Shown: positions 1 to 64,000 of the stretch, piece after piece
Numbering within the stretch: the stretch's first letter is position 1
Layout: every line of letters starts with the position of its first letter
Origin: Candidatus Multivoradales bacterium
Lineage (GTDB): Bacteria > Acidobacteriota > Thermoanaerobaculia > Multivoradales > J023
Reading direction: 5' to 3'
DNA: 64,000 nucleotides
NCBI GenBank assembly: GCA_965248925.1
Contig: CBDFLE010000006.1
Span: 2,496,001-2,560,000 of the forward strand
Made by a program: the position numbers and the translations under genes
The notes under the pieces: model-generated
Databases searched by the model: none
What the model was told of the DNA's origin: nothing
What the model saw: the letters and a program-made list of their open reading frames with translations, nothing else

Positions 1-1
1 C

Positions 2-583
2 GACCTGGTTTCCCGCGCACGCGAAGGAGACAGGGCCGCCCAAGAGGATCTGGTTCGCCAGTACCGCAAGTCGGCCTATTTCCTCGCCTTGCAATTGTTG
101 GGCAATCCGGACGACGCCTTGGACGTGACTCAGGACGCTTTGCTGCGCTTCCTGACCAACTTGCACCGCTTCGACATTGGGCGACCGGTCAAGCCTTGGC
201 TCTACCAGATTGTTCGTAACCGGGTCACGGATCTACGGCGCCGCCAACGGGTGCGCCGCCACGACTCGATCGACGTGATCGTAGAAAACCGTCCGCGCTT
301 GGAGCTGGTCGACCACAGTGTAGACCCGGAACGCGATGCTGGCCAGGCTCAGCTGCGCCAGCGGGTGTGGAAGGCTCTAGGGCAGCTGTCGGACAAACAG
401 CGGGAGATTCTGGTGTTACGTGACTATCAGGATCTTTCCTATGCCGAGATCGCCCAGACTTTGTCGATTCCGATCGGCACCGTCATGTCGCGTCTGCACG
501 CCGCCCGTAAGCGGCTTCGCGATCATGTGAACAAAGATCTGCGGTCGCTCAATCGCTGGACAGAGGAGAGGGTGCGCAAATGA
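2..583 (+). CDS. ECF RNA polymerase sigma factor (5' end runs off window)
   Basis: Frame open from position 2 (DLVSRAREGDRAAQEDL...). Region 2 'DALDVTQDALL..KPWLYQI' and region 4 'LSYAEIAQTLSIPIGTVMSRLHAARKRL'. Confidence 0.93.
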   Translation, partial: DLVSRAREGDRAAQEDLVRQYRKSAYFLALQLLGNPDDALDVTQDALLRFLTNLHRFDIGRPVKPWLYQIVRNRVTDLRRRQRVRRHDSIDVIVENRPRLELVDHSVDPERDAGQAQLRQRVWKALGQLSDKQREILVLRDYQDLSYAEIAQTLSIPIGTVMSRLHAARKRLRDHVNKDLRSLNRWTEERVRK

Positions 584-1017
584 CGTCATCCCAGCCATTC
601 GACGAAGAGCTGCTCTCGGGCTATCTCGATGGCGCACTCAACCAGGCAGAATCGCAGAAGGTGCGCCTCTGCCTGGAGAACGATGCTGAAGCTCGAGCCT
701 TGTTCGAAGAAATGAAGACACTGCGCGCGGCCACCTCGTCGACCCGCTTCAAAGCGCCCGACGACGACGCTTGGCCCGAGTTGCCCCACACTCTGCCAGG
801 AAAGGCCACGCGGCCCCTCGGTTGGATCGTCCTGACCGCCTGGCTGCTGGTGGTCGGCAGCCTGGCCCTGTGGCGTTTTCTGACCGCTAGCGGCAGCCCA
901 TTGGAAATCTTCTTGACGCTCGGCTTGCCGGGCGGCTTGGTGCTGCTTTTTGTTTCGGTGCTCAGCGACCGCCTACGCGAACTCAAGTCCGATCGCTACC
1001 GGGGAGTGAAGCGATGA
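580..1017 (+). CDS. Membrane-anchored anti-sigma factor
   Basis: ATGA overlap with sigma. N-terminal 'EELLSGYLDGAL' anti-sigma motif, two C-terminal TM helices. Confidence 0.8.
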   Translation: MTSSQPFDEELLSGYLDGALNQAESQKVRLCLENDAEARALFEEMKTLRAATSSTRFKAPDDDAWPELPHTLPGKATRPLGWIVLTAWLLVVGSLALWRFLTASGSPLEIFLTLGLPGGLVLLFVSVLSDRLRELKSDRYRGVKR

Positions 1018-1334
1018 TTCTGACGACCACTGAAACGGTCGCCGGCAAGCGGGTGGTGCGAACCCTCGGCCTGGCCCGCGGCCTGTCTATCCGCAGCCGG
1101 CACGCCGGCAAGGACATCATGGCGATCATGCGCGGTTTGGTCGGCGGCGAGATTCACGAATACACCAAGATGATGGCCGAGTGCCGCGAAGAAGCGCTCG
1201 ACCGGATGGTGCAAGAAGCCGAAGGACTCGGCGCCAACGCGGTGATCTGTCTGCGTTTCGCCACCGCCGAAGCGATGCGCAGCGCCGCCGAGCTGATGGC
1301 CTATGGCACCGCGGTGGTGCTCGAAAACGATTGA
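1014..1334 (+). CDS. ybjQ: YbjQ/UPF0145 family protein
   Basis: 'MILTTTETVAGK...GLVGGEI..YT.MM...REEALDRM..EA..LGANAVI..RF...AYGTAV' signature. Confidence 0.92.
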   Translation: MILTTTETVAGKRVVRTLGLARGLSIRSRHAGKDIMAIMRGLVGGEIHEYTKMMAECREEALDRMVQEAEGLGANAVICLRFATAEAMRSAAELMAYGTAVVLEND

Positions 1335-1343
1335 TCCAGCACC

Positions 1344-2699
1344 CTAGACTTTCATGATCTGATCCAGGCGACGACGCTTGATGGGCAGATCTTTGGGCAG
1401 CCATTCGGCAAACGCCTCGGTGGCGAAAAGCCGCTCGTCGCCGGGATAGGTAGGCACCAGATAGAGCGGAAAGCGCTCGAAAATCTCCAGGTCCGAACGC
1501 TGGCGACGAGCCTGAACCACCCGTCGCTTGGCCGCCGAGCGGTCGAGGTTGCCCAACAAGTAGGTCAGTGCGCGCAACTGCGCCACGGTGCGGCCATCGG
1601 TGAGGGCCGCGGTACCGGGCGCTAGCCGGCTCCGCGGCGACGGCAACAGGCTGCGCTTCGCTTTGGCCAAACCCCGGCGGACGAATTCCTTTGAGCCGTA
1701 CTGCCGCCACTTCTCGGCTAGCCCTGACCCCTTCGCTTCTATTTCTGCCGGCTCACCGGCCAGCAGCGCGGATTCACCTTCGAATACCGTCTCTTGCCGA
1801 CTTTCGCGGCAGGTGTTGGCGATCAAGCCGGCGTAGGGATCGAAGGTCAGCTGCTCACCGCCTGGATTCGACTGCACCATCATCGTCTGAGTGCGGTGCA
1901 TCAGGGTCAGCTGCACCGCCGGCATGATTTTCTGCCAGAGCCCCTCTTCGTAGTTCTTATATGCGGTCAGGAAAGCGTTGCGCTCGAACAAGAAGCCGCG
2001 ATTGTTGTGCCCCAGCAGATCACTGGTGGCCATTGAGCGATGGTGCACCACCGCCTCGGGAGCCAGCAACACTCGCTCGCCACCTGACCACAGCCGCCAG
2101 CCAAGATCGACGTCTTCCAGATAGGCAAAGTAGTCCGCGTCGAAGCCGCCAGCGGCGAGATAAGACGAGCGCCGGATCAGCATGTTGCCACCACAGGCGA
2201 AGGCCAACTCGCTGCCAGCGGCGGGAATCTGCACCTGATCGAGGGGTTGGCCAAAATCGAGTTGGAAGGCATGGCCATCAAAGGTCATCGCAGCACGAGC
2301 AAAGTCCAGGCGCTCGCCAGCCCAATCGACAATCTGGCCAGACACCGCCGCCACATCCGCTGGAGCTGAACGCAGCCCGTCGACCAGCGCCGCCAGCCAC
2401 TCTGGTCGCGGTCGAGTATCGTTGTTGAGCAACGCCACGGCATCACCGCTGGCCTCGTCGATCAAGCGGTTGTTACCGGCGCAAAAGCCCAGATTGTGTG
2501 GACTCTCGATCAGCCGCACCTGCGGATGGTGCTGGCGCACCCATTCCACGGTGCCATCGCTGGAGCCGTTGTCGAGCACCAGGACTTCCCACTCCACCCC
2601 AGGGTCGATCTGCTGCCGCAGTGCCGGCAGGCAGACTTCCAGATGGGCTCGACCATTCCAACTGAGAATGGCGACGGAGACCTTGTCGATGCGACTCAC
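1344..2699 (-). CDS. Glycosyltransferase family 2
   Basis: 'VLDNGSSDGT', 'NLGFCAGNN', 'LLNND', 'YLEDVDLGWR'. Confidence 0.92.
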   Translation of the reverse strand: MSRIDKVSVAILSWNGRAHLEVCLPALRQQIDPGVEWEVLVLDNGSSDGTVEWVRQHHPQVRLIESPHNLGFCAGNNRLIDEASGDAVALLNNDTRPRPEWLAALVDGLRSAPADVAAVSGQIVDWAGERLDFARAAMTFDGHAFQLDFGQPLDQVQIPAAGSELAFACGGNMLIRRSSYLAAGGFDADYFAYLEDVDLGWRLWSGGERVLLAPEAVVHHRSMATSDLLGHNNRGFLFERNAFLTAYKNYEEGLWQKIMPAVQLTLMHRTQTMMVQSNPGGEQLTFDPYAGLIANTCRESRQETVFEGESALLAGEPAEIEAKGSGLAEKWRQYGSKEFVRRGLAKAKRSLLPSPRSRLAPGTAALTDGRTVAQLRALTYLLGNLDRSAAKRRVVQARRQRSDLEIFERFPLYLVPTYPGDERLFATEAFAEWLPKDLPIKRRRLDQIMKV

Positions 2700-2765
2700 G
2701 ATTTTATTGGGGTCCAGATTGAATCGGGCTGCCGGATAGTACCAGCCGCGCGACGGCCGGAGAAG

Positions 2766-4025
2766 CTAGCGCCGAAACCGCCGCTGGAGCCACCGGCGGG
2801 CGCGAAATGAAAGACCGTCGGCAGGTGCTTCGGTGGCTGGGCGGAAGGCGAAATCTTGCTTGGACCCGTCGCTCCGGGGATTGACACAGAAAGCCACCAG
2901 AGGCGCCAAGACCCGCTCCCAGGCAAAGTCGCTCAGCAGCAGCCGGGCAGCCTCCTGGTGAGCCTGATCGAATCCTCCGTCATCGAGAATCTCGACGAAG
3001 GCCCGCTGCAAGGCCGCAGGGTCGGACGGTGGTACCACCCAACCCGCGCCCTGCTCTTGCAGCAAGCGGCTCATCGCCCCCCCTTCGGTGGTGACCACCG
3101 GGCAACCGGTCGCCAGGGCCTCGAGAAAGCGGGTACGCAGCGACAAGCGGGTCTCGAGAGTGATCTGGTGAGTACTGACCAGCAGGTCGACATCGCGCAG
3201 TAGATCAAAACGACGAGCTGACGGGATCCAGTCGAGGGCTTGCACTCGCTGCCCCCACAGCTGGCGCTTTTCACACCATTTGCGAACCTGCTCAAAGAGC
3301 TTCTGCGGCGTACTCTCGGGATTGGGATTGCGGATGAAGAGCAGCGTCCAATCGTCACGCTCCGCCTGCTCGATGACCCGCAGCACCGGCCATGGATCGT
3401 ACCAATCGTAGAGCCCGCCAAAAAGCAGGCGACGCTCGCCCGGAGCCCGCTCGCCAAGCAGCGGACGCGATGGTGGCAAGGAGTCCGGCACCCCGAAGGG
3501 CACCGCGGCGATCAAGCGTTCAAGGTCCGGGTCTTGGCCGACGTTGTGTGGGTTCACCCGGCCAAGCGCCGCCAGGAACCCGAGATAGAACTGCCGCTGC
3601 TCGTCCGAAGAGCAGAGGAAGAAGTCCCCTCGCGAGAGCTGCAACACCCAGGTTGCATGGTCGTTGCGGTAGGGGTCGAGTCCGAGATTCTCCACGTAGT
3701 GCAGATTCTCGACCAGGAACGGATCGTAGAGATCCACCGCCACCGGCAGCTGCGGCAACTCGATCAGCAGGTCATTAGCCAGCTGGCCCTGAGCGACCGC
3801 GGCATCGCAATCCGCCAACAGCTCAGCCAAACGACCGCGCTCGAAACGGCGCACTTCGAAGTCCGCCCCCTCAGTCTCGGGAACCTCCGCGGGATCCCCC
3901 GAAGTGACTAGTACGACTTCCAAACCGGATCGCGGCAGCCGCCGCGCCAGTTCCAGATAGCGAATGCCGATACCCGCCATCTGCGGCCGGATCGGCTCGC
4001 TCGACAGCAATGCCACCCGGCTCAC
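2766..4025 (-). CDS. Glycosyltransferase family 4 (GT-B)
   Basis: 'RTRFLEALATGCPVVTT', 'GWVVPPSDPAAL', 'FAWERV'. Confidence 0.88.
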   Translation of the reverse strand: MSRVALLSSEPIRPQMAGIGIRYLELARRLPRSGLEVVLVTSGDPAEVPETEGADFEVRRFERGRLAELLADCDAAVAQGQLANDLLIELPQLPVAVDLYDPFLVENLHYVENLGLDPYRNDHATWVLQLSRGDFFLCSSDEQRQFYLGFLAALGRVNPHNVGQDPDLERLIAAVPFGVPDSLPPSRPLLGERAPGERRLLFGGLYDWYDPWPVLRVIEQAERDDWTLLFIRNPNPESTPQKLFEQVRKWCEKRQLWGQRVQALDWIPSARRFDLLRDVDLLVSTHQITLETRLSLRTRFLEALATGCPVVTTEGGAMSRLLQEQGAGWVVPPSDPAALQRAFVEILDDGGFDQAHQEAARLLLSDFAWERVLAPLVAFCVNPRSDGSKQDFAFRPATEAPADGLSFRARRWLQRRFRR

Positions 4026-5938
4026 GACTTACGCCTTTGCCACCACTCGTGCAAACGCCAAGCACGGCTGGCACGCATGGTCTCCAAGATGCTACCGAGA
4101 CGCTCGATCTCACCATAGGTGCGGCCCAGATGCCCGCCCTGGTCATCGATCTTGGCCCGCAACTCGGCGATTTCCCGAGCGCCGGCGCGCAGCTCCTGGT
4201 CTCGCGTCCGGACCTCTCGATCACGGCGGTGTAGCTCGCGCTCGTGGGCGCGCAGCTCTTGCTTGAGCTTCCCCACCTCGTCGACCAGGCTGTGGTTGTG
4301 GATTTCGAGGTGGTCGGCTCTACCCTGCTGTTCCTCTCCCTGGCGGCTGGCTTGGCGCAACTGCTCTCGCAAGCGGCCGGCGGACTCCGCTTCGGTCACC
4401 GCCTCAGCCCGCAAGCGGTCGACAACCCGAGCGATGAGCTGACCGTCGTGATGCTCGGCATGCTTGCTCACCACCCGCGCTTTGACTTGCAGAAAATCAG
4501 CCCGCTGACGGGGTTGATCGGCCAGGATATGGTGGCCGGCACCGCGGAAATGACGGTACTCGCAAGTTACCCGTGGGCAGTGATGAAAAGGGGTCTGCCG
4601 CGCCAAACGGATCAACAGATCCCAGTCTTCGAAGAACGGCAGAGAAGTATCCAGCGGCCCAACCTGGTCGAGCAGGCGGCGTTCGATCAACAGGGTGTTG
4701 AAGGGGATATAGTTGTCGAACAGCAGCAGATCGCCATCGAAATCACGGCTGTAGGGCAACCGGCGCTGGCGACAGACCCAGCCGGAGCCCGCTTGCGGCT
4801 CGCCGGATAGCTCATACACCCCCACCGCCGCATCAGTGTAGGCCACCCGCACTCCAGCCCCCGCCACCAAAGCCGCCAGCACCGCCAGGTGCTCGGACTC
4901 CACCAGGTCGTCGTCATCGAGAAAGGCGATGTACTCACCCTTCGCCACCTCGATTCCAGCATTGGCTGCGGCGGCGCGCCCTCCCTGCCGTGGCAAGTCA
5001 ACCCGGCGCAGCTCAAGCGGATAGTCGGCCGGCAACTCGGGAGGCTCGCCGGCATCGTTGACCACCACTACCTCGACCCGGCGATAGGTGCTGGCCGCCA
5101 AACTGGCCAACGCCTGGTCCAGCAGCTCGGGTCGATTGCGCGTGCGTACCACCACCGACAGCCGAGGGCCCTGATCGACGGCCGTATACTCCGGCGTACC
5201 ACCCAGCTCGGTGACCAGACGACCATGACCCGAAGTTTCGAAATCTGCCGCTGAAAGCTCACGATAAGCCTCCACCGCCGGATGGCCAGGCGCCAGACTC
5301 AAACCACGGAAACGCAGCAGTCCGAGGCAAGCACCCAGGTAGTCGTGACGCTGCTGCTGGCTGACGTAACAAGCCATCGCTTGCTCGATTTGCGGCAGCT
5401 GCGCACCAACATCGATCAGCAAATCCGGATAGAGAGGCTGATTGACCTCGTAGGTGAGCACCCTCAAAGATCTGGCCACCACGGCCAAGAGATTGGGAGA
5501 ACGGGTCCCACTGAGCAGGTGGTGTACCGCCGCGAACGCCGCCCGGTGGTCAGCGCTGACCTCGAGGGGTGAAGTCACTAGCAGTAACTCGGGTCGCTGA
5601 CTGAGCAAGGCGCGGCGAATCCCCGCCTGCAACTCTTCGAGGTGCTGCTCCAAAGCGCCATCGGGCAGCAATAGCTCGTCAAAACCGGCGACGCCTAGCA
5701 CCTCAAGGGCGCGGCGAGCCTCTGCCTGGCGCTGTTCGACATAGTCTTGGCGGGCGGCTGGCGTCGCCCCGTGACCGCCGTCGGCAAGGAACAACACCCG
5801 CACCACCGCTCCAGCTGCGCTCAGCTGCGCCACCAACCCACCACAGCCCAGCACTTCATCGTCATAGTGGGGAGCAAGCACCAAGGCGCTCCGCGCATGG
5901 ACCTCAGCGGTCTTTCCCGGGGGCGAGAAGGGGCTCAT
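4022..5938 (-). CDS. PIG-L/LmbE de-N-acetylase - GT2 - coiled-coil fusion
   Basis: 'APHYDDEVLGCGG' and 'ADHRAA' (PIG-L), 'IAFLDDDD' and 'FEDWDL' (GT2), C-terminal coiled coil ending 'SRAWRL'. Confidence 0.88.
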   Translation of the reverse strand: MSPFSPPGKTAEVHARSALVLAPHYDDEVLGCGGLVAQLSAAGAVVRVLFLADGGHGATPAARQDYVEQRQAEARRALEVLGVAGFDELLLPDGALEQHLEELQAGIRRALLSQRPELLLVTSPLEVSADHRAAFAAVHHLLSGTRSPNLLAVVARSLRVLTYEVNQPLYPDLLIDVGAQLPQIEQAMACYVSQQQRHDYLGACLGLLRFRGLSLAPGHPAVEAYRELSAADFETSGHGRLVTELGGTPEYTAVDQGPRLSVVVRTRNRPELLDQALASLAASTYRRVEVVVVNDAGEPPELPADYPLELRRVDLPRQGGRAAAANAGIEVAKGEYIAFLDDDDLVESEHLAVLAALVAGAGVRVAYTDAAVGVYELSGEPQAGSGWVCRQRRLPYSRDFDGDLLLFDNYIPFNTLLIERRLLDQVGPLDTSLPFFEDWDLLIRLARQTPFHHCPRVTCEYRHFRGAGHHILADQPRQRADFLQVKARVVSKHAEHHDGQLIARVVDRLRAEAVTEAESAGRLREQLRQASRQGEEQQGRADHLEIHNHSLVDEVGKLKQELRAHERELHRRDREVRTRDQELRAGAREIAELRAKIDDQGGHLGRTYGEIERLGSILETMRASRAWRLHEWWQRRKS

Positions 5939-6199
5939 AGGGTAGTAGAGGGATGGCGAGCGGAACTGGGCCTTGGAAGTGACGAACGGTTAGCGCCTAG
6001 AATCGCGGCAGCGCACCAAACTGTAGATGATCAATGACTCGCCCGAGTATACCCTTACGGGGTGACGGCCGAACAGCGACCGCCGAACGGTAGTGGCCTA
6101 AGACTGTGTGGGCGGTGTGAGACTTGTCGATGAGAATCCATCGCGCTCCGCAGTTGCAGCCACGAAGCGTTCGAGTGAACACGCTGTTTGATTCCCCAC

Positions 6200-6410
6200 A
6201 ACACCCTAGAAGGGTTACAAGTGCTTCAGTCTCCCTGCAAGAAGACCGCCGGGCACCCTGTGGTTATGCCCCGTTCCCTAGCGTGAACGGTGGGGCTGTT
6301 TCCGGCCACGCCTCACGAGGTTGCCCACATGAGACGAACCCGCGGGTTTCGCGAGTCTCCTCATCAGGAGCCCTCCTTTCAGCGCTGCGCCCCTCGATTG
6401 GGGCACTAAG
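6200..6410 (-). ncRNA. Candidate structured RNA in element A
   Basis: Consecutive minus-strand hairpins: GCCCC-aatcga-GGGGC, CTCC-tgatga-GGAG, GAGAC..GTCTC, CCGTTC..GAACGG, GTCT..cttgcagg..AGAC. No convincing ORF. Confidence 0.4.
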
Positions 6411-6471
6411 ACTCTACTACGGCCCACCGAGCGCGCTATTCATCCTCCTGTAGAATTCTCCGCACCACCAC

Positions 6472-6524
6472 GGCGCGGCTAGGTTAGCCACCAAGCACCG
6501 GGCACCCGCCCCGGCCGTCGCGCC
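6472..6524 (+). repeat. Conserved GC-rich stem-loop, copy 1
   Basis: GGCGCGGCTAGGT...CCGGG...CCCGG..GTCGCGCC, preceded by TAGAATTCTC as in the other copies. Confidence 0.7.
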
Positions 6525-6552
6525 CCTCAACCGGGAGCATCACGGGGGATGC

Positions 6553-7192
6553 TTGGCGAATCGGAACAAGTACAGCGAGCACGAGCTGTGGCAGGTCGTC
6601 GAGTTGATCCATAAAGGCTTCGACATCCGAGCTGCTGCGCGTGAGGTCGGCGGCTGGAATGGCCAACAAGGGAGACCTCAAGAGATACGAACGGCGTCTC
6701 CGCAAGGCGTACTATCGGCGGAGAGCTACCGGCTCACTCTCCCTAGAAGACCCTAAGTGGTCTTCTCAAGAAGAGGCTATTCGGAGATCGTTCAGAGCCA
6801 ATGACAGCCATCGTACAAAGTGTCTTGAACAGATGGCGAGAGCTGAACGATGGCGAGAGCTGAACGTGAAGCGGCTGAGATCGGCTTCTCGCTGGAAGGC
6901 GCAGAAAAAATTCTGTAGCAATCTCTATACCGAGAGCTTGAGTCCTACACCGATCTCGTAAACGCAAGCCCAAGCGGCACAGCAGAGACGATGTTGAACA
7001 GCGAGGCGTCTGCCGAAGATGGCATCCGCCGACTTCGTGAGGCTCGTGTGGGGGCCCGCTAGCCTCACAGAGAAGATTCGGATCCTGTCGGCCTACCTCG
7101 AAGCCAAGCGCTACGTAGGTGCTGTTAGCGGGAAAAATTCCTCCACAGCTAATGGGGAACAAGTTCCAGGGCTTGGAGAAGAATCAGCCTAA
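6553..7192 (+). pseudogene. Frameshifted hypothetical gene with N-terminal HTH-like segment
   Basis: RBS GGGGGA. Protein-like text (MANRNKYSEHELWQVVELI.., ..KRYERRLRKAYY.., ..LTEKIRILSAYLEAK..) spread over successive frames. Confidence 0.45.
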
Positions 7193-7250
7193 GCCGGGGA
7201 ACAATTCCTGTTTGCCGGGGACAAATCCCGGCATCGCCAGGGACAAGCCT
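7154..7250 (+). repeat. Four phased RGGGA(A)CAA boxes
   Basis: Boxes start at 7154, 7196, 7217 and 7239 (spacing 42/21/22 bp). Confidence 0.65.
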
Positions 7251-7321
7251 GTTGAGGTAGCCGCGCAAGCTCTTTGATTACAGCAATTAGGTTTTACAGG
7301 GCATCTTGGTGTGGCGTAGAA

Positions 7322-7360
7322 CTAGAAAGCCGTAGCGATTAGAGCGCTACGGCTTTCTAG
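7322..7360. repeat. Perfect 16-bp inverted repeat
   Basis: CTAGAAAGCCGTAGCG-attagag-CGCTACGGCTTTCTAG. Confidence 0.85.
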
Positions 7361-7570
7361 AACCCAGGTGCAAGCACCGCACGAGGTTCCAGCAGGAATA
7401 GCCTACTCTGTGGCGGAGCTGTGCCGCAACCCCAAGAGGGTGAAGCATGGCCGACTGGAAGAGCATCAGAACGCGGCAACGGTGGCGGGTCTGGTGGCCC
7501 TTGCTGCCGCGTTCCTGGATACCGCCCGGCGGCAGTTGCCGGGTCCGACCCCCGCCTCTGTCGCCAGCCC

Positions 7571-7744
7571 TCACTCCTCAGCAGAATCGATCTTCAGCGC
7601 CCGCGCTTTCTCCAGGGCCGCCGAGATCATGTAGCTCGTCCGGTTGAGCCCGAGTATCTCGGCCGCTTCGTCAATCCGCTCGATCTGCTCGTCTGAGCAC
7701 CAGAGCTGCACTTTCTTTGTCTTCTTGGCTTTCTCTCCACTCAT
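7571..7744 (-). CDS. Ribbon-helix-helix repressor, 57 aa (below ORF-track cutoff)
   Basis: Translated by hand: MSGEKAKKTKKVQLWCSDEQIERIDEAAEILGLNRTSYMISAALEKARALKIDSAEE. Beta-helix-G-helix pattern, divergent from the element A transposase. Confidence 0.8.
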   Translation of the reverse strand: MSGEKAKKTKKVQLWCSDEQIERIDEAAEILGLNRTSYMISAALEKARALKIDSAEE

Positions 7745-7857
7745 GAGCACCAGATTACTCCCAAGAGACTCCTGGGGTCAACCTGAATTACTCCTATTCG
7801 GAGTATAAACCTGCCTAAATGGTTGAGAGATACTCCTGCGAGAAGTCAATTAGGATC
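7745..7857. promoter_or_regulatory. Divergent rhh/tnp promoter region of element A with ACTCC boxes
   Basis: Minus-strand TTGACC-N18-TAATCT. ACTCC at 7757, 7768, 7790, 7832 and inverted GGAGT at 7800. Confidence 0.65.
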
Positions 7858-8228
7858 GTGGAACGGCAGCCCACAACCCAATCGGCGATCGAGCCGCCTA
7901 CCTGCCCGCACTGCGGCGCGGGTTGGGTGCGTTAGGGCAAAGATCGGGACGGGCACCAGCGCTACAAGTGCATTTGAATCTCCGGATGCGCATGCGCCGC
8001 TTGACTCGGTTGACTGCCTGCACCGACGGAAACCGACCACCGATTCCGATTGAAAGTGACCAGTGATTCCAACGGAATCTGACCATCGATTCCGATCGAA
8101 AGTGACCACTTTTCCGGGTCGATCGGAATGGGTGGTCAGATTGGATCGGAATCCTGGCCACGGCGGAGTTCGACGGTAGCGCGCTCCTCACAATTGGGGT
8201 ATTCCAGCCTCCTTGAAAGGAGGATTGG

Positions 8229-9803
8229 ATGCCGAGAGTGAGGACATCGATGCGCAAGATACGCGAGGTACTGAGACTGAAATGGCAGCATGGCCTGTCG
8301 CACCGCCAGATCGGACGGTCGGTTCGGCTGGGCCACGGGACGGTGTGCAGCTACCTGCTGCGAGCCAAGGTTGAAGGCCTGAGCTGGGAGCAAGTAGCAG
8401 CTTTGAGCGACGCTGAGCTGGAGCAACGCCTGTACCCTCGGCCGCAGCCGCTTCGGAGGGGTGGTCAGCGAGCCTTGCCCGACTGGACCAAGGTGCATGG
8501 CGAGCTGAAGAAGAAGTGCGTAACCCTGTCGCTGCTGTGGCAGGAGTACCGGGAGGACCATCCTGACGGCTACGGTCTCAGCCGCTTCTGTCAGCTGTAC
8601 CGGATCTGGGAAGGGCGCCTGGATGTGTGCCTGCGCCAAGCCTACCGGGCGGGCGAGAAGCTGTTCGTCGACTATGCCGGACAGACCGTGAGGGTGATCG
8701 ACCCGGCGACTGGCAAAGAGCGCGAAGCGCAGATCTTCGTGGCGGTGCTGGGGGCGAGCAACTACACCTATGCCGAAGCAACGTGGAGCCAGGGCCTGGA
8801 GGACTGGATCGGCTCTCATGTGCGGACCTTCGCGGCTCTGGGCGGGGTGAGCGAGCTGGTGGTGCCGGACAATCTGAAGAGCGGCGTGACCAGCCCGTGC
8901 CGCTACGAGCCGGAGATCAATCGCACCTACGCGGAGTTGGCCGAGCACTACGGCGTGGCGGTGGTGCCGGCGCGGGTGAGGAAGCCCCAAGACAAGGCGA
9001 AGGTCGAAAACGGTGTATTGCAAGTGGAGCGCTGGATTCTGGCCCGGCTGCGTAACCAGCAGTTCTTCAGCCTGCGAGAGCTCAACGAGAGCATCGCGAA
9101 GCTTCTGGTCGAGCTTAACGACCGTCCGCTGAAGGTGTTGGGCGTCTCGCGCCGAGCGCTGTTCGAGCAGGTCGATCGTCCTGCTCTGGGTGCTTTGCCG
9201 CTCCAGCCCTACGAGCTTGCCGAATGGAAGAAGGTACGCGTTGCCCCGGACTACCACGTCGAGTTCGAGGGCCACTATTACAGTGTGCCGTACCAGCTGA
9301 TCAAGAAGCAGCTCGATCTGCGGGCGACGGCGCAACTGGTGGAGGTGCTCGATCGCGGCAAGCGTGTGGCTGCTCATCGTCGCAATCGGTGTCGGGGTCG
9401 GCACACGACCCAGAGCGAGCACATGCCCAAAGCGCACCAGGCGTACCTGGAGTGGACACCGACACGGCTGATCAGCTGGGCGGCGAAAACAGGCCAGGCG
9501 ACGGCCGAACTGGTGGAGACCATCATGCTTAACCGCTCCCATCCTCAGCACGGCTTTCGCTCGTGTCTGGGGCTGATGCGCCTGGGCAAGACCTATGGTG
9601 CCAATCGTTTGGAGGCTGCGTGCCGCCGCGCGCTCGCCATTCACGGCCTGTCCTACAAGAGCGTGAAGTCGATCCTGAAGAGCGGCCTGGACCAGCAAGC
9701 AGCGCCCGAGCCCACCGAAGTGACGGCGCCGATCGAGCACCGCAACGTCCGCGGCGCCAGCTACTACAGTGCCGCGCGCCGCGAGGAGACGCCGCCATGC
9801 TGA
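8229..9803 (+). CDS. istA: IS21 transposase IstA
   Basis: 'GEKLFVDYAG', 'VVPDNLKSGV', 'PQDKAKVE..V..VERWILA.LR'. Confidence 0.96.
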   Translation: MPRVRTSMRKIREVLRLKWQHGLSHRQIGRSVRLGHGTVCSYLLRAKVEGLSWEQVAALSDAELEQRLYPRPQPLRRGGQRALPDWTKVHGELKKKCVTLSLLWQEYREDHPDGYGLSRFCQLYRIWEGRLDVCLRQAYRAGEKLFVDYAGQTVRVIDPATGKEREAQIFVAVLGASNYTYAEATWSQGLEDWIGSHVRTFAALGGVSELVVPDNLKSGVTSPCRYEPEINRTYAELAEHYGVAVVPARVRKPQDKAKVENGVLQVERWILARLRNQQFFSLRELNESIAKLLVELNDRPLKVLGVSRRALFEQVDRPALGALPLQPYELAEWKKVRVAPDYHVEFEGHYYSVPYQLIKKQLDLRATAQLVEVLDRGKRVAAHRRNRCRGRHTTQSEHMPKAHQAYLEWTPTRLISWAAKTGQATAELVETIMLNRSHPQHGFRSCLGLMRLGKTYGANRLEAACRRALAIHGLSYKSVKSILKSGLDQQAAPEPTEVTAPIEHRNVRGASYYSAARREETPPC

Positions 9804-10561
9804 GGCACGCGACGCTCGATCAACTCGCCGCGCTCAAGCTCCACGGTATGGCCAAAGCCTTTGAGGAGCAGCTGTCGATGGTCGATGTCTCAGAGCTCTC
9901 CTTCGAAGAGCGCCTCGGGCTGCTGGTCGAGCGCGAAGCGACCGAGCGATCCAGCCGCCGCTTGATAGCGCGGTTGCGAAAAGCCAAGCTGCGCGAGCAG
10001 GCGGCCATCGAAGACATCGACTGGCGAGCCAAGAGGGGCCTGGACAAAGGCCAGATCCTGCGCCTGGCCTCGTGCCAGTGGATCGCCGAGCATCTCAACG
10101 TGCTGATCACCGGCAAGGCCGGGGTGGGCAAGACCTTTCTCGCCTGCGCCTTCGCGCACAAGGCATGTCGGGAGGGTTACACCGCTTTGTACCTGCGGGT
10201 GCCGAGGCTGTTTCGCCAGCTCGCCATCGCGCGGGGTGATGGTAGCTACGAGAAGCTGCTCAAGAGCTATGCTCGCACAGACCTGCTCATCCTCGACGAC
10301 TGGGGGCTGGCGCCGATCGGGGCCAGCGAGCGGCGCGACCTGCTCGAGATTCTTGAGGACCGCTACGGCAACCGCTCCACGCTGGTGACCTCCCAGCTAC
10401 CGGTTGAGAGCTGGTACGAGGTCATCGGCGATCCGACCTTGGCCGACGCCATCCTCGATCGCATTGTCCACGGCGCCTACAAGCTCGCGGTGGACGGTGA
10501 CTCCATGCGGGCGAAGAGAGCCGGCGGTATTCGCAAGGCCGCCCAGCGAGAGGCAAGGTGA
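9797..10561 (+). CDS. istB: IS21 helper ATPase IstB
   Basis: Walker A GKAGVGKT, 'LLILDDWG', 'ADAILDRIVH'. ATG overlaps the istA end. Confidence 0.96.
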   Translation: MLRHATLDQLAALKLHGMAKAFEEQLSMVDVSELSFEERLGLLVEREATERSSRRLIARLRKAKLREQAAIEDIDWRAKRGLDKGQILRLASCQWIAEHLNVLITGKAGVGKTFLACAFAHKACREGYTALYLRVPRLFRQLAIARGDGSYEKLLKSYARTDLLILDDWGLAPIGASERRDLLEILEDRYGNRSTLVTSQLPVESWYEVIGDPTLADAILDRIVHGAYKLAVDGDSMRAKRAGGIRKAAQREAR

Positions 10562-11094
10562 GATCCAAGAGCATGCTGAAGCGATCGCCGATCCGGACCC
10601 ATCAGCGGGCCTGCGGCCCGATCCGGACCCGACCCAAGATGGACTGTGGAAGCTGCCGCGGTTGTGGAAATCGCTCTGCGATTCCCACAACCGCTTGGAA
10701 AACGCCCCCCGGCCACCCACCCGCGTTTCCCACAGCTACGCACAGCCCCGACGACGGGTTATTTGAATACAATCAACCAAGAAGAAGAGCCGGAAGGAGG
10801 GCTCCAGCTACAGCGAAAGTGGACACTTACAACTGAGGAGAGCGCGAGCGTCGCTTCGCTCCGACAAGTGGTCGGTTTCGATCGGAATGGCTGGTCAGTT
10901 TCGTCGGAATAGGCAGTTGACGAACGGATTCAGCAAGAAATGGGCGAACCTCCGGGCAGCTGTGGCGCTGGAGATGGCGCACCACAACCTGTGCCGGATT
11001 CACGGTGCGATCCACTGCACCCCCGCGATGGCTGCCGGGATCTGCAAAGGCATCTGGTCGGTGGGCGATCTGGTGACGGCGTGAAGCCGCGAAG

Positions 11095-11463
11095 CTAAAC
11101 GGAGCTGCTCGGGAAAATGTACTTTGCTACCACCACGAATAGAGCAATGATGTTCACCGTTGTAGTGGCGAGCGCGGCTATTAGTACGGGGTCTGAAAGG
11201 TAGAACCCGAGGCAGTTGCCGAAGCCCTGAAAAAACAGCAGCACGACCATCGCAAGGAGCCAAAAACATAGGAGGCCATATAGCAGTGCTGCATATAGCT
11301 TCCGGTGGCCGATGTTCTGGGTGAGTTCGTCAACCAGCGCTTGTCGGTGATCGCGATCTAGATCGTCCTCCCACTCGCGGGTCTTCGCATCTGGCTGCGC
11401 CGCGGGCTCGGTTCGGTCTTCCTGCCCAATGTCCTTAATTGAGGGGCGACGATCCTCAGTCAT
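11095..11463 (-). CDS. Two-TM protein, putative toxin partner of the Panacea antitoxin
   Basis: Overlaps the antitoxin stop. Charged N-terminus plus two hydrophobic helices. Confidence 0.65.
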   Translation of the reverse strand: MTEDRRPSIKDIGQEDRTEPAAQPDAKTREWEDDLDRDHRQALVDELTQNIGHRKLYAALLYGLLCFWLLAMVVLLFFQGFGNCLGFYLSDPVLIAALATTTVNIIALFVVVAKYIFPSSSV

Positions 11464-11944
11464 GGCGTACTAGCTCGCGGAAGTGTCTCGCTATCAACTG
11501 ATTGTTGATCCGCTTGTTGTTGCGGCCCCGCCCTTCTTTCCAGGTCTGATCCCACGGAGTCCCGTCCTGGTGTGTCAGGTTGGAGAGCTGAACGCCTGTG
11601 TACTTGCTGTAAGCCTCCAAGACCTTGTCGAGCAACTCTTGGACTTGATTGTCGTCGTAGGCAACACTTGGGACAGAGATCTCGCCAAATCGACGAACGA
11701 TCGCCTCATTCTCGACAACAGGAGCATTGCCGTGCCTCTTGAACGCTTGGTAAAGACTCGGGATAACTGGCCCGTACTTCCACGCCTGGACGGGCTCGTC
11801 AATTAGGGCGATATCGAAGATTGCCAGGTGCCAGCCATGCGCTATGTAGACGAGCTTCTGGATCTTGAGATGATCCAAGACCTTCCCGGACATATTGGCC
11901 TTGTCGATGAAGTAGTTGGCTACAGCGAGTGCTGGATACTGCAT
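11456..11944 (-). CDS. Panacea/DUF4065 (GepA/SocA-like) antitoxin
   Basis: 'VANYFI', 'LKIQKLVYIAHGWHL', 'QAWKYGPVIPSLY', 'LSNLTH..GTPW'. Confidence 0.9.
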   Translation of the reverse strand: MQYPALAVANYFIDKANMSGKVLDHLKIQKLVYIAHGWHLAIFDIALIDEPVQAWKYGPVIPSLYQAFKRHGNAPVVENEAIVRRFGEISVPSVAYDDNQVQELLDKVLEAYSKYTGVQLSNLTHQDGTPWDQTWKEGRGRNNKRINNQLIARHFRELVRHD

Positions 11945-12082
11945 GCTTACGCCTCCTTTACGCCATCCTATAACGGCGATTCGCTGATGGCAATGGGGAA
12001 AGATCGCGCCATTACGTGAGGTACCCTAGCAGCCTTGTCAAGTGCGGGCCGTGGGATGAGCGGGCCGATCGGACAGCGAACC

Positions 12083-12140
12083 GGCGCGGCGGGCCGAGGT
12101 ACGGGGAGCCCGGCGTTCGGCGGCCAGACCTAGCCGCACC
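12083..12140 (-). repeat. Conserved GC-rich stem-loop, copy 2 (after element A radC stop)
   Basis: rc GGTGCGGCTAGGTCTGGCCGCCGAACGCCGGG...CTCGGCCCGCCGCGCC. Confidence 0.8.
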
Positions 12141-12148
12141 TGAGAATT

Positions 12149-12529
12149 CTACCAGCTACCGCGCCGGGACAGCGAAACCCAGCGTCCAGCCGATCCCGCG
12201 ATCACATGATCCACAAGCTCGATGCCGATCAGCTCGGCGGCTCGCGCCATTCGGCGGGTGAAGATCAAGTCTTCCTTGCTCGGCGACGGGTCGCCGCTGG
12301 GGTGGGTGTGGAACAGCAGCAGCGCCGTAGCCTGGTGGTGTAGCGCCTCAGCGAAGACCGGCCGCGGGTCGGCTGCTGCTCGGATCGCCGTCCCGCGGAA
12401 GATCTCGCGTTCAGCGATCAGCCAATGCCGGCAGTCGAGGAACAGCACGCCCACCACTTCCTGGCCGAGCCCACCGTAGTGCAGCAGCGCGTATTCGGCC
12501 ACAGTGCCCGGAACATCGAGCAGCCTACC
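12149..12529 (-). pseudogene. radC: 3' half of element A radC (JAB domain), interrupted by element B
   Basis: 'QEVVGVLFLD', 'HTHPSGDPSPSKED'. Begins exactly at the element B TSD. Confidence 0.9.
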
Positions 12530-12698
12530 GGTGGTGTCCTAACAGTGTGTTGGTCCGATAGGGGCGGGTGAAAGGCAGGCTGGCGGGTGGTACGTTCGCC
12601 GCGAAGCCGAGGCGGTGAACGTCTCCACCTTACCACCCAGCGGCTCTGACGGCGGCGGTAACCGACGCCAGAGCCTAGCCACGCAGAGGACATAGCCA

Positions 12699-12989
12699 AT
12701 GCGAGACCGCCGTAAGTGTACCGTCTACGACGTGCAGAGAGAGCTTGCTGCTCTCGTTCCAAACCTACAGACCGTTGACCTCCGACTAGCCCGGATCGCC
12801 CGCGCGGTTCAGCCATCGCCACATCTCCTACCCGTAGAGCTTCGCGGCCGGGTCGAAGCCGTGCGCTCCGATTTGATCGGCGACGCCATCGCGACGCTGG
12901 CCGAGCTTTCCCAGCTCACTGAAGACGACGCGGCGCGCCACCGGGTGCAGCTCCTCGACCTGGCTTTGAGGCTGGCCGATGCAAAGTAA
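12699..12989 (+). CDS. Small helical protein coupled to radC
   Basis: Near-identical paralog at 17904-18197. RBS AGAGGA, overlaps the radC start. Confidence 0.8.
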   Translation: MRDRRKCTVYDVQRELAALVPNLQTVDLRLARIARAVQPSPHLLPVELRGRVEAVRSDLIGDAIATLAELSQLTEDDAARHRVQLLDLALRLADAK

Positions 12990-13626
12990 CCTACGGCCGC
13001 GCGACCGGCTGCTACGCCACGGCGCAGCCGGCCTGACGGATGCTGAGCTGCTGGCGGTGCTATTGAGGTACCGTTCGGCAGAGAAGGCGGCAGAGCGTCT
13101 CCTGTCGGCTGCTGGTGGTCTGAGAGGGCTACTGCGCGCCGCGCGGCCAGTCTTGTGCCGCAACGGTGCCACTGAGGGCAGAGCAGCTGTGGTACTGGCC
13201 GCTGGCGAGCTTATGCGGCGGCTGGCAGAGCATCAGCTCGACCGCCGCAGGCTGCTCGATCAGCCGATAGCCCTGGCCGAGTATGTAGCAATGAAGTACA
13301 GCGAGCTTGGCCAAGAGGTTCTTGGCGCGATCTACCTCGATTGCCGTCACCGGCTGATTGCCGAGCGAGAGATCTTCCGCGGCACAGCTACCCGAGCAGC
13401 GGCTGAGCCTGGGCCGATCTTGCGAGAAGCGCTCCAGCACCACGCCGCGAAGCTGATCATTTTTCACACCCACCCCAGCGGCGACCCATCGCCGAGCAAC
13501 GAGGATCTGCTCTTCACCGAGAGGATGGCGAAGGCCAGCGAATTGATTGGCGTCAAGCTGGTGGACCACTTGATTGTTGGAGCGCTCGGCCGCTGGGTGT
13601 CCCTGTCCCGGCGTGGTAGCTGGTAG
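12979..13626 (+). CDS. radC: RadC/JAB (UPF0758) family protein
   Basis: 'RPRDRLLRHGAAGLTDAELLAVLL', intact JAMM motif E..HTHPSGDPSPSNED, 'LVDHLIV'. Confidence 0.94.
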   Translation: MQSNLRPRDRLLRHGAAGLTDAELLAVLLRYRSAEKAAERLLSAAGGLRGLLRAARPVLCRNGATEGRAAVVLAAGELMRRLAEHQLDRRRLLDQPIALAEYVAMKYSELGQEVLGAIYLDCRHRLIAEREIFRGTATRAAAEPGPILREALQHHAAKLIIFHTHPSGDPSPSNEDLLFTERMAKASELIGVKLVDHLIVGALGRWVSLSRRGSW

Positions 13627-13634
13627 GATTCTCG

Positions 13635-13692
13635 GGCGCGGCTAGGTCTGGCCGCCGAACGCCGGGCACCCCGTTGCTCGGCCCGCCGCGCC
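13635..13692 (+). repeat. Conserved GC-rich stem-loop, copy 3 (after element B radC stop)
   Basis: GGCGCGGCTAGGTCTGGCCGCCGAACGCCGGG...CTCGGCCCGCCGCGCC. Confidence 0.8.
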
Positions 13693-13722
13693 ATCATCCC
13701 TCCTCTCAGATCGTCTAGATTC

Positions 13723-14802
13723 TCAATTCTTCGGTTTCGCTGTTGGCATCATCATCGTATCTCCATATCTTGGCAATGCGCGGTTGATCCGGTTTTCGAA
13801 ATCTTCCCAATCATTGTCTTCACACGTCTTCATGATGACGATCAAGTTCGTGAGCTGATCTCGCAACTCTTGAATTCCGAAATCTGGTGAAAGGCTCTGA
13901 AACAGCTTGCGCGACCTGCGCCCTTTTGGATTCTTAGGGGTCAACTTCTTTAGCGCCTTCAAAACGCCGGGTGCCAGACGCGAGTAAACAATGTTGTTGG
14001 TAACGTGGCCAATCCACTGAGGCCGCTTCCCGCCAATGCTTGGGTACGACAGGCCCTTGAGTCGAAACACCTGTTTATAGAATTCGTCTGGGAATCGCTT
14101 TGTCCACTTCGAGTACTCGTCCGTTAGGTACTTGTCGAGGATAGCCTGAAGAGCTAGCCGATCTCGAACGTCCTGGTATCCGGTCGCTTCATCAACGAGG
14201 GCGTCGATACCAGTCTTGGCGAGTGATCTGATTAGTGCCTCTGCCTTCTGCGCCTTGCCGAGTTGCTGTTCTTGAAGCTCTCCGGCTGCGCGAGCTTCAA
14301 GCCACACTTCGCACACGTCAACCAAGATGGAGGCTTCGTACCCCTTGACTATCTTCTTTCCATGAACGTATTCAATAGGATTCAGGGGCCCGGCCATTAA
14401 ATGGCTGGGAATAAAAGACTTAAGCCTAGCAGGAGCCAGAAACAACGGGACAAGGGCCCGGCCATCCGATGCCGCTTTGAGCCGCTTCGAAGCGCCGCTA
14501 CGACCACCCAGAATGGCTCTTGTAATCCCGTGTTCAGACAGCACACGGCGGACCGTATTTTCGTTTCCGCTCTCGCCTTCGATAACAGCGCATGGCAATA
14601 TTGTTCCACCGAGGTCAATCGATGCCGCGTAGTTCGAGAGAACGCGCGGCAAACTATCTGGAGGGTCCTCTTGGTCCCATCTTGCGCGTGCAGCATTCGA
14701 AGCCTGCGCAGATCTTTCTTCTGGTGACATCTTCTCCGCCCTCGCGTATCCACCGATAGCCCTTCCCGTTGGTCCTTCAGTTGGCATTTGCAAGCACTCC
14801 AT
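13723..14802 (-). CDS. P63C-domain protein (phage/MGE associated; start may be 14787)
   Basis: 'LAKTGIDALVDEATGYQ', 'W.KRFPDEFYKQ.FRL', 'GHVTNNIVYSRLAPGVL'. N-terminal 'GGYARAEKMSPEERS...AARARW'. Confidence 0.88.
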   Translation of the reverse strand: MECLQMPTEGPTGRAIGGYARAEKMSPEERSAQASNAARARWDQEDPPDSLPRVLSNYAASIDLGGTILPCAVIEGESGNENTVRRVLSEHGITRAILGGRSGASKRLKAASDGRALVPLFLAPARLKSFIPSHLMAGPLNPIEYVHGKKIVKGYEASILVDVCEVWLEARAAGELQEQQLGKAQKAEALIRSLAKTGIDALVDEATGYQDVRDRLALQAILDKYLTDEYSKWTKRFPDEFYKQVFRLKGLSYPSIGGKRPQWIGHVTNNIVYSRLAPGVLKALKKLTPKNPKGRRSRKLFQSLSPDFGIQELRDQLTNLIVIMKTCEDNDWEDFENRINRALPRYGDTMMMPTAKPKN

Positions 14803-14886
14803 TGGAAATTATACGTGCATCTTACGATAGTTTCCCAAAAATGCAAGCATTTCTACAAACTATCCCGCCTGATGCCTGCATTATTC

Positions 14887-15876
14887 TTATGCCGCCACCA
14901 GATCACCGACCGACCAGATCCCTTTGCAGAGGTTAGCCGCCATCGCTGGCGTGCAGCGGATCGCGCCGTGGATGCGGCAGAAGTTGTGGTGCGCCATCTC
15001 AAGCGCTACGGCTGCCCGCAGGTTCGCCCACTTCTTGGAGAACCCGTTGGTCAACCGCGTCAGACGGCGCATCCTCATGCGGAGGTTGAGATTCTGTCGC
15101 TCGATGTGCGACGTGCAGATCTGCTTGCGATCAGGCTTGCCGTGGATGGCCCGCTTCTCGGAGGCTATTATCGTCGCCGGTGAGTACCGGCGCTGGTCCT
15201 CTGAAGAGCCTTTGCCGTAGTGCTTGACTACCTGGCCATACTGAACGCGGGTGCCGAGCTGGTGAACGATGGGATCAGCATAGCTGTCGAGCCCGTCCGT
15301 GCTGAGCTGGAATTCGCCCTTCGTCGCGCGGTCGAGCTTGCCGATGAAGAACGAGGTATCGAGCGCCGTGCGGTGGCCCAGGTGATGAGCCAAGATCAGC
15401 TTGCTCTCGCGCTCGATCGCCACGTAGGTCCAGGCATCGCCGATCTCTGGATCGCTGAGACTCTTGAATCTCTTCGTCTTGGCCTTCATCCCGACGAATC
15501 CCCAGATTTCGTCAGCCTGCACGTCCTTGACCTCGACATCTCGCACGATCCGCGCGAGCAGGCTTTCGCACTTGCCACCGACTACGCGGAGCAGGCGGCA
15601 GATCGTGTCCCGATGGACGCCAGTCACGCGCTCAGCAGCGCGAATGCTCATGCCTTCGACCAGCAGCGAGACAACCGTGGTGGCCTTCTCCACCGGTAGC
15701 CGCATCGTGCCCAGCGGACGACGCGGGCGAACGGCGAAGGTCTTGCGGCAGCTCGCGCCTTTGCACTTGTAGCGCTGGTGCCCGTCGCGGTCTTTGCCCC
15801 AACGCACGAAGCCTGCCCCGCAATGGGGACAAGTCGTCGGCTCGATCGCCGGTTGGGGTTGGGGCCGCGTCGTCAT
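14887..15876 (-). CDS. IS1-family single-ORF DDE transposase
   Basis: Zn ribbon CPHC..C..C, HTH 'GMSIRAAERVTGV', 'QADEIW', 'STDG', 'IERQNL..R..RRLTR.TNGFSK', 'TPAMAA'. Confidence 0.92.
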   Translation of the reverse strand: MTTRPQPQPAIEPTTCPHCGAGFVRWGKDRDGHQRYKCKGASCRKTFAVRPRRPLGTMRLPVEKATTVVSLLVEGMSIRAAERVTGVHRDTICRLLRVVGGKCESLLARIVRDVEVKDVQADEIWGFVGMKAKTKRFKSLSDPEIGDAWTYVAIERESKLILAHHLGHRTALDTSFFIGKLDRATKGEFQLSTDGLDSYADPIVHQLGTRVQYGQVVKHYGKGSSEDQRRYSPATIIASEKRAIHGKPDRKQICTSHIERQNLNLRMRMRRLTRLTNGFSKKWANLRAAVALEMAHHNFCRIHGAIRCTPAMAANLCKGIWSVGDLVAA

Positions 15877-15950
15877 GTGATGAGTATATCCAATGGATAT
15901 CCATAGTGTCAAGGGTTGACTTGGATATTTTTTGGATATATTCTGGATAC
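15877..15950. promoter_or_regulatory. Back-to-back tnp/rhh promoters with TGGATA boxes
   Basis: Minus TTGACA-N18-TATACT, plus TTGACT-N17-TATTCT. TGGATA at 15922/15933/15944 and palindrome TGGATATCCA at 15894. Confidence 0.8.
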
Positions 15951-16136
15951 ATGGCTGACACCGAACAACCTGACCGGCAGCACTCGAAATCGAGGCTGCT
16001 TCGCTTCAAGCCGGAACACGACGCGCTGATATGCGAAGCTGCTGAAAACTCAGGGCTTAGCGTTACGAGCTGGATTCGTGAGCGGCTGATTCGCTTTGCA
16101 CGACAAGAGATAGAGGAGGCGGGCCGTCGCGCGTAA
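15951..16136 (+). CDS. Ribbon-helix-helix repressor, 61 aa
   Basis: 'SRLLRFKPEHDALICEAAENSGLSVTSWIRERL'. ATG lies just after the -10 box. Confidence 0.8.
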   Translation: MADTEQPDRQHSKSRLLRFKPEHDALICEAAENSGLSVTSWIRERLIRFARQEIEEAGRRA

Positions 16137-16217
16137 CGGCGGCCCGCCTGGGCTATATCTGGGACCGTGGTAGCAGTTGCCACAGGATGAGTAGAGACTG
16201 CCGGCGATCCCAGAACG

Positions 16218-16240
16218 TGCCCATTGACATGGGCATTTTT
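16218..16240 (+). terminator. Intrinsic terminator after rhh
   Basis: TGCCCAT-tgac-ATGGGCA-TTTTT. Confidence 0.7.
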
Positions 16241-16287
16241 CTAACTTTCGCGCTTGACTACGGAAGGCTTTCGCCGTAACGTCAAAC

Positions 16288-16416
16288 GCAGCAACCCCTT
16301 ACGGCTCGCTTTTGAGCAGCCCTCCGGGTGACTAGCTTGAGAGTCCTGCAAGACAAAGCTCAAGCCAGTATTGTTTGCTAGATCAGGGCCGGCCACGCGC
16401 CGGCCCTTTCGTTTTT
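16288..16416 (+). ncRNA. Candidate ~130-nt small RNA
   Basis: TTGACT-N17-TAACGT promoter (16254-16282), closing stem GCAGCAA/TTGTTTGC, two internal hairpins, terminator AGGGCCGGC/GCCGGCCCT plus T-rich tail. Confidence 0.6.
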
Positions 16417-16422
16417 GCTGTC

Positions 16423-16992
16423 TTAGTTGGAGCCTCCCAGATTGTGAAAGCGCGCTACTGCTACCGGCGATAACGGGCCATGGTCTTCCGCTTGTTTTTC
16501 GCCGCCTCCCCCCGTATCAACGGAGCCATAAACTTCGGCTACCGTCTCGGGTTCAAACATGTCTGGTCGGCCGTATACGAAAGGCGCCATACTCCCAGCA
16601 GGTGCCCGGCGCCTTTCCAGCTTCCTAGCCTTGGCCAGTTTCCTTGTCGAAACGCTCATGGTCTGACGTGACAGGCTAGTGCCATCATCTCTCAACAGGC
16701 GCATCAATTCAGCTTGAGTGACCGGCCTCTCAAGGCGCGGCAGATAGGCCTCAATGAGTTCTAGAGATGTCGCCCGTCTTGCTGGTCTCTCGGGGCGTGA
16801 TTGCCGCTCGATTACCGGTTTCTCAACGGCTCCCTGCTTCAAGGAAGCCGAGGTCTGCTCGGGCTGGGCTGTTGAGCTACTCCGGGAAAGGCCGAGGAGA
16901 GCATCGATGTGGGCCAGCATTGATGTGGCCTCGCGCTTCACAGACTCCCAGTGTCCCTTCAGCTCGCCTAGGCTCTTGTTCTTCAAGTCCAT
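16423..16992 (-). CDS. Coiled-coil plus winged-helix-like DNA-binding protein
   Basis: N-terminal amphipathic helix, basic linker, 'LIEAYL...PVTQAELMRLL..G...SRQTMSV..RKL.K..KL.R..' pattern. Confidence 0.6.
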   Translation of the reverse strand: MDLKNKSLGELKGHWESVKREATSMLAHIDALLGLSRSSSTAQPEQTSASLKQGAVEKPVIERQSRPERPARRATSLELIEAYLPRLERPVTQAELMRLLRDDGTSLSRQTMSVSTRKLAKARKLERRRAPAGSMAPFVYGRPDMFEPETVAEVYGSVDTGGGGEKQAEDHGPLSPVAVARFHNLGGSN

Positions 16993-17127
16993 TTGCTCGG
17001 CACCTTTTCTAGACAGGCGCCCAAAGAGGGCTGCCTGGTTGCGGCAGACGGGAACCTTGAGCCACCAATCATGCCTGTGTCCAGCCTGCTAGCCATCGGG
17101 CGCGGGCCGGCTCGTGCGATAAGTTGT

Positions 17128-17187
17128 ATTTTGACGCCATCGGGATAGGTTGTCAACCGCGCCGCGGAATGATTGACACGCTGTCAA
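17128..17187 (-). promoter_or_regulatory. Promoter for 16423-16992 plus upstream palindrome
   Basis: Minus TTGACA-N17-CAAAAT. TTGACA-cgc-TGTCAA at 17173-17187. Confidence 0.55.
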
Positions 17188-17438
17188 CCCAGTTACCAGA
17201 CGGCCGCCATCCGCCGAGTGCCATGCGCAGCGCGAGGGCTAAGAGCTATCAGATGCTAAGATGACTCGTCGCGGCCCGGAATGGCTGGTCAAGCCAAGGC
17301 ATCGTTAGGCGCGGCAAGACGCTGCGCAGGCACCAGGAGAGGCGGCTTCGGCCGCCTTTCGGCGATCAGGACTTCTTTTGCAAATCGGCCAGGAGGCGCT
17401 ATCCAGGCGCCACTGAAGCCAAAGGAGCGCTTGGGGGA

Positions 17439-17582
17439 ATGAGCTTTCTTAGTAGCTTTGGTAAGGAGTTCAGCTCTTCGATGGACGCCATAGGCGGGTT
17501 GGTCGGCAGCTGCTTACCGTGGGCCGCAATATTGTTAGCAGCGCTGCTGGTCTTCGGCTGGGTCATGAAGTTCTTGTTCTAG
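17439..17582 (+). CDS. 47-aa hydrophobic small protein (below ORF-track cutoff)
   Basis: MSFLSSFGKEFSSSMDAIGGLVGSCLPWAAILLAALLVFGWVMKFLF. Purine-rich sequence upstream. Confidence 0.55.
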   Translation: MSFLSSFGKEFSSSMDAIGGLVGSCLPWAAILLAALLVFGWVMKFLF

Positions 17583-17638
17583 ATAATCTAGGGCTCCACC
17601 CGGTCGAGAAGGCGCCAACACTGAGTTAGGACACTACC

Positions 17639-17917
17639 AGCCTACCGGCGATCCAGCCGGTAGGCTGCCAACCGCCGCACAAGCTCACCAGCGGCCAGGA
17701 GGACGGCAGCTCTGCCGTCTGTAGCACTGTTCCGCCGTAGCGCCGGCCGTTCGCTGCGCAGCAGCCCTTGCAACCCACCAGCAGCCGTCAAGAGCCGCTC
17801 TGCCGCGTTCTCAGCAGCTCGGCGGCGCAGCAACACCGACAACAGCTCAGCGTCCGTCAGACCAGCCGCGCCATGCCGTAGCAACCGGGCCCGCGGCGCA
17901 AGCTCAGCCCTCGGAAT
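17639..17917 (-). pseudogene. radC: 5' half of element A radC
   Basis: 'RLLRHGAAGLTDAELLSVLL...LAAYRLDRR' ends at the element B TSD. Confidence 0.9.
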
Positions 17918-18197
17918 CGGCCAGCCGTAGCGACAGGTCGAGCAGCTGCACTCGATGGCACAGCGCGTCCTCTTCGGTCAGTTGCGACAGCTCTTCTAGC
18001 GTCGCGATGGCGTCGCCGAGCAGATCGACGCGCACCGCCTCCGCTCGGCCACGGAGCTCGACCGGCAAAAGGTGCGGGGATGGCTGGATCGCCTTAGCGA
18101 TCCTGGCTAGACGAAGGTCAACGGTCTGTAGGTTGGGGACGAGAGCAGCAAGCTCTCTCTGCACGTTGTAGACGGTACACTTCCGGCGGTCGCGCAT
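17904..18197 (-). CDS. Small helical protein coupled to radC (element A copy)
   Basis: Paralog of 12699-12989 with a conserved ~170-bp leader back to the TIR. Confidence 0.8.
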   Translation of the reverse strand: MRDRRKCTVYNVQRELAALVPNLQTVDLRLARIAKAIQPSPHLLPVELRGRAEAVRVDLLGDAIATLEELSQLTEEDALCHRVQLLDLSLRLADSEG

Positions 18198-18422
18198 TGG
18201 GCTGTGTCCTCTGCGTGGCTAGGCTTCGGCGACGGTGACAGCCGTCGTCGAGGTCGCTGGTGGTAGGGTGGAGGGCGTTCGCTGCCCGGGCTTCGCGGCA
18301 AACGTACTACCCGCCCGCCTGCCGCTCACCCGCCCCTATCGGACCAACACACTGTCAGGACACCACCCGCCGAACAGCAACCAGCACCCGGCGAGCTGGG
18401 CAGGCGCGGATTTGGAGACCTC

Positions 18423-19862
18423 TTGACTAGCGTTGCAACGAACATGGACTCGACTCCTACCGCCAGCCCACCCTGGCCCGAGATTTTTCGACTCCTGCAG
18501 CGGGCTGGCTGCCCGAAGTTGATCTCGGTCGCTGTCGCGCCGCCCCCCGGCAGCTTCAAGGTGGCCGACCAAGGGCTGAAGATCGAGCCGGTGACTGAAC
18601 TGGCGGCATTGGCCGAGTACCCACCCTGCCCGGCTGTGTTGCTGACGACTACCGACTACCAAATCCTCGCCAAGGACCTGGCTGCGGTCCACCCGCGACT
18701 GACCGAGGACGGACGCTTGCTGATTTGGGGCTGTTGGCAGGCGAGCCGCATGACCGGCGGCTTGGAGCCGGCAGGGCACGAGGAGGCGGTGCGACAGCTC
18801 TCGGAAACGGGCTTTTCGGTAATCGAAGAATTGCTGCTCGACAGCGGCGCGCAGCAGCCTGGTATTCGCCGTACTTCGCTGATCGTCGCTCGGCCGGAGA
18901 CCTCGGTGGTGCGGGGCTACCAAGCCGGCGACGAGATAGCTATCGCGGATTGCTTTCGTGCTTGTTTCCAGGTCGAGCGAAGTCTTGAGCAGTGGCGTTG
19001 GAAGTATCTCGACAATCCCTATGGCGGACCGCTGATCAGCCTGGCATTCGAGCAAGACCGCTTGCTGGCCCAATACGCCGGCTATCCCTTGCCTCTACAT
19101 CTCGGACCAGGTCCGCCAGCCCTTGCCGTGCAGATGGGCGACACCATGACCGCGCCGCAAGCACGCAGCGTCGGGCGTCGCTCCACCAGCTTGCTGCGGC
19201 GGGCAGTACGGCACTTTTTCGCTACCTACTCAGAGCCCGAAGTAGCGTACTACTACGGCTTCAACACCGGCGCCATCCACCGCTTCTCCAAGCGCTTCGT
19301 TCGCGGACAGCGGCATTCACAAGTGAGTTTCTGGCAGCGTGATGCCAAACTGCCTCGCCTACGCCAGCACTATCGGGTGAAGCTGCAACAGCACATCCAA
19401 GCAGGCTTCGATCGGTTCTGGCGCCGCACCGCTCGCCGCTATGGCGTGCTCTTGCAGCGCGATGCTTGCTACCTGAGCTGGCGCTACCAAGAATGCCCGG
19501 ATGTCGACTACCAGATCTTCTCCGCCAGGCGTTGGGGGAGATTGGTCGGCTGGGGAGTTTTTCGCCGCCAGGGTCGAATCCTGGCTTGGGGCGATGCGAT
19601 GTTCGATCCGCGCCACTGCGACGCTGCAAGCGATGTGCTTCGAGCCGCTCTTAGCAACGAATCCAACCAGGGGGTCGAAGAAATTACCGCCTGGTTTCCA
19701 GAGCATCCTGGTTGGTGGCGCCGCACGGTCGCAGGACTGGGATTCGCCCGTGCTACCGAACCCGAGGACCTGGCACTGGTCTACCGGCCCCATGCTACCC
19801 GCGACATTCAGCAGCGACTCGAATCTCTGTACTACACCATGGGTGATAGCGACTTGTTCTGA
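18423..19862 (+). CDS. GNAT-family acyltransferase with N-terminal methyltransferase-like segment
   Basis: 'VRGYQAGDE..I...F...F...RS.EQW.WKYLDNPYG', 'QMGDTMT.P..R', 'YLSWRY', 'TMGDSDLF'. Confidence 0.75.
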   Translation: MTSVATNMDSTPTASPPWPEIFRLLQRAGCPKLISVAVAPPPGSFKVADQGLKIEPVTELAALAEYPPCPAVLLTTTDYQILAKDLAAVHPRLTEDGRLLIWGCWQASRMTGGLEPAGHEEAVRQLSETGFSVIEELLLDSGAQQPGIRRTSLIVARPETSVVRGYQAGDEIAIADCFRACFQVERSLEQWRWKYLDNPYGGPLISLAFEQDRLLAQYAGYPLPLHLGPGPPALAVQMGDTMTAPQARSVGRRSTSLLRRAVRHFFATYSEPEVAYYYGFNTGAIHRFSKRFVRGQRHSQVSFWQRDAKLPRLRQHYRVKLQQHIQAGFDRFWRRTARRYGVLLQRDACYLSWRYQECPDVDYQIFSARRWGRLVGWGVFRRQGRILAWGDAMFDPRHCDAASDVLRAALSNESNQGVEEITAWFPEHPGWWRRTVAGLGFARATEPEDLALVYRPHATRDIQQRLESLYYTMGDSDLF

Positions 19863-19879
19863 GCCTCCGGGTCCGCGGC

Positions 19880-20950
19880 TTAGCGCTCTAGAGTCTGCAC
19901 GCCGAGTTCTCGCCCCTCGGCATCCAAGAAACGTCGATAGTAGATGCCCGGTCCGAGCCGCGACCACAGCTCCTCGGGTAACTCCGTCGCCACACTCGCT
20001 GGAGTGCGCAAAGCCGCCGGGAAACCCCAGGGCGAAGCGGAGAGTTCTTCCCGCACGGCGGCTGTCGGTGGCACTCGCAAAAAAGGCGGCGACAGCGGTG
20101 GCGAGGTCCGATCCAGGATGCGCAGCAGACGTTCGAACCCAGCGCCGTAACGACGCCGACGGAAACGCCGGCTGGAGGCATCGAACCACTCACTAGCTCG
20201 CGGCTCGGCAACCGAACTCTGAGCATAGAGATGCACAGCTTCAGCTGCCGGCACGAAGCTCGCCCGAAGGCCGCCGGCCCGCAATCGGCAGAGCCAATCT
20301 GTTTCTTCGAAGTAGAGCTGATACTTGTCGTCAAACGGACCGATCTGCCGCCAAGCCTGGCGACTGACGGCCAACAGAGCACCGCTGAGTTCGAAAGCGG
20401 ACACCGTGTCGCGGGTGGCCCACAAGCGCTCGGCATGCTGGCGCCAGCGCTGCCTCGCCCATCTGGCCCAGGGCTTGCCACGGCGAGCCAGCACCGCCAG
20501 CAGCTCATCGCGACGAGTGCGAGGCTCGGTGGGTGGTAGCTGAAACCGTCGTTCACGATCCCACCAAAAACGCGGACCGGCAGCTCCGGCCCCCTGCTCG
20601 AGAGCGCCACACAGAGCCGCCAAACAACCGGGCAGCACCTCGACATCGGGATTCATCGCCAGCAGATAGTCCGCTGACGCCTCGGAGAACCCCAAGTTGA
20701 TCGCCCCGGCGTAGCCCAGATTGGCTCGCGGATCGAGCCGTCGAGCTGGCAGATCGCGCCACACTCCCTGGTCTTCGGGCTGGCTACCGTTGTCGACCAC
20801 CAGGCATTCCAACTCGATGGCCGAACTCGCCGCATCGCGCCGCAAAGCCGCCACCGCGGACAGCAGCAGATTTGGCGTGTGGTAGTGGACGAGGATCGCG
20901 CTGAGCTTCAAGCGCTCTTGCTCCGCTGGTTGACCGTAAGATGCCGGCAC
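19880..20950 (-). CDS. Glycosyltransferase family 2
   Basis: 'VVDNGS', 'NLGYAGAINLG', 'MNPD', 'LYFEETDW'. Confidence 0.9.
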   Translation of the reverse strand: MPASYGQPAEQERLKLSAILVHYHTPNLLLSAVAALRRDAASSAIELECLVVDNGSQPEDQGVWRDLPARRLDPRANLGYAGAINLGFSEASADYLLAMNPDVEVLPGCLAALCGALEQGAGAAGPRFWWDRERRFQLPPTEPRTRRDELLAVLARRGKPWARWARQRWRQHAERLWATRDTVSAFELSGALLAVSRQAWRQIGPFDDKYQLYFEETDWLCRLRAGGLRASFVPAAEAVHLYAQSSVAEPRASEWFDASSRRFRRRRYGAGFERLLRILDRTSPPLSPPFLRVPPTAAVREELSASPWGFPAALRTPASVATELPEELWSRLGPGIYYRRFLDAEGRELGVQTLER

Positions 20951-21005
20951 CTCCGGCTGCCGACAAGCCTACACCGCAACGGACTCAGCGGTACAATTGC
21001 CGCCC

Positions 21006-22142
21006 ATGACCTCGATCCACAACCGCCAGCCGGTGCTCTGGCTGCGCACCGGCCGCCAGCGCTCGGTCGTCGCCGCCCATCTTCGCCATGTGGCGGGGAA
21101 CTTCGCCGCCGCCGGTTGGCGGACTTGCAGCGACCGCGAACCACCGGCCACCACCGGCCCAGTCGCCGTGCTGGACGATCCGTGGCTGGATCCTCTGCCG
21201 CAGCTGGCCTTGTTTCTAGCCAACGCCACGGCGGCCAAGCCCGGCTGCTGGAGGCTACCGCGAGTCTTCGCCGCCACCGGCGAGCAAGGTTGGCATCCGG
21301 CCGCTGGTCCCTACACACTGCGTGACTATGAACGGTTGACGATTCCCCGCAGCGGCAGGGGCGGCCGTGGCCGACCACTCGGCGAACCGCCGGCCAGTAC
21401 CGGTTTCGCCGTTGCCGCCGCGGGCGAAGCTGAGTATTTGCTGGCCGGCGGCTGGCCACCGAGCGCTGAGCGGCTGCTACTGGTCAGGGAGGCCTGCCTC
21501 TACCGCTATGGCGATCCAGCCCGGCACCCGCGGCTCGAGCTCGACCCGTTCATTCCCGACAGCACCGAGTTGCTGGTCGATGTGGGCTGCGGTCATGGCC
21601 AACTCGGCGCTCGTCACCGACGGCCCGGCCGCCGAGTCATTGGTATCGAGCCCGATTGGCAGCTGGCCCAACAAGCGGCCAAGCGTTTGGACCTGGTGCT
21701 GCCGGCCACCGCCGAGCTGGGCCTGCGGGCATTGGGCCAGCGCCCTGACTGCCTGATCTTCGCCGATGTGTTGGAGCACACAAGCGACCCCCAAGGCATC
21801 CTGAAGCTCGCCGCTGAGAAGCTTGCCAAAGGAGGCAGGATCGTGGTCTCACTGCCCAACACGGCCTGGGCGCCGGTGTTGAGCGCCCTAGCCGCGGGCC
21901 GCTGGGATCCGACCCTGGCGGGAGTGCAGGCCCGCGATCACCTGGTGCCGATGACGCCGCACTCGTTCTCGACCATGGCCGCCGAATGTGGTCTGGAAAC
22001 CCTGTCGATGAACCCTCTGCCTGTGCCCCTTCCCTGGCGGCTCAGGCTGCTGGCGCGGCTGGCGGCACTGCTCTCCGGCGGCTCGGCGGCAACCCTGGGT
22101 GCCCCCCAGTGGATTGCCGTCCTGCGCCACACCGACAAGTGA
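21006..22142 (+). CDS. SAM-dependent methyltransferase (C-terminal domain)
   Basis: 'LVDVGCGHG', 'IGIEPD', 'IFADVLEH..DP', 'VSLPN'. Confidence 0.85.
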   Translation: MTSIHNRQPVLWLRTGRQRSVVAAHLRHVAGNFAAAGWRTCSDREPPATTGPVAVLDDPWLDPLPQLALFLANATAAKPGCWRLPRVFAATGEQGWHPAAGPYTLRDYERLTIPRSGRGGRGRPLGEPPASTGFAVAAAGEAEYLLAGGWPPSAERLLLVREACLYRYGDPARHPRLELDPFIPDSTELLVDVGCGHGQLGARHRRPGRRVIGIEPDWQLAQQAAKRLDLVLPATAELGLRALGQRPDCLIFADVLEHTSDPQGILKLAAEKLAKGGRIVVSLPNTAWAPVLSALAAGRWDPTLAGVQARDHLVPMTPHSFSTMAAECGLETLSMNPLPVPLPWRLRLLARLAALLSGGSAATLGAPQWIAVLRHTDK

Positions 22143-22164
22143 ACCGCCGGCCAGAACCGCGCCG

Positions 22165-23496
22165 TCAGCGAGGAGGAATCGTCCCCGTTTCGGTGATCAG
22201 CGGGTTGAGATCATCGCAAGCCGAGGTCAGCGCAACCGCCGCATAGCCGACCTGGAAGAGGCCCTTGGCGTTGTGCACCACGGTGACAAAGCTCTGGGCG
22301 ATGTTGCCATCGACGCCGAAATCGACATCGAAATTCACCCCAACATCATCGATGTTGAGATTGAGGAACATCCAGCCTGACTGGTAGGGCAGGGTCAGGT
22401 CCCCTTCGCCGACCTCCACCCGCTGAGTTTCGAGGGGGAAACATGGCGGATCGACATTGGGATCGGGCGGTGAGATCACCCCACCCCCCAAGTTGAAGCA
22501 GATTTCCACCGCGTTCTCTTGTTCGTCAAAGGCCACCGCTTCGGTCTCGTTGAGGGGGTACCACGACGGTCCGACTCCGCAGCTGTAGAACTGCTGCGTG
22601 TCCGAGGTGGTCGAGTCGCGCCACACCAAGAGGCCGGTTCCGCCGTCGACCACCACATTTTCCAAATAGCGCGCCGCCCAAGTGGTGCCCAAGGGCTCGC
22701 GATTGTCGGCGCCCGTCATGCCGGGATCGTAGCGTCCGTAGAAGGTGACCCCACTGGCCGTCGAGCCGGCATTGAAGAAGTCATCGGCCTCGATCGACAC
22801 CAAAGTATCGCCGATCGCCGAGGCATTCAGCTGATTGATGATGAAGTAGTCGCCCCACAGCAAGTTGCGATTGTTGGCAATGCCAGTGCCGCCGTCGACG
22901 AAGTAGCCGGTCTCGTTGGGAAACACCGTCGAGCATTGATTGACACTGTCAATGGTGAGGTAGCCGCGCGCTAAACCGTCGCCATGATCCTGGCCCATGC
23001 AACCCAATCCGAGCACATCCTGGCCGGTGTGGCCATTGCGCAAGCGGGTCAGATTGGCAGTGCTGACCACTGGGTTGTTGAAGGGCAGAATTCCCAGGCA
23101 ACCCGGAAAACTGCCGTCCCAGGAGGGGTTCAGTCCATGCGGGCTAATGCTGTCGGCGCCATCGTTCTGCGCGTCCGCGGTGACCGGCAGATTGCCTTGA
23201 AAGACATCGTAGAGGTTCACCGGCACTACGTCGTAGCCCGACAGGAAGACATCAAAATCGATGGTTGGCTGCGTCCAGTCGGTCCACAGAGTGACATGTG
23301 CTAAAGCCGGGGTCGCGGAGGCATTGTTGATCGTGAATAGAGTGGTAATCCCGGCCTGGTCGGCGATATCGACCTCGAAGTATGGCAGCAGCAAGGTGGC
23401 TGCCGGGACACTGTCCAGGGTACAGAGCTCGGCCTGCAAAGTGGCGCTGCCCACCAAGAACAGCAGGGCGGCCAAAACCAGAATCTTCTTCAGCAT
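22165..23496 (-). CDS. Secreted S-layer-like protein, paralog 2
   Basis: Signal peptide, 'CTLDSVPAATLLLPYFEVD', acidic. Full-length paralog of 29794-31140. Confidence 0.7.
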   Translation of the reverse strand: MLKKILVLAALLFLVGSATLQAELCTLDSVPAATLLLPYFEVDIADQAGITTLFTINNASATPALAHVTLWTDWTQPTIDFDVFLSGYDVVPVNLYDVFQGNLPVTADAQNDGADSISPHGLNPSWDGSFPGCLGILPFNNPVVSTANLTRLRNGHTGQDVLGLGCMGQDHGDGLARGYLTIDSVNQCSTVFPNETGYFVDGGTGIANNRNLLWGDYFIINQLNASAIGDTLVSIEADDFFNAGSTASGVTFYGRYDPGMTGADNREPLGTTWAARYLENVVVDGGTGLLVWRDSTTSDTQQFYSCGVGPSWYPLNETEAVAFDEQENAVEICFNLGGGVISPPDPNVDPPCFPLETQRVEVGEGDLTLPYQSGWMFLNLNIDDVGVNFDVDFGVDGNIAQSFVTVVHNAKGLFQVGYAAVALTSACDDLNPLITETGTIPPR

Positions 23497-23608
23497 CGCG
23501 GAATCCTCCATCGGCGCCACCAGGCTAGTTCAACCACCGTGGCGACCCTCGACCGGGATTAATAAGAGAGACATGCCTAATTTAACATACTTGAATAGGT
23601 TGGTGTTA

Positions 23609-24316
23609 CTACCACTCGTCTTCGTGGCTCTTGCGGAAAATCGTGTCGTGGGGTGCGCTCTTCTCCGCCGCCGGTCTGCCGTTGGTGTAGAAGTACATCG
23701 ACAGGGATCTGCGGCAGCGGTCCCTGGGACAGCTCAAGGGCTGCGGGTTGCCATGAAACGAGGTGTCCGTAGTGCTAAAAACCACCGCCCGATTGAACAC
23801 CGGCAGAATTCGTTGTTCGCAGTGAGCGACCTCGCTGTCCCAGAGTTCTAGATGGCCACCGTAGTCTTCGCGCCAATCCCGGTTCAGATAGATCAGCAGA
23901 TTGAGGCGACGATCCAGCCTCAGCTTGGGATGCCAGTTGAAATCAGCATGGAGCTTAAGGAAGCCACCCGGCTGTAGCTGATGGGGGCCTGCGCCGCCAA
24001 AGTACGGGTCCGGAATCAAGCCCTCTATCCCGGTGAGCTGCTCCAAGAACTCCAGCATTGCTGCGGAGTTGAGAAAGTACATCAGGCTCTGTAGATCGGC
24101 GCCTACCGGGGTGCGGTAGTCGAACCCTTGCTTCTGTTCTTGTGCGTTCTCAAAGCGACGCCAATGGGAGTCTTCCGGAGGCGGAAAGTCTGCCAAGGCC
24201 CGATCCAGGACAACTTCTGAGAACAACCCATCGATAACCGCATGCGGAAATGGACTCGCCTCCTGGTAGGCCGAGTTCAGCCCTTGTGGAGATTTCTGTA
24301 GCTCGATTCTCATCAT
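23609..24316 (-). CDS. 2OG-Fe(II) oxygenase
   Basis: 'PFPHAVID', 'LHADFN' (HxD), 'GGHLELW', 'SFHG..P', 'RRSL..YFY'. Confidence 0.92.
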   Translation of the reverse strand: MMRIELQKSPQGLNSAYQEASPFPHAVIDGLFSEVVLDRALADFPPPEDSHWRRFENAQEQKQGFDYRTPVGADLQSLMYFLNSAAMLEFLEQLTGIEGLIPDPYFGGAGPHQLQPGGFLKLHADFNWHPKLRLDRRLNLLIYLNRDWREDYGGHLELWDSEVAHCEQRILPVFNRAVVFSTTDTSFHGNPQPLSCPRDRCRRSLSMYFYTNGRPAAEKSAPHDTIFRKSHEDEW

Positions 24317-25407
24317 CTTCCGGCCTCCGGTAGTGTGGGTCGACTTGGTCTCGTCGCGGATTGAGGCGACTGCCGACTGGCCCAGTCGACGGCGGCGAAT
24401 AGCTGCTCAGAGACCTTGTCGGGGTCGAATTTTTGCGCCGCGCGATAGCCGGCTCGCCGCGCCTGGCGCCAGCGAGCTGGTCGCAAGAGCAGACGACGGC
24501 TCGCTGCGGCAAAAGCGTCGGCATCACCCGCCGGTACCAGGCTGACGGCCTCGCCGGCCATGAACTCCGTGGAGGGAATCCGCGACGCTACCGCCGGCAC
24601 CTTGGCAACCATCGCCTCCAGCAAGGGAAGACCAAATCCTTCCTCCGGCTGCGACGGTAGCAGCAGCAAGTCACAGCTGGCCAGCTCCTCAGCCACCTGC
24701 TGTGGCGGAATGTCGCAGAGATACCGATCCGGTACTAGCAAGGCCCTTTCACTCTCACTGAGAGGCACCGTCGAGATTCTTAGCAAGCGACAGGCGACAC
24801 CCCCTTGGCGCAGCCTTCTAACCGCCGCCAAGGCCGTAGCAACACCCTTGACCGGCGCCTCGAACACCCCCGGCACAACCACCCAGGGGCGGCGCCGCGG
24901 CCGCCACCGCGGCAGCGACCGAAAGGCTGGATCGAGCGGTGGTGGAACCACTCGGCTCTGGCGATCGAAGAGCCGCTCTAGAAGATCCACCAGATGAGGA
25001 GTCACCGCCAGTCCCGAGCAGGGCTCGGCATAGGCAGCTTCGATTTCCTTCAACTGCTGGTGGTAGTGCCGGTGGCTACCCTCGTAACCCTGGCAGAAGT
25101 GGGCCAGGGGCCCAAGTTGCAAAGCGCGGGCAGTCGCCAGCGTGGTCCAGAAGGTCGCGATCACCAGATCCTGTGACGGCAAGGTCGCCGATTGGCTGCT
25201 GGCATCGATGTAGCGACCGGCGATCGGCATCCATGTTGGCCGCGGCCCTTGGGCCAACAGAGTGACCTCGTCGCCACGCGCGGCCAACAGCTGGGCGTGC
25301 TGAAAAATGACTTTATTTCCCCCACCGAGTTCAGGCTGGGGCAAGACGTAGGTGATTCGCACGCGCTGGGGTCCGAGAAGTTTCTTCGAAAATGGCAGGT
25401 TCGCCAA
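24313..25407 (-). CDS. Glycosyltransferase family 4
   Basis: 'EGFGLPLLEAM', 'GGGNKVIF..A..L'. Confidence 0.92.
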   Translation of the reverse strand: MANLPFSKKLLGPQRVRITYVLPQPELGGGNKVIFQHAQLLAARGDEVTLLAQGPRPTWMPIAGRYIDASSQSATLPSQDLVIATFWTTLATARALQLGPLAHFCQGYEGSHRHYHQQLKEIEAAYAEPCSGLAVTPHLVDLLERLFDRQSRVVPPPLDPAFRSLPRWRPRRRPWVVVPGVFEAPVKGVATALAAVRRLRQGGVACRLLRISTVPLSESERALLVPDRYLCDIPPQQVAEELASCDLLLLPSQPEEGFGLPLLEAMVAKVPAVASRIPSTEFMAGEAVSLVPAGDADAFAAASRRLLLRPARWRQARRAGYRAAQKFDPDKVSEQLFAAVDWASRQSPQSATRPSRPTLPEAGR

Positions 25408-25415
25408 TCGCCGAG

Positions 25416-26636
25416 CTACCGTGTGACCTCACGAACCTGCCGGACCCAAGTATGCTCGATCTCGAACAATCCGGCGCGCAATTTCCGGCTTTCGACCCTG
25501 AACGCTCCGGTGAGCTGCTGCGTGTCGTAGATGTGCAGACCAGCCTCGTCGAGTAGGAACACCACCAAGGTGAACTCGCCGTGGTTGATCTTCAGCTGCG
25601 GCAACTGCAGCAGATGCCGATACTCACGGCTTCCGCTGAGCGGCTCGAGCCCATCCCAATGGGTCGAGAAGCCACAAACTTGAACGCCGTCGAGTCGCTC
25701 GACGGAAACTCCGACATGGAAGGCCAGCTCAGGATTCTCGGTATGCCAGCGAATAGCCAATCGCCAGGGTTCGCCGCTCTGGTAAACAGCCCCCAGGCGC
25801 TCCCTCCCAGGTTGGCTGACTTCTACCAACTTGGCCGGCGCCACCGCGCCTTCGCTGAGTTCCGGAGTGCTGGCGCCCACAACTTCCCCGGCATTGCGCC
25901 GTTCGCCGCCACGGCCGATCAGGTAGCTGTCGTATTCGCGGATGATCAGCTCAGCCGACCCATATCCCGCCGGCTCGCCACCGCGCAACCACAGCGCATG
26001 CTGGCAAAAGGCGGCGATGTGGTACATCGAGTGGGAGCAGAAGACTAACGTTCGCCCGCCATCGAGAAAGGCCCGGATACGGTCGACACACTTCTTCTGA
26101 AAATAGCCATCGCCTACCGACAGCGCCTCGTCAATGATCAGGATTTCAGGGTCGACTTGGATCGCGATCGAGAAGCCCAACCGCATAACCATGCCGGTGG
26201 AGTAGGTCTTGACCGGCCGGTCGATAAACTCACCGAGTTCACTGAAGGCAATAATCTCGGGCTCAGCTGCCGCGACTTGGTCTTCAGATAAACCCAGCAC
26301 CGCCGCGTTGAGGCGGATGTTCTGCCGGCCACTGAACTCCGGATGAAAACCCATCCCGAGTTCGAGTAACGAAGCCACTTTGCCGGCGACCGTCAGCGTA
26401 CCGGTGGTTGGCGGTGTAACCCCCGCCAGTATCCGCAGGAGGGTGCTCTTGCCGGCGCCGTTCTCACCGATCAGCCCCAGGCTCTGACCCCGCAAGACCT
26501 CGAAGTCGATACCCTGCAAGGCTTCGAACACTTGGTGCCGAGCACGGCCGCCGAGCATTTCGCGCAGCCGATCCCAGGGGCTGTCGTAGAGCCGATAGGT
26601 CTTGCCGAGGTTCTCGGCGGCGATCAGAACGGTCAT
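25416..26636 (-). CDS. wzt: Polysaccharide ABC transporter ATPase with C-terminal carbohydrate-binding module
   Basis: 'GENGAGKST', 'PVKTYSTGM', 'IIDEALSVGD', plus a Wzt_C-like extension. Confidence 0.92.
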   Translation of the reverse strand: MTVLIAAENLGKTYRLYDSPWDRLREMLGGRARHQVFEALQGIDFEVLRGQSLGLIGENGAGKSTLLRILAGVTPPTTGTLTVAGKVASLLELGMGFHPEFSGRQNIRLNAAVLGLSEDQVAAAEPEIIAFSELGEFIDRPVKTYSTGMVMRLGFSIAIQVDPEILIIDEALSVGDGYFQKKCVDRIRAFLDGGRTLVFCSHSMYHIAAFCQHALWLRGGEPAGYGSAELIIREYDSYLIGRGGERRNAGEVVGASTPELSEGAVAPAKLVEVSQPGRERLGAVYQSGEPWRLAIRWHTENPELAFHVGVSVERLDGVQVCGFSTHWDGLEPLSGSREYRHLLQLPQLKINHGEFTLVVFLLDEAGLHIYDTQQLTGAFRVESRKLRAGLFEIEHTWVRQVREVTR

Positions 26637-26705
26637 CAGGCAACCGCCCGAGCGGCCAATCGTCGCGCGATTCCGACGACTGGCTCGCGGGGCGGCAGAG
26701 TGGGC

Positions 26706-29498
26706 TTAGTTGATGATGAACAACGAGTCCTGCAGCGAGAACGGCGGGGACATCTGCGCCCCGTCGACCGCCCGAACATTCGGATCGGCCACTCCCGTGC
26801 TGGTGAAGGTGTGGGTGACCGGTACGGTCACCAGGAACGTCGAGTCGAAGTTACCGTTGGGCTCCCAGTCAAACTCGAGGGTGTCAGGTGTACCAGTGAA
26901 GGTAACATCGAAGGTAATCGACGAACCGACGGTGCAGAAACAACCGAATTGATCACAGGGCGAGCAAGTCGGCGAAGCCGCCACGTTGACCATGAAGCCG
27001 GTGATCACCGGTGGATCCGGCGCCGTGATGTTATCCACCGCCACCGTGACCGCCGCGGTCAGCGGAGTGGTCTGACCCTCGACACAGTTGCGAATCGCCA
27101 GCGTCACCCCATAGTTGCCCGCTACATTCGGCGAGGTCCAGGTGAACGAAGTGTCAGCGTCGTCTACTCCCCAATCATAGATCTGACAGGTGGTGTAGAA
27201 CATGCACCCCGAGGTGCTGCCATTGGCCGGGTCTTCGAATTCCCAGCGCCATTCGGTGGCACTCTCGGTGTTGGCCGCGAAGTTGTACTGAGCGTTACCC
27301 TGATCGGTGAAAGTCAGCGCCGGCACGCCAAAGCCAAGGGCGCCGAGGGCGGTCAGCGTCAGCTCCAGAGTGTCGATATCGGACTCAGCATTTGGGTTGG
27401 TCGCTTGCAGCGAAACGGTGAACACTTCACTCGCAGGCACCCCGCGAGTCAGCAGTCCAGAACTCCAAGCGTTGGTGTTTCCAGATTCGAAACCATCGCT
27501 AAAGATCTGTTCCGGCAGGTCGACATCGATACCCGTGGTGTCCCAAACGATCGGAAAACTGGTACCGCTGGCCACCGTGGTCTTGGTCGAATCCTCGATG
27601 TTCCAGCTATAGGAGAAGGGAGTCTTGCCGTCGACTACCGCGTCGACCGTGATCTCGGTACATACCGGGTAAGTCCCCGGTGGGGATCCCACCGGCGATA
27701 CCGAGAAGGAGCGGATATGAGGCCGCCGGTCCTGGACCAGGATATTGGCTCGATCCTGGATCAACGCCCCATTGCCGGTGCATACGCTGTCGTCGTTCAG
27801 CGCCCAGACTTCGATGGTTTTGTCCGGGCAATCCGCGGCTGCGCACTCGGCCCAAGTGATGGCGTTGGTGGCGGCACCCGGTCCGAGGCCGCCGGTCACC
27901 ACAGTATCGCTGGCGCTCCACTGCCAACCGGCTTGGGCAGTTGAGCAATTGGTGGCGGTGGCGGTGAAAGTGATCGGCTCTTTGAACCACTGCGGGCTCG
28001 GAGTCACCACGTTGGTGGTGTACTTCGGCGCACTGACATTGCCCGCCAGCTGGTGGATATCGAAGATGCCCCGCGCCGCGCGGTAGAAGTAGTTGCCGCT
28101 GAAACGTCCCTGGTTGGGCACGGCGTTGCGCAAGCCGAAATCGTTGAGTTGGTAGTAATCGCCCCAATAGTCCACTTGCAGGCTGTTGCAAGTATCCGTG
28201 TAGTGGGCACCCCCATCGGTTACTTCGGAGATCACATTAGTGCCGCCGAGGTTCGACAGGTCCCAAAGGAATTCCTTTTGGGTGCCGGAGAACAAATCCG
28301 AGAATAGGCTGTAGTAGAGATATGGGGTGGTGCCGGCCATCGAGAAGGTCAGCAACTGGGCCTCCCCCGGCTGGCTGCTCACCGGCAGACTAACCGTAGG
28401 CGCGCCAAGAGAGGTGCAACCATTGGCATCGAGGCAGCTATCGACATCGTAGATCTCGACAATGTAGTTCTCTACCAGCGCCAGGTAGGTGCTGCCGTTC
28501 CAGTCGAAGAACTCAAGGCCGCGGATGTCGCGAATATCCGGGTTCAAGCCACCGCCGGAGTAACGCAGGTCGGCGAATTGAGGAAAGGCCGGATCGGCTA
28601 CTTCAAAGATGTCGAGTTTGAGCGGCCGCGAGGACACCCGGCTACCGTCTGAAACCGCCACCCACAGCTTGCCGCCTTTTTCCGTCACTGCCACGTAGCG
28701 GGTAACCCGCTCCAAATCGCCCAATAAGCCGCGATAGACGTTGCTGCACTGCCGGCCGGCCAGTGCCGCATTGTCGAAGCAAGGTGCCAGCGTTCGCGCT
28801 CGGGTCAGGTCGTAGACCGCCAGGCCTCCGTCGCTGGTATCACTGGCGGCAAAAGCCCAAACCGTGCCGTTGAGTTCGGCCATCCTGATCATCCGCGTCT
28901 TGATGCTGTCATCCTGGTAGGCCTGAGTAAGGCTGTCGACACCAGGGCGGTTGATCCACAGAGCAACGCCCGCTGGCAAATCGCCGGCGGTCGCGATCAT
29001 GTCGTCCTGGACCGCATTAGGATCCTCCATCGCATCCACCGAGTAGGTCCAGGTATCGACTTCGCCGAAATGGCCCCACGCGTGCCAGTGGCCAGCGAGG
29101 GCGTCAGCAACATCCTCGCGCACGGGCATTTCTTCTTTGCCAGGGCCGATATCCCAGACCTGCAAGCCGGCGCCGTAGAGCATGTAGAGCCGGTCGTCAA
29201 CGATGTCCAAAGACTGGAACAGTTCGTGGCCAAAGGCGAAGGTAGGGAAGGTACCGAACGAGGTGTAGCTGGTGCTGTCTCGATCGGCAGGCAGTTGCTG
29301 GCTCGGCTTCACCGGCGAGAAGTTGTTCGGCCAAACCCGTACTCCCTCGCGAAATTCCTCCACCGGTAAAGCTGGTGAGCCGGCGCCACAGAGCCCTCCT
29401 GCCTCGGCCGCCGGAGAGGAAACTAGAATTCCCAGCGCCGTGCCAGCCAGGAACAGATACCTCGACACTAGGAAACTGATTCCTCGAACACCGCGCAT
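26706..29498 (-). CDS. Large secreted protein with PKD/Ig-like domains and internal IFSDGFESGN motif
   Basis: Signal peptide from MRGVRG, Cys pairs, PKD-like 'W.W.F.D' segments. Confidence 0.75.
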   Translation of the reverse strand: MRGVRGISFLVSRYLFLAGTALGILVSSPAAEAGGLCGAGSPALPVEEFREGVRVWPNNFSPVKPSQQLPADRDSTSYTSFGTFPTFAFGHELFQSLDIVDDRLYMLYGAGLQVWDIGPGKEEMPVREDVADALAGHWHAWGHFGEVDTWTYSVDAMEDPNAVQDDMIATAGDLPAGVALWINRPGVDSLTQAYQDDSIKTRMIRMAELNGTVWAFAASDTSDGGLAVYDLTRARTLAPCFDNAALAGRQCSNVYRGLLGDLERVTRYVAVTEKGGKLWVAVSDGSRVSSRPLKLDIFEVADPAFPQFADLRYSGGGLNPDIRDIRGLEFFDWNGSTYLALVENYIVEIYDVDSCLDANGCTSLGAPTVSLPVSSQPGEAQLLTFSMAGTTPYLYYSLFSDLFSGTQKEFLWDLSNLGGTNVISEVTDGGAHYTDTCNSLQVDYWGDYYQLNDFGLRNAVPNQGRFSGNYFYRAARGIFDIHQLAGNVSAPKYTTNVVTPSPQWFKEPITFTATATNCSTAQAGWQWSASDTVVTGGLGPGAATNAITWAECAAADCPDKTIEVWALNDDSVCTGNGALIQDRANILVQDRRPHIRSFSVSPVGSPPGTYPVCTEITVDAVVDGKTPFSYSWNIEDSTKTTVASGTSFPIVWDTTGIDVDLPEQIFSDGFESGNTNAWSSGLLTRGVPASEVFTVSLQATNPNAESDIDTLELTLTALGALGFGVPALTFTDQGNAQYNFAANTESATEWRWEFEDPANGSTSGCMFYTTCQIYDWGVDDADTSFTWTSPNVAGNYGVTLAIRNCVEGQTTPLTAAVTVAVDNITAPDPPVITGFMVNVAASPTCSPCDQFGCFCTVGSSITFDVTFTGTPDTLEFDWEPNGNFDSTFLVTVPVTHTFTSTGVADPNVRAVDGAQMSPPFSLQDSLFIIN

Positions 29499-29722
29499 TG
29501 CTTCCTCTCCTTCGACCCCGAGTCCAGCAGCGCTCTGAGTTGCACACTCAGCGGACTCATACTCTGGTGAGTGGACTCGTTCGCCACCCGGATGTGATGG
29601 TTGTGCAGTGGCCCTGGTCCCTTCCGGAGCACGGCCTATCTGAACCGAGCTATGGTGACACAGCATGAGAAAAAGATCAAGCTCAGAGCCTGTCCACTCC
29701 GTGCTGGTTGCCTGCAAATAGC

Positions 29723-29756
29723 AAAAGGGCCCGACTGCGAACAGTCGAGCCCTTTT
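29723..29756 (-). terminator. Strong intrinsic terminator of the S-layer-like gene
   Basis: Minus AAAAGGGCTCGACTG-ttcg-CAGTCGGGCCCTTTT. Confidence 0.85.
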
Positions 29757-29793
29757 CCATGTCAGACCAGCTTACGCCGACCTGGCAGATTCC

Positions 29794-31140
29794 CTAGTTT
29801 GCGCTGGGAATCACGCCAGTATCGGTGATCAACGGGTTGACATCGTCGCAGGCCGAGGTCAGCGGCAACGCCGAGTAGCCGACCTGGAACAGGCCAAGGG
29901 CACTGATCGTGGTCGTCACATGGCTCTGAGCCAACGAACCGTCGGAACCGAAGTCGACGTCGAAGGCGACGCCAATGTCGTCGATGTTCAAGTTCAAGAA
30001 CATCCAACCCGACTCATACGGAAGGGCCAGGTTGCCGTCGCCTACCGTCGCCCGCTGGGTCTCCAGCGGGAAGCACGGCGGATCCACGTCCGGGTCCGGA
30101 GGCGAAATCACGCCGCCACCCAGGTTGAAGCAGATCTCCACTGCGTTCTCCTGCTCGTCGAACGCCACAACCTCGGTCTCGTTCAGCGGGTTCCACGACG
30201 GGCCAGCACCAGGGCCAGAGCCACAGGCGTAGAACTGCTGGGTGTCAGAGGTCGTCGAGTCACGCCACACCAAGAGGTCGGTACCACCGGTGAAACCAGC
30301 GTTCTCGATGTAACGAGTCGCCCAGGTGGTGGCCAACGGCTCGCGGTTATCCGAGCCGGTCAGGCCTGGATCGTAGCGACCGTAGAAGGTGTAACCGGTA
30401 GGCGTCGAGGCGGCGTTGAACTGCGGATCGGCCTCAATCGCCACCAACGGCTCACCGAAGGAGAAGGCGTTGACCTGGTCGACAATGTAGTAATCGCCCC
30501 ACAGCTCGTTGATGTCGTTGGCAATGCCGACGCCGCCGTCTACGAAGTAGCCGGTCTCGTTCGGGAACACCGTCGAACACTGGTTGACGTTGTCGATCGT
30601 GATGTAACCACGAGCGATGGCGTCACTGTGATCCTCGCCCATGCAGCCCAGACCCAGCACGTCCTGGCCGGTGTGGCCATTCTGCAAACGGGTCAGGTTG
30701 GCCGAGGAAACCACCGGGTTGTTGAACGGGAATACGCCCAAGCAACCAGGGAAGCTACCGTCCCACTGCGGGTTCAAGCCGTGCGGGCTGATCAAGTCGG
30801 CGCCGTCGTTCTGGGCATCGGCCGTGACCGGCAGGTTGCCCTGGAAGACGTCGAACAAGTTAACCGGCACGATGTCGTAGCCAGTGAGGAAAACGTCGAA
30901 GTCGATCGTCGGCTGGGTCCAATCGGTCCACAGCGTGACGTGAGCCAGCGCCGGAGCGGCTGACGCGTTGTTGATCGTGAACAGCGTGGTGGTACCCGCC
31001 GCGTTTGTGTAGTCCACCTCGAAATAGGGCAACAGCAAGGTCGCCGCCGGCACGTTGTCGATCGTGCACAGATCAGCGAAGGCCTGGCCGCCTAAAGCGA
31101 GGAGACTAGCCACTAGAAGGACTAGAACTATCTTTTTCAT
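29794..31140 (-). CDS. Secreted S-layer-like protein, paralog 1
   Basis: Signal peptide MKKIVL..AFA, 'CTIDNVPAATLLLPYFEVD', long structured leader, own terminator. Confidence 0.72.
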   Translation of the reverse strand: MKKIVLVLLVASLLALGGQAFADLCTIDNVPAATLLLPYFEVDYTNAAGTTTLFTINNASAAPALAHVTLWTDWTQPTIDFDVFLTGYDIVPVNLFDVFQGNLPVTADAQNDGADLISPHGLNPQWDGSFPGCLGVFPFNNPVVSSANLTRLQNGHTGQDVLGLGCMGEDHSDAIARGYITIDNVNQCSTVFPNETGYFVDGGVGIANDINELWGDYYIVDQVNAFSFGEPLVAIEADPQFNAASTPTGYTFYGRYDPGLTGSDNREPLATTWATRYIENAGFTGGTDLLVWRDSTTSDTQQFYACGSGPGAGPSWNPLNETEVVAFDEQENAVEICFNLGGGVISPPDPDVDPPCFPLETQRATVGDGNLALPYESGWMFLNLNIDDIGVAFDVDFGSDGSLAQSHVTTTISALGLFQVGYSALPLTSACDDVNPLITDTGVIPSAN

Positions 31141-31649
31141 ACCTGATCAATCTCCCCAGGTTGAAAACTATCTCCGAAGGTTTGGGTGGAGCGTCGAGCC
31201 ACGGGCTCGGGCTCCTCTCGGTAGAGCCTATCGGGCTCACCGCCTAGAACTAGGGTGCGGGCACTCACCTCCTGTTTAAAGACTTCAAACTCTAAATTAG
31301 CTCGATTGGAGCTGTAAAAGCTCTGCGAAACAGGGCCGAAGACTGACGGGTAGGCCATGTTCTTGCTGCCTCGGCCAACCAGAATCAGCCCAAACACCCT
31401 CCCAGGGTCCGCAAACGGACGGGCTGGGCGACTATCTGAGCAAGAGGTTGGAGCCGCGAGGTTCTTCCGAACGTAAGTTACGGCCAGCACAGGGTGGATG
31501 TCAACCCCAAAAACCAAGGGTTTGGGCCTGGCAGGAGGTTTGCTCCGCAAAACCGGGGGAGGAAACTGGGGAGGAGGGCTCTCGGCCGGAGGGAGCCCCG
31601 CAGGCCCTCCAGTCCGCCGGCCGGGAGCTGCCGGCCGGGAGCTAGCGGG

Positions 31650-33335
31650 TCAAGGTGCGTCGGCAGCGACGCTGCGCCACACCCGCAACGATCCCTGCTG
31701 CGGACAACCCGGCTGGTACAAGGCTCCCATTCCAGGCAGACCAGTTGGCTCGCCGGCGAATCCAGCTATCAGCTCGTCGGTACCGTCGCCGTCTAGATCG
31801 GTCAGCCGGGCCAGCCAGCCGGTACAGCCAATGGCCGGCTGGGGGAATTCTGGCGAGACTTCGAGTTGAAAGCCGCCACCCCCGTCGCCGAGGAAGATCA
31901 TCACTTCACCTTCGCCGTTGAGGGCCACCAGATCCTGCTTGGCGTCACCGTCAAAATCGCCGGTGGCAAACGAGGAGAATTCGTTACGGCCCAGGTGCGA
32001 GGCCAAGGCAGTCCGCTGCCAACCCTCACCGTCTTCGTCAACGCGGTAGATATCGATGCCGCTACGCCAGATCTTCAACTCCCGACTGACGTAGCCGAGG
32101 ACCAACTCGCTGCGACCATCGCCATCGAAATCACCGGCGGCTACCGCCGAGATGAAGGCCCTGGGACGAATCGGGCTGAGCTCTTGGGCGCGCAACTCCC
32201 CTTGACCATCGCTGAGATTGAGGATCGCACGATTGCTCATGCGCCGCGAGGCGGTCACCAAATCAGGATGCTGATCCCCATTGAAGTCGGCCATGGCGAA
32301 GCCGTCGCCAAAATCGAACCGCGCCAGCTCATCCTCAGCTGTTGGCCGGGTAGCCTCCCAGGTTCCATCGCCAAGGTTCTGGTAGACCAGATAGCCACGG
32401 GAGCTGCTGATCAATCCGCCGGCTTTTTGATTGGTGAATTTGCGGCCCTTCGGCCCTTCTCCCAAGGCTAAAATATCCGCTTGGCCATCGCCATTCCAGT
32501 CGACCACCTCTACCGCCCGAGAGGAGAACGAAGTGGCGTCGCCACCGGCCCCAGGGTGGTCGACTTCGATACCGGTCGTCCAAGCCTCGAAAACACCGGG
32601 CGTCTTCTGAATCAGCGCCACCACCCCACGCAGGTGGATGCCGAACACCAGGTCCAAGAGGCCGTCGCCGTTGAGGTCGCCAGCCGCCGCATCACCATAG
32701 TCATAGGGCAAAGGCGGGTAGACCACATCCCGCCAACCGGTCCAGTTCCCCTCACCGTCGCCAAGAAAGATATTGGGCAACGGGCGGCTCTTGCGCGCCG
32801 GCCCGAAGACGATGTCGAGATGCCCATCGCCATTCATGTCGGCGATGTCGAAGCCATTTCGCCACTGCCCGCGACGTGGCAACCCGGCGTCAAACTCCTC
32901 GAGATTTAGCCGGTCGATCTTCTTGAGATCGCTCTCGTAGGTCTTGGCCGCCGCCGCCAGTTCCTCTTCGCTGGGCCCTTGCACGACCTTCTTGACCCGC
33001 TTCGGTGGGGGTTGGTAGTACTCCTTGACCCAGAAGTTCTTGGCATCGTGGCGAACTACTTCAAAGAAAGCCCCACCGGGCATCCGCACCCTCTTTTCAT
33101 CCAGCCAGCGGTAGGCCCCTTCTATTTTGGGAATCGCTGAGATCCGGTATTTGAGACCGCGCTCTTCGTCGAGTATCCACTCATCGCTGGCGGTCGGATC
33201 CGCGACGGCCGGCGCGGCCGCGGGTGGCGGTGTTGATTGGCCCAGGACGGCGCCGCCGAAGAGCAGGGCCGGCATCACGAGAGCCGGTACCAGTAGGCGC
33301 CAGCTAGGAAGAGGGCAAGATTTGAACATCATCAA
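31650..33335 (-). CDS. Secreted FG-GAP/VCBS repeat protein
   Basis: Repeated 'DxNGDGxxD' motifs, signal peptide. Confidence 0.9.
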   Translation of the reverse strand: MMMFKSCPLPSWRLLVPALVMPALLFGGAVLGQSTPPPAAAPAVADPTASDEWILDEERGLKYRISAIPKIEGAYRWLDEKRVRMPGGAFFEVVRHDAKNFWVKEYYQPPPKRVKKVVQGPSEEELAAAAKTYESDLKKIDRLNLEEFDAGLPRRGQWRNGFDIADMNGDGHLDIVFGPARKSRPLPNIFLGDGEGNWTGWRDVVYPPLPYDYGDAAAGDLNGDGLLDLVFGIHLRGVVALIQKTPGVFEAWTTGIEVDHPGAGGDATSFSSRAVEVVDWNGDGQADILALGEGPKGRKFTNQKAGGLISSSRGYLVYQNLGDGTWEATRPTAEDELARFDFGDGFAMADFNGDQHPDLVTASRRMSNRAILNLSDGQGELRAQELSPIRPRAFISAVAAGDFDGDGRSELVLGYVSRELKIWRSGIDIYRVDEDGEGWQRTALASHLGRNEFSSFATGDFDGDAKQDLVALNGEGEVMIFLGDGGGGFQLEVSPEFPQPAIGCTGWLARLTDLDGDGTDELIAGFAGEPTGLPGMGALYQPGCPQQGSLRVWRSVAADAP

Positions 33336-33447
33336 TTACTCCTTGGGAAAGGACCCGTTGTCAGCTCGACATTGTGCCCGACCTGGCATCCCAGCGGCTA
33401 TAAGACTTTTGTAAGAATGAGAGCAGCCCCCCACGGGGCATGGCAGC

Positions 33448-34218
33448 CTAGACATGGTCGACAAAGCCGTCCGCGAGACGGCGAAACACCCAGCCGCCGA
33501 GCAGCAACAGCAAAGCCGCCGTCAAGGCAAGACGCAGGATCGGCGCGAAGCCGGCAAAACCACCTCCCAACAACGCCTGGCGATAGAGCTCGACCACGGT
33601 GGTCAGCGGATTCCAGGCGAGCCAAGGGCGAAGAGAGGGCGGTACCAGGTTCATCGAGTAAACGATCGGGGTCACATAAAACCAGCCCATCATCAACAGG
33701 TTGACCAACTGAGCGACATCCCGGAAGAGGGTGTGCAGACTGCACACCAACAAGCCAAGGCCCAAAGTCAGCGCGATTTGCAGCGGCAGGACCAGCAGCA
33801 ACACCGGCAAGCTGAGCAGCGACAGCTTGCCCAGCAGCGCCAGGATGACGATGAAGACGGCACCGGCAATAGCCTCCTGTACCAACCCTCCCAAGACGGT
33901 CGCCAAGACCAGTACTTCCGCCCGAAAGCTCGAACTGCGTACCATGTTGGAGTTGTCGGTGACTGCCGTAGCCGACCGCGAGACTCCCTCTTGAACCGCC
34001 ATCCAGGGCAGCAGGCCGGCAAAAAGGAAGATGCCAAAGCTGTCGGTGCGCTCCCCGACCAAGGAGATCTTCATCACCACTGAGAAAACGAAGGTGAACA
34101 GCGCCAGCTGGAACAGTGGCTGCACGAATGGCCACAAGACACCCAGCAGAGAGCCGGCGAAACGGCTCTGGAAGTCTCTCTTGACGAGTTCTTTGAGGAA
34201 GAAGATCTGACCTTGCAT
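33448..34218 (-). CDS. wzm: Polysaccharide ABC transporter permease
   Basis: 'LVKRDFQSRFAGSLLG.LW', 'WFYVTPIVY', 'NPL....E.YR'. Confidence 0.93.
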   Translation of the reverse strand: MQGQIFFLKELVKRDFQSRFAGSLLGVLWPFVQPLFQLALFTFVFSVVMKISLVGERTDSFGIFLFAGLLPWMAVQEGVSRSATAVTDNSNMVRSSSFRAEVLVLATVLGGLVQEAIAGAVFIVILALLGKLSLLSLPVLLLVLPLQIALTLGLGLLVCSLHTLFRDVAQLVNLLMMGWFYVTPIVYSMNLVPPSLRPWLAWNPLTTVVELYRQALLGGGFAGFAPILRLALTAALLLLLGGWVFRRLADGFVDHV

Positions 34219-34411
34219 ACCGCGGCTGGCTCCTAGTTTGACTGACGAGAGGTTACTGCGAAACGCGACAACACGTTAGCTGGCTAGAAGCTTTCTAGCT
34301 ACAGCCAAACAAGTCTTGACCGATTAGGCTTTCATCACATATTATCGCGTGGCAATTTCATTCGCCATGGAGATGCTGTAAGATCGAGCGTTCTAACGCG
34401 AGCGATTCAAG

Positions 34412-35350
34412 ATGTTGACCCTGACACCCACATCCCTTTTCGAACCCGCCGGTTCGACCACCCACCAGCCGAGCAGCACCAAGCTGCTAGCCCGCGGCCG
34501 CAGAGCGGTTGAAGCGGGCCGTCTACACGACGCGCTAGCGCTCAATGAGAAGGCGCTTGCGGCAGCTCGCCGGGAAGGCGATCAAGATCAAATCGAACTC
34601 GCTATCTGCAACCGCAGCTCGGTAGCGATAGCGGTCGGGCGCCATTCCGAAGTACTCGCCGACCTGCGGCCAGTGCTGCTGGCCAATCGGCGACCGGAGG
34701 CGTGTTTTCTCGCCGCAGACTCCCTATCTTGGGCGCACGAACTCAGCAAAGATTTCAAGAAGGGCCTATTCTACGCCCGCTCTGCCTTCAACTATGCTCG
34801 CCGAGCCGAGAACCAGGAGTGGTTGGCTTCGAGCCACAACCAGATCGGCAACTGCCTGGTGGGCGACAGTCGATTCGAGGAAGCTGCCAGCGAGTATCAC
34901 CATGCGTTGGCGATCCTCGCCGACGAGCCCTCGGTAGTCCGCGCTGGCGTGATCGTGAATCTCGGCTACTGCAACATGATGCAGGGTGATCTAGCCAACG
35001 GCTTTCGCCTGGCATTCAAGGGCTTGCGTTGGTATCGGCGCTTGGGTGCCAAGACCTACGAAGCATGGCCACACCAGGATCTCTGCTATGCCTACTTGGA
35101 GGCGGAGCGTCCGCTGCGTGCTCGCCAGCATGGCCTGCGAGCCCTGGAGCTGGCCACCGAAACCGGCGACCGCTCGGCGTTGCGCAACGCGCTGTTTCTG
35201 CTCGGTGAAACCGAAAAAGCAGCTGGCGACCCCGCTGCCGCTCGCTCCTTTTTTGAACGCCTGCAGCAGGAGTTCTACCCCGAGTCCCCGCAGCTACTCA
35301 GCGTCCTGTCGGCGGTGAGCATGCGTCAAGTGGTCAATCTGAGGGCCTGA
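34412..35350 (+). CDS. Tetratricopeptide-repeat protein
   Basis: Repeated TPR helices ('SHNQIGNC..', 'VNLGYC', 'ALFLLGE'). Confidence 0.8.
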   Translation: MLTLTPTSLFEPAGSTTHQPSSTKLLARGRRAVEAGRLHDALALNEKALAAARREGDQDQIELAICNRSSVAIAVGRHSEVLADLRPVLLANRRPEACFLAADSLSWAHELSKDFKKGLFYARSAFNYARRAENQEWLASSHNQIGNCLVGDSRFEEAASEYHHALAILADEPSVVRAGVIVNLGYCNMMQGDLANGFRLAFKGLRWYRRLGAKTYEAWPHQDLCYAYLEAERPLRARQHGLRALELATETGDRSALRNALFLLGETEKAAGDPAAARSFFERLQQEFYPESPQLLSVLSAVSMRQVVNLRA

Positions 35351-36708
35351 TGCCAATGCCCACTGCACGCACAAGCCTGATTCTGCTCGTCGCCATACTG
35401 GCGGCTACCTGCGCGGCAATGGCGGCCGACAACGAGGTCGCTCAGCTGGCGGTCGATGGTCGGGTTTTCGCCATTCAAAAGGGCACTTACGGCGACCTCT
35501 TCCCAGCTGACGACGAGCTGCCGGGCAATTACGAGGTGTTGGCCCTAGATATCGTCGACCCCGAGCTGGGCACTCAGCGGAGTCTGGTTCCGGGAACCGA
35601 GAACCGCTTTGGCGAAGTCTCCGAGAGTGTGGTCTATGAGACTCGGTCGCAGACTCTTTACGTCCTCTGGGAAGGCTTTCACAACTTCATCCACCCGCGG
35701 ATCTACCTCACCAGCTTCGATGGCGAGGGCTGGGGCGAACTGCTCGAGATCGGCCCGAGCCCCTTCGGTCGCAAGAGTTCACCCCAACTGGTGGTAACCC
35801 AGGATGCCTTCGATGCCGAAGATTCCAGCCTTGCGTGGACCGAACGCACTATCCTTCATCTCACCTGGTGGGAAGATAGCAGCAACGGCAGCACCAAGAT
35901 CTACACACCTCTGGTTTTCGAGGACGGCGTCTACGTGGGTCCCGAGTCGATCGTCGATTTGCCACGCTTGCTTGAAGAAGTAGCCGCTGAAGAGCCGGCC
36001 TATCCGCTGGTCTCGCCCGGCATTGCCGACGCCCTCAGAATACAGCCGGGCCGCAATCACCAAGCAACAGTCATCGGCTTCCTGGAGCCTGGCTCTGGTG
36101 ATCTGGTGGTGCTCGATTTTGAAGTTCTGCCCGCCGCCCTGATCGATCTCGCCGAGAAGGCTCGGCTGCACATCATCAATCTCGGCGCGAAGGACTCCCT
36201 GAGCGAACTAGCCCAGGCAGCCGCCGACATCCTGCACCAGCTGGACACCGACTTCCACGAGATCACCTTGGCTTGGTTCGCCGAACAAGTACGATCGATG
36301 ATCGAGGCCTCCGACGACGATTTGTCGCCAGAGGGTATTGGGCGCATCGCCAGCAAGGCACGCCTGCACATCATCAATCTAGGCGCCAAGATGGGAAATC
36401 ATGGCTTGGCCGACGCCCAGGTCTGGGCGGTGTTGGAAGTCCCCAGCTCGGTCCCTGATGCCCTCGGGCACTTCGTCAAGGTCACGGTAGCCTCGCGCCG
36501 GGCAGCACCAGAGACTGGCGACAACGCTACCCTCTTCCTCTCCGAAACCGGGCAGGATGTGATCGTTGGCTGGCAAGACAGCAACCGGGTCTACTACGTG
36601 GTCAGCGGGGCCGAGGGTTGGTCGGGAACCAAATTCCTGACCCTCGGCGGTCAACTGAGCCAAGAGCAAGCATTCGCGCTGCTTGAGAGCCGCGTGCGCA
36701 GCCGCTGA
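35350..36708 (+). CDS. Secreted hypothetical protein with duplicated KARLHIINLGAK motif
   Basis: Signal peptide, TGATG coupling to the TPR gene. Confidence 0.7.
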   Translation: MPMPTARTSLILLVAILAATCAAMAADNEVAQLAVDGRVFAIQKGTYGDLFPADDELPGNYEVLALDIVDPELGTQRSLVPGTENRFGEVSESVVYETRSQTLYVLWEGFHNFIHPRIYLTSFDGEGWGELLEIGPSPFGRKSSPQLVVTQDAFDAEDSSLAWTERTILHLTWWEDSSNGSTKIYTPLVFEDGVYVGPESIVDLPRLLEEVAAEEPAYPLVSPGIADALRIQPGRNHQATVIGFLEPGSGDLVVLDFEVLPAALIDLAEKARLHIINLGAKDSLSELAQAAADILHQLDTDFHEITLAWFAEQVRSMIEASDDDLSPEGIGRIASKARLHIINLGAKMGNHGLADAQVWAVLEVPSSVPDALGHFVKVTVASRRAAPETGDNATLFLSETGQDVIVGWQDSNRVYYVVSGAEGWSGTKFLTLGGQLSQEQAFALLESRVRSR

Positions 36709-36842
36709 GCCGGTGCGACACGGTCCCGTCCTTACAACCGTCTATCTGAGATTTCCCTTGCGCCTTGACGTGGGGCGGATGCTCCAGTAGCATTGACTCT
36801 TGCGGGGAGTATTTCCACCCTTCCCCGAGGAGGCGCTCCGAG

Positions 36843-37247
36843 ATGGCTTTCGTCCACAAGATTCGTCAGATACAGCTCGTCGGTCCGAAGATTCGTCAGC
36901 TACGCAAGGAGCGCAAGCTGACTCAGACCGATCTAGCTTCCCGTATTGGCATCCAACAGTCAGATTTGTCCCGTATGGAGAAGGGCGAATACCGGATCAG
37001 CCTGGATACGCTCTTCAACATCCTCGCCGAGTTCAACGTTGGCATCGGTGAGTTCTTTGATGACTATGCCCGCGAAGCGTTGACGCCGCGCGATATGCAG
37101 CTAGTTCGCGGGGTCAAGCAGCTACCAGCCAACATGCGCCGAGAAGTTGAGGAGTTCGTCACTGCCAAGCGCAGCAGCGCTGGAGAAGGTGAGGACTCCA
37201 GGCCGGAAAAGAGCGAGAAGGGCCAACGCTCCTCGCAATCTGGCTAA
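36843..37247 (+). CDS. XRE-family HTH regulator
   Basis: 'IRQLRKERKLTQTDLASRIGIQQSDLSRMEKG'. Confidence 0.9.
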   Translation: MAFVHKIRQIQLVGPKIRQLRKERKLTQTDLASRIGIQQSDLSRMEKGEYRISLDTLFNILAEFNVGIGEFFDDYAREALTPRDMQLVRGVKQLPANMRREVEEFVTAKRSSAGEGEDSRPEKSEKGQRSSQSG

Positions 37248-37490
37248 GGTAGAAAGCAGGACAGACCCACCTGGGCACCCGCCGGAGACTCGCCACCAGG
37301 CGGTTGCCGGTTCTTGCGTTCTAGGCGCAGAGAGACGAAGACGGTCGCTTCGCCCGCGGAATGGTGGCCTCAAGGGATTGTGTAGGGGCGGGCATGGGAT
37401 GCGCCCGGTCTCGCTGCCCAGGCCTGCGGGCGCACGCCGTGCGCCCCTACGAAAAACTTTTTCCAGTAGCTTGTGGAATTTCCGAGGCGC

Positions 37491-38849
37491 TCAGTTACCA
37501 CGGCTGGCGGCGAGACCCGCGCCAGCGACATAGGACGCTACCACCGGGTCTGGAACTTTGCCTAAAACCGAACCGGGATCCTGCCGCAAGAGCCGTTGCA
37601 AATGACTTCGCCGCTGCTCGAAAGCCTCTTTCTGGTCGCCAGGAATTGGCTCTGAGGGGACACTTTGGATCGATAGCGGGTTGATCCAGCGGCCGTTGTG
37701 TTGCACACGGTAATCCAAGTGAGCACCGTTGACGAGTCCGGTGGAACCAACAAAACCGATCACCTCACCCTGTCGCACTCTTTTGCCCGAACCAATGCCC
37801 TCGGCATATCGAGAAAGGTGCAAGTAAGCACTGGTATAGCCATTCGGATGTCGTACCTTGACCATCTTGCCGGCACTGCGAGAGTAGGCGGCCGAAACTA
37901 CCGTACCGTTGGCGGTGACGCGCACCGATGTGCCCACCGGCGCGCCGTAGTCGACCCCGTAGTGCGGTCGGTAGGTCTTCAGAACGGGGTGGAAACGCCG
38001 GTGACTAAATTTGCTGGTCACTCGGGTGAAAGGCAGCGGTGAGCGCAGAAACAACTTCTGTACCGGCCGGCCTTCGGCGTCGTAGTAGCCATCCTGGAAC
38101 TGATAGACCTCATTGCGGCGACCCCGGTTTTCGTAGATCAGGGCTTGGATCTGGCCCAGGCCGGCGAGTTCCCCGTCGAGGTAGATCTCTTCGAACAGCA
38201 CCTGGAATTGGTCGCCGATCCGCAGATCGCGATTGAAGTCTAGATCCCACTGCAAGACCTCGGACATGGCAAAGGCCAGACCACCGGGCGCTCCGGCTTT
38301 TCGCAGAGCGGATTCAAGAGCACCTTCCAGCTCACCCTTGGCCAGGCGGATGGCAGTCTCGCGCTTGAAGGCATGCCACGAGCTATCCCACCCCTGCCGC
38401 TGGCGGGCGAGTTCTAGCCAACCCTTCCCTCGCTGCTGCACGCGAAAGGAAGCCAGCTGAGCATCTTCGTCAAAGTATGCCAGGCAAGGCTCACCGGCCT
38501 GAATTCGGTGCACGTCGACCAAGTCGCTGGCGGCCTCGACGGCGGCGTAGACCTCCGTCGGCTCAAGGCCCAACTCCCCCAAGACGCCAGCCAGGGTCTG
38601 GCCGCGAACAATTTCGAGCGGCATGGGTACCGCCACCGGTGAGAGTTCAAGAGCCACTTCGCCTGGAACCTGGCGAAACAGGCTCACCTCGAACCGCGGG
38701 TGAGCGATCATCCTTGTCGGGTACTCTAGTTCGGCCTCTGTTTGGTGGCGATACCAGCCGAGAACCGATGCCATCACCAGCAGGCAGGACGGCACGACGT
38801 AGCGCCAACGGGAGGGAGGAAGAATCCGGCGAGTTAGGAGGCGAATCAC
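37491..38849 (-). CDS. M23 family peptidoglycan DD-endopeptidase (MepM-like)
   Basis: 'RPHYGVDYGAP', 'YLHLS', 'HLDY'. Confidence 0.92.
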   Translation of the reverse strand: MIRLLTRRILPPSRWRYVVPSCLLVMASVLGWYRHQTEAELEYPTRMIAHPRFEVSLFRQVPGEVALELSPVAVPMPLEIVRGQTLAGVLGELGLEPTEVYAAVEAASDLVDVHRIQAGEPCLAYFDEDAQLASFRVQQRGKGWLELARQRQGWDSSWHAFKRETAIRLAKGELEGALESALRKAGAPGGLAFAMSEVLQWDLDFNRDLRIGDQFQVLFEEIYLDGELAGLGQIQALIYENRGRRNEVYQFQDGYYDAEGRPVQKLFLRSPLPFTRVTSKFSHRRFHPVLKTYRPHYGVDYGAPVGTSVRVTANGTVVSAAYSRSAGKMVKVRHPNGYTSAYLHLSRYAEGIGSGKRVRQGEVIGFVGSTGLVNGAHLDYRVQHNGRWINPLSIQSVPSEPIPGDQKEAFEQRRSHLQRLLRQDPGSVLGKVPDPVVASYVAGAGLAASRGN

Positions 38850-39018
38850 TGTTTGTCTTTGTTGATTTCAGAGGTCAGCATCGTTGCTCGGAGACGATAG
38901 GAAAATCCACCCTGAGGCAAAATGCTAGCACACCGGTCGGCGAGCTAGCGTCCCCGGGCGACAAGGGTAAGAGCAAGTCCCTGAAGACCCCGGCTGATCC
39001 ACCGCGGCGCTGCTGCCT

Positions 39019-39405
39019 TCAGTCACCGGCAGCCAGCTTGAGCTGCACTTTGGCCCTGGCAACGGCCTGTTGCCTTGAGCCGCTGTGGGCACTGTCAAGA
39101 GCCTTCTTGAGCGCCGCCTCAGCGCGGTCCGCATCGATTTCACTCGGCGCCAACGCTTGTTCGGTGAGAATCGTTAGCCGATTGTCCACCATCTGCGCGA
39201 AGCCGCCGTCGATGAACAGGATCTTGGTGCCCTCGGCGGTCTCGGCTTTTAGCCGCCCGATGCCGAGCCGATAGAGCAGCGGCGCGCGACCGTGCAAGAT
39301 TCCGATCTCGCCATCGTGGGCGGGAAAGATCACGCTGGTGACCTCGCCGTCTAGCACCGCCTTCTCAGGGGTGACGACGCTCAGCTGAAAAGTGTCATTA
39401 GCCAT
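39019..39405 (-). CDS. atpC: ATP synthase epsilon
   Basis: 'LSVVTPE', 'GEIGIL.G.AP', 'GGFA'. Confidence 0.94.
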   Translation of the reverse strand: MANDTFQLSVVTPEKAVLDGEVTSVIFPAHDGEIGILHGRAPLLYRLGIGRLKAETAEGTKILFIDGGFAQMVDNRLTILTEQALAPSEIDADRAEAALKKALDSAHSGSRQQAVARAKVQLKLAAGD

Positions 39406-39424
39406 CGGCTACCTCCAGCGAGAC

Positions 39425-40891
<1,467 letters not shown>

Positions 40892-40903
40892 TTAGGGCGT
40901 TCG

Positions 40904-41803
40904 TCAGCCGAGAGCGCTGGCGCCGCCGATGATGTCGAGCAACTCCATCGTGATATGGGTCTGTCTGGCGCGGTTGTACTGCCGCGTCAAGCTGGTGATC
41001 ATGTCGCTGGCCGCTTCGGTAGCGGCGGTCATCGCCACCATGCGGGCAATCTGTTCCGAAACTGCGGCGTCGGTAAAGCATTGGAAGAGCCGCATCCGCA
41101 CGCTGGCCGGTAGCAGGTCGCTGAGGAGTTCCGCCGGGTCCGGTGAAAACTCGTACTCGACACTGGTACCCCCGGCACTTGCGGTCACCGTCTCCTCTGC
41201 CTCCTCTTCGCTACTCGCTTGCTGGCTGAGAGGTAGCAGCTGAGCTAATTCCGGCACCTGCTTACCGGCCGAGACAAAGCGCATGTAGGCAACGTTCACG
41301 GTCGAGATCTCCCCCTTCGAGAAGGCCTCGATCAGCCCGTTGGCGATCGGCTCGATTTCCTCGAACCGCGGCTTGTCGCCAATACCAACATGCTCGCTGA
41401 GCATTGCACGACCGAGAAATTTGAAGTAGGAAATGCCCTTCTTGCCCACCATGTGGACATCAACTTCCCCGCCGGCCGCCTCCTTGCTCTCCAAATGCCC
41501 CCCGGCCAGACGCAGAATACTGGCGTTGTAACCTCCGCACTGTCCCCGATCGCTGGTCACAACCACCAGTGCCGAGCGCTTGACCTGGTCGTGAGTGCGC
41601 ATCAGCGGATGCTCAAGACCGGCCGCCGCCCGCGACAGATCAGCCACCAGCTCGGCCAGCTTTTCGCTGTAGGGTTTGGTAGCGGTCGCGCGATTGAACG
41701 CGGCCTGGAAACGGGCGGTCGCGATCAACTGCATGGTGCGCGTGATCTTGCGGATATTGCGCACCGCCTTGCGCCGTTTGACGAGGACTCTTCGATTCGC
41801 CAT
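40904..41803 (-). CDS. atpG: ATP synthase gamma
   Basis: 'KITRTM', 'SE..ARM.AM..AT', 'NRARQ..IT.E'. Confidence 0.97.
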   Translation of the reverse strand: MANRRVLVKRRKAVRNIRKITRTMQLIATARFQAAFNRATATKPYSEKLAELVADLSRAAAGLEHPLMRTHDQVKRSALVVVTSDRGQCGGYNASILRLAGGHLESKEAAGGEVDVHMVGKKGISYFKFLGRAMLSEHVGIGDKPRFEEIEPIANGLIEAFSKGEISTVNVAYMRFVSAGKQVPELAQLLPLSQQASSEEEAEETVTASAGGTSVEYEFSPDPAELLSDLLPASVRMRLFQCFTDAAVSEQIARMVAMTAATEAASDMITSLTRQYNRARQTHITMELLDIIGGASALG

Positions 41804-41805
41804 CG

Positions 41806-43527
41806 TTAGTCGCCCTGGAGGAAGCTCTCCTTGAAGTTGCCGATCACCTCGGTGAGGGTCTCTCGCAACGAGTCGGAAATAACGCCGGTTTCGTCGAGTT
41901 CAGCGTAGATCTCGGGAAACTCGTCGAGCACATGCCGGAGCAACTGATTTTCAAGGTCGAGCACCTGGTTCACCGGCACATCGTCGAGCAGGCCCTGGGT
42001 GCCAGCGAAGATGCTGACCACCTGGCGCTCGAAGTTGAACGGTGTGTACTGAGCCTGCTTGAGCAACTCCACCATCCGCTGACCGCGGTCGAGCTGGCGT
42101 TGAGACGCTGTATCGAGCTCGGTGCCGAGCTGTGAGAAAGCTTCCAACTCACGGAACGACGCCAAGTCGAGACGCAACGAACTGGCGATCTTCTTCATCC
42201 CTTTGCGCTGTGCGTTGCCGCCTACCCGAGAAACCGAGATGCCAACGTTGACCGCAGGGCGAACACCGGCAAAGAAGAGATCGGGCTCAAGATAGATCTG
42301 CCCGTCGGTGATCGAGATCACGTTGGTCGGAATATAGGCCGAGACCTCACCCTCCAGAGTCTCGATGATCGGCAAGGCGGTCATCGAGCCGCCGCTGTCG
42401 GGATAGTAGTGCAGGCGGAAGTCGTCTCTGTCGTCGAGGCTGCTGAGCCAAGCTGCGCCGCGCTTTTTGCCGCCGTGGCGGTGATAGAGACCAGTATCGT
42501 CGTCGGGACGATGCTCCTTCGCCGCCTTCAATCCCTCTGGATGGCGGCGGGCCAACGAGCGATCGGTAGAGTCTTCGGCAGTGTCCTTGGGTACCACACC
42601 ATACTCATCGCGCAGCTTGACGGAGCGCTCGAGCAAACGGGAGTGCAAATAGAAGACATCGCCAGGATAGGCCTCGCGCCCCGGCGGCCGCTTGAGTAGC
42701 AAGGACAGCTGGCGATAAGCCTGAGCTTGCTTTGAGAGATCATCGTAGACCACCAGGGTGGCCATACCCTGCGAGTACATGAAGTGCTCGGCCATCGCCG
42801 CACCAGCATAAGGAGCGATGTACTGCAACGGCGCGGGATCGGCGGCCGAGGCCGAGACCACGATGGTGTAGTCCATCGCCCCGTGCTCGCGCAGCTTGTC
42901 GATCACTCCGACGACGGTCGACTCCTTCTGGCCAACGGCAACGTAGACACAAATGACCCCGTTACCTTTCTGGTTGAGGATGGCGTCGATGGCAATCGCT
43001 GTCTTGCCGGTCTTGCGGTCACCGATGATCAGCTCGCGCTGGCCACGGCCGACCGGAATCATGCTATCGATAGCCTTGAGACCGGTCATCATCGGCTCGT
43101 CCACCGGCTGCCGTTCGACGATGCCTGGCGCTTTGTATTCGAGCGGCCGGCGATGCGGGGTCTCAATCAGGCCCAGCCCATCGAGGGGCCGGCCCAGGGG
43201 ATCGATCACGCGGCCGACCATCGCTTCGCCCACTGGCACGCTGAGTAGCTCGCCGGTACGGCGCACCTCGTCGCCCTCGCGAATGCCCAGGTAGTCGCCC
43301 AAGACAACCACGCCCACCGAACCTTCTTCGAGGTTGAAGACTTGGCCGAACTGGCCGTTCTCGAACTGCACCTGCTCCATCGCCATGGCATTGTCGAGAC
43401 CGTAGACGCGAGCGATACCATCGCCGACCTCAAGCACCTTACCGACTTCGGCTACATCTATACCGCTGCGGTACTGCTGGATTTCCTCAGTAATGACCGA
43501 GGAGATTTCATCGACTCTGAACTTCAT
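41806..43527 (-). CDS. atpA: ATP synthase alpha (with ~67-aa insertion)
   Basis: 'GDRKTGKT', '[22 protein letters not shown]', '[12 protein letters not shown]'. Confidence 0.98.
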
Positions 43528-43569
43528 CGAGCTTCACCTCTTGAGGCGGCACCTGCTGCCGCCGAACTT

Positions 43570-44178
43570 CTAGCCGTCGGCCCCTTGGCCCTGGTCGAAG
43601 TAGCCATCGTGGACCGCGCGCGAGGCCCGGTCGTGGAGCGCGGCACGCAAACCATGAAGGTCTTGGCTCACGGTACGGTCGATCCTGCGGTCGCCGATGC
43701 GCAGAACCATGCCGCCGATCAGCTGCGGATCCACCGCCTCCTCAAGATCGGCGGGCTTGCCAACCCAGCTCTCGATCGCCAGCTCCAACTCAGCCCGCAA
43801 CTGGTCGCCCAGCGCCACCGCGGTGGTTACCTGAGCATCGATACGACCCCGCAACCCCTGCGCCTCGCGCCGACACTCGGCGGCTATCGCCGGCAGCAGA
43901 GCTAAGCGCCCTTTGCGGTTGATCACCTGCAACGCATCCACCGCCAGATCGCTCATCTGGCCGCGGAAGAGCTTCTCCAGCGACCCGGATCGAGCCACTG
44001 GGTCGACCAACGGGCTGGAGATGAAGTGTTGGAAGTCAGCGTTCTCGGCAGCATGGGTCACCAGCGCCTGAAACTCTCCCACCACGTCGCCGCGCGCCTC
44101 TTCGCTGCCGGCCAGCTCGAGAACCGAGCGGGCGTAGACCCGGGCGATGGCAAGCTGTTTATCTTGAACGTTAGCCAC
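43570..44178 (-). CDS. atpH: ATP synthase delta
   Basis: 'IARVYA', 'VDPQLIGGMVLRIGD..ID.TV'. Confidence 0.93.
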   Translation of the reverse strand: MANVQDKQLAIARVYARSVLELAGSEEARGDVVGEFQALVTHAAENADFQHFISSPLVDPVARSGSLEKLFRGQMSDLAVDALQVINRKGRLALLPAIAAECRREAQGLRGRIDAQVTTAVALGDQLRAELELAIESWVGKPADLEEAVDPQLIGGMVLRIGDRRIDRTVSQDLHGLRAALHDRASRAVHDGYFDQGQGADG

Positions 44179-44187
44179 CTTAGGCTC

Positions 44188-44787
44188 CTAGCTCTGGACC
44201 TGCCCCAGCTCACCGATCGCGTCACGAATCAGCCGCTCGTGATCAGCCGCCTGCAGCTCGCGGCCGACGATGCGGCCGGCGATATCCGTGGCTAGCTGGC
44301 CAGACACCTCGTAAAGCTGCTTGACCGCGCTGCCGCGGGCGATGTCGATCTCACGCTTCGCTCGGGCAACCATCTTGTCGGCTTCGAGCCGCGTTTCTTC
44401 CTCGATCCGCCGCCGCACGACTTCCGCATCCCGTCGACCCTCTTCAACAATCGCCGTCGCCTCGGCACGGGCCGAGGTGAGCTGTTCTTTATACTCGGCG
44501 AGCTGCGCCGAGGCCTCGTCGCGATCGCGCTTGGCCTGCTCCAACGAGCCGGAAATGAACTCTTCTCGTGACTGGAGGTTCTCGAGAATCGGTCCCCAGG
44601 CATACTTGCCCAGAACCAAGAGCACCAGGGCGAAGACCAGCAAGGTCCAGAAGACATTGCCCAAATCGCCAACGAAGATGTTGTTGCCACCTTCGCCACC
44701 GTGGTCCGCCTCGGCCGCTGCAAGCAACGCCGGCGCTATGACCACGGACAGAACGGCGAAGAGAGTCCAGCAAGTTCTTTGCTTCAT
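44188..44787 (-). CDS. atpF: ATP synthase b (with signal-peptide-like extension)
   Basis: 'WT..VF..LL.L.KYAW.PI...L..RE..I', coiled coil. Confidence 0.93.
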   Translation of the reverse strand: MKQRTCWTLFAVLSVVIAPALLAAAEADHGGEGGNNIFVGDLGNVFWTLLVFALVLLVLGKYAWGPILENLQSREEFISGSLEQAKRDRDEASAQLAEYKEQLTSARAEATAIVEEGRRDAEVVRRRIEEETRLEADKMVARAKREIDIARGSAVKQLYEVSGQLATDIAGRIVGRELQAADHERLIRDAIGELGQVQS

Positions 44788-44885
44788 ACCGATTGCCCAG
44801 GGTTGGCCCGACTCGCAAGAGCCGGGAAATTTCTACCAGGAACGGAGTAGGAGACCCACAAGGCCCCCCGTAACCCGACCTTCTT

Positions 44886-45206
44886 CTAGCCCCGGATACC
44901 CAGCATGCCTACAACGACGGCAAACAGCAGGGCACCCTCGAGCATGGCTGCGGTGATGATCATGGCGGTCGAGATCTGGCCCGCCATTTCCGGCTGGCGA
45001 GCGATCGCCTCGACCGCGCTGCCACCGATTCGACCTAGTCCGATACCGCCACCGATCAGCGCCAGACCGGCACCGATACCACCACCGAGCTTGCCGGCAC
45101 CTGCGGCAGACAACATCTCACCTTCGGCAAACACAGCCGGAGCGAGCATCAGGGCAAAGCCCGCCAGCACCATCATCAGCGAGATCTTGGCAACTCTCTT
45201 GCTCAT
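44886..45206 (-). CDS. atpE: ATP synthase c
   Basis: GxGxG helix, 'ARQPE', 'LEG'. Start at MSKRV with upstream RBS. Confidence 0.95.
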   Translation of the reverse strand: MSKRVAKISLMMVLAGFALMLAPAVFAEGEMLSAAGAGKLGGGIGAGLALIGGGIGLGRIGGSAVEAIARQPEMAGQISTAMIITAAMLEGALLFAVVVGMLGIRG

Positions 45207-45353
45207 TGCTTTCAGTCCTTCCTCGTGTTGGAAACCGGCAGCCGAACCGATCGTCCGCCTAGATTCCGTAAACCCTTCGAGTGTTTGGTGCTGCTCGGGC
45301 AACACCCACGGCTCGTTTCTATCGAGTTCTTCCCAGCTCAGCATCTGGCCCAC

Positions 45354-46235
45354 TCAGTGGGCCGCCGCCTCGCCATGGTCGTCATGGTGAAAATACACCG
45401 CCTGACCGATAAACAGCGTGGTCAGGTAAGTGAAGATAAAGGCCTGTAGAAAGGCCACCAGAAGCTCCAGCATGGTGATCGCCACACTGGCCAGCACCGC
45501 CAGCACCGCAACCGCCAGACCAGCGGCTAGGCCAAGTGCCTGTCCGGCGGTAAGAATCATGCCCAACAGCACAGCCAGCAAGATGTGGCCGGCCATCATG
45601 TTGGCGAATAAGCGCACGGTCAAGGCAAAAGTCTTGGCCAGCGGCCCGACCACCGCTTCGAGCGGAATCATCAGCGGCGCCAACCATAGCGGACCCGGGC
45701 TCATGTGCGCCAAGTACTCTTTGCCGCCGAGGCGCAAACCGTTGAAGACGGTCAGTATGAGGGTCAGCACCGCCAAGGTGCCGGTGACCCAGATATTGGC
45801 CGTCGCCGTGCCACCGATGTGGACTCCAAAAATCACCGGGGTGACAGTGCCGATCGGCAACAGGCCGAGCAGGTTGATTGTCAAGATGAAGAAAAAGACC
45901 GACCAGATGTACTTGATGAAGCGATCGGTATAGGGACCGAGCTGCGGCTTGGCAACCTCGTTGCGGAAATACTCGCACAAAGCCTCGATGGCGTTGGCAA
46001 AGCCCCGCGGCACCAGGCGGCCAGTCTCGGTCTTATCTCGACGGCGACGGACCAGGACCGGAAAACCGATTACCAGCAACAAGCCGGCGACGATCATCAT
46101 TACGATCTGGTCGCTGAGCAGGGTGATCTCACCGCCCGGCAACCAGTCCACCTGTGCCGTCTTCAGGGTGTGCGGCAGAACGTGACTGAGTGGATTGTCT
46201 CCCTCGATCGCGAATCTCATGCCTTTCTCCGTCAA
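45354..46235 (-). CDS. atpB: ATP synthase a
   Basis: 'FALTVRLFANMMAGH', 'VAFLQAFIF..L'. Confidence 0.96.
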   Translation of the reverse strand: MTEKGMRFAIEGDNPLSHVLPHTLKTAQVDWLPGGEITLLSDQIVMMIVAGLLLVIGFPVLVRRRRDKTETGRLVPRGFANAIEALCEYFRNEVAKPQLGPYTDRFIKYIWSVFFFILTINLLGLLPIGTVTPVIFGVHIGGTATANIWVTGTLAVLTLILTVFNGLRLGGKEYLAHMSPGPLWLAPLMIPLEAVVGPLAKTFALTVRLFANMMAGHILLAVLLGMILTAGQALGLAAGLAVAVLAVLASVAITMLELLVAFLQAFIFTYLTTLFIGQAVYFHHDDHGEAAAH

Positions 46236-46293
46236 CCAAGCCAGCCCTACGGGCGCTCGGTGTCACAAACTTCCTCAGCGGCTTTGTCGCCGG

Positions 46294-46764
46294 CTAAACT
46301 GCCCGCTCAGACGCTGCTTTTCCGTCGCCGTTCTGCAGCTGCCCCGCAACCGCCAGAGCGTATCGCGTGTCGGCCACCAGCAGAGCGGCATGGCTGGCCG
46401 CCAGCCAAAGCAAAAGCGGCCACGGCGCGAACATGTTGCTGAGCAACAGACCGGCCCCGACAACCACCGTCACAGCTAGCCGCGAAGCCAACGCGCCCAA
46501 CACCAAGGTGACGACATTGGCCAGCGACACCGAGGCCGCCCGCGCCCGCAACCAACTACTAGCGAACAACGAGCCCAGCAAGCTAGCCCCACAACCCGCC
46601 AGCATGGCAACAACCCCACCCTCACCGGCCAGCCGTCGGGTCGGCGAGTAGCCAACCAACAGCACCGCGACCAGCAAGACCGCCAGCAGCAGCAGGTAAG
46701 CCCGGAAGGCGCTCGCCCTCTGCTGCTCGCCCGGCAAGAACTCTTTGGGTTCAGCCACCTTCAA
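46294..46764 (-). CDS. ATP synthase I-like membrane protein
   Basis: Four TM helices, immediately upstream of atpB. Confidence 0.65.
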   Translation of the reverse strand: MKVAEPKEFLPGEQQRASAFRAYLLLLAVLLVAVLLVGYSPTRRLAGEGGVVAMLAGCGASLLGSLFASSWLRARAASVSLANVVTLVLGALASRLAVTVVVGAGLLLSNMFAPWPLLLWLAASHAALLVADTRYALAVAGQLQNGDGKAASERAV

Positions 46765-47017
46765 TATCGTCCGTATCCTTCTGTGGATGGTTGGCGGACC
46801 GCACTGCGGCCAACGCCCCTCGAACGAGATTGTAAGTGCCGCCAGCGAGCCCGAGAAACACTCCAGAAAGGACCCCCCAAGGACTCCATCCGAAGTGGCG
46901 GTCGAGCCACCAACCCAGCAAGGTGAATCCGACCACCGAGGCAGCTAGCTCAATCCCCATGCCCGAGTAAGTCACCCAGGTCGGTTGTTGCTCTTGGCGG
47001 GGGGGGGGTTGAGACAC
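46751..47017 (-). CDS. AtpZ/AtpI-family protein
   Basis: 'GIELA.SV....LLGWWLD..FG..PWG...G..LG'. Confidence 0.85.
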   Translation of the reverse strand: MSQPPPRQEQQPTWVTYSGMGIELAASVVGFTLLGWWLDRHFGWSPWGVLSGVFLGLAGGTYNLVRGALAAVRSANHPQKDTDDIEGG

Positions 47018-47258
47018 GCTTCCTGCTCGGCCGGACTGGCCGGGCGTATTCTGCACTAGTCGCGGTAGCCTGACAAGACCCAGCCGATGAAATCCTGGAG
47101 CTTGCCGGAAACCACCGCGAAACTGCCGATGCTCGCTCCTGAAAAGCGGGATAGCTGGGCTCCAACAGGCCCGAAGATCACCACAGATTATTGGCCAAAG
47201 CCAAGACCGGCACCACAGAGCCACATTCTGGCCACCTCGCCCTGCTCCACTGCCGGAC

Positions 47259-48188
47259 ATGGACATCCTGCAAATCGCCAGCAACGCTTACCCGGCAGAT
47301 CTCTTCTCGCTGCTTCGCTGGCTGGCCCAAGGCGTTTTCTTTGCTTTCCCCCTGCTTCTGCTGGTGGTGGCATGGCGCCGGCGGTCGACGGGTAGTCGAG
47401 CACGATGGACAGCCCTGGTGGCAATGCTGGTGCTAGCGGTCGGCGTCTGGTCCTTCTGGATCGAGCCAGGGTGGCTGCAAACCATCTACTACGAGATCCA
47501 CACAGCGAAACTCGATCACCCAATCCGCCTGGAGATCATCGCTGATCTGCAAACCGACCGAATCGGCAGCCACGAACAGCGAGCGCCTCAGGCGGTGGCC
47601 GCCGCTAAGCCTGACTTGGTGTTGCTGACCGGTGACTACCTGCAAGTAGAGAGTCGGTTCCTAGCCCGCGAGACCTTTCGCCTGCAAACTCTGTGGCGCC
47701 AGGTTGCCTTGCGGGCGCCGCTCGGCGTGTGGGCGGTCGGTGGGGATGTCGAAGGGCCGAACTGGCCCGAGATCTTCGCCGGTCTACCAGTGCGGCCTCT
47801 AGAGAATTCGACCACCTTCGAAGTCGGCCAGCTCACTTTGAGCGCACTCTCGGCCGTTGATTCGCGCTCCGGCCATTTCCCGATCACCGCCAGCGAGCGC
47901 TTCCACATCGCCTTCGGCCACGCCCCCGACTTCGCCCTCAGCCGGCCGTCAGTCGACCTGATGGTGGCCGGCCACACCCACGGCGGCCAAGTGCGGCTAC
48001 CGCTGATCGGCCCGCTGCTGACCTTTTCGCGCATCCCCCGCGCCTGGGCCGCCGGCCGCACCGACTTTGACGACGGTCGCACCTTGGTGGTCTCCAGAGG
48101 CATCGGCATGGAGCGCGGCAACGCACCCCGGTTACGCTTTCTGTGTCGGCCGGAAGTGGTGCTAATTGACCTGTTGCCGGCAAGCTAA
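47259..48188 (+). CDS. Membrane-anchored metallophosphoesterase
   Basis: 'IADLQ', 'LTGD', 'HAPD', 'AGHTHGGQV'. The GN/H motif is variant (GDVE). Confidence 0.85.
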   Translation: MDILQIASNAYPADLFSLLRWLAQGVFFAFPLLLLVVAWRRRSTGSRARWTALVAMLVLAVGVWSFWIEPGWLQTIYYEIHTAKLDHPIRLEIIADLQTDRIGSHEQRAPQAVAAAKPDLVLLTGDYLQVESRFLARETFRLQTLWRQVALRAPLGVWAVGGDVEGPNWPEIFAGLPVRPLENSTTFEVGQLTLSALSAVDSRSGHFPITASERFHIAFGHAPDFALSRPSVDLMVAGHTHGGQVRLPLIGPLLTFSRIPRAWAAGRTDFDDGRTLVVSRGIGMERGNAPRLRFLCRPEVVLIDLLPAS

Positions 48189-48368
48189 GCGACAGCCGGG
48201 CATACCTCGTCGAAGGCGGTCCGGGAGCAGTTGAGGGAGGCTTACCGCCTATTCGGCGAGGCATATCGGGAGGCGGTGGCTCGCCCGCGATCGGTCGCCG
48301 ACTCGGTGGAGTTTCCACTGGGCTGCTTTCCGCCCCCTCGCCCATGCGTGTCGAGTGATGCCGGATAG
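48189..48368 (+). pseudogene. C-terminal remnant of a Y1/RAYT-like transposase
   Basis: 'SKAVREQLREAYRLFGEAYREA...VEFPLGCFPP' with no start codon. Family assignment from memory. Confidence 0.45.
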
Positions 48369-48473
48369 CCCTGCAGCCGCGCGGGTCAATACTCTGCGAA
48401 TCGGCTGGCACCTCTCTCTGCACCTTTTTTGGCCCGTGATCTGCGCCATGTTCTTGACGGCGGTTGCTTTCCA

Positions 48474-48737
48474 TTACTGACAGCCTCCGCGACAGCCTTG
48501 CAAGAAGTTACGAAGTAGGTCAAGAAGACAGAAGTTCAACTCCTTGAAGAGGCTGGCCAATACAGTCACCGATTTACCGCCAGGGCATTGCTTCGTGATC
48601 AAGCAATTTCCCAGGCAATGATGATGCCGCGTTTGGCCATCCGCTTCCCTTCTCACTCGATCTCGAATCCTTGCAACACACTCGGAGTCACCTTCGGGCA
48701 GCCGCAGTAAGTACAAGACATGGCTCAGAGAGGGCAA
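48474..48737 (-). pseudogene. Probable orphan Rhs toxin-tip fragment
   Basis: Cys-rich with 'RHHHCLGNC'. Directly follows an immunity gene. Confidence 0.45.
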
Positions 48738-49310
48738 TCATGTTTCCTCCAGACACATCTCGATCTTCTGTATTGACTCCTCGAATATCTGCAACACATT
48801 TCCGTTTGCGTACTCAGGATCCCCCCAGAACGCCCCGCCCTCAGCACTAGGATCAGGCGCTGAGAAAAGCCAGTATCGCTCCTCTGCTCCACTCGTCGAC
48901 CAGATCTCATAGACCACGTTAGGGAAATAAATAGTCCCGCTCACTGCCAGTGGAAGCGCAAGTGAGTGCAACGCTATCTCGACTGCCTGAAGAGCCGGGC
49001 AAGTCGCTTCTGTAATCTCAGATGAACGCAAGGAACCGCCTTGATGTCGGAATATTATCGCAGTAGTAACTCCATCCTTTTCGAAGAGACTCACTTGTAT
49101 CGAAACCTGCGACTCGCCCCCCCTCTTAATAGTTACTGCCGACTCTCTGGTCCGGAAAAATCCAATCTCTTCCTCCGGACGACTCCAGCCAGAAGGCCGG
49201 CGATCTGTCGATGTAGTGTTCACAGGAGAAATTCCCGGCGTCGTCAAGCTGGGACAGGATAGTGCCGAAAACGCCAACGTTACGTAGAGCACGAGCCTCA
49301 TCAATTTCAC
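48738..49310 (-). CDS. Putative immunity lipoprotein for orphan Rhs
   Basis: GTGA overlap with the Rhs stop, 'MRLVLYVTLAFSALSC' lipobox-like, visibly lower GC. Confidence 0.65.
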   Translation of the reverse strand: MKLMRLVLYVTLAFSALSCPSLTTPGISPVNTTSTDRRPSGWSRPEEEIGFFRTRESAVTIKRGGESQVSIQVSLFEKDGVTTAIIFRHQGGSLRSSEITEATCPALQAVEIALHSLALPLAVSGTIYFPNVVYEIWSTSGAEERYWLFSAPDPSAEGGAFWGDPEYANGNVLQIFEESIQKIEMCLEET

Positions 49311-52012
49311 AGTCCTTCGCATGGCCTCTTTCCACATTGTTTTCTGAAATCCTTCGACCACCCCGAAGGAACTTCGAGAGTAGTCTTCCCAGAATGAGGA
49401 TCGAACTTCCAAATTCCACTGGGATGCACGGTGTAGATCGGTATTCCACGTCTCCTTGAGACGTCTTCGTCGCACCCCGTACAAGAGCTTGGTGGCCCTG
49501 GTTTCTTCCTGGGGTGAGTATGGAAGATGCCACAGGCTCCCTCGGGAATTCTGCCACGGAAGCTGGTTGTGGAACGTGTGGTCGTTCCTGATTTTGCAGA
49601 TGACGGCCACAAAGAGCACCCAAGTTTGCCGTCCTTGCAAGTGGCCCAGAACGCCTCTTCTGTGCCTTTCATCCCGAAGCCAGCCTTCTTGAAGATGCAG
49701 TAGATGCATTTTCTAATCCCAGTATCATCTGTAATTGCATCAAGGCCAAGCGGGTCGAAGTAAGCCGTAGGATTCGCCAGGGCAAAAGAAAAGAGATTCA
49801 GAGCAGAGCGCTCGGGAGGTAATAGGCCCAGCGGGTCTGTCCGAGTGTATCTTCCCGCTCCAACATTGTACCAGCGATAAACATTATAATAGATATCAAT
49901 GCCGGTTCCCCAAGAATCATCTTGCCACTGCCCTGGGGAGCGCAAGGAGATTCCGTTATCACTAGCTCCGACGTAGTCCTGGCCAAACGGCTCGAACCCG
50001 CCTGACCAAGCCTGAGAACCGCCGTTGTCTGTTGCCAGGATAGGAGTCCCAAGATGATCCAGAGTCAGGTGAGTCGACGAGCTACCCTCAATCTGTGCTG
50101 TTGGGTGCCCCGCAAAGTAGACGATAACGGCCGACCCTTTGAAACCGTTTCTTCCCTGAAGGGTCCCACCACTACTGTAGGAGGGAGTGGTAGTCACCGT
50201 CTCGAAGCATGCCCCCGCTCCCTGGCCGGCCTCGCCTTTGCCGGTATCGGAATTGCTCCACCCAGTAGTATCTCCGCTCTCGAAACCATCACAAAACAGC
50301 GCGCTGCCATCGGCGAAGGGGCGGCTTCTCGTGACCTGTCGCAATAAACTGCGACCATCGTAGAGCATGGTTGATGTCGCCTGGGCGGAGGCGTGATCGA
50401 TCGCCTTGAGACGACCTGCGTCGTCGTAGGTGTAGGTGATCGGGTCGCTGTCCTCGTCGATACCGATTTGGTTGCCGCTTGCATCGAAGTTGTAGATCCT
50501 ACTTCCACCTGCATTCAAGGAGATCAGGTCGAGCTTGGCTGTGTTACCGCTGCCCGATGTGTTGACATGGTATGTGTAGATATCGGTCAGGCCATTACGC
50601 GTCTCGCTCAGCCGATTGCCGATCTTGTCATAGGTCCAAACTTGCAAACCCCACGGGCCATCGCCTTGAGTGAGGAAATACTGGTAGTCCTGATGACCGT
50701 AGGTGCGGCTGTTCGCAGCATCCTGGAGGTCGGCGATGGCGCTGATGTTGCCAACACCATCGGTCGAATACTCCCAGTCCAGAAGAGTTCCGCCTGGGCC
50801 GACCGCAGTGATTCGCTCGGGTTGGTAGCGACTGTCATATGGCCGAGTTTCTACGATGCCATTTCCTCGAGTAAGTTGGCGCAGCGGTCCGATTGGATTA
50901 TAAGTCGCTCCAGTAACAACTGACTGGATTCCCTGCCCGGGAATCTCAGCATCGAGGGTCAGCTGCCGATCCGCGTGATCGAATGCATAGAGCGCCTTCA
51001 TTCCTCCTGGATACAAGATCTCTGACTTGTTGCTATTCAAGTCGTAAGCGTAGGCTAGGTCTCCATCGCGGGTCGTGCGGCCGAAGCGGTCATATTCGTA
51101 GGCGATGGGAAAACCGTCGCGAGTGATCTGAGTGAGTCGGCCGAGGCTGAAGGTCACCAGCGGATCGTCGTAGGCGTAGGTCACGTCGAGGGTGTCGTCG
51201 GGATAGTCGACCAAGGCAACTCGGTCTAGTTCGTCAATGGTGCGCAAGGTCGTGATGTTGCGGGCGTCGGTGCTTTCGATGAGCTGGCCGTGCTCGTTGT
51301 ACCGATTTGTCGTTAGACCGGAGACTTCAGAGGTTTCTTGGGTTAGCAGATCTCGGTCGCTGTAGACGTAGCTGGTCACGGTACCTTCAGCATCGGTCAA
51401 GGTGATCAAATGGTCTTGTACGTCATAGCCGTGGGTCGTTATTGCTTGACCGCCTCCGGCGCCGCCGAAGGGCTGACTTACAGTGCTCAGTCGGTCGAGC
51501 GGATCGTAGGCGTAGGCCGTACTCGGCAACGCCGTTTGCCCGGCCGATGGGTGGTTGGCGTCCCAGATCTGCTCTAGGTCTCCATCGGAATCATACGAGA
51601 ACTCAGTGAGCGCTTGCTCTGGGCTGCCGGCGCCTTCGATGGTCTTGTCGAGATGGCAGCGGCTGGAATAGACGTACTCGGTATTGAAGTCGCTTACCCA
51701 GCTCGCGCCGTCACAGCTTCGCAGCTCTTCGCGGACCCGGTGACCAAAGCCATCGAGGGTGTAGAAGGTACGCTCGATGTGGCTGCCGGGCAGGTCGTCT
51801 GGCTTGCGTTCGATGGACACCAACCGGCCGACAAGGTCGTACCCATACTCCAGCACGTTGCCTCGCGGAAGAACGGTCTGGAGGAGATCGCCGAAGACGG
51901 TGTAGCGTTGCTCGGTGATCAAATCCTCGGCCGGTATTGCGCCTTTCTGAATGCTGAACAGAACACGATTGAGCGCGCCGTATTGCGTTTCGCTGGGCAC
52001 CAGCTCGTGCAC
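49307..52012 (-). CDS. Orphan Rhs module with JAB-like (HTHP) C-terminal toxin
   Basis: YD repeats, 'GRYTRTDPLG', 'NP..YFDPLG' cleavage motif, tip 'EEAFW...GIFHTHP...D'. 5' end nearly identical to an internal segment of the upstream Rhs. Confidence 0.88.
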   Translation of the reverse strand: MHELVPSETQYGALNRVLFSIQKGAIPAEDLITEQRYTVFGDLLQTVLPRGNVLEYGYDLVGRLVSIERKPDDLPGSHIERTFYTLDGFGHRVREELRSCDGASWVSDFNTEYVYSSRCHLDKTIEGAGSPEQALTEFSYDSDGDLEQIWDANHPSAGQTALPSTAYAYDPLDRLSTVSQPFGGAGGGQAITTHGYDVQDHLITLTDAEGTVTSYVYSDRDLLTQETSEVSGLTTNRYNEHGQLIESTDARNITTLRTIDELDRVALVDYPDDTLDVTYAYDDPLVTFSLGRLTQITRDGFPIAYEYDRFGRTTRDGDLAYAYDLNSNKSEILYPGGMKALYAFDHADRQLTLDAEIPGQGIQSVVTGATYNPIGPLRQLTRGNGIVETRPYDSRYQPERITAVGPGGTLLDWEYSTDGVGNISAIADLQDAANSRTYGHQDYQYFLTQGDGPWGLQVWTYDKIGNRLSETRNGLTDIYTYHVNTSGSGNTAKLDLISLNAGGSRIYNFDASGNQIGIDEDSDPITYTYDDAGRLKAIDHASAQATSTMLYDGRSLLRQVTRSRPFADGSALFCDGFESGDTTGWSNSDTGKGEAGQGAGACFETVTTTPSYSSGGTLQGRNGFKGSAVIVYFAGHPTAQIEGSSSTHLTLDHLGTPILATDNGGSQAWSGGFEPFGQDYVGASDNGISLRSPGQWQDDSWGTGIDIYYNVYRWYNVGAGRYTRTDPLGLLPPERSALNLFSFALANPTAYFDPLGLDAITDDTGIRKCIYCIFKKAGFGMKGTEEAFWATCKDGKLGCSLWPSSAKSGTTTRSTTSFRGRIPEGACGIFHTHPRKKPGPPSSCTGCDEDVSRRRGIPIYTVHPSGIWKFDPHSGKTTLEVPSGWSKDFRKQCGKRPCEGL

Positions 52013-52258
52013 CCCCTGTCAACGCTTCGGCCGGACCCTCGCGAGACCGACCGCATGACTCGGGGTCAACGTGGTTCGCTACTCCTTCGTCGTAGAGGAC
52101 TCACACCTCCTACATCCTGCCGGTCTTAACCGGCGCTCTCTGCCTGGCACTTCTCTAGCGGTGGATCGAGGTTCTCTGGCTGACTTTCGGCGGTGTAGGT
52201 GGTTCAGCTGAAGACTTGGTCATCTTAAACTCCTTCCGCGATCCCATCGCAAACCTAC

Positions 52259-52681
52259 TCACGATCCCGGAGGACCGAGCTGAGGGGATACCCAACTAAC
52301 CTGGTAGACTCGGACGCTATCGACAACACTTCCCCCAAAGTGCTTGTTGAGTAGGTTTACCAACTCCTCTTGGAAGGCCTCCCTCGTTTCACCGTCTAGT
52401 AGACGCAGGCCATAAGAAGTAGACCTATCCACAACGAGCCCTCTAGCAATACTCAGATTTTCCTCTGTGAGTTCAAGAAGAACCTCCTTCTTCCCATACA
52501 AAGTTACTCTAAAGATCAGACCCAAGTGATCTCCCAGCTCAGCTTCGAGCGTCCTAGGAGAGATCTCTAAGGCAAAAACGTTATCAACCGCCCTTCCAGT
52601 GAGTTTGTCTTGCTCAGCGGCCTGTTCGGTACAAGCGCTAAGAACAAGCAGAAACATAAACGTGAGTACGAGAATCCGCAT
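52259..52681 (-). CDS. Putative immunity lipoprotein for main Rhs
   Basis: TAATG coupling, lipobox 'LSAC'. Confidence 0.72.
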   Translation of the reverse strand: MRILVLTFMFLLVLSACTEQAAEQDKLTGRAVDNVFALEISPRTLEAELGDHLGLIFRVTLYGKKEVLLELTEENLSIARGLVVDRSTSYGLRLLDGETREAFQEELVNLLNKHFGGSVVDSVRVYQVSWVSPQLGPPGS

Positions 52682-55600
52682 TAGAATGGACTGCCCAGAA
52701 AAGATCCAGGATACAAGCCATTCAGACAATCGCTACCGATCCCATACGCTTCGCACTCAAGAAGATTTCTTACTTGGGAGACTGAAACACCGGCTGCAAG
52801 CAGGTTTATAATTCGAGGCTCCCTCAGCTGGGATTCGTGCTTTCTCTCATGTTGGCAAACACAATAGTCGACACAATCGTCTCCAGATGGCACGTACCGC
52901 GGCCCATCTCCTACGTCCCCGACCCGTCGAGCACCCCCTTCTCGCTCGAGCTGTGCTACCTGGGGTGGATAAGTCGGGCTATTTCTGAATTTGCAAAACT
53001 CTCCGCCGATGCGACGAGAGAATTGCAAAGCGCCAGAAATTACAGATGGCCTACAGGGTGCCGGACATGGTTTCGTGGCATCTGGAGGGCACTGTAAAGG
53101 CAAGCCTGAAGAAAGTGGGTCCCCTGCGAACAATCCTAACTCATCGGAAAGCCGTATCGGCTGTGCATCTGCGTACCAATAGCCATTGGCTTCAGATGGG
53201 ATTCTAATCCCCAAAGGGTCGAGCCTTGAGTATCTTCCGTCTCTTGCCAAGTACCATCGGTGGCCGTTGTATGTAACAGAGGAAGTTGAACTCCAGGATC
53301 CGTCCTCCCACTGCCCAGGGAAACGTAAGAACACTTCGCCGCTCCCCATCCCAGCGTAGTCCTGGCCAAATGGCTCAAACCCACCATCCCGACTGACTGC
53401 CCCGTCTCCCCGCGCGGCAAGCACAATTGTGCCGAGGTGGTCTACGCTGAGGTGGAGAAGCTCATCACCTTCAGACTGCGCGGCAGGCTGCCCCCCATGG
53501 TAGAGAATAGCGCTGACTCCAGACTCCCCAGCCCGCTGCTGGAGCACCCCCGCCGAACTGTAAGTAGCCAGAGTCACAGCCTGGGCCAGACAGCTACTAG
53601 TCCCAGCACCGTCCCAGGCGCTAGTATCGCCGCTTTCAAAGCCATCGCAGAAGAGAGCGTTGCCGGAGGTATCCGGCTCTCGACCGGTAGCTTTGCGCAG
53701 GTGGCTGCGACCGTCGTAGAGAATCACTGAGATGCTCTGTGCCGATGCACGCTCTATCTTCGATAGTCGACCTGCATCGTCAAAGTTGTAGCTCACTGCG
53801 TCCCCATTGTTATCGATGCCAATCTGGTTGCCGGCAGCATCGAAAGTGTAGAAACGGGCGCCGCCTACACCGAGCGCGACCTGGTCGAGTTTCGCTGTAT
53901 TACCGATACCCGCGGCGTTGCTAAGATACTGATAGATGTCGGTCGCACTGTCACGAGTCTCGCTGAGTCGGTTCCCGATTCTGTCATAGGTCCAGGCAAG
54001 ATTTCCCCAGGGGCCATCGCCCTGGGTCAGGAAATACTGATAGTCCTGGTAACCGTATGTGCGGTTGTTCGACGCGTCAAGCACATCTGCAATTGACCTG
54101 ACATTCCCTACCCCGTCGATCACGTAGTCCCAATCGAGCAAGACGCCGCTTGGGCCTACAACCGAGATACGCTCTGGCTTGTAGCGGCTATCGAAGAGTC
54201 GGCTTTCGCTCACACCATTGCCGCGCGTCAGCTGGCGCAGAGGGCCGAGGGGCTGGTAGAGGGCTCCCGTGACGATCGATTGGATGCCCTGACCTGGCAC
54301 GTCGGCATCGAGAGTCAGGTGACGGTCAGCATGATCGAATGTGTAGATCGCCCTCACACCACCAGGGTACAGGATCTCGCTCTTGTTGCCGTTGGTGTCG
54401 AAGGCGTAGGTCAGCTCGCCGTCTTGCGTCATGCGGCCGAAGCGATCGTACTGGTAGTCGATCGGCTGACCTTCACGCTCGATCCGGGTCAGCCGGCCGA
54501 GGCTGAAGGGCACCAGCCCGTCATCGTAGGTGTACGTCACATCGAGGGTGTCATCGGGGTAGTCGACGAGGGTGACCCGATCCAGCTCATCGAGAGTGCG
54601 GCCGGTGGCAATGCTGCGAGCGTCGATGGTCTGGGTGAGTCGGCCGTGCTCGTTGAACGCATGGCTGGTCACGCCAGAGACCTCGGAGGTCTCGCGGGTC
54701 GGCAAATCTCGATCGGAGTATAGATAGCCGGTGACCGTGCCCTCTGGGTCAGTCACCGTGGTCAAATGATCTTGAACGTCAAAACCGTAGGCCGTCACGG
54801 CCTGACCACCGGCCGTGCCCCCGAATGGCTGGCTGACGGTGGTCAAGCGGTCTAGCGGATCATAGGCGTAAACCGTGCTGGCTTCAGCGGTTTGGCCCGC
54901 GGAGGGGTGGTTCGCGTCCCAGATCCTCTCGATCTGCCCATCGCAATCATACGAAAACTCCGTGATCGCCTGTTCGGGGCTGCCAGTACCCGCGATGACT
55001 CGATCGAGATGGCACCGCGTGGAGTAGAGATAGTCTGTCCGGAACTCGCTTACCCAAGTAGCGCCGTCCCAGCTTTGCAACTCTTCGCGGACCCGGTGAC
55101 CAAAGCCATCGAGGGTATAGAAGCTGCGCTCGATGTGGCTGCCGGGCAAGTCATCGGGCTTTCGCTCGATGGACACAAGTCTGCCTGTGGGATCGTAGCC
55201 ATATTCGATCACGTTGCCGCGCGGCAGGACGGTTTGGAAGAGGTCGCCAAAGACCGTGTAGCGTTGCTCGGTGATCAGATCCTCTGCCGGTATTGCGCCT
55301 TTCTGGATGCTGAACAGAACACGATTGAGCGGGTCGTACTGCGTTTCGCTAGCTACGCCGTTGGGGTCGGTGACTGAAGTTCGGCGATTGAAGGGGTCGT
55401 AACCGAACAGAGTGCTGCCGATCAGCGGATCGGTACGGCTGGCCAGCACCAGGCCGCCACGGGCAGCGTCCCAGGCGCTGGTGGTGACATCGGCGGTGCC
55501 GTAGCCGGGTGGGTCGCGGTCTTCGGGTTGGCCCTCGGCGGTGTAGGTGGTCGTGGTGGTGTAGCTGAAGACCTGGCCGTCTTCTACTCCTTCGTCGATC

Positions 55601-57436
55601 CGATCAGTGGCGTTGCCTTGGCCGCTGAGGGTGAAGGTTGTACGGCGGAAATCGAGAGGGGTGCCGGTGGTCGAGGGGCGCTCGATCTCGGTGATCAAGG
55701 CCGGGTAGGTGAGGTCGCGCTGCCAAGTGGTCTCGCGCTCCAGCGCCGTGCCTAGAGCTTCGACACGGGAGATTGCTTGGCCGTTGGCGTCGTAGGTGGT
55801 GAGCGTCGTGGTGCCGCCGCCGTCGATCTGGCGGGTGGGGCGCAGGGGGTGCGCCGGATCCTCATAGAACAGCCGGCTGTTGGGGCCGGTGCCGCAGCTT
55901 GGGCAGGAGCCTTCGAGCTGCTCTAGACGAGGCTTGCGGCTGTCGGAGTCGCGGCCCAAGGTGTAGGTGGAGATCTCGCCCATGGGGTCGGTGACCGTGG
56001 TGACCATGGGCAGCTGGGGATCGTCGAAGCTCATCGACCAGCGATCGACGGCGCCGGCATCGTTGAAGTTGGCCGCGCCTTTCCACATTTGCACTACATT
56101 GCCGAAGGGATCATAGGCCCAGGAGCCCGCGATCCACTCGCTAGCGTTTGTACCCTCCAGACTCATTCGGGTCATGTAGCCCGGCAAGGTTGGGTCATCG
56201 TAGAGGAAGACCCAGGCGGTGCCGTCGGGTCGGTCGATGCGGGTGAGGTCTTGACCGGTGAAGGTGTAACCCCAGGTGCGGCTGGTGATTCCGTCGCTGC
56301 CGACTTCTGTAATCGAGTCCAGCCTGCCGCCCGCCGAGTAGGTGAAGGTCTCCGAGCGGCCATCGGGGAAACTGACGGCGGTCAGCCGGCCAGTGCCGTC
56401 GCGGGTGGCGGTTTTGGCGTTGCCGTTGCGGTCGGTGGTCGAGGACCATAGGCCGGTGTCGTCGAATTGCATCAGGGTGCCGTCTAGCTCGAGCAGGGTC
56501 CAGCCGGTCGGGGTCTTGGTCAGAGTGCGGTATTCGTCGCTGGGAATGGTGCGGTCGTAGTCCCCGTCCATGTTTAGGTCGGTAAAGCGGCGGAAGGTGG
56601 CGTAGCGAGTGAGCAGCCAGACGTTGCTGTCATCGGGGTCGCGAGCGATTCTTTCGGTGTAGTCGTGGGCCCAATAGCGCCCCAGCTCCGCAGTGATGCC
56701 GGCCGAGCCGGGGTAGGTCGGGTGGCCGACGCCGCCAGCGTGGTAGCGCAGTAGGGCGCCGGGGCCGCTCTGCGGCGGCGAGGCGCCGCCTCCACCACCA
56801 CCCGCGCTGCCGCCTATTCCGCGGCCACCACCGACGCAGGTAGGGCAATTCTCATCTTCCGGGCAGCCGCTGGGCGGGGGTGGGGGTGGGCAGAGGGGCG
56901 ACAGGCTGAAGTCGACGACGCGGGTCGCTTCTTTCGGGCAATGGGGACAGAGGCCGAAGGCACAGGGGCAGGCGGTGGCGGTGATCGTGTAGCTGGCCAT
57001 CAGATCGCTGCAAGAGCTGGTGATGCCCCAGCTCAAGGTACCGTGATCTTCCTCGATCACCGCGCCCGAGAAGCCGCAGGTGCCCAGGGTGCCACCGCCG
57101 CTGGGGGTCACCGTGACGGTGGCGAAGCTATACAGGAAGCCCGAGGCGCTGGGATCGTTCTGGTGGTTTCCGGCGAAGTCGATCGGCACTTCGATGGTGA
57201 TGGCGCAGGATTCGATCGCCGAGTCGCAGCCAGCCTCCGGGGTAAAGGTGGCGCCGGAGATGACCGGCGTGTAGCAGCGGGCGCCAGTGGAGCAAGTTCG
57301 AGGGTTGGTCAGCGAAGAATCCTTGTTCGAGGTAAGTGAGGACGCCGCTGCAGGCGGTGCCGGCTTGCAGTGCTGTTGCCAGGCTTAGAACGCTGAGGAA
57401 ACCGATGAGAAGGGAGAGGCTGATGGATCGGATCAC
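52681..57436 (-). CDS. Rhs/YD-repeat toxin with signal peptide and HExxH metallopeptidase tip (one frameshift near 57300-57380)
   Basis: Signal peptide in the 57436 frame, body in the 57189 frame. 'GRYSRLDPLG', 'PIRLSDELG', tip 'HERKH...ECEAY'. Confidence 0.87.
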
Positions 57437-57648
57437 GATAAATCTCCTTGTTTCTAGCTGCTACTCACGACTCTTAGACTCTGTAGAGCGGGCGCCGGTT
57501 CCGGGAACTCTTGTTCAACTGATCAGCGATAACTCGTTTCTGGCATATCGGGCCATGCATTAGTCCAAAACAGGTTGGTTGGCTTGCAGGTCGGTGTCAA
57601 TCTCTCTGTTCTGGCGAGCCTGTTCATGGAGTAACGACTCTGCCCCCC

Positions 57649-58059
57649 CTACTTGCTCGACTCACGAAGTAGCCGGTACCGGACCTGTTTCATGCGGGTC
57701 TTGTTACCCCGGAAACGCGCGATCCGTGAGCCAAGGACGGTGATCAAACCGGTGTAGTCGATGCCGCGGTCTCGCTCTGGATCGAGCAGGTCGTGGGCGC
57801 GTTTCCAGGTGCGCCCATCGGCCGACAGCAACAAGTCCACCTGTTCGTTGAGCTGGAGGGCCGAGAACGCCCAATGGAAGGAGGCAATCTCGATCTCGGC
57901 GTCTCTGGCTAGATCTTGCAGCTCGGCCAACATGGGACCGGTGAGCGGATCGCGGCCGATCAGATACCACGCCAGCCGACCAAGATCGGCATTCGCCTCT
58001 TCTGCCAGCAACAGAAGGTTGGCCACTTCGTCGAGCTTGGGAATGGGGATGGCCGTCAT
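57649..58059 (-). CDS. Hypothetical helical protein
   Basis: ATGA-coupled to the upstream small ORF, protein-like composition. Confidence 0.6.
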   Translation of the reverse strand: MTAIPIPKLDEVANLLLLAEEANADLGRLAWYLIGRDPLTGPMLAELQDLARDAEIEIASFHWAFSALQLNEQVDLLLSADGRTWKRAHDLLDPERDRGIDYTGLITVLGSRIARFRGNKTRMKQVRYRLLRESSK

Positions 58060-58295
58060 CGAGCGGGATCACCTCTTCGCAGGCGCAAGCGGACCGTCGG
58101 TAGCGCTTCGCGGCGCAAGGTGGCGAAGAGAGTCAGGATCTCGGCCGCCGCGTTGAGCGGCCGCAGGCTACCGATCTCGAATAGGGGTGCCGGTAGGGCT
58201 TGGCAGACAATGTCGAGCTGCTGGCCGATCTCGCCCAGCTCGACTTCCAGCTCTGCCAAAGCGGTGGTGACGGCTGCGGTGGTGAGAGATTTCAT
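58056..58295 (-). CDS. Small helical hypothetical protein
   Basis: Amphipathic helix-loop-helix, structured leader upstream. Confidence 0.55.
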   Translation of the reverse strand: MKSLTTAAVTTALAELEVELGEIGQQLDIVCQALPAPLFEIGSLRPLNAAAEILTLFATLRREALPTVRLRLRRGDPAR

Positions 58296-58648
58296 CGTTG
58301 ATCAACAAAAAAGGACGCGGCGGTCAGAGTTGCTGCGGGGTGGATGGGGACCTGTGCCACTCCGACCGCCGCTGGGAGGAAAGAGACCCCAGCAAACAAA
58401 CGGTTGCTCTCGCCAGAGCATTCTTCCTGGTCTTGGCGCTTGCAGGGTGCGAGATCGGCTCAGGACTTTCGACTAGCGGTAGCCATCTAATGGACTGCAA
58501 GATCTGTCGGGACGGCGCTAGGCTCGCGCCAGAGGCAGGGCCTCGGCGGTCATTCCGACCGTTGGGGACGCTTCGAGAGGAGCGGCGAGGATCTGTGGAG
58601 GGGGCAACGAGGTGCAATCGGTAGGGGCGGCTCCGGGACAGGTCGAGG

Positions 58649-60307
58649 CTAGATCCTAGGGATTAGGTGCTCGGCAGGCGATGCTCGCAATTGTTGTAAC
58701 AGAGGCTCTGTGATCGATCGTGACGCCAGCGCCTCCCGTAGAGTTTGCCCCGCTGGCAGCGCACTGCTATCAGTCTTGTAGGTTTTGAGGAAGGGGAGGA
58801 GTTCGGTCGCGACTTTTTCGGCTTCCTGCCTGCGTCCTTGCCGCAAGTATAGGATCGCCAAGTCGACGGCAGCGCCCGCGGCTGACTCAAGTTCTTCCTC
58901 CGCCACAAGTGCTACTCGCGCTCGCACGAGGAGATCCTCTGCCTCTTGCAACCGACCGTTATCTCGGTAGATCCGGCCCTGCTGCGCCTGCAAGAGAGCC
59001 AGCACACTCGGACCGACCTTGAGGTCGGCTGCGAGTGTCTGCGCTTTTGTGAGCGATGTACTCGCTTCTTCTAGGTTGCCGGCAAGGGTGTACAAATCGA
59101 CCAAACTGGTGTAGACCGCCATCGTGAGCTGAGTACTTGCCGATGCACTGCGTTCGAGGTGGCTCTTGGCTTCAGCGAGATCAGCAATCGCCACTTTTAC
59201 ATCGCGCACATACCGGACGATATTGGACCTCACGACTAGCGCTTCTGCAAGCAGTTGGGCATCGCCGTATTCTCGTAACAAGGCTAGGGCAGCGTTCGCC
59301 AGTTCAAGGCCTTCTTCGTATCTGCACTGCGCCCAGCGCAAACCTGCCTTGCGGCGTAGAAGGTCTGCTTGAACGAGTGGGTTGGGCTGGGTCCTTGGAA
59401 GCTCCTCGTCAGCTCGGACGAACGCTTGCTCGGCAGCGAGAAAATCCAACGCCAACCGATAGGCGTTGCCGATCCACGCCCACCCTTGCGCTCGCAAGTT
59501 TGCGAGTTCGTGCGCCGGCAAGATTTCGGCGATTCCAGCCACGCTGTCGAGCGCCAGCTGCGCGAAATGCACCCCCAGCTGGCGATCTTTTCGCCCCTCG
59601 CTACGGCTTTTCTTGAGCAGCAGGCGAAAGAGAGCTGGCGTTGTGAGACGCACCTGCTCACTGACCAGGAGTCTCTGTTGTTGCCGATCGAGGCGGCGAA
59701 GAACTGGCCAGATCTGTGCCGCGACCTGGCGCTCGAAATCTTCTCCACTGATGGTGATCGGCAGCTCTGCGCTGAGCGGACTGTCGCCGCTGAGGCGCGC
59801 TTGCAGCGCGCGCAAATCTCGCAGCAGGGCTTGGTGCTGATCTTCGCTGGAAGCCTCCGGCTCAGCCTCGTTAGCCGCTGGCAGCTCGGGCGCTGGGAAT
59901 CTGCCACGCTGGCGGAGACGGTACTGCGTCGGCGGCATATGGAAGCGCTTGCCAAAAGCGCAGGCGAAGGTGGTGCTGTTCTTGTAGCCGGTCAGATGGG
60001 CGATCTGCCAAATCTTGAGCTTGGTGGTGCGCAGCAGCTCCGCCGCGGTGTCGAGACGGCGATCAATGACGTAGGCCCACAGCGATTGGCCTATGTTGGC
60101 ATGGAAGAGAGTGAAGACGGCACGGTCGCGAATATTGCAATCCTGCTGTATCTGCGTCAGCGACAGGTCGACATCGAAGAGGTGCTCTTCCAGGTACGTC
60201 AGCAGCGGCTTGACCTGATGGTCGGCTCGCGAGCGGTGCTTGGCCATCATGCTCAAGGCTCCCGCAGCGGCCTGCTGGCGCTGCTTCTCGCTCGCTGTGG
60301 GTTTCAA
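58649..60307 (-). CDS. AraC-HTH plus TPR regulator
   Basis: 'RLDTAAELL..T.LKI.QIA..TGY.NS.TF...F.KRF.MPP.QYR' followed by TPR repeats. Confidence 0.85.
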   Translation of the reverse strand: MKPTASEKQRQQAAAGALSMMAKHRSRADHQVKPLLTYLEEHLFDVDLSLTQIQQDCNIRDRAVFTLFHANIGQSLWAYVIDRRLDTAAELLRTTKLKIWQIAHLTGYKNSTTFACAFGKRFHMPPTQYRLRQRGRFPAPELPAANEAEPEASSEDQHQALLRDLRALQARLSGDSPLSAELPITISGEDFERQVAAQIWPVLRRLDRQQQRLLVSEQVRLTTPALFRLLLKKSRSEGRKDRQLGVHFAQLALDSVAGIAEILPAHELANLRAQGWAWIGNAYRLALDFLAAEQAFVRADEELPRTQPNPLVQADLLRRKAGLRWAQCRYEEGLELANAALALLREYGDAQLLAEALVVRSNIVRYVRDVKVAIADLAEAKSHLERSASASTQLTMAVYTSLVDLYTLAGNLEEASTSLTKAQTLAADLKVGPSVLALLQAQQGRIYRDNGRLQEAEDLLVRARVALVAEEELESAAGAAVDLAILYLRQGRRQEAEKVATELLPFLKTYKTDSSALPAGQTLREALASRSITEPLLQQLRASPAEHLIPRI

Positions 60308-60454
60308 ATCACCTCTCCCTCCGGTATCCGACCTCGGAACCCTAACAGAAGGGCTCGGCCTTGATTCCCGCTAACAGTCCGTGGCTGCTGAGATTCAGGC
60401 AAAGCCAAAGTATCCGTAAACGGGTTACCAATCAACACCTTCTATGGTCACCCC

Positions 60455-60706
60455 ATGCGGCAATTAAGACTGGACAAGGAGAGCAAGCGTCTCCGCCTAC
60501 TGCTGCGAGAGATCCGCCACGAGCGCGGCATTACCCAGGTCGAGTTGGCCGCTCGGCTAGGGGTGCCGCAGTCATATGTTTCTAAAGTCGAGACCGGGGA
60601 ACGCCAGCTGGAGTTCGTGGCGGTGGAAGTGGTGTGCGCGGCGATGGGGCTGGGATTCGTGGATTTTGTCGGGCGGTGGGAAGAAGTGACCGCCAACGAC
60701 TCCTAG
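60455..60706 (+). CDS. XRE-family HTH regulator
   Basis: 'REIRHERGITQVELAARLGVPQSYVSKVETGER'. Confidence 0.88.
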   Translation: MRQLRLDKESKRLRLLLREIRHERGITQVELAARLGVPQSYVSKVETGERQLEFVAVEVVCAAMGLGFVDFVGRWEEVTANDS

Positions 60707-60743
60707 GAGAAACCGCGACGGCTGATCATTATGAAGCAACCGT

Positions 60744-62276
60744 TCAGATTTCCATCACCGCCGCCACGTCGTCGTCCAGGGCATCACCCTGTGGTGAGCC
60801 GGTCCACCAAGAAACTAGAAACAACACCGAAAACGACGCCGCCAACGACACCACCGAGGGCAATACACCGGCCTGTAGAAAGCTGGCTTTGGGCAACGCC
60901 GGAAAGTAGGTCTGCTTGGCCAAGAACTCAAGCACCAGATTGAGGCCCATGCCGGTGACAATCGAAGCGCTAGCAGCGGCGGCGTTGACCCGTTTCCAAT
61001 TCAAACCAACAACAATCGAGGGCGCCAGCGCAGCAGCAAAGGTGCCAAAGGCGAAGGTGCCCAGCAAGGCGATGAGGTCGCCATAGAGCAAGGCGAAACC
61101 GGCCGCCGCCAACGCTAGACCAACCACCGCCCAGCGGCCCCAAAAGAGCTGCCGCGAAAGGGGCCTGCCGCAGGCTCGCGGCAGGTCTCGCACCAAAGCC
61201 GCCGAGCCAATATTGACCAGCGAATCAGCAGTCGACATGATCGCCGCCAAAATACCGGCGAAGACCAGCCCGGCGAGCAACTCGGGAACGAAGCCAAGCA
61301 AGAAAAGCGGCGAGGCGTCGTCCGGATTGGCCAGCGGCAGTAGCTGACCCTGGGCCACCAAAGCCGGCACTGCGAGCCCAATACCGAGCCAGATCAACAC
61401 ACACAATGCCTGGGTCACGGCGATCACCAAGGGCAACCACTTGAGCTTGCGCGGGTCGTCCAGCATGTAGAACTTGTGCAACATCTGCGGCTGGCCCAAG
61501 GTGCCAACCGCGAAGACAAAAAAGAAGCCCATCGCGGTGAAGAGCGGCAGCCGGCCCAGCGGATCGAGGAATGTCGGACCGAATACATCGGAGTCGGCAA
61601 TCGAGCGGGTGATCTCTCCCAAGCCACCACCCGAGCGCAAGGCGTAGAAGAACACCGAGCCCGCCGCCAGCACCATCAGCGACCCTTGCACCAAGTCGGT
61701 GTAGACGCCGGCCAACATGCCGCCGCCAGTAGCGTAGAGCAGCACCACGACTAACCCAACACCCATCGCCACCGGCAAACTCCAAGGCCCGAGGATCTCG
61801 CGGGTGCCGAAGATCGCCTCGATGATCACCCCCATGGCCAACAGCTGGGCAGCCAAATAGCTGACACTGCCCACCACCACGGCCACCGCGGCCAGCCCCG
61901 AGGCCAACCGGCTGCGGTAACGCACTAAGATAGCGTCGGGAACGGTGAACACCTCGCGCACTTCCGCCAGCAAGCGCAGTCGCTTGGCCACCGTCCAGCA
62001 TAGCAAGGCGGCAGTGAAACTCACCGGCAAGCAGATAAAGAGCGACGCCATCCCCAAGCGGTAGGTCAACCCCGGACCGCCAATGAAAACGAAGCCGCTG
62101 AAAGCCGCCGACATGGTCGCCAAACCGGTGACCAGCAGGCCTATGCCCTGACCGGCGATGAAGAAATCACGTACATTGCGGGTACGGCGCGCCGCCCATA
62201 GGCCGATTGCCAACACCACCACCAGGTAGACCAAGGAGGTAGCGATGATCACCGGCCTAGCTACCAACGGGTTCAT
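60744..62276 (-). CDS. Sodium:solute symporter (PutP/PanF-like)
   Basis: 'DFFIAG', 'SGFVFIGGPG', 'TDLVQG', 'AAIMSTADS'. Confidence 0.92.
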   Translation of the reverse strand: MNPLVARPVIIATSLVYLVVVLAIGLWAARRTRNVRDFFIAGQGIGLLVTGLATMSAAFSGFVFIGGPGLTYRLGMASLFICLPVSFTAALLCWTVAKRLRLLAEVREVFTVPDAILVRYRSRLASGLAAVAVVVGSVSYLAAQLLAMGVIIEAIFGTREILGPWSLPVAMGVGLVVVLLYATGGGMLAGVYTDLVQGSLMVLAAGSVFFYALRSGGGLGEITRSIADSDVFGPTFLDPLGRLPLFTAMGFFFVFAVGTLGQPQMLHKFYMLDDPRKLKWLPLVIAVTQALCVLIWLGIGLAVPALVAQGQLLPLANPDDASPLFLLGFVPELLAGLVFAGILAAIMSTADSLVNIGSAALVRDLPRACGRPLSRQLFWGRWAVVGLALAAAGFALLYGDLIALLGTFAFGTFAAALAPSIVVGLNWKRVNAAAASASIVTGMGLNLVLEFLAKQTYFPALPKASFLQAGVLPSVVSLAASFSVLFLVSWWTGSPQGDALDDDVAAVMEI

Positions 62277-62797
62277 CGGTGCGCAGTTCTTGACCGTGGC
62301 GGATCGACCTCCGGCTCCGCCGCGCTACCGCCGGTCCGCCGTTGCAGTTCTTCGAGATCGCTGGCGCGCAATGCCCAGCTGTCGAAGGTCCAGGCATAGC
62401 CCAGAGAACTCACCAGCATCGGTAGCAGGCCCAAGCCGATGAGTTGCAAGACAACACCCGCGGGCAACCCCCACCATCGCGGACCCTGCCCGACCTGGCC
62501 GGCAAACCACAGCATGCCACCAACGGAACCCAGCGCCAGCGCGACGAGCAGCGCCAGTGGCCAGCGCACGGGCCCCAAGCGACCTCCGCGAGCGACACCC
62601 AAGGCGATCAGCAGGAAAGGGAACAAGGTCGACGACAAGGCGAAAAGTACCGCCGATGGCCGGCCCGGTACAACACAAGTCACCAAGATGACCAACGAGG
62701 CGACCGCCAGAGAGATCGGAGCCCAGTTGGGAGCACTCGCCCGGACCCGTCCGGCGTTTTCTGGCTGGCTTTGGGCGACGGTAAATGGTCCTGTCAT
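62273..62797 (-). CDS. Membrane protein co-transcribed with the symporter
   Basis: Four hydrophobic segments, ATGA overlap. Confidence 0.65.
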   Translation of the reverse strand: MTGPFTVAQSQPENAGRVRASAPNWAPISLAVASLVILVTCVVPGRPSAVLFALSSTLFPFLLIALGVARGGRLGPVRWPLALLVALALGSVGGMLWFAGQVGQGPRWWGLPAGVVLQLIGLGLLPMLVSSLGYAWTFDSWALRASDLEELQRRTGGSAAEPEVDPPRSRTAHR

Positions 62798-63116
62798 GGG
62801 TGCCTCTATTCGCTAGCCGTGCAAACCACCGGAAAGCCTTCTAGAGGCCGGGATGGTACCACCATGGTAAGCATCCGTACTCTCAGGTCTGGGCGGTCTA
62901 GCACCGCGCCAGTTTGGCTACCGAGATTGCACCCACCGTCCTCGATCGCTGTCATCCAGGCGCCATCAATCCCAACAGCACCCTCGTCATGGAAACCGCT
63001 CAACGGCTCTGATCCGCCGCAAAAGAGACGGGAAGTCCACCCCAGGCGGAAGTTTTTCCCATCCAATGAACCCTCCGAAAACGAATAGAATCAACAGGAC
63101 AACCGCATCAAGGCTT

Positions 63117-63131
63117 TGGCACGATATGTGC
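63117..63131 (+). promoter_or_regulatory. Sigma-54-type promoter
   Basis: TGGCACGATATGTGC (GG-N10-GC), ending 27 bp upstream of the sigma ATG. Confidence 0.55.
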
Positions 63132-63158
63132 TTGTCCTATATAGCGGAGGAACGGACC

Positions 63159-63791
63159 ATGCAGGTCGAGCAACCCATGAGCAATCCCGCGCCACAGCAT
63201 CTTGGCTGGAATTTCGAGGCATCGGCTATTCCCTTTGTCGACGCGCTTTACAACATGGCCTATCGCCTGGCCCGCAATGCCGAAGACGCCGAGGACCTGG
63301 TCCAGGAGACCTACCTCAAGGCCTACAAGTACTACGACAAGTTCGAGCCGGGGACCAATCTCAAGGCTTGGCTGTTCAAAATTTTGAAGAACACCTTCAT
63401 CAATGGGTACCGCAAGCGCCAGAACCAACCACCCCAGAGCGCTTTCTCAGACATTGAAGAGTCGTTCGAGAGCCTGGTCAGCGACGAGGCCGGGCGAAAT
63501 TCCAAAACTCCCGAGGAAGAAGTCCTCGACAAGGTGCTCGACGAAGATGTGCAAGAGGCTCTGAGTAGTCTTTCGGAAGACTACCGAATGGTCATCGACT
63601 TGGTAGACCTGGAAGGGTTCTCCTACAAGGAGGCCGCGTCGATCCTGGAGGTGCCAGTGGGTACGGTGATGAGCCGCCTCTACCGCGGCCGACGAATGCT
63701 GGAACAGGCCCTGCTGCTCTATGCCCGGGGCCACGGCTATTTACGCACCGGCGAGCCGAGCAAGATGCGCACCCGCAAAGGAGCCGCTTGA
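63159..63791 (+). CDS. ECF sigma factor (SigH/SigR-like)
   Basis: '[36 protein letters not shown]', '[11 protein letters not shown]'. Confidence 0.93.
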
Positions 63792-63963
63792 GCCCTTCGA
63801 GAAGCCAAACCAATGCAGCGTGGAATAAGCCCTGCGGACTGCGGGTTGGAAGAGCCGGGCACAGTTGCAACAACACCGGCACCATCGCTCCCGCGCAGTC
63901 GTAGACCAGGCAACGGACAACCTCTGAGCACCCGGAACGCAAGCATGAACGGACCCCGCAAGC

Positions 63964-64000
63964 ATGAATTGTAAGCAGGTCACGGAAGAGTTGGTCTTCC
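63964..64000 (+). CDS. Probable zf-HC2 anti-sigma factor (start only)
   Basis: MNCKQVTEELVF... immediately downstream of the ECF sigma. Confidence 0.5.
   Translation, partial: MNCKQVTEELVF

Follow-up and report, generated by a model that had tools for sequence, protein, structure and literature searches.

Three-way junctions in a Candidatus Multivoradales genome probably belong, as divergent copies, to the int-alpA RNA family

A 53-58-nt motif recurs three times in a 64,000-nt stretch of DNA from Candidatus Multivoradales bacterium (hereafter the window), raising the question of whether it marks sites at which cargo genes are exchanged or encodes a structured RNA element, two readings that an earlier note on this DNA had left side by side. 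The three copies are found exactly where that note had placed them (Table 1), the exact pattern GGYGCGGCTAGGT has 3 matches in the window, solely at these copies, and a fourth copy lies outside the window in the same genome (G000:C6:134479-134536, minus strand).

Table 1. Positions of the motif copies and of neighbouring features, counted from the first letter of the window.
Feature	Position	Strand	Remarks
Copy 1, 53-nt three-way junction	6472-6524	+	Rfam RF02996 32.8 bits; own model R1 66.7 bits
Copy 1 helices	P1 6472-6479/6517-6524; P2 6482-6484/6490-6492; P3 6498-6502/6510-6514	+	
Copy 2, 58-nt three-way junction	12083-12140	-	RF02996 20.6 bits; R1 83.7 bits
Copy 3, 58-nt three-way junction	13635-13692	+	RF02996 27.2 bits; R1 89.9 bits
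Copy 3 helices	P1 13635-13642/13685-13692; P2 13645-13647/13654-13656; P3 13661-13666/13677-13682	+	
Box TAGAATTCTC 5' of copy 1	6451-6460	+	TAGAAT, -10-like hexamer, 15 nt before motif
Box TAGAATTCTC 5' of copy 2, TG before box	12142-12151	-	TAG 12151-12149 is the radC-like stop codon
Box TAGGATTCTC 5' of copy 3, TG before box	13624-13633	+	TAG is the radC stop codon
RadC-like JAB-domain gene, C-terminal part, ends in copy 2 box	12149-12538	-	Pfam RadC PF04002 E=9e-34
Full radC-like gene (UPF0758 N-terminal and RadC JAB domain), ends in copy 3 box	12979-13626	+	Pfam RadC E=2.3e-34
SocA/Panacea antitoxin-like gene, 139 nt downstream of copy 2	11456-11944	-	Pfam PF13274 E=4.6e-20
P63C-domain gene, converging on copy 3	13723-14802		Pfam P63C
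Tandem G-rich repeats with hairpin (6536-6541/6548-6553), directly after copy 1	6531-6553	+	read by eye

The motif had been described as a single stem-loop with an outer and an inner stem. Both stems stand, at 8 bp and 5-6 bp, respectively, whereas the single stem-loop does not, since a short third helix (GGU...RCC) had been missed and the fold is a three-way junction of helices P1, P2 and P3. Across 70 distinct homologues, in alignments that were themselves fitted to the model, standard pairs occupy 95.5% of 1154 pair cells, as opposed to 37-43% when the partners are slid, and 10 of the 17 pairs feature changes on both sides (4.1±1.3 in shuffles, 0/500 of which reach 10). All 6 pairs of P3 covary in this set, and the invariance of P1 is by construction in the 39 of 70 sequences that were gathered with a pattern fixing most of P1 and the junction; these counts omit L034, which scored 30.7 bits and aligned poorly, as well as 5 fetched loci with a core identical to that of a relative's locus. 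The same covariation picture is obtained from an alignment of 32 sequences, where 31 G-U cells are found against 6 A-C cells, in agreement with the earlier remark that variant positions keep pairing through G-U on one strand only. The folding energy of the copies is no better than that of shuffles (z -1.8 to +0.5), and only for copy 3 does minimum-energy prediction yield the three-way junction; support for the predicted fold is comparative, not thermodynamic.

The int-alpA RNA family was described from Proteobacteria, is named for two neighbours, an integrase and an AlpA-family gene, and was reportedly among the candidates put forward by Weinberg et al. 2017. Each of the four genome copies matches its Rfam model, RF02996, over model positions 1-71 and on the motif strand (the fourth copy at 19.7 bits, the others as in Table 1), the window copies in a permissive scan only (5900-14000, E<=10), and 0/4 reach the gathering cut-off of 35.8 bits, at which the Rfam scan returns nothing at the window copies. 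Of the 20 relatives' loci found with our own model, 6 clear the RF02996 cut-off, at 36.0-42.7 bits, another 9 reach 28.3-34.7 bits and 5 lack a match at E<=0.1, so that the window copies grade into the curated family. We consider it likely that the four genome copies are divergent members of this catalogued family, which is borne by small modules of mobile or foreign genes, and we hold this jointly with the leader mechanism set out below. Rfam types the family as 'Gene; sRNA'. The motif is named nowhere in the main text of the 2017 paper (PMC5737381), our literature search found no functional study of int-alpA/RF02996, and in passages of two papers that use the term 'int-alpA' it stands for a gene order or as a list entry, unaccompanied by functional data. 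The same permissive scan detected no ribozyme family at the copies, its sole match there outside int-alpA being mir-433 (E=9.9, opposite strand within copy 2). A tRNA-like reading was also set aside, an ARAGORN scan of the window being negative for both tRNA and tmRNA.

With the covariance model, the motif is found in 26 of 100 related genomes, at 1-4 matches each. A pattern scan of genome contigs returned 110 stretches, 80 of which were fetched; the model upheld 44/80 at E<=0.001, and the other 36 were treated as chance matches or as too divergent. Model-confirmed copies occur in records titled Acidobacteriota, Planctomycetia, Gemmatimonadota, Alpha- and Gammaproteobacteria, the best-scoring titled records with the motif being Thermoanaerobaculia or Acidobacteriota, and the junction sequence is near-identical across phyla.

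Upstream of the junction, the box TAG(A/G)ATTCTC that the earlier note had seen before each copy is borne out: exact TAGRATTCTC has 3 matches in the window, all before the copies and none elsewhere, with a gap to the motif of 1 nt at copies 2 and 3 and 11 nt at copy 1, and allowing up to 1 mismatch yields 8 matches in the window where 3.67 are expected. Among the 70 homologues, 59 have TANNNT in the first 30 nt upstream and 5 have it in the next 30 nt, the corresponding counts for TAGAAT being 34 and 0; the spacing from the box to P1 is 5-23 nt, and TG precedes the box in copies 2, 3 and the fourth copy. In sequence terms, TAGAAT/TAGGAT thus behaves like a -10 promoter hexamer, and a promoter role may be proposed for it. 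None of the three boxes is recognised as a promoter in a simple sigma-70 scan that depends on a -35 hexamer; the scan does report a promoter-like site at 11993-11965, in the interval separating copy 2 from the SocA-like gene. In 3/4 genome copies (2, 3 and the fourth) the TAG of the box doubles as the stop codon of a radC-like gene. At copy 1, it closes an ORF (6124-6453) that is possibly not a gene, being free of any Pfam match and outside the list of ORFs with GC3>0.72.

Downstream, a ribosome-binding region and a start codon follow just after the motif in relatives, and in most of them a co-oriented ORF begins ~10-46 nt from it; the genes behind the motif in homologues vary widely, most of them belonging to no known family. 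The best helix between the P3 loop and its own downstream 48 nt has a mean score of 18.1, compared with 13.9±0.42 over 2000 partner permutations, 0 of which reach the observed value. At least two sites complementary to the P3 loop are present in 56 of the 66 homologues outside the source genome, the second at the ribosome-binding region. This complementarity suggests that in the homologues the motif would act as a translational leader. No loop-complementary site of at least 5 bp lies downstream of copies 1, 2 and 3, and one weak site is found at the fourth copy; as the window copies are devoid of such sites, the proposed switch is not readable from them. The G-rich hairpin after copy 1 resembles by eye the decoy and ribosome-binding platform of relatives, and is negative in the 5-bp loop-complement test; it is followed by a 67-aa ORF (TTG 6553 to 6756) with no Pfam match. 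A 241-aa ORF starts 13 nt past the fourth copy, and behind copy 3 there is no co-oriented gene.

These data support a model, which we regard as probable, of an int-alpA-type leader. The RNA would most likely be transcribed from the -10-type box, 5-20 nt upstream, and in most homologues the junction would open the 5' leader of the gene behind it, whichever gene that is. The loop of P3, predicted to complement two G-rich downstream sites, the second just before the start codon, would pair alternatively with the decoy or with the ribosome-binding site and thereby likely control translation. The window would keep the junction only, copies 2 and 3 having presumably lost any recognisable platform, probably through IS-mediated scrambling of the 6-18 kb region. 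The sequence data establish the family resemblance, the fold and its strand, the distribution and the flank breakpoints, while transcription, the promoter, the translational mechanism and any present activity of the window copies are inferred.

An alternative that we find doubtful is that the junction is not a leader. It would then be either a trans-acting small RNA, with a C-rich P3 loop that pairs with G-rich ribosome-binding regions at other loci, or a structured 3' terminus whose fold protects radC mRNA. The arrangement in the source genome is consistent with either: copies 2, 3 and the fourth start 8 nt past a radC stop codon and have no downstream platform, copy 3 lacks a co-oriented gene altogether, the Rfam type is that of an sRNA, and box plus motif are 87-91% identical between copy 2 and copy 3 or the fourth copy, compared with 69-72% over the 375 nt of radC that come before. 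Yet the radC association is local, as tblastn finds radC upstream of the motif solely in the source genome and in the relative L018, and radC was rejected as a general partner of the motif on this account; only 3 of ~12 radC-like matches in the genome carry the motif. The two-site platform beside the start codon in most homologues also argues against this alternative, and a genome-wide search for trans targets of the P3 loops gave thousands of short scattered matches and nothing interpretable.

The possibility that the motif is a DNA site, be it an attC-like single-strand hairpin for recombination or the end of a mobile unit exchanging cargo, draws in part on the flanks. The earlier claim that similarity stops right after the motif holds for the radC-linked copies, where HSPs end -2 to +2 nt from the last P1 base, identity falls to 24-33% in the following 100 nt and unrelated genes follow. 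Strand-asymmetric pairing that tolerates G-T would suit a folded DNA strand too, and IS1-family transposase genes follow closely on the motif's downstream gene in 5/13 contexts, come right after the motif itself in L114 and are present twice in the window. Most homologues, though, remain similar for 30-50 nt past P1, into the leader. An HSP spans the core in 925 of 2415 homologue pairs; of these, 872 lose similarity less than 30 nt beyond the core on the upstream side and 911 less than 50 nt beyond it on the downstream side, a pattern that speaks for the leader model. Pfam scans of selected ORFs detected no integrase or other recombinase gene in the window, in the 13 relatives' contexts of 18 kb or near the fourth copy, nor was any Phage_integrase or AlpA match found there or among 63 scanned downstream ORFs; cassette arrays are likewise absent. 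The motif was also rejected as the end of an IS1-family element, as no terminal inverted repeats link the two. Finally, a -10-like box and a ribosome-binding-site complement with start codon, covarying with the P3 loop, make sense only for an RNA. We judge a DNA site to be very improbable. The cargo-exchange reading is without direct support, and a portable leader placed before diverse genes would also give conserved sequence ending at the motif, so that recombination is not implied. Of the two readings offered earlier, structured RNA is the one that is supported, by virtue of the full-length int-alpA match, the covariation, the -10-like box and the relatives' ribosome-binding sites and start codons, while an attC- or REP-like exchange site finds no support, given only four copies and no detected integrase.

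A genome-wide REP-type repeat or an unconventional radC terminator is scarcely credible, for although a GC-rich outer stem stands directly after a stop codon in 3/4 genome copies and a pyrimidine-rich tract follows P1 in relatives, the REP idea, which the earlier note had raised against its own proposal, is largely refuted by a copy number of 4 in 7.98 Mb, on which blastn and the covariance model agree, the U-tract found missing by that note is indeed missing, with no T-run after P1 and no terminator-like call at the copies, the upstream gene is something other than radC at 27 of 28 relatives' loci, and conserved junction nucleotides and P2/P3 covariation would be needless for a terminator.

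Returning to the int-alpA-type leader, an apparent boundary marker becomes a member of a named but unexplained RNA family, one that reaches well beyond Proteobacteria and appears to carry its own -10-like box, and whose loop, in most members, matches a decoy and the ribosome-binding region. In one lineage the junction has been welded to the ends of radC-like genes and the platform lost, and such platform-less copies could help to tell the role of the junction from that of the platform. A more far-reaching thought, which we rate as unlikely, is that the near-invariant junction (P1, CUAGG, CCGAA) would be a sensor for a universal factor or small molecule, governing how newly acquired mobile genes are translated in six phyla or more, and that here, platform-less behind radC-like genes, it would act in trans or as a 58-nt homology patch for module swaps. 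For annotation, such sites should not be called recombination sites or terminators.

Comparison with known systems places the motif accordingly. An intrinsic terminator features a GC-rich stem followed by a T/U run, and the motif has no such run. REP/BIME elements share with it a GC-rich palindromic sequence just after stop codons, but number tens to hundreds per genome, whereas the motif has four copies and is found across phyla. Integron attC sites, too, are imperfect and strand-asymmetric hairpins that lie where conserved DNA gives way to variable DNA; they are, however, simple bulged hairpins, whereas the motif is a three-way junction flanked by promoter-like and ribosome-binding features, present as four isolated copies with neither an integron integrase nor a cassette array. 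Leaders that mask the ribosome-binding site, such as translational riboswitches and RNA thermometers, resemble the homologues in that a C-rich loop pairs with a decoy or a G-rich ribosome-binding region, and differ from the window copies, which have no platform, and in the diversity of the genes behind the motif. The int-alpA homologues mostly feature downstream complements of the P3 loop that the window copies lack, and the genome copies further depart from RF02996 in scoring under the cut-off that same-order relatives pass, in the joining of 3/4 copies to a radC-like gene at its 3' end, and in that Pfam detects neither of the name-giving neighbours, integrase and AlpA, close by, which counts against membership. 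With int-alpA the motif nonetheless has in common the 8-bp GC-rich outer helix, the CUAG junction, the short P2 hairpin, the GAA(A/C) linker, the P3 hairpin and the CC closing junction.

The stem-loop is a real feature of this DNA and belongs to an already known RNA family. Exact matches to GGYGCGGCTAGGT and to the upstream box TAGRATTCTC occur three times each in the 64-kb window, all at copies 1, 2 and 3, which confirms the positions at which the earlier note had placed the stem-loops. A blastn search of the whole 7.98-Mb assembly yielded one extra copy and no others, and R1, a covariance model made from these four sequences, recovered the same four copies alone. In a permissive Rfam scan all four match the int-alpA RNA (RF02996) over model positions 1-71 and on the strand first proposed, with scores of 32.8, 27.2, 20.6 and 19.7 bits, all below the 35.8-bit cut-off. 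Scanning 100 related genomes with R1, as envisaged in the earlier note, we found matches in 26, at 1-4 per positive genome and patchily across 7 of the 12 families of the order. When 20 of the relatives' loci were compared with RF02996, six scored above the cut-off (36.0-42.7 bits), nine at 28.3-34.7 bits and five gave no match; the relatives thus span the cut-off and the window copies grade into the curated family, as apparent divergent members of which we file them, though they lie below the Rfam threshold.

The Rfam consensus retains the outer and inner stems of the earlier description (P1 and P3, the latter carrying the loop) and places between them a short third helix (P2) that had been overlooked, the fold being not a single stem-loop but a three-way junction whose CUAG, GAA(A/C) and CC joints are conserved. 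Across 32 matches from this genome and its relatives, in an alignment fitted to the model, 95.3% of pair cells are standard against 34-50% with slid partners, and two-sided changes occur at 9 of 17 pairs against 2.9±1.1 in shuffles. In a likewise model-fitted set of 70 distinct sequences, in 39 of which most of P1 and the junction was fixed by the collecting pattern, and from which a badly aligned locus (L034) and five duplicates were left out, 95.5% of cells are paired, P3 covaries at all six of its pairs, and double changes occur at 10 of 17 pairs (shuffles, 4.1±1.3, with 0 of 500 reaching 10). G-U cells outnumber A-C cells by 31 to 6, which identifies the originally called strand as the functional one. 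The proposed structure is supported by comparison and not by folding energies, which for the copies are no better than for shuffles.

A pattern scan of a species-representative genome collection returned 110 stretches, 80 of which were examined and 44 of these confirmed by the model, in records titled Thermoanaerobaculia/Acidobacteriota, Planctomycetia, Gemmatimonadota, and Alpha- and Gammaproteobacteria. The P1 and junction words are letter-identical across these 44 loci (within L051-L130) from Acidobacteriota, Alpha-/Gammaproteobacteria, Planctomycetia and Gemmatimonadota, the same words having been demanded by the selection pattern. Such identity across phyla points to horizontal spread and suggests that the junction is recognised by its sequence.

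Downstream of P1, the homologues in relatives and in other phyla carry a pyrimidine-rich tract, a pair of G-rich tandem repeats with flanks that fold into a small hairpin, and a start codon. The repeats are complementary to the P3 loop and change together with it between homologues: the best helix that the loop can form with the 48 nt downstream in its own sequence has a mean score of 18.1, against 13.9±0.42 in 2000 partner reshufflings, none of which reaches that value. Of the 66 homologues from other genomes, 56 have at least two loop-complementary sites, the first about 10-16 nt past P1 and the second about 22-31 nt past, at the ribosome-binding region. Judged from sequence, the leader most likely sets translation by alternative pairing of this one loop, which would engage either the decoy or the ribosome-binding site. 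Upstream, TANNNT lies within 30 nt in 59 of 70 homologues against 5 of 70 in the next 30 nt outward (TAGAAT itself, 34 of 70 against 0 of 70), its end 5-23 nt and most commonly about 7 nt from P1. Its variation among homologues resembles that of a -10 hexamer, and TG directly precedes it in copies 2 and 3 and the fourth copy; we infer that the box is a promoter, with the RNA probably starting at or just before P1. A simple sigma-70 scan requiring a -35 hexamer called no promoter at the boxes. Among 63 downstream ORFs scanned against Pfam, eight encode regulator domains (Trans_reg_dom and/or RovC_DNA-bd), an IS1-family transposase accounts for one, another gives only a weak sub-threshold match and 53 have no Pfam family, with no integrase or AlpA protein among them.

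No stretch downstream of copies 1, 2 and 3 is complementary to the loop over at least 5 bp; the fourth copy has a single weak site. Three copies, the second, third and fourth, each lie behind a radC-like gene that has the box's TAG as its stop codon. Similarity among these three reaches 360-400 nt upstream, through radC, and in the other direction breaks off between -2 and +2 nt relative to P1's final base; identity is 87-91% over box and motif, 69-89% in the 375 nt before them and 24-33% in the 100 nt after. Copy 2 is separated by 139 nt from a SocA-like gene with its own promoter-like site, and the gene downstream of copy 3 is convergent. Since a radC gene precedes the motif only in this genome and in a single same-family relative (L018), and only three of this genome's approximately 12 radC-like matches carry the motif, the radC fusion is a local lineage and not a trait of the int-alpA family. 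The 241-aa ORF behind the fourth copy has a GC3 of 0.61 (0.72-0.81 in its neighbours); together with radC it makes up a small islet of foreign DNA, flanked by genes for a peptidase S9 and a glycosyltransferase.

The motif had also been proposed to mark cargo boundaries. As a description this holds: of 2415 homologue pairs, 925 have an HSP over the core, and of these 872 lose similarity within 30 nt on the upstream side and 911 within 50 nt on the downstream side. The leader is a conserved island whose flanks are unrelated, as expected of a portable leader. Nothing points to recombination at the motif: we found no recombinase gene, no arrays and no inverted repeats tying the motif to nearby IS1-family elements, and no integrase anywhere in the 64-kb window or among ORFs scanned from 13 18-kb contexts. 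A genome-wide REP repeat, the other explanation raised earlier, is ruled out by the four copies found in 7.98 Mb, which therefore denote a low-copy element.

Positions 6-18.4 kb of the window are scrambled mobile DNA inside a glycosyltransferase cluster. Two inverted IS1-family copies flank both radC-junction units and their downstream genes in a composite-transposon-like arrangement, and an inverted duplication (12530-13247 versus 17646-18367, 75-89%) spans the region upstream of radC together with the gene's N-terminal part. IS1-family transposase genes adjoin int-alpA-type leaders in 5 of 13 contexts, twice in the window, and at L114 (462-1283) such a gene starts 63 nt after P1 of a leader without the platform of G-rich sites. 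The SocA/Panacea-like gene overlaps a 122-aa ORF (11095-11463, -) with a weak DUF5422 match only; 11095-11944 (-) is possibly a toxin-antitoxin pair, as 'cargo' behind copy 2. Elsewhere in the window, a group II intron D1-D4-6 match above the Rfam cut-off (79.4 bits; 52002-52103, -) sits between RHS-repeat genes (49307-52012 and 52681-57189) that share a 300-nt repeat (50349-50648 and 53705-54004), and paralogous genes of about 450 aa without Pfam family (22165-23520 and 29794-31140, -; 74-83% DNA identity across about 700 nt) are located within a glycan-export cluster with a Wzt-like ABC ATPase (25416-26636) and an ABC-2 permease (33448-34218).

Coordinates of the stem-loop copies and of associated features (window positions unless a contig or locus is named)
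Feature	Position	Strand	Remarks
Copy 1	6472-6524	+	position from the earlier note
Copy 2	12083-12140	-	position from the earlier note
Copy 3	13635-13692	+	position from the earlier note
Fourth copy	G000:C6:134479-134536	-	blastn, whole assembly
ORF ending in copy 1 box	6124-6453		no family match; fails codon-composition filter
Tandem G-rich repeats as hairpin after copy 1	6536-6541 with 6548-6553		platform look-alike, by eye only
67-aa ORF after the look-alike	from TTG 6553
RadC-like JAB-domain gene ending in copy 2 box	12149-12538	-
RadC-like JAB-domain gene ending in copy 3 box	12979-13626	+
RadC-like JAB-domain gene ending in fourth-copy box	C6:~134.5-135.2 kb
241-aa ORF, 13 nt after fourth copy	G000:C6:133741-134466 (L161 9241-9966)	-	no family match
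Truncated third radC	17642-17884	-	no JAB domain, no RNA motif
Left IS1-family transposase copy	7866-11084		split by IS21 element
IS21 element in that copy	8075-10902		40-nt inverted ends 8075-8114, 10863-10902
istA of IS21 element	8229-9803
IstB-domain ORF of IS21 element	9563-10561
SocA/Panacea antitoxin-like gene	11456-11944	-
P63C-domain gene	13723-14802	-
Second IS1-family transposase gene	14887-15912	-
IS1-family transposase genes in other genomes	L043, L044, L045, L047, L050		~0.1-1.5 kb past the gene downstream of the motif

In the parts of the literature available to us, int-alpA/RF02996 receives incidental mentions only, with no functional study found, and the main text of the source paper (PMC5737381) makes no mention of the motif by name. 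Of known entities the Rfam int-alpA family is the closest, and the radC-fused, platform-less lineage and the breadth of the family's spread are the new additions to it here.

What the first reader, a model, noticed from the sequence alone, without database searches (positions are those of the whole stretch)
12530..17638. Modular radC/JAB-carrying IS1-family transposon family with swappable cargo
Seen: A and B share an invariant plan: TIR, ~170-bp conserved structured leader, 97-aa ORF, radC (intact JAMM motif in B), stem-loop, cargo slot 1, transposase, divergent RHH, cargo slot 2, TIR. Slot 1 holds a Panacea TA pair (A) or a P63C protein (B). Slot 2 holds unrelated regulators, peptides and candidate RNAs. 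Established: some IS1-family members carry passenger genes, and RadC/JAB proteins are MGE-associated with unresolved function. Inference: ORF97-radC is a core transposon function (processing of intermediates or anti-defence) rather than a passenger. I know of no description of this architecture. Best candidate for a new system in the window.
Basis: partly seen in the sequence, partly recalled or inferred. Interest (0 to 1): 0.85.

Follow-up and report, generated by a model that had tools for sequence, protein, structure and literature searches.

The report
Nested IS1-type transposons carrying RadC cargo
An intact 5.1-kb IS1-family insertion sequence with passenger genes has jumped into the radC gene of an older, decayed sibling; its small ORF plus RadC pair is long-kept cargo, not part of the transposition machinery, and the small ORF looks like a new partner of RadC.

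Summary
Window 12530-17638 (element B) is one transposable unit with 24-bp GGTRGTG inverted ends and a perfect 8-bp target duplication. It sits inside the radC gene of a sibling, element A (6089-18367, minus strand). A has its own 8-bp duplication and is wrecked by B and by an IS21-type element.

A and B share the plan: end, leader, 96/97-aa ORF, radC, structured motif, cargo, IS1-type transposase, divergent RHH gene, cargo, end.

Of 80 loci encoding the closest transposase relatives (43-62% identity), 0 hold radC or the ORF. Fifty-two of the 80 are bounded by the same ends plus target duplications (1.8-8.1 kb) and carry unrelated cargo. A third copy in the same genome lacks the ORF. The element is therefore a transporter IS, a known kind, and ORF97-radC is lineage-specific cargo.

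The cargo is old and under purifying selection (dN/dS 0.10-0.23).

New lead: ORF97 belongs to an unnamed family of ~100-aa helical proteins (57 representatives in 1.84 billion). Two representatives are natural fusions to the RadC JAB domain, so ORF97 and RadC probably work together. What they do is unknown.

Interest is moderate.

The parts
12522..12529 (.). Left copy of B's 8-bp target-site duplication, AGCCTACC
   Evidence: identical to 17639-17646
12530..12553 (+). B left terminal inverted repeat
   Evidence: only the first ~24-25 nt are shared with the ends of relatives
12554..12698 (+). Leader of the ORF97-radC module, specific to the A-D lineage. A GAGGA Shine-Dalgarno-like site lies before the ATG.
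   Evidence: Highly conserved in 4 copies. Fold z -3.64. No covariation. No sigma-70-like promoter found by the simple scan.
12699..12989 (+). ORF97 (96 aa): helical protein, member of an unnamed family that is fused to the RadC JAB domain in 2 relatives
   Evidence: dN/dS 0.10-0.23 in this frame. 57 profile hits. Fusions P0148 and P0156. Three helices.
12979..13626 (+). radC (215 aa): HhH-type N-domain plus JAB domain with an intact HxHx7Sx2D motif
   Evidence: dN/dS 0.15-0.19 against copies A and C
13634..13698 (+). Conserved three-way-junction motif 3' of radC, resembling Rfam int-alpA below threshold
   Evidence: 27.2 bits against a gathering score of 35.8. 19 pairs, 1 compensatory. Only 4 copies in the genome, all in this IS lineage. 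MFE z only -1.44.
13723..14802 (-). Cargo slot 1 of B: P63C-domain protein (359 aa)
   Evidence: Pfam P63C 2.2e-28. P63C genes recur in 8 of 80 relatives' loci.
14887..15912 (-). IS1-family transposase: zinc finger, HTH, DDE. Single ORF; the true start is probably the ATG at 15876.
   Evidence: C28 C31 C50 C55, D134, D206, E271 conserved in 49 relatives; promoter-like site 15912-15883
15906..16136 (+). Divergent RHH (HicB/TacA-like) gene, probably the regulator of the transposase. The true start may be 15951.
   Evidence: Pfam HicB 2.9e-5. A homologue in the same place in 16 of 80 relatives. Back-to-back promoter-like sites.
16423..16992 (-). Cargo slot 2 of B: 189-aa ORF without family
   Evidence: no match; terminator-like hairpins at 16217-16236 and 16385-16407
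17439..17582 (+). Cargo slot 2 of B: 47-aa hydrophobic ORF (unverified)
   Evidence: no match
17615..17638 (-). B right terminal inverted repeat
17639..17646 (.). Right copy of B's target-site duplication, AGCCTACC
6089..18367 (-). Element A: older sibling transposon, flanked by the duplication CGCCGAAC (6081-6088 and 18368-18375). It is disrupted by B and by an IS21-type element.
17904..18197 (-). ORF97 of A (97 aa, 86% identical to B's)
17645..17911 (-). N-terminal part of A's radC, cut by B
   Evidence: 75% identity to B residues 2-90
12152..12526 (-). C-terminal part of A's radC, with the JAB motif still intact
12077..12141 (-). A's copy of the 3' motif
11456..11944 (-). Cargo slot 1 of A: SocA/Panacea antitoxin-like gene
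   Evidence: Pfam 4.6e-20; NCBIfam SocA 115 bits, below its cut-off of 190
11095..11463 (-). Cargo slot 1 of A: 122-aa ORF with a hydrophobic C-terminus, candidate toxin partner (inferred)
10896..11084 (+). C-terminal remnant of A's transposase (residues 280-341)
8075..10902 (+). IS21-family element (IstA 8229-9803, IstB 9800-10561) inserted in A's transposase. About 600 bp of the transposase gene is missing.
   Evidence: (I8)
7867..7971 (+). N-terminal remnant of A's transposase, with in-frame stops
7571..7744 (-). A's own divergent RHH-type ORF (57 aa), not similar to B's by tblastn
   Evidence: Frame translation; the RHH call is my reading of the sequence.
6471..6532 (+). Second copy of the structured motif in A's slot 2, inverted relative to the copy after radC
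   Evidence: Rfam int-alpA 32.8 bits against 35.8; model R1 61 bits

Best explanation
Element B is an intact 5,109-bp transporter insertion sequence (tIS) of the IS1 family.

How it moves. A single-ORF transposase (zinc finger, HTH, DDE) recognises the 24-bp GGTRGTGTCCTAAC... ends and moves everything between them, making an 8-bp target duplication. This part is shown by the anatomy of B and A and of 52 bounded relatives.

Regulation. A small RHH protein, transcribed divergently from back-to-back promoter-like sites, most likely represses the transposase. This is inferred.

The cargo. The rest of the element is cargo. The block at the left end (leader, ORF97, radC, 3' structured motif) was acquired once by the ancestor of the copies in this genome. 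The radC probably came from the host lineage's own radC paralogues. The block has been kept under purifying selection while the two other slots were exchanged:
- A carries a Panacea toxin-antitoxin-like pair.
- B carries a P63C protein.
- C carries two unknown ORFs.

B then inserted, probably by chance, into the radC of its decayed sibling A.

ORF97 and RadC. They form one functional pair. Their genes overlap, and in 2 distant relatives the ORF97-like helical domain is fused to the JAB domain in place of the usual HhH domain. My best guess for the pair's role is a nucleic-acid-processing or anti-defence function that helps the element or its host persist, not a step of transposition. This is inference, about 50% among functional readings.
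For: Unit mobility:
- TIRs plus perfect 8-bp duplications for B and A.
- Contigs of 4 runs of one sample bridge both B junctions.

IS1 family:
- Pfam and NCBIfam matches.
- Zinc-finger cysteines and D134/D206/E271 are conserved in 49 relatives.
- Plasmid relatives at 38-41% identity are annotated 'IS1 family transposase'.

Cargo, not core:
- RadC 0 of 80 and ORF97 0 of 80 relatives' loci.
- 52 of 80 relatives are bounded by a GGT... TIR pair (at least 17 of 24) plus a duplication. Their median length is 3,572 bp, and 51 of 52 are at least 2 kb.
- Of the 327 ORFs in these elements, 198 are singletons.
- 4 of 20 cluster representatives have any Pfam match.
- Copy C lacks ORF97.
- The leader beyond nt ~25 is not shared with relatives.

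Long retention:
- ORF97 dN/dS is 0.10-0.23, with dS 0.72-0.80.
- radC dN/dS is 0.15-0.19, with dS up to 1.04. The transposase C-terminus gives dS 0.87.

Origin of radC: on a quick tree the IS-borne RadC is sister to own-genome paralogues (SH-aLRT 94).

Pairing of ORF97 and RadC:
- The genes overlap by 11 nt.
- Among 57 profile hits, the two longest (P0148, 231 aa; P0156, 229 aa) carry the ORF97-like part at residues ~10-94 and Pfam RadC at ~104-223.
- The fusion folds as a three-helix bundle plus a RadC fold: pLDDT 89.4, and Z 20.2 to PDB 2qlc.
- In another genome (G405) two weak family members lie directly after radC genes (hhalign probability 93.9%).
Against: - The relatives sampled are only 43-62% identical. 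The host is the only representative of its family among the genomes held, so closer IS relatives with radC may exist unseen.
- Within the lineage, the radC block is the only non-transposase part kept in A, B and C. It sits at the end with a conserved leader and is under purifying selection. This is also what an accessory function would look like.
- Only one copy (B) is intact, and no empty site or second insertion of B was seen, so current activity is not shown.
- Fusion evidence rests on 2 of 57 proteins, and the genomic context of the other homologues could not be fetched.
- The G405 matches are weak (E 5.6e-5 and 9.2e-5 per genome). records one TGA stop inside each match, although the frame translations read through to a stop at the protein's end.
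- The RHH regulator role and the promoters are consensus-level inference.
- The 3' motif is below Rfam's threshold, and its MFE is not unusual (z -1.44).
- The same Rfam model gave sub-threshold matches in 2 of 14 control genomes.
Confidence: 0.75

Rival explanations
1. One reading: ORF97-RadC is an accessory part of the transposition machinery of this sub-lineage. It would, for example, process transposition intermediates or the donor gap, and be needed for efficient movement.
For: - The block is kept in A, B and (radC only) C, at the same end and with a conserved leader.
- It is under purifying selection over dS ~0.7-1.0.
- RadC has been proposed to be a nucleic-acid-processing enzyme (passages of PMC5512222).
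Against: - 0 of 80 transposase relatives carry it, while 52 of them are complete elements with target duplications.
- Copy C lacks ORF97.
- The genome holds about 8 further full-length radC paralogues outside this IS, so a trans supply cannot be excluded, but no dependence is indicated.
Confidence: 0.1
2. ORF97-RadC is a toxin-antitoxin-like or addiction pair that stabilises the element. One protein would neutralise the other.
For: - It is a two-gene operon with overlapping reading frames.
- It sits on a mobile element next to a Panacea pair in A.
- A small helical partner is typical of antitoxins (general knowledge, recalled).
- E. coli cryptic prophages place RadC-like genes beside toxin-antitoxin pairs (recalled, not tested).
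Against: - Copy C keeps radC without ORF97.
- Copy D keeps ORF97 with only a radC stump. Neither half therefore seems lethal alone, although both copies may be dead.
- Natural fusions of the two parts are unusual for toxin-antitoxin pairs.
- Canonical chromosomal RadC proteins are not known as toxins (recalled).
Confidence: 0.08
3. B is not one element but a plain IS next to unrelated genes. The apparent ends would be chance repeats or an assembly artefact.
For: Only one intact copy exists in the genome.
Against: - Perfect 8-bp duplications lie exactly outside 24-bp inverted ends in both B and A.
- B splits a recognisable radC gene whose two halves continue across it.
- The same end sequence bounds 52 relatives.
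- Independent short-read contigs bridge both junctions.
Confidence: 0.02

Closest known systems
Transporter insertion sequences (tIS) of the IS1 family
   Same: - A DDE transposase with an IS1-type zinc finger and catalytic region.
- About 24-bp inverted ends beginning GGT.
- 8/9-bp target duplication.
- Passenger genes inside the ends.
The tIS concept comes from passages read in PMC7986276, PMC9330008 and PMC3129680.
   Different: - The transposase is one ORF without the InsA/InsB' frameshift of IS1 itself.
- Cargo lies on both sides of the transposase.
- The cargo includes a RadC pair, a divergent RHH gene and a structured motif.
- From memory, ISfinder lists an IS1 subgroup (ISMhu11) of up to ~4.6 kb. 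The held library has no paper with that name, and I could not check whether these elements belong to it.
RadC/YicR family (PF04002; PDB 2qlc) and RadC-like JAB proteins of mobile elements
   Same: B's RadC matches the full-length RadC model: HhH-type N-domain plus JAB, with an intact metal motif. RadC domains are known on conjugative elements and prophages and have been proposed to process nucleic acids (passages of PMC5512222).
   Different: - Here the gene rides on an insertion sequence.
- It is preceded by an overlapping 96-aa helical ORF.
- In 2 relatives the homologous domain replaces the HhH domain by fusion.
[quoted passage not shown]
Rfam int-alpA RNA motif (RF02996)
   Same: The 65-nt element after radC has the same three-way junction and the conserved CUAG and CGAA joining bases.
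   Different: - All four copies score below the gathering score: 32.8, 27.2, 20.6 and 19.7 bits against 35.8.
- There is no U-tract.
- No integrase or alpA gene lies nearby.
Tn554 family (insertion into radC)
   Same: A mobile element interrupts a radC gene (passage of the TnCentral preprint).
   Different: - Tn554 uses tyrosine recombinases and a specific site in the chromosomal radC.
- Here a DDE element with no evident target consensus hit the radC of a sibling element (52 duplications tabulated).
- I take this to be coincidence.

Membership tests
IS1 family of insertion sequences | DDE transposase of IS1 type | tested here: met
   - Pfam DDE_Tnp_IS1: 33.2 bits (cut-off 24.1).
- NCBIfam transpos_IS1: 97.1 bits, just under its cut-off of 100.
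- D134, D206 and E271-R-x-N are conserved in 49 relatives.
- tblastn finds annotated IS1 family transposases.
IS1 family of insertion sequences | N-terminal zinc-binding domain followed by an HTH | tested here: met
   - NF050000 IS1/IS1595 zinc domain: 38.1 bits (cut-off 28).
- C28, C31, C50 and C55 are conserved.
- The HTH_29 match is weak only.
IS1 family of insertion sequences | Terminal inverted repeats of ~20-25 bp and an 8-9-bp target duplication (family values recalled) | tested here: met
   - B and A each have 24-bp ends and an 8-bp duplication.
- All 52 relatives counted as bounded have an 8/9-bp duplication of at least 7 of 8 or 8 of 9 bases; this was the filter used.
IS1 family of insertion sequences | Transposase made by a -1 frameshift between insA and insB' (feature of IS1 proper, recalled) | tested here: not met
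   The transposase is a single 341-aa ORF. Single-ORF IS1 subgroups exist by recall, so this does not exclude the family.
Transporter IS (tIS) | Genes unrelated to transposition lie between the IS ends and move with it | tested here: met
   - Five or more non-transposase ORFs lie inside B's ends and duplication.
- Cargo differs among A, B and C.
RadC family (PF04002 / NF000642) | JAB fold with the HxHx7Sx2D metal motif, and an N-terminal HhH-type domain | tested here: met
   - Pfam RadC 2.3e-34 and UPF0758_N 1.3e-11.
- NF000642: 181.6 bits (cut-off 180).
- The motif was read in the translation.
Panacea (SocA-like) toxin-antitoxin pair, in element A | Panacea-domain antitoxin next to a toxin gene | tested here: inconclusive
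   - Pfam SocA_Panacea 4.6e-20.
- NCBIfam SocA: 115 bits, below its cut-off of 190.
- The neighbouring 122-aa ORF has no family, so toxicity is untested.
Rfam int-alpA RNA (RF02996) | Score at or above the curated gathering score of 35.8 bits | tested here: not met
   The four copies score 32.8, 27.2, 20.6 and 19.7 bits. It is a resemblance only.

The most novel reading that the evidence does not exclude
ORF97-family helical proteins and RadC JAB enzymes form a previously unrecognised two-component module. The components occur as separate overlapping genes, as adjacent genes, or as one fused protein. Mobile elements, including an insertion sequence, keep this module for their own benefit, for example to process DNA or nucleotides on arrival or to counter a host defence. 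The helical partner would target or gate the JAB enzyme in place of the usual HhH DNA-binding domain. This would give the long-unsolved RadC family a testable partner.
Probability: 0.2. Interest if true: 0.65.

Novelty: new variant of a known kind. Interest (0 to 1): 0.4.

Why it matters
Three things follow from this finding.

1. It gives a cleanly bounded, nested example of a little-described clade of IS1-type transporter IS. The clade is common in Acidobacteriota and Gemmataceae genomes. These elements shuttle 1-7 kb of mostly unknown genes on both sides of the transposase. Such elements are easily missed by annotation, and they move small gene sets without plasmids or phages.

2. It corrects an attractive but wrong idea. 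RadC is not part of this transposon's machinery.

3. It yields a concrete lead on RadC, whose function has been disputed for decades. A small helical protein family is translationally coupled to RadC here and fused to the RadC JAB domain elsewhere. That makes a partner-based biochemical test possible.

Tried and rejected
**More members of the radC-carrying lineage**
- A 21-nt invariant leader word in metagenome contigs gave 1 stretch (L099). It has no other similarity to the genome or to any of the nine query proteins, so it is probably chance.
- ORF97 as a single protein found 4 proteins among 147 candidates of 5.77 billion. Three come from this genome and one from a 502-bp ENA contig.
- 2 of 401 genomes of the phylum matched. 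One is G000 itself. The other is a 6.4e-4 partial match inside a 970-aa frame, which I take as spurious.

**ORF97 family profile (alignment A4)**
- 1 of 401 genomes of the phylum matched, and that one is G000.
- Viral contigs: 42 pattern matches, none confirmed.
- 2 of 401 genomes of the phylum of G401 gave weak partial matches.
- The 'longer' word-index search found none. The tool itself calls this weak evidence.
- Protein atlas: no usable hit.

**Structure work**
- ORF97 alone, folded with 4 sequences, gave pLDDT 61.2. This is too weak to search with.
- Complex prediction of RadC with ORF97 returned no answer (score 0.00 against a mark of 0.32). It is evidence neither for nor against binding.
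- VIA-align wide search with the fusion model: the N-terminal bundle gave only generic helical matches at Z 8.8 or below, which the tool's own notes rate as uninformative for helical bundles.

**Leader and 3' motif**
- The leader has no Rfam match above threshold in the window, L101 or L102, and no covariation.
- The Rfam int-alpA search of the own genome scored only 150 of 1,465 candidates. It missed the 6472 copy.
- My own model R1 (150 of 13,630 candidates scored) and nhmmer over the whole genome found only the four known copies.

**Expression and mobility**
- No RNA holder was listed among the runs.
- All four runs come from one sample and are kept as contigs. They cannot show rare empty sites, and none was seen.

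**Other points**
- Target preference: 52 duplications show no clear consensus, so I dropped the idea that radC is a preferred target.
- Element D (C5:1618153-1619568) has two left-type ends in inverted orientation but no matching flanks. I could not explain it as a simple cassette.
- Removing B and one duplication copy does not restore A's radC frame. One extra base remains and gives a TAG at the junction. I cannot tell whether A's radC was already broken.
- Literature: 'ISMhu11' gave 0 papers. 'RadC' + 'insertion sequence' + 'passenger gene' gave 1 paper, which is irrelevant apart from Tn554. 'int-alpA' gave 2 papers, seen in the listing only.
- No supplementary files were asked for. ISfinder and TnCentral records may bear on the novelty claim, and I could not see them.

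Full report
**1. What is at 12530-17638**

The stretch is one transposable element, B.
- Its ends are 24-bp imperfect inverted repeats. The left end is GGTGGTGTCCTAACAGTGTGTTGG and the right end, reverse-complemented, is GGTAGTGTCCTAACTCAGTGTTGG.
- The 8 bases AGCCTACC stand directly outside both ends, at 12522-12529 and 17639-17646.
Shuffles gave a mean of 1.1 matches.
- Short-read contigs from four runs of one sample cross both junctions without change, so the arrangement is not an assembly artefact.

**2. B sits inside another copy, A**

The repeat search and tblastn show this.
- The sequence left of B (12152-12526, minus strand) is the C-terminal 125 residues of a RadC.
- The sequence right of B (17645-17911, minus strand) is its N-terminal 89 residues.
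- These are followed by a second ORF97 (17904-18197), a second leader and a third end at 18367.
- The partner end is at 6089, with 2 mismatches in the 14-mer. The same 8 bases, CGCCGAAC, flank 6089 and 18367.

Element A is therefore 6089-18367 on the minus strand. It entered as a unit and was later hit twice.
- B landed in its radC.
- An IS21-type element landed in its transposase: IstA 288.9 bits and IstB 268.8 bits in NCBIfam, with inverted repeats at 8075-8114 and 10863-10902.
- Of A's transposase, only residues ~16-50 (with stops) and 280-341 remain.

Taking out B and one duplication copy leaves one extra base and a TAG in A's radC. I cannot say whether that predates B.

**3. Shared plan**

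Both elements run in this order: end, ~145-nt leader, ORF97, radC (overlapping ORF97 by 11 nt in B), a conserved ~65-nt motif, cargo slot 1, transposase on the other strand, a divergent small RHH-type gene, cargo slot 2, end.
- Slot 1 holds a SocA/Panacea gene plus a 122-aa membrane ORF in A, and a P63C-domain gene in B.
- B's RHH matches HicB/TacA models. A's RHH is a different sequence of the same kind (my reading).
- Promoter-like sites stand back to back between B's transposase and RHH genes, one at 11 of 12 and one at 9 of 12 consensus positions. This suggests a shared control region and shorter true ORFs (starts at 15876 and 15951). This is inference.

**4. The family in this genome**

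The window is C6:2496001-2560000 of a 7.98-Mb genome in six contigs.
- The transposase has four matches in the genome: B (intact), the two remnants of A, and a half-gene at C6:132227-132757.
- The half-gene belongs to element C. C has a left end at C6:135331, a leader 91% identical to B's, a radC 88% identical, two unknown ORFs in slot 1 and no right end.
- In C, ORF97 is missing. The ORF97 start codon runs straight into radC codon ~8, across a short repeat shared by the two gene starts.
- A fourth remnant, D (C5:1618153-1619568), has end, shortened leader, ORF97 (76% identical) and a radC stump. A second left-type end follows in inverted orientation, and the flanks do not match.
- So the genome holds one intact and three defective copies, 75-91% identical in DNA where they align.

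**5. Is ORF97-radC core?**

The genome collection gave 119 relatives of the transposase. The best 80 (43-62% identity) were kept with up to 7 kb of flank on each side. Most come from Acidobacteriota, and some from Gemmataceae and other Planctomycetota.
- tblastn finds RadC in 0 of 80 loci and ORF97 in 0 of 80.
- With alignments of 30 or more residues, an RHH homologue is present in 16 of 80, a P63C protein in 8 of 80 and a Panacea protein in 1 of 80.
- I wrote a finder for GGT... inverted ends (at least 17 of 24 matching) combined with an 8- or 9-bp duplication (at least 7 of 8 or 8 of 9). It bounds 52 of the 80. The other 28 are mostly on short contigs or gave only low-quality pairs, and I dropped them.
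- The 52 bounded elements are 1,771-8,084 bp long, with a median of 3,572 bp. Fifty-one are at least 2 kb. The median non-transposase DNA is 1,572 bp on the RHH side and 1,008 bp on the other side.
- Their 327 ORFs fall into small clusters, and 198 are singletons. Only 4 of 20 cluster representatives have any Pfam match: P63C, RHH, HTH plus M78 peptidase, and HTH.
- Beyond the first ~24-25 nt, B's leader is not shared with any relative's end.

The whole clade thus consists of IS elements that carry variable passengers, and it transposes without RadC.

IS elements with passenger genes are an established category, transporter IS or tIS. I read passages on this in PMC7986276, PMC9330008 and PMC3129680.

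IS1-family membership is supported by several results.
- Pfam DDE_Tnp_IS1 matches, as does the NCBIfam IS1/IS1595 zinc domain. NCBIfam transpos_IS1 scores 97.1 bits, just under its cut-off of 100.
- The zinc-finger cysteines and D134, D206 and E271 are conserved in 49 relatives.
- Plasmid relatives at 38-41% identity are annotated as IS1 family transposases.

**6. The cargo is not junk**

- ORF97 has dN/dS of 0.10, 0.23 and 0.17 in the three pairwise comparisons, at dS 0.72-0.80. The two shifted frames and two of the three reverse frames give values above 1. The third reverse frame, the codon-matching antisense one, gives 0.25.
- radC gives 0.15 (B against C), and 0.15 and 0.19 (B against the two halves of A), at dS up to 1.04. 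The transposase C-terminus gives 0.20 at dS 0.87.
- Backbone and radC block therefore diverged together for a long time under constraint, while the slots changed.
- A's radC fragment still has the JAB motif.
- The genome has 14 RadC matches, about eight of them further full-length paralogues at 54-64% identity.
- Five of these paralogues lie at the edge of a repeat of at least 6 kb. The repeat holds a TPR protein and a 1,576-aa RHS-repeat protein.
- On a quick tree the IS-borne RadC is sister to these paralogues (SH-aLRT 94, not starred; the careful search was unfinished). Outside the genome, the nearest RadC proteins are 55-60% identical, from Acidobacteriota.
- Capture from the host lineage is the simplest reading.

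**7. ORF97 has relatives, and two are fused to RadC**

Word-based and single-sequence searches made ORF97 look like an orphan. A profile of the four close sequences, run against 1.84 billion representatives, changed that.
- It found 57 proteins at E of 1e-3 or better, and 5 at 1e-10 or better. Nearly all are 90-126 aa and match end to end.
- Thirty-two of them align well around a motif LPxELRGxxxAVRxDLLxDAIxTL.
- The two longest hits, P0148 (231 aa) and P0156 (229 aa), carry this domain at residues ~10-94. A RadC JAB domain follows (Pfam 3.6e-30 and 2e-32), without the usual N-terminal UPF0758/HhH domain.
- I folded P0148 with an alignment of fusions, ORF97 relatives and RadC relatives. It gives three long helices (pLDDT above 90) plus a RadC fold: mean pLDDT 89.4, Z 20.2 to PDB 2qlc.
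- pTM is 0.60, so the packing of the two domains is uncertain.
- In the genome that holds the closest transposase relative (G405), two weak family members lie directly downstream of radC genes (hhalign probability 93.9%).

Gene overlap, fusion and adjacency together argue that ORF97 and RadC act together. The passages of PMC5512222 that I read list HhH, ArdC-N and helicase fusions of RadC and propose a nucleic-acid-processing role. This helical partner is not among them.

**8. RNA-like elements**

The ~65 nt after radC are more conserved than radC itself in A, B and C.
- They fit a three-way junction resembling Rfam int-alpA, but score below threshold: 27.2, 20.6 and 19.7 bits against 35.8.
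- A fourth, more diverged copy scores 32.8 bits in A's slot 2, on the other strand.
- Of 19 pairs, six show one-sided, pair-preserving changes and one shows a two-sided change.
- A model built from the four copies, and nhmmer, find no further copy in the genome.
- Against a structural role: the MFE is ordinary (z -1.44), four related sequences prove little, and the Rfam model also gave sub-threshold matches in 2 of 14 control genomes.

The leader folds well (z -3.64) but shows no covariation. Its predicted long-range stem pairs the element's terminal GTGTCCT with the GAGGA site before ORF97. By analogy with other IS (recalled), this could silence read-through transcripts from outside. This is speculation.

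**9. Verdict**

- The kind is known: an IS1-family transporter IS.
- The proposed core role of RadC is contradicted by the relatives.
- What is new is modest: an IS that carries a RadC module, a widespread cargo-rich IS1 clade in soil phyla, and a candidate RadC partner family supported by two natural fusions.
- I could not query ISfinder or TnCentral. The novelty claim and the RadC-adjacency count therefore remain open.

Noticed in passing
window 52002-52103 (-): Match to Rfam group II intron domain model D1-D4-6 at 79.4 bits (gathering score 49). A group II intron lies about 35 kb from the finding.
   Followed up: no
window 8075-10902: IS21-family element (IstA 8229-9803, IstB 9800-10561) with 40-nt inverted repeats. 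It sits in A's transposase, and about 600 bp of that gene is missing beside it.
   Followed up: partly
G000 C5:271900, C6:781573, C6:1175812, C6:3021189, C6:4480916 (L100 for the first): Five radC paralogues (60-64% identical to B's) sit at one edge of a repeat of at least 6 kb (83-97% identity). The repeat also holds two unknown genes, a TPR protein and a 1,576-aa RHS-repeat protein. RadC therefore seems linked to multi-copy RHS loci in this genome.
   Followed up: partly
G000 C6:4120080-4120406 (-), L107:1480-2031: A distant ORF97-family domain (profile E 9e-7; hhalign probability 91%) ends a 183-aa ORF. The ORF lies between a Cas1-like gene (my reading of its translation) and what looks like a CRISPR array (repeated translated motif).
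   Followed up: partly
G000 C5:1618153-1619568 (L102): Element D: left end, shortened leader, ORF97 and a radC stump, then ~870 bp of unrelated DNA and a second left-type end in inverted orientation. It has no target duplication, and its origin is unexplained.
   Followed up: partly
window 12526/17645 junction: After removing B and one duplication copy, A's radC is out of frame by one base and reads TAG at the junction. Either A's radC was already broken or the insertion was not clean.
   Followed up: partly
L013, L022, L029, L039, L055, L061, L079 and others: P63C-domain genes recur in relatives of this IS (8 of 80 loci). They mostly lie upstream of and divergent from the transposase, where B has its RHH gene. 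In B the P63C gene lies downstream instead.
   Followed up: partly
window 22175-22876 vs 29807-30520; 50349-50648 vs 53705-54004: Diverged direct repeats (66-83% identity) 7.6 kb and 3.4 kb apart, probably paralogous genes.
   Followed up: no
window 12530-12540 with 12687-12697: The predicted leader fold pairs the element's terminal bases with the GAGGA site just before ORF97. The pairing is conserved in all four copies but without covariation.
   Followed up: partly

Follow-up and report, generated by a model that had tools for sequence, protein, structure and literature searches.

WapA is a Sec-dependent Rhs/YD toxin of Gram-positive bacteria, and in the solved Rhs and Tc structures the C-terminal toxin is cleaved off and enclosed in a cocoon. 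Sec-dependent Rhs/YD polymorphic toxins that do without type VI secretion systems (T6SS) are a listed class in Table 1 of Zhang et al. (2012; PMC3482391). The Rhs locus described here, from a window of 64,000 nucleotides (the whole stretch of DNA that was analysed) of a soil-type Acidobacteriota bacterium, resembles such toxins in its family signal peptide, its YD cocoon and its DPxGL-bearing core, as well as in a predicted toxin at the C-terminus that varies and has a small gene behind it, with an orphan toxin module downstream. It differs from them in having a Cys-rich N-terminal domain without a known family and, in the last hairpin of the shell, a conserved, Cys-paired peptide insertion that also occurs as a proteome-wide C-terminal tail. 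Unlike that of WapA, the host is diderm, so that an outer-membrane step is required. The graft of this peptide into an Rhs shell is new.

The main Rhs ORF (P0004; 52681..57189, minus strand) encodes 1502 aa as assembled, laid out as a Cys-rich N-terminal domain, a Gly-rich linker, a YD-repeat cocoon, an Rhs-associated core and a C-terminal toxin. YD (RHS) repeats were matched by PF05593 (E 4e-37 in P0004 and 9e-21 in its neighbor P0003) and also by TIGR01643, and both proteins scored above the 32.5-bit cut-off of the core model TIGR03696 (45.9 bits at aa 1272-1353 of P0004; 38.7 bits at aa 674-757 of P0003). The core of P0004 (53131..53442, minus strand; placed by TIGR03696 and the 8qjc alignment) runs from DHLGT through DPLGI to DELGL, the last being the second of its DPxGL-type motifs, and aligns with the Salmonella bongori Rhs 8qjc (phmmer, E 1e-5). 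An AF2 model of aa 160-1359 (mean pLDDT 87.7, pTM 0.81) predicts a closed beta-cocoon fold, for which the best Foldseek matches are the Rhs cocoons 8qja, 8qjc, 7q97 and 7pq5 (E 1e-48 to 1e-42); Tc and teneurin shells are matched besides. The N-terminal domain matched no known family in Pfam and gave no usable match in the ESM Atlas. At the other end, the toxin domain (about 149 aa; 52684..53130, minus strand) carries an HERKH motif of the HExxH type. It differs from the C-terminal toxin of P0003, and neither of the two matches a Pfam family; an assignment of the P0004 toxin to the M91 peptidases was rejected, its ESM Atlas score of 0.82 being at chance level. For the aspartyl autoproteolysis that would free this toxin within the shell there are sequence motifs only. 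A 140-aa ORF (52259..52681, minus strand), whose start overlaps the P0004 stop and whose N-terminus is lipoprotein-like (MRILVLTFMFLLVLSAC), matched no Pfam family. From their position only, this ORF and one of 187 aa after P0003 (48738..49301, minus strand; lipoprotein-like start MRLVLYVTLAFSALSC) are candidate immunity genes.

An earlier note on this DNA had attributed a Sec-type signal peptide to the main Rhs. Signal peptides are indeed present in the family consensus and in the paralogues P0006 and P0007, and in P0006 signal peptide and body share a single reading frame. In P0004 as assembled, on the other hand, the signal-peptide-coding start (MIRSISLSLLIGFLSVLSLATALQAGTAC...; 57290..57436, minus strand) is in another frame than the Rhs body, with the switch near 57294-57300. 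Short-read contigs across the frame change differ from the locus at 4-17 other places and therefore derive from paralogues. The note had also described the system as lacking PAAR and VgrG and as independent of the T6SS, and here our searches agree with it: P0004 has no PAAR, VgrG-binding or prePAAR domain, and neither TssC nor Hcp had a match in a genome rated 96.9% complete, in which PAAR occurs only as two small stand-alone ORFs on another contig. P0004 is like the T6SS Rhs effectors in its cocoon fold (8qja, 8qjc, 7q97, 7pq5, and 8uy4; Foldseek E 1e-48 to 1e-38) and unlike them in these absences and in its family signal peptide. The phmmer alignments to the T6SS Rhs proteins 8qjc, 8qjd and 8qjb stop short of covering the loop described below.

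The tag loop of P0004 (ALFCDGFESGDTSAWDGAGTSSC, ALF-C-DGFESGDTSAW-DGAGTSS-C; aa 1178-1200, 53590..53658, minus strand) and that of P0003 (ALFCDGFESGDTTGWSNSDTGKGEAGQGAGAC, ALF-C-DGFESGDTTGW-SNSDTGKGEAGQGAGA-C; aa 571-602, 50207..50302, minus strand) are insertions of 23 and 32 residues in the last hairpin of the YD shell, between YDGRSxL and xYSSxG and about 50 aa upstream of DHLGT. The positions reported earlier for these two motifs and for a third copy in the protein P0125 were exact, all three on the minus strand. The two loops were said to interrupt the Rhs core at the same position; the position is the same, but it lies upstream of the TIGR03696 domain and not inside it. P0003 (49307..52012, minus strand), an "orphan" Rhs copy truncated to 901 aa, ends in a toxin unlike that of P0004, and its N-terminus is nearly identical to P0004 from about aa 640 on. 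It is a truncated duplicate (paralogue) of P0004, and the shared loop position is thus inherited and not the product of two independent events.

Related Rhs proteins either have the insertion or do without it. The loop is present in 36 of 48 aligned homologues, the other 12 having a turn of about 10 residues. In 45 Acidobacteriota genomes, 75 related Rhs loci were compared: 39 have the loop, 32 have a turn of 15-20 residues and four were unreadable, so that hairpin spacing is bimodal (43-51 aa in the 39 loci vs. 15-20 aa in the 32); the size of the insertion over related loci is 25-60 residues. Among Acidobacteriota, a large clade of Rhs toxins with signal peptides has kept the insertion. Among homologues of 35-60% identity, the loop motif has an invariant F, E, and W and a near-invariant D and G, and outside the motif the loop differs in length and sequence, just as the comparison of P0004 with P0003 had led the earlier note to state. 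Cysteines are always even in number, with two in 86 of 88 distinct loops and four in the remaining two. The first of them occupies motif position 2 in 41 loops, position 11 in 27 and position 12 in 16, and follows the W in two; "Cysteine-bracketed" is accordingly a fair description of P0004 and P0003, but in relatives the first Cys may sit 1-2 residues before the W. The even number is consistent with a stapling disulfide whose anchor would have moved during evolution. The P0004 loop is predicted to be unfolded (pLDDT 38-65 in the AF2 model, vs. the model mean of 87.7). Loop-less Rhs paralogues look intact.

The motif is also found far from the Rhs genes. The pattern F.DGFE.G....W had 55 matches in 15,460 ORFs of at least 150 aa and 0 in each of five residue shuffles, and is therefore not a chance match. 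Its 13-residue core, F-x-D-G-F-E-S/T-G-D/N-x-x-x-W, is present in the genome as 48 C-terminal tails and 14 Rhs loops, which bears out the earlier description of the motif as mainly a C-terminal tail of secreted proteins. In a tail the core lies no more than about 12 residues from the stop. The W lies 5 residues from the stop in 25 of these tails and 6 residues in nine. A genome-wide scan for an association with signal peptides had been proposed, and it did reveal one: signal-peptide-like starts, called by a heuristic, were found in 33 of the 48 tailed ORFs vs. 177 of 600 control ORFs. A Pfam family was assigned to 19 of 40 tailed proteins scanned, including Peptidase_S8 (three times), M14, Endonuclease_1, BNR/Sortilin, and FG-GAP, as well as DUF11, cadherin-like, GH39, and SLH, and one tailed protein has a "choice-of-anchor" GloVer repeat. 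The 48 tailed proteins are mutually unrelated and predicted to be exported. In a 396-aa ORF, the motif is internal with further domains behind it.

Tail and loop have only the core in common, given that the terminal part of the tail, commonly S-x-x-V-P and then the stop, is missing from the Rhs loops. At the unconstrained positions of the core, residue preferences in the 48 tails and in 58 distinct Rhs loops agree (S over T: S 64 vs. 63%, T 18 vs. 25%; G 93 vs. 91%; D over N: D 70 vs. 60%, N 18 vs. 20%; T 58 vs. 43%), and the motif is the same in both, as had been claimed. In the model of a tagged S8 peptidase (mean pLDDT 90.7) the tail, residues 464-483, has a pLDDT below 50 and is predicted to be unfolded. 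Among 120 orthologues of this peptidase, 36 end in the tag, while 17 have PF18962 and eight have PF13860 at the same position. No NCBIfam or Pfam model matches the tails, and a search of 25 tails and two loops against Pfam at E up to 10 returned nothing except one CBM46 match (E 0.041). A reading of the tail as the first strand of a lectin-like (LamG) domain is neither favored nor contradicted by that search or by the four Laminin_G_3 matches in the genome, none of which starts with the motif. In the literature, no paper was found that prints DGFESG, FADGFE, FTDGFE, FSDGFE, FCDGFE, or FKDGFE; published matches to FEDGFE are unrelated to the motif.

Known C-terminal sorting signals offer partial parallels. 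As outlined in the literature, the tags read by sortase-like enzymes (LPXTG, PEP-CTERM, GlyGly-CTERM, MYXO-CTERM) are, like this tail, short signatures on dozens of unrelated exported proteins with a patchy distribution. Unlike LPXTG and PEP-CTERM tags, the tail stops 5-6 residues after the W with no hydrophobic helix or basic cluster, and it is not a tripartite C-terminal sorting signal. We know of no LPXTG, PEP-CTERM, GlyGly-CTERM, or MYXO-CTERM tag that is also used internally. In the S8 peptidase orthologues the tail takes the place, directly after the catalytic domain, of C-terminal domains (CTDs) of the type IX secretion system (T9SS; PF18962- and PF13860-type). Those CTDs are folded and measure about 80-100 residues, whereas the tail is predicted to be unfolded and measures about 20. 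The tail is not a T9SS CTD by the evidence of the 25 tails, which up to E 10 matched no such domain, and of PorV, which was not matched in the genome; a search for SprA was uninformative, with no match even in control genomes. The T9SS as the reader of the tag was likewise rejected on the PorV result.

Our preferred reading, held with slightly less than even confidence, is that the insertion is a linear export or tether tag, not described before, grafted into the Rhs shell. An extracytoplasmic partner would recognise the tail in trans as an address or docking tag that is linear and intrinsically unfolded, and the tail would direct either passage through the outer membrane or attachment to the matrix or cell surface. 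Because the Rhs C-terminus is a toxin, enclosed in the cocoon in the solved structures, the tag could not be terminal there; a hairpin of the wall would instead have received it, with a disulfide to pin it, for binding by the same reader. The outcome would be an Rhs toxin exported by Sec, independent of the T6SS, and addressed or held in the manner of the tagged hydrolases and adhesins. For this reading we count the same motif in tails and loops, the insertion itself, the Cys parity, the co-occurrence of loops and tails, the repeated change of loop state on the Rhs tree, the export, and the absence of a T6SS, along with the predicted unfolded state of both loop and tail and the sorting domains at the tail position in orthologues. 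Against it we count the low model confidence of the loop, the S-x-x-V-P end that is not kept, the loop-less Rhs in tail users, a co-occurrence that is not independent of kinship, and the scarcity of tails in genomes with the "C-x-W" loop type. A wider formulation, in which the peptide F-x-D-G-F-E-S-G-D-x3-W is an anchor-free extracytoplasmic label that is read in trans and works both as a free tail and as a closed loop, with Rhs toxins having gained or retained it in one wall hairpin and sharing the route of hydrolases and adhesins, is possible but somewhat doubtful.

If the tag reading is true, the locus would encode a T6SS-independent, surface-held Rhs weapon. A shell peptide common to dozens of exported enzymes provides a handle on how diderm bacteria get Sec-exported Rhs out of the periplasm and to a target. 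Internal, stapled use would imply that the reader recognises the conformation of the peptide and not a free terminus, and to our knowledge it would be the first case of a short sorting-type tag as an internal stapled loop. Shorter "IFxDGFE" endings in Gammaproteobacteria would take the tag beyond one phylum. For Acidobacteriota, which have few genetic tools, the tag may furthermore prove useful as a small handle for display or secretion.

It is conceivable, if unlikely, that the peptide is instead a self-sufficient sticky element that needs no machinery and binds a glycan, LPS, a cation, or a receptor; and it is just as unlikely that enzymes would be kept near their producer in this way, with the Rhs shell displaying a receptor-binding loop to target cells. 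Such an element would suit the acidic and aromatic core (F, D, F, E, D, W), the predicted unfolded state in tail and loop, and the adhesin-like FG-GAP, DUF11, and cadherin proteins among the tagged. The loop is optional among Rhs paralogues, as a targeting accessory would be, and no reader gene was found. However, about 13 residues are short for autonomous specific binding, and the location of 34 of 48 tails 5-6 residues before the stop, together with the conserved V-P end, suggests a protein that reads a terminus. Moreover, the tail position in orthologues is taken by secretion or sorting domains, not by adhesion modules.

We find it rather improbable that the loop has no role in trans, whether it elaborates the shell structurally or toward its interior or is a neutral passenger of recombination, and the same goes for the corollary that its likeness to the tail is reuse of a locally common sequence. 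Rhs genes do recombine, this genome has about 15 copies, and the paralogues that lack the loop appear intact. Yet F, E, and W are invariant in homologues of 35-60% identity in which the remaining loop varies, Cys parity is maintained despite the moving position, and the loop is essentially limited to tail-using genomes.

Disulfide-bridged nicking loops are known from AB toxins such as the diphtheria, Shiga, and clostridial neurotoxins, and T9SS and sortase-type tags are cleaved. The Rhs loop would be similar as an exposed loop closed by two cysteines on a toxin carrier, and is dissimilar in that no protease site is known, the Cys position shifts, and the motif is also present on non-toxin proteins. 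The motif could be a processing site, at which a dedicated peptidase or transpeptidase trims, activates, or attaches the protein, a proposal that we regard as improbable, along with its extension to Rhs, in which the Cys pair would join the halves after nicking. That Cys within or around the motif always come in even numbers is compatible with processing, as are a flexible loop that is likely protease-accessible in the model, the cleaved tag types at the tail position in orthologues, and the internal motifs with domains behind them in P0125 and the 396-aa ORF. Conversely, 43 of 88 loops have their first Cys after DGFE, which leaves part of the motif outside the disulfide, and a cut 5-6 residues from the end of a tail would free only a tiny peptide; no candidate enzyme was found, and PorV was not matched.

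P0125, a large exported protein of 1003 aa with a signal peptide from MRGVRGISFLV... (26706..29498, minus strand) and no confident Pfam family, carries its internal motif copy (IFSDGFESGNTNAWS; 27462..27506, minus strand), with about 250 aa after it, in a linker between PKD-like repeats and not between cysteines. Two of the genes around it encode proteins without a family; the others encode a Wzm/Wzt-type ABC exporter, a GT4 glycosyltransferase, a 2OG oxygenase, and an FG-GAP protein. The earlier note had thus correctly located the motif in this protein, but the neighbors it took to be S-layer-like have no SLH or S-layer family. Its proposal of a loop by which the Rhs docks to an S-layer, with genes close to P0125, is very unlikely, since no such family is found there and the P0125 motif is internal and not Cys-bracketed, notwithstanding the motif in P0125 itself and the SLH domain of one tagged protein (L038) elsewhere in the genome.

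The co-occurrence counted in favor of an export or tether tag was examined with a strict definition of tails (motif, 5 aa, stop). Strict tails were found in 24 of 26 genomes with loop-bearing Rhs vs. 2 of 18 genomes with loop-less Rhs only, kinship being ignored in this comparison; of the two loop-bearing genomes without strict tails, one has five non-Rhs copies of the motif under a looser pattern. In a phylum sample, one genome with loop-less Rhs (G266) had 0 motifs, and two with loop-bearing Rhs (G176 and G119) had 7 and 54. Independent contrasts of loop vs. tails comprised only 3-4 pairs and were not significant. Four tail-using genomes hold loop-less beside loop-bearing Rhs paralogues, and in two tail-rich genomes, with 12 and 28 strict tails, every Rhs among the loci examined lacks the loop, which indicates that some Rhs, at least, can do without it. 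Tails are few (0-5 strict) in genomes whose loops are of the "C-x-W" type. On the Rhs tree, 4-5 changes of loop state are needed, and a clade uniting the loop-bearing Rhs is rejected by an AU test (p 0.001, for a group named after the first tree had been seen); as reconstructed, the loop state has changed more than once. Because Rhs genes recombine, these repeated changes may reflect gene conversion instead of repeated selection. The loop-bearing loci have no flanking gene common to them. Ten loop-less Rhs loci have an upstream secreted repeat protein in common.

The Rhs loop is real, ancient and under selection, and it is tied to genomes in which the same peptide serves as a C-terminal tail. 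The DGFESGD motif that the earlier note had pointed out in both Rhs genes of the window is confirmed here and extended to the genome and its relatives. The genome (7.98 Mb, 62% G+C, 6 contigs) has named relatives that all belong to Acidobacteriota (Thermoanaerobaculia, Holophagales, 'Ca. Multivoradales'). The main Rhs gene, P0004 (1502 aa; 52681-57189, minus strand), is followed downstream by a truncated copy, P0003 (901 aa; 49307-52012, minus strand), whose first residues are almost the same as those of P0004 from aa ~640 onward; both carry RHS/YD repeats and the Rhs-associated core TIGR03696. Modeled with AlphaFold from an alignment of 48 sequences, aa 160-1359 of P0004 form a confident cocoon (pLDDT 87.7, pTM 0.81), which has solved Rhs, Tc and teneurin shells as structural matches. 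The loops lie exactly where they had been placed, at aa 1178-1200 of P0004 (53590-53658, minus strand) and aa 571-602 of P0003 (50207-50302, minus strand), and they share one position by inheritance, because the genes are paralogues.

The loops are inserted at the last hairpin of the shell (YDGRSxL ... xYSSxG). This site precedes the core domain and lies approximately 50 residues before DHLGT. An insert of 25-60 residues occupies this hairpin in 36 of 48 aligned homologues, and a turn of about 10 residues in the other 12. The distance from one hairpin anchor to the other is bimodal in 75 Rhs loci of 45 MAGs (43-51 residues in 39, 15-20 in 32, unreadable in 4). Many loop-less Rhs (L069, L071, L076, L079, L085, L087, L088, L091 and others) have an 18-residue turn with one conserved cysteine (e.g., ...DLSVCSPLLTQPTY), roughly at the place of the second cysteine of loop-bearing Rhs. 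Of 185 database homologues, the best 120 include at least 54 with the strict motif, and 8 further homologues have D[DSC]FE or DGVE variants. Distinct motif-bearing loops contain exactly two cysteines in 86 of 88 cases and four in the remaining 2, with the first cysteine directly behind the leading F (41 loops), two residues before the W (27), one before it (16) or behind it (2). An even count held constant while the positions shift argues for a putative disulfide that closes the loop, with selection apparently acting on constrained presentation rather than on any particular cysteine.

A six-frame scan of the genome with a relaxed motif returned 66 matches, 48 of them within 12 residues of a stop codon. 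These C-terminal tails most often have 5 (25 tails) or 6 (9 tails) residues behind the W. The other matches comprise 14 Rhs loops, one copy 18 residues from a stop, one unrelated sequence and two non-Rhs internal copies, in the 1003-aa exported protein P0125 within the window and in a 396-aa ORF. The latter (contig C6, minus strand, motif at ~3,344,462) encodes an exported cadherin-like protein with the full tag (IFADGFESGNTFAWSSTLGQAVP) followed by collagen-like G-x-y repeats, and may reflect a fusion or a frame problem. The strict core was observed 55 times, vs. 0 in shuffled proteomes. By our own permissive heuristic, signal-peptide-like starts were found in 33/48 tagged ORFs vs. 177/600 control ORFs (Fisher p 9e-8), and hydrophobic leaders are visible in several of the 15 tagged ORFs scored negative. 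There are 46 tagged ORFs with at least 140 aa; family scans covered 40 of them, and 19 of the 40 had Pfam families typical of exported proteins. The Pfam families were S8 and M14 peptidases, endonuclease I, BNR/sortilin, FG-GAP, DUF11, cadherin-like, GH39 and SLH; NCBIfam added ELWxxDGT repeats and a 'choice-of-anchor' GloVer repeat. The tail itself matched no family model in NCBIfam or Pfam, and our literature search found no paper in which the motif is printed. The genome's four Laminin_G_3 matches do not start with the motif, and a reading of the tail as a lectin strand found no confirmation. Tails and Rhs loops have the same residue preferences at positions that the pattern leaves free, and the usual tail end, S-x-x-V-P before the stop, is absent from the loops. 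Three paralogous small ORFs with a Big_9 domain (C6, ~1,338,000, 2,439,900 and 4,023,100) terminate in the tag plus ...WTETCASASC, and thus have two cysteines behind the W in a C-terminal version. A second tail, distinct from the DGFESGD tail (...PVELQGFTVD or ...PVELIEFSVD before the stop), occurs on other exported proteins of C6 outside the window (~999,600-1,007,400).

Across 301 sampled genomes of the phylum, a DNA pattern for the core gave 91 matches in G005, 80 in G165, 60 in the window's genome, 54 in G119 and 38 in G276, with 3-7 in four more genomes and 0-2 in the remainder (reversed-pattern control, 0-1); five genomes from a single genus of the same order had none. Of the 45 MAGs that carry related Rhs genes, strict tails (core, 5 residues, stop) were found in 24/26 with loop-bearing Rhs vs. 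2/18 with loop-less Rhs only, the 45th being assigned to neither class. The two exceptions with a loop were G336, which has five non-Rhs copies by a looser pattern, and the fragmented MAG G307, in which the motif occurs only in the Rhs loop. In the phylum sample, loop-less Rhs goes with no motifs in G266, and loop-bearing Rhs with 7 motifs in G176 and 54 in G119. The association (Fisher p 5e-8) is uncorrected and concerns two traits common to kin; independent contrasts numbered only 3-4 and were not significant. Tails do not imply a loop-bearing Rhs: G005 and G165 are tail-rich and lack this Rhs family, and the loci fetched for two tail-using MAGs contain only loop-less Rhs. Four MAGs carry both kinds of Rhs. 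On an Rhs tree built with the loop columns left out, the loop state requires 4-5 changes, and a single loop-bearing clade was rejected (AU test, delta lnL 92.9, p 0.001; the group was named after a first tree had been seen), a pattern that recombination among Rhs paralogues could mimic. Ten loop-less loci (L076, L079, L085, L087, L088, L090, L096, L099, L114, L125) share an upstream same-strand gene for a ~540-aa secreted protein with the repeat '...G.FVVVW.S.GQDGSG.GIF.RRF'; no such common upstream neighbor was found at loop-bearing loci.

Both versions of the peptide were modeled unfolded by AlphaFold, the Rhs loop at pLDDT 38-65 and the tail of a tagged S8 peptidase (residues 464-483) below 50, vs. 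a mean of 90.7 for the enzyme. The peptide therefore resembles, in these predictions, a linear stretch whose ordering would require a partner. Among 120 orthologues of that peptidase (P0126-P0245), the stretch that immediately follows the catalytic domain was the full tag in 36, PF18962, the T9SS C-terminal domain, in 17 and PF13860, also a T9SS domain, in 8. Orthologues named as Gammaproteobacteria (Lysobacteraceae, Wenzhouxiangellaceae, Marinicella) have shorter 'IFxDGFE' endings or a tandem '...IFANGFE' at the extreme end, and others have a different tail, 'WPNxVSILDLIPxLP'. This 'choice of anchor' segment, interchangeable across phyla, is the best indirect evidence that the tail belongs among secretion or sorting signals, and the half-motif F-x-D/N-G-F-E may represent a wider, undescribed C-terminal signal. 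That the tag is an address or tether label read in trans by a putative reader is, in our estimate, slightly short of an even prospect; the rest is shared by a peptide that binds autonomously, a site of processing or nicking and, for the loop, a non-functional or interior element.

The earlier note had proposed a surface-sorting or S-layer-docking tag displayed on a T6SS-independent Rhs. This mechanism is partly supported: with the Rhs C-terminus occupied, the tag would have been relocated into the shell, which is the most economical reading of its position there. No S-layer link was found around P0125, whose neighborhood (22165-34218) looks like one for polysaccharide export rather than for an S-layer and includes a Wzt/Wzm-type ABC exporter, a GT4 glycosyltransferase, a 2OG-Fe(II) oxygenase and an FG-GAP protein.

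The Rhs family consensus and the paralogues P0006 and P0007 begin with a signal peptide, a ~130-residue Cys-rich domain and a glycine-rich linker. In the main Rhs the signal-peptide part (57290-57436, minus strand) and the body (52681-57189) are read in different frames; in its paralogues both share one frame. Short-read contigs over the frame change (near 57294-57300; four runs, one sample) show 4-17 differences at other positions and therefore derive from paralogues; the change may be a real break or an assembly error. RHS toxins exported Sec-dependently are a recognized class in Table 1 of Zhang et al. (2012; PMC3482391). Neither a PAAR nor a VgrG domain was found in P0004, and TssC, Hcp and PorV had no match in the genome (96.9% complete), which encodes three secretins. 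Two small stand-alone PAAR-motif ORFs (~140 aa; contig C5, ~2,086,400-2,086,730 and 1,884,485-1,884,736) may be part of another contractile-injection-type system.

The toxin end of P0004 (52684-53130, minus strand) contains an HExxH-type motif, HERKH; it had no family match, and comparison with M91 peptidases in the ESM Atlas gave 0.82, which is chance level. Small ORFs with lipoprotein-like leaders lie behind both toxins, at 52259-52681 (minus strand; …LVLSAC…), where the start overlaps the Rhs stop of P0004, and behind P0003 at 48738-49301 (minus strand; …FSALSC…). By their position they are candidate immunity proteins, with leaders that would fit action outside the cytoplasm; if both are such proteins, the site of action would be the envelope.
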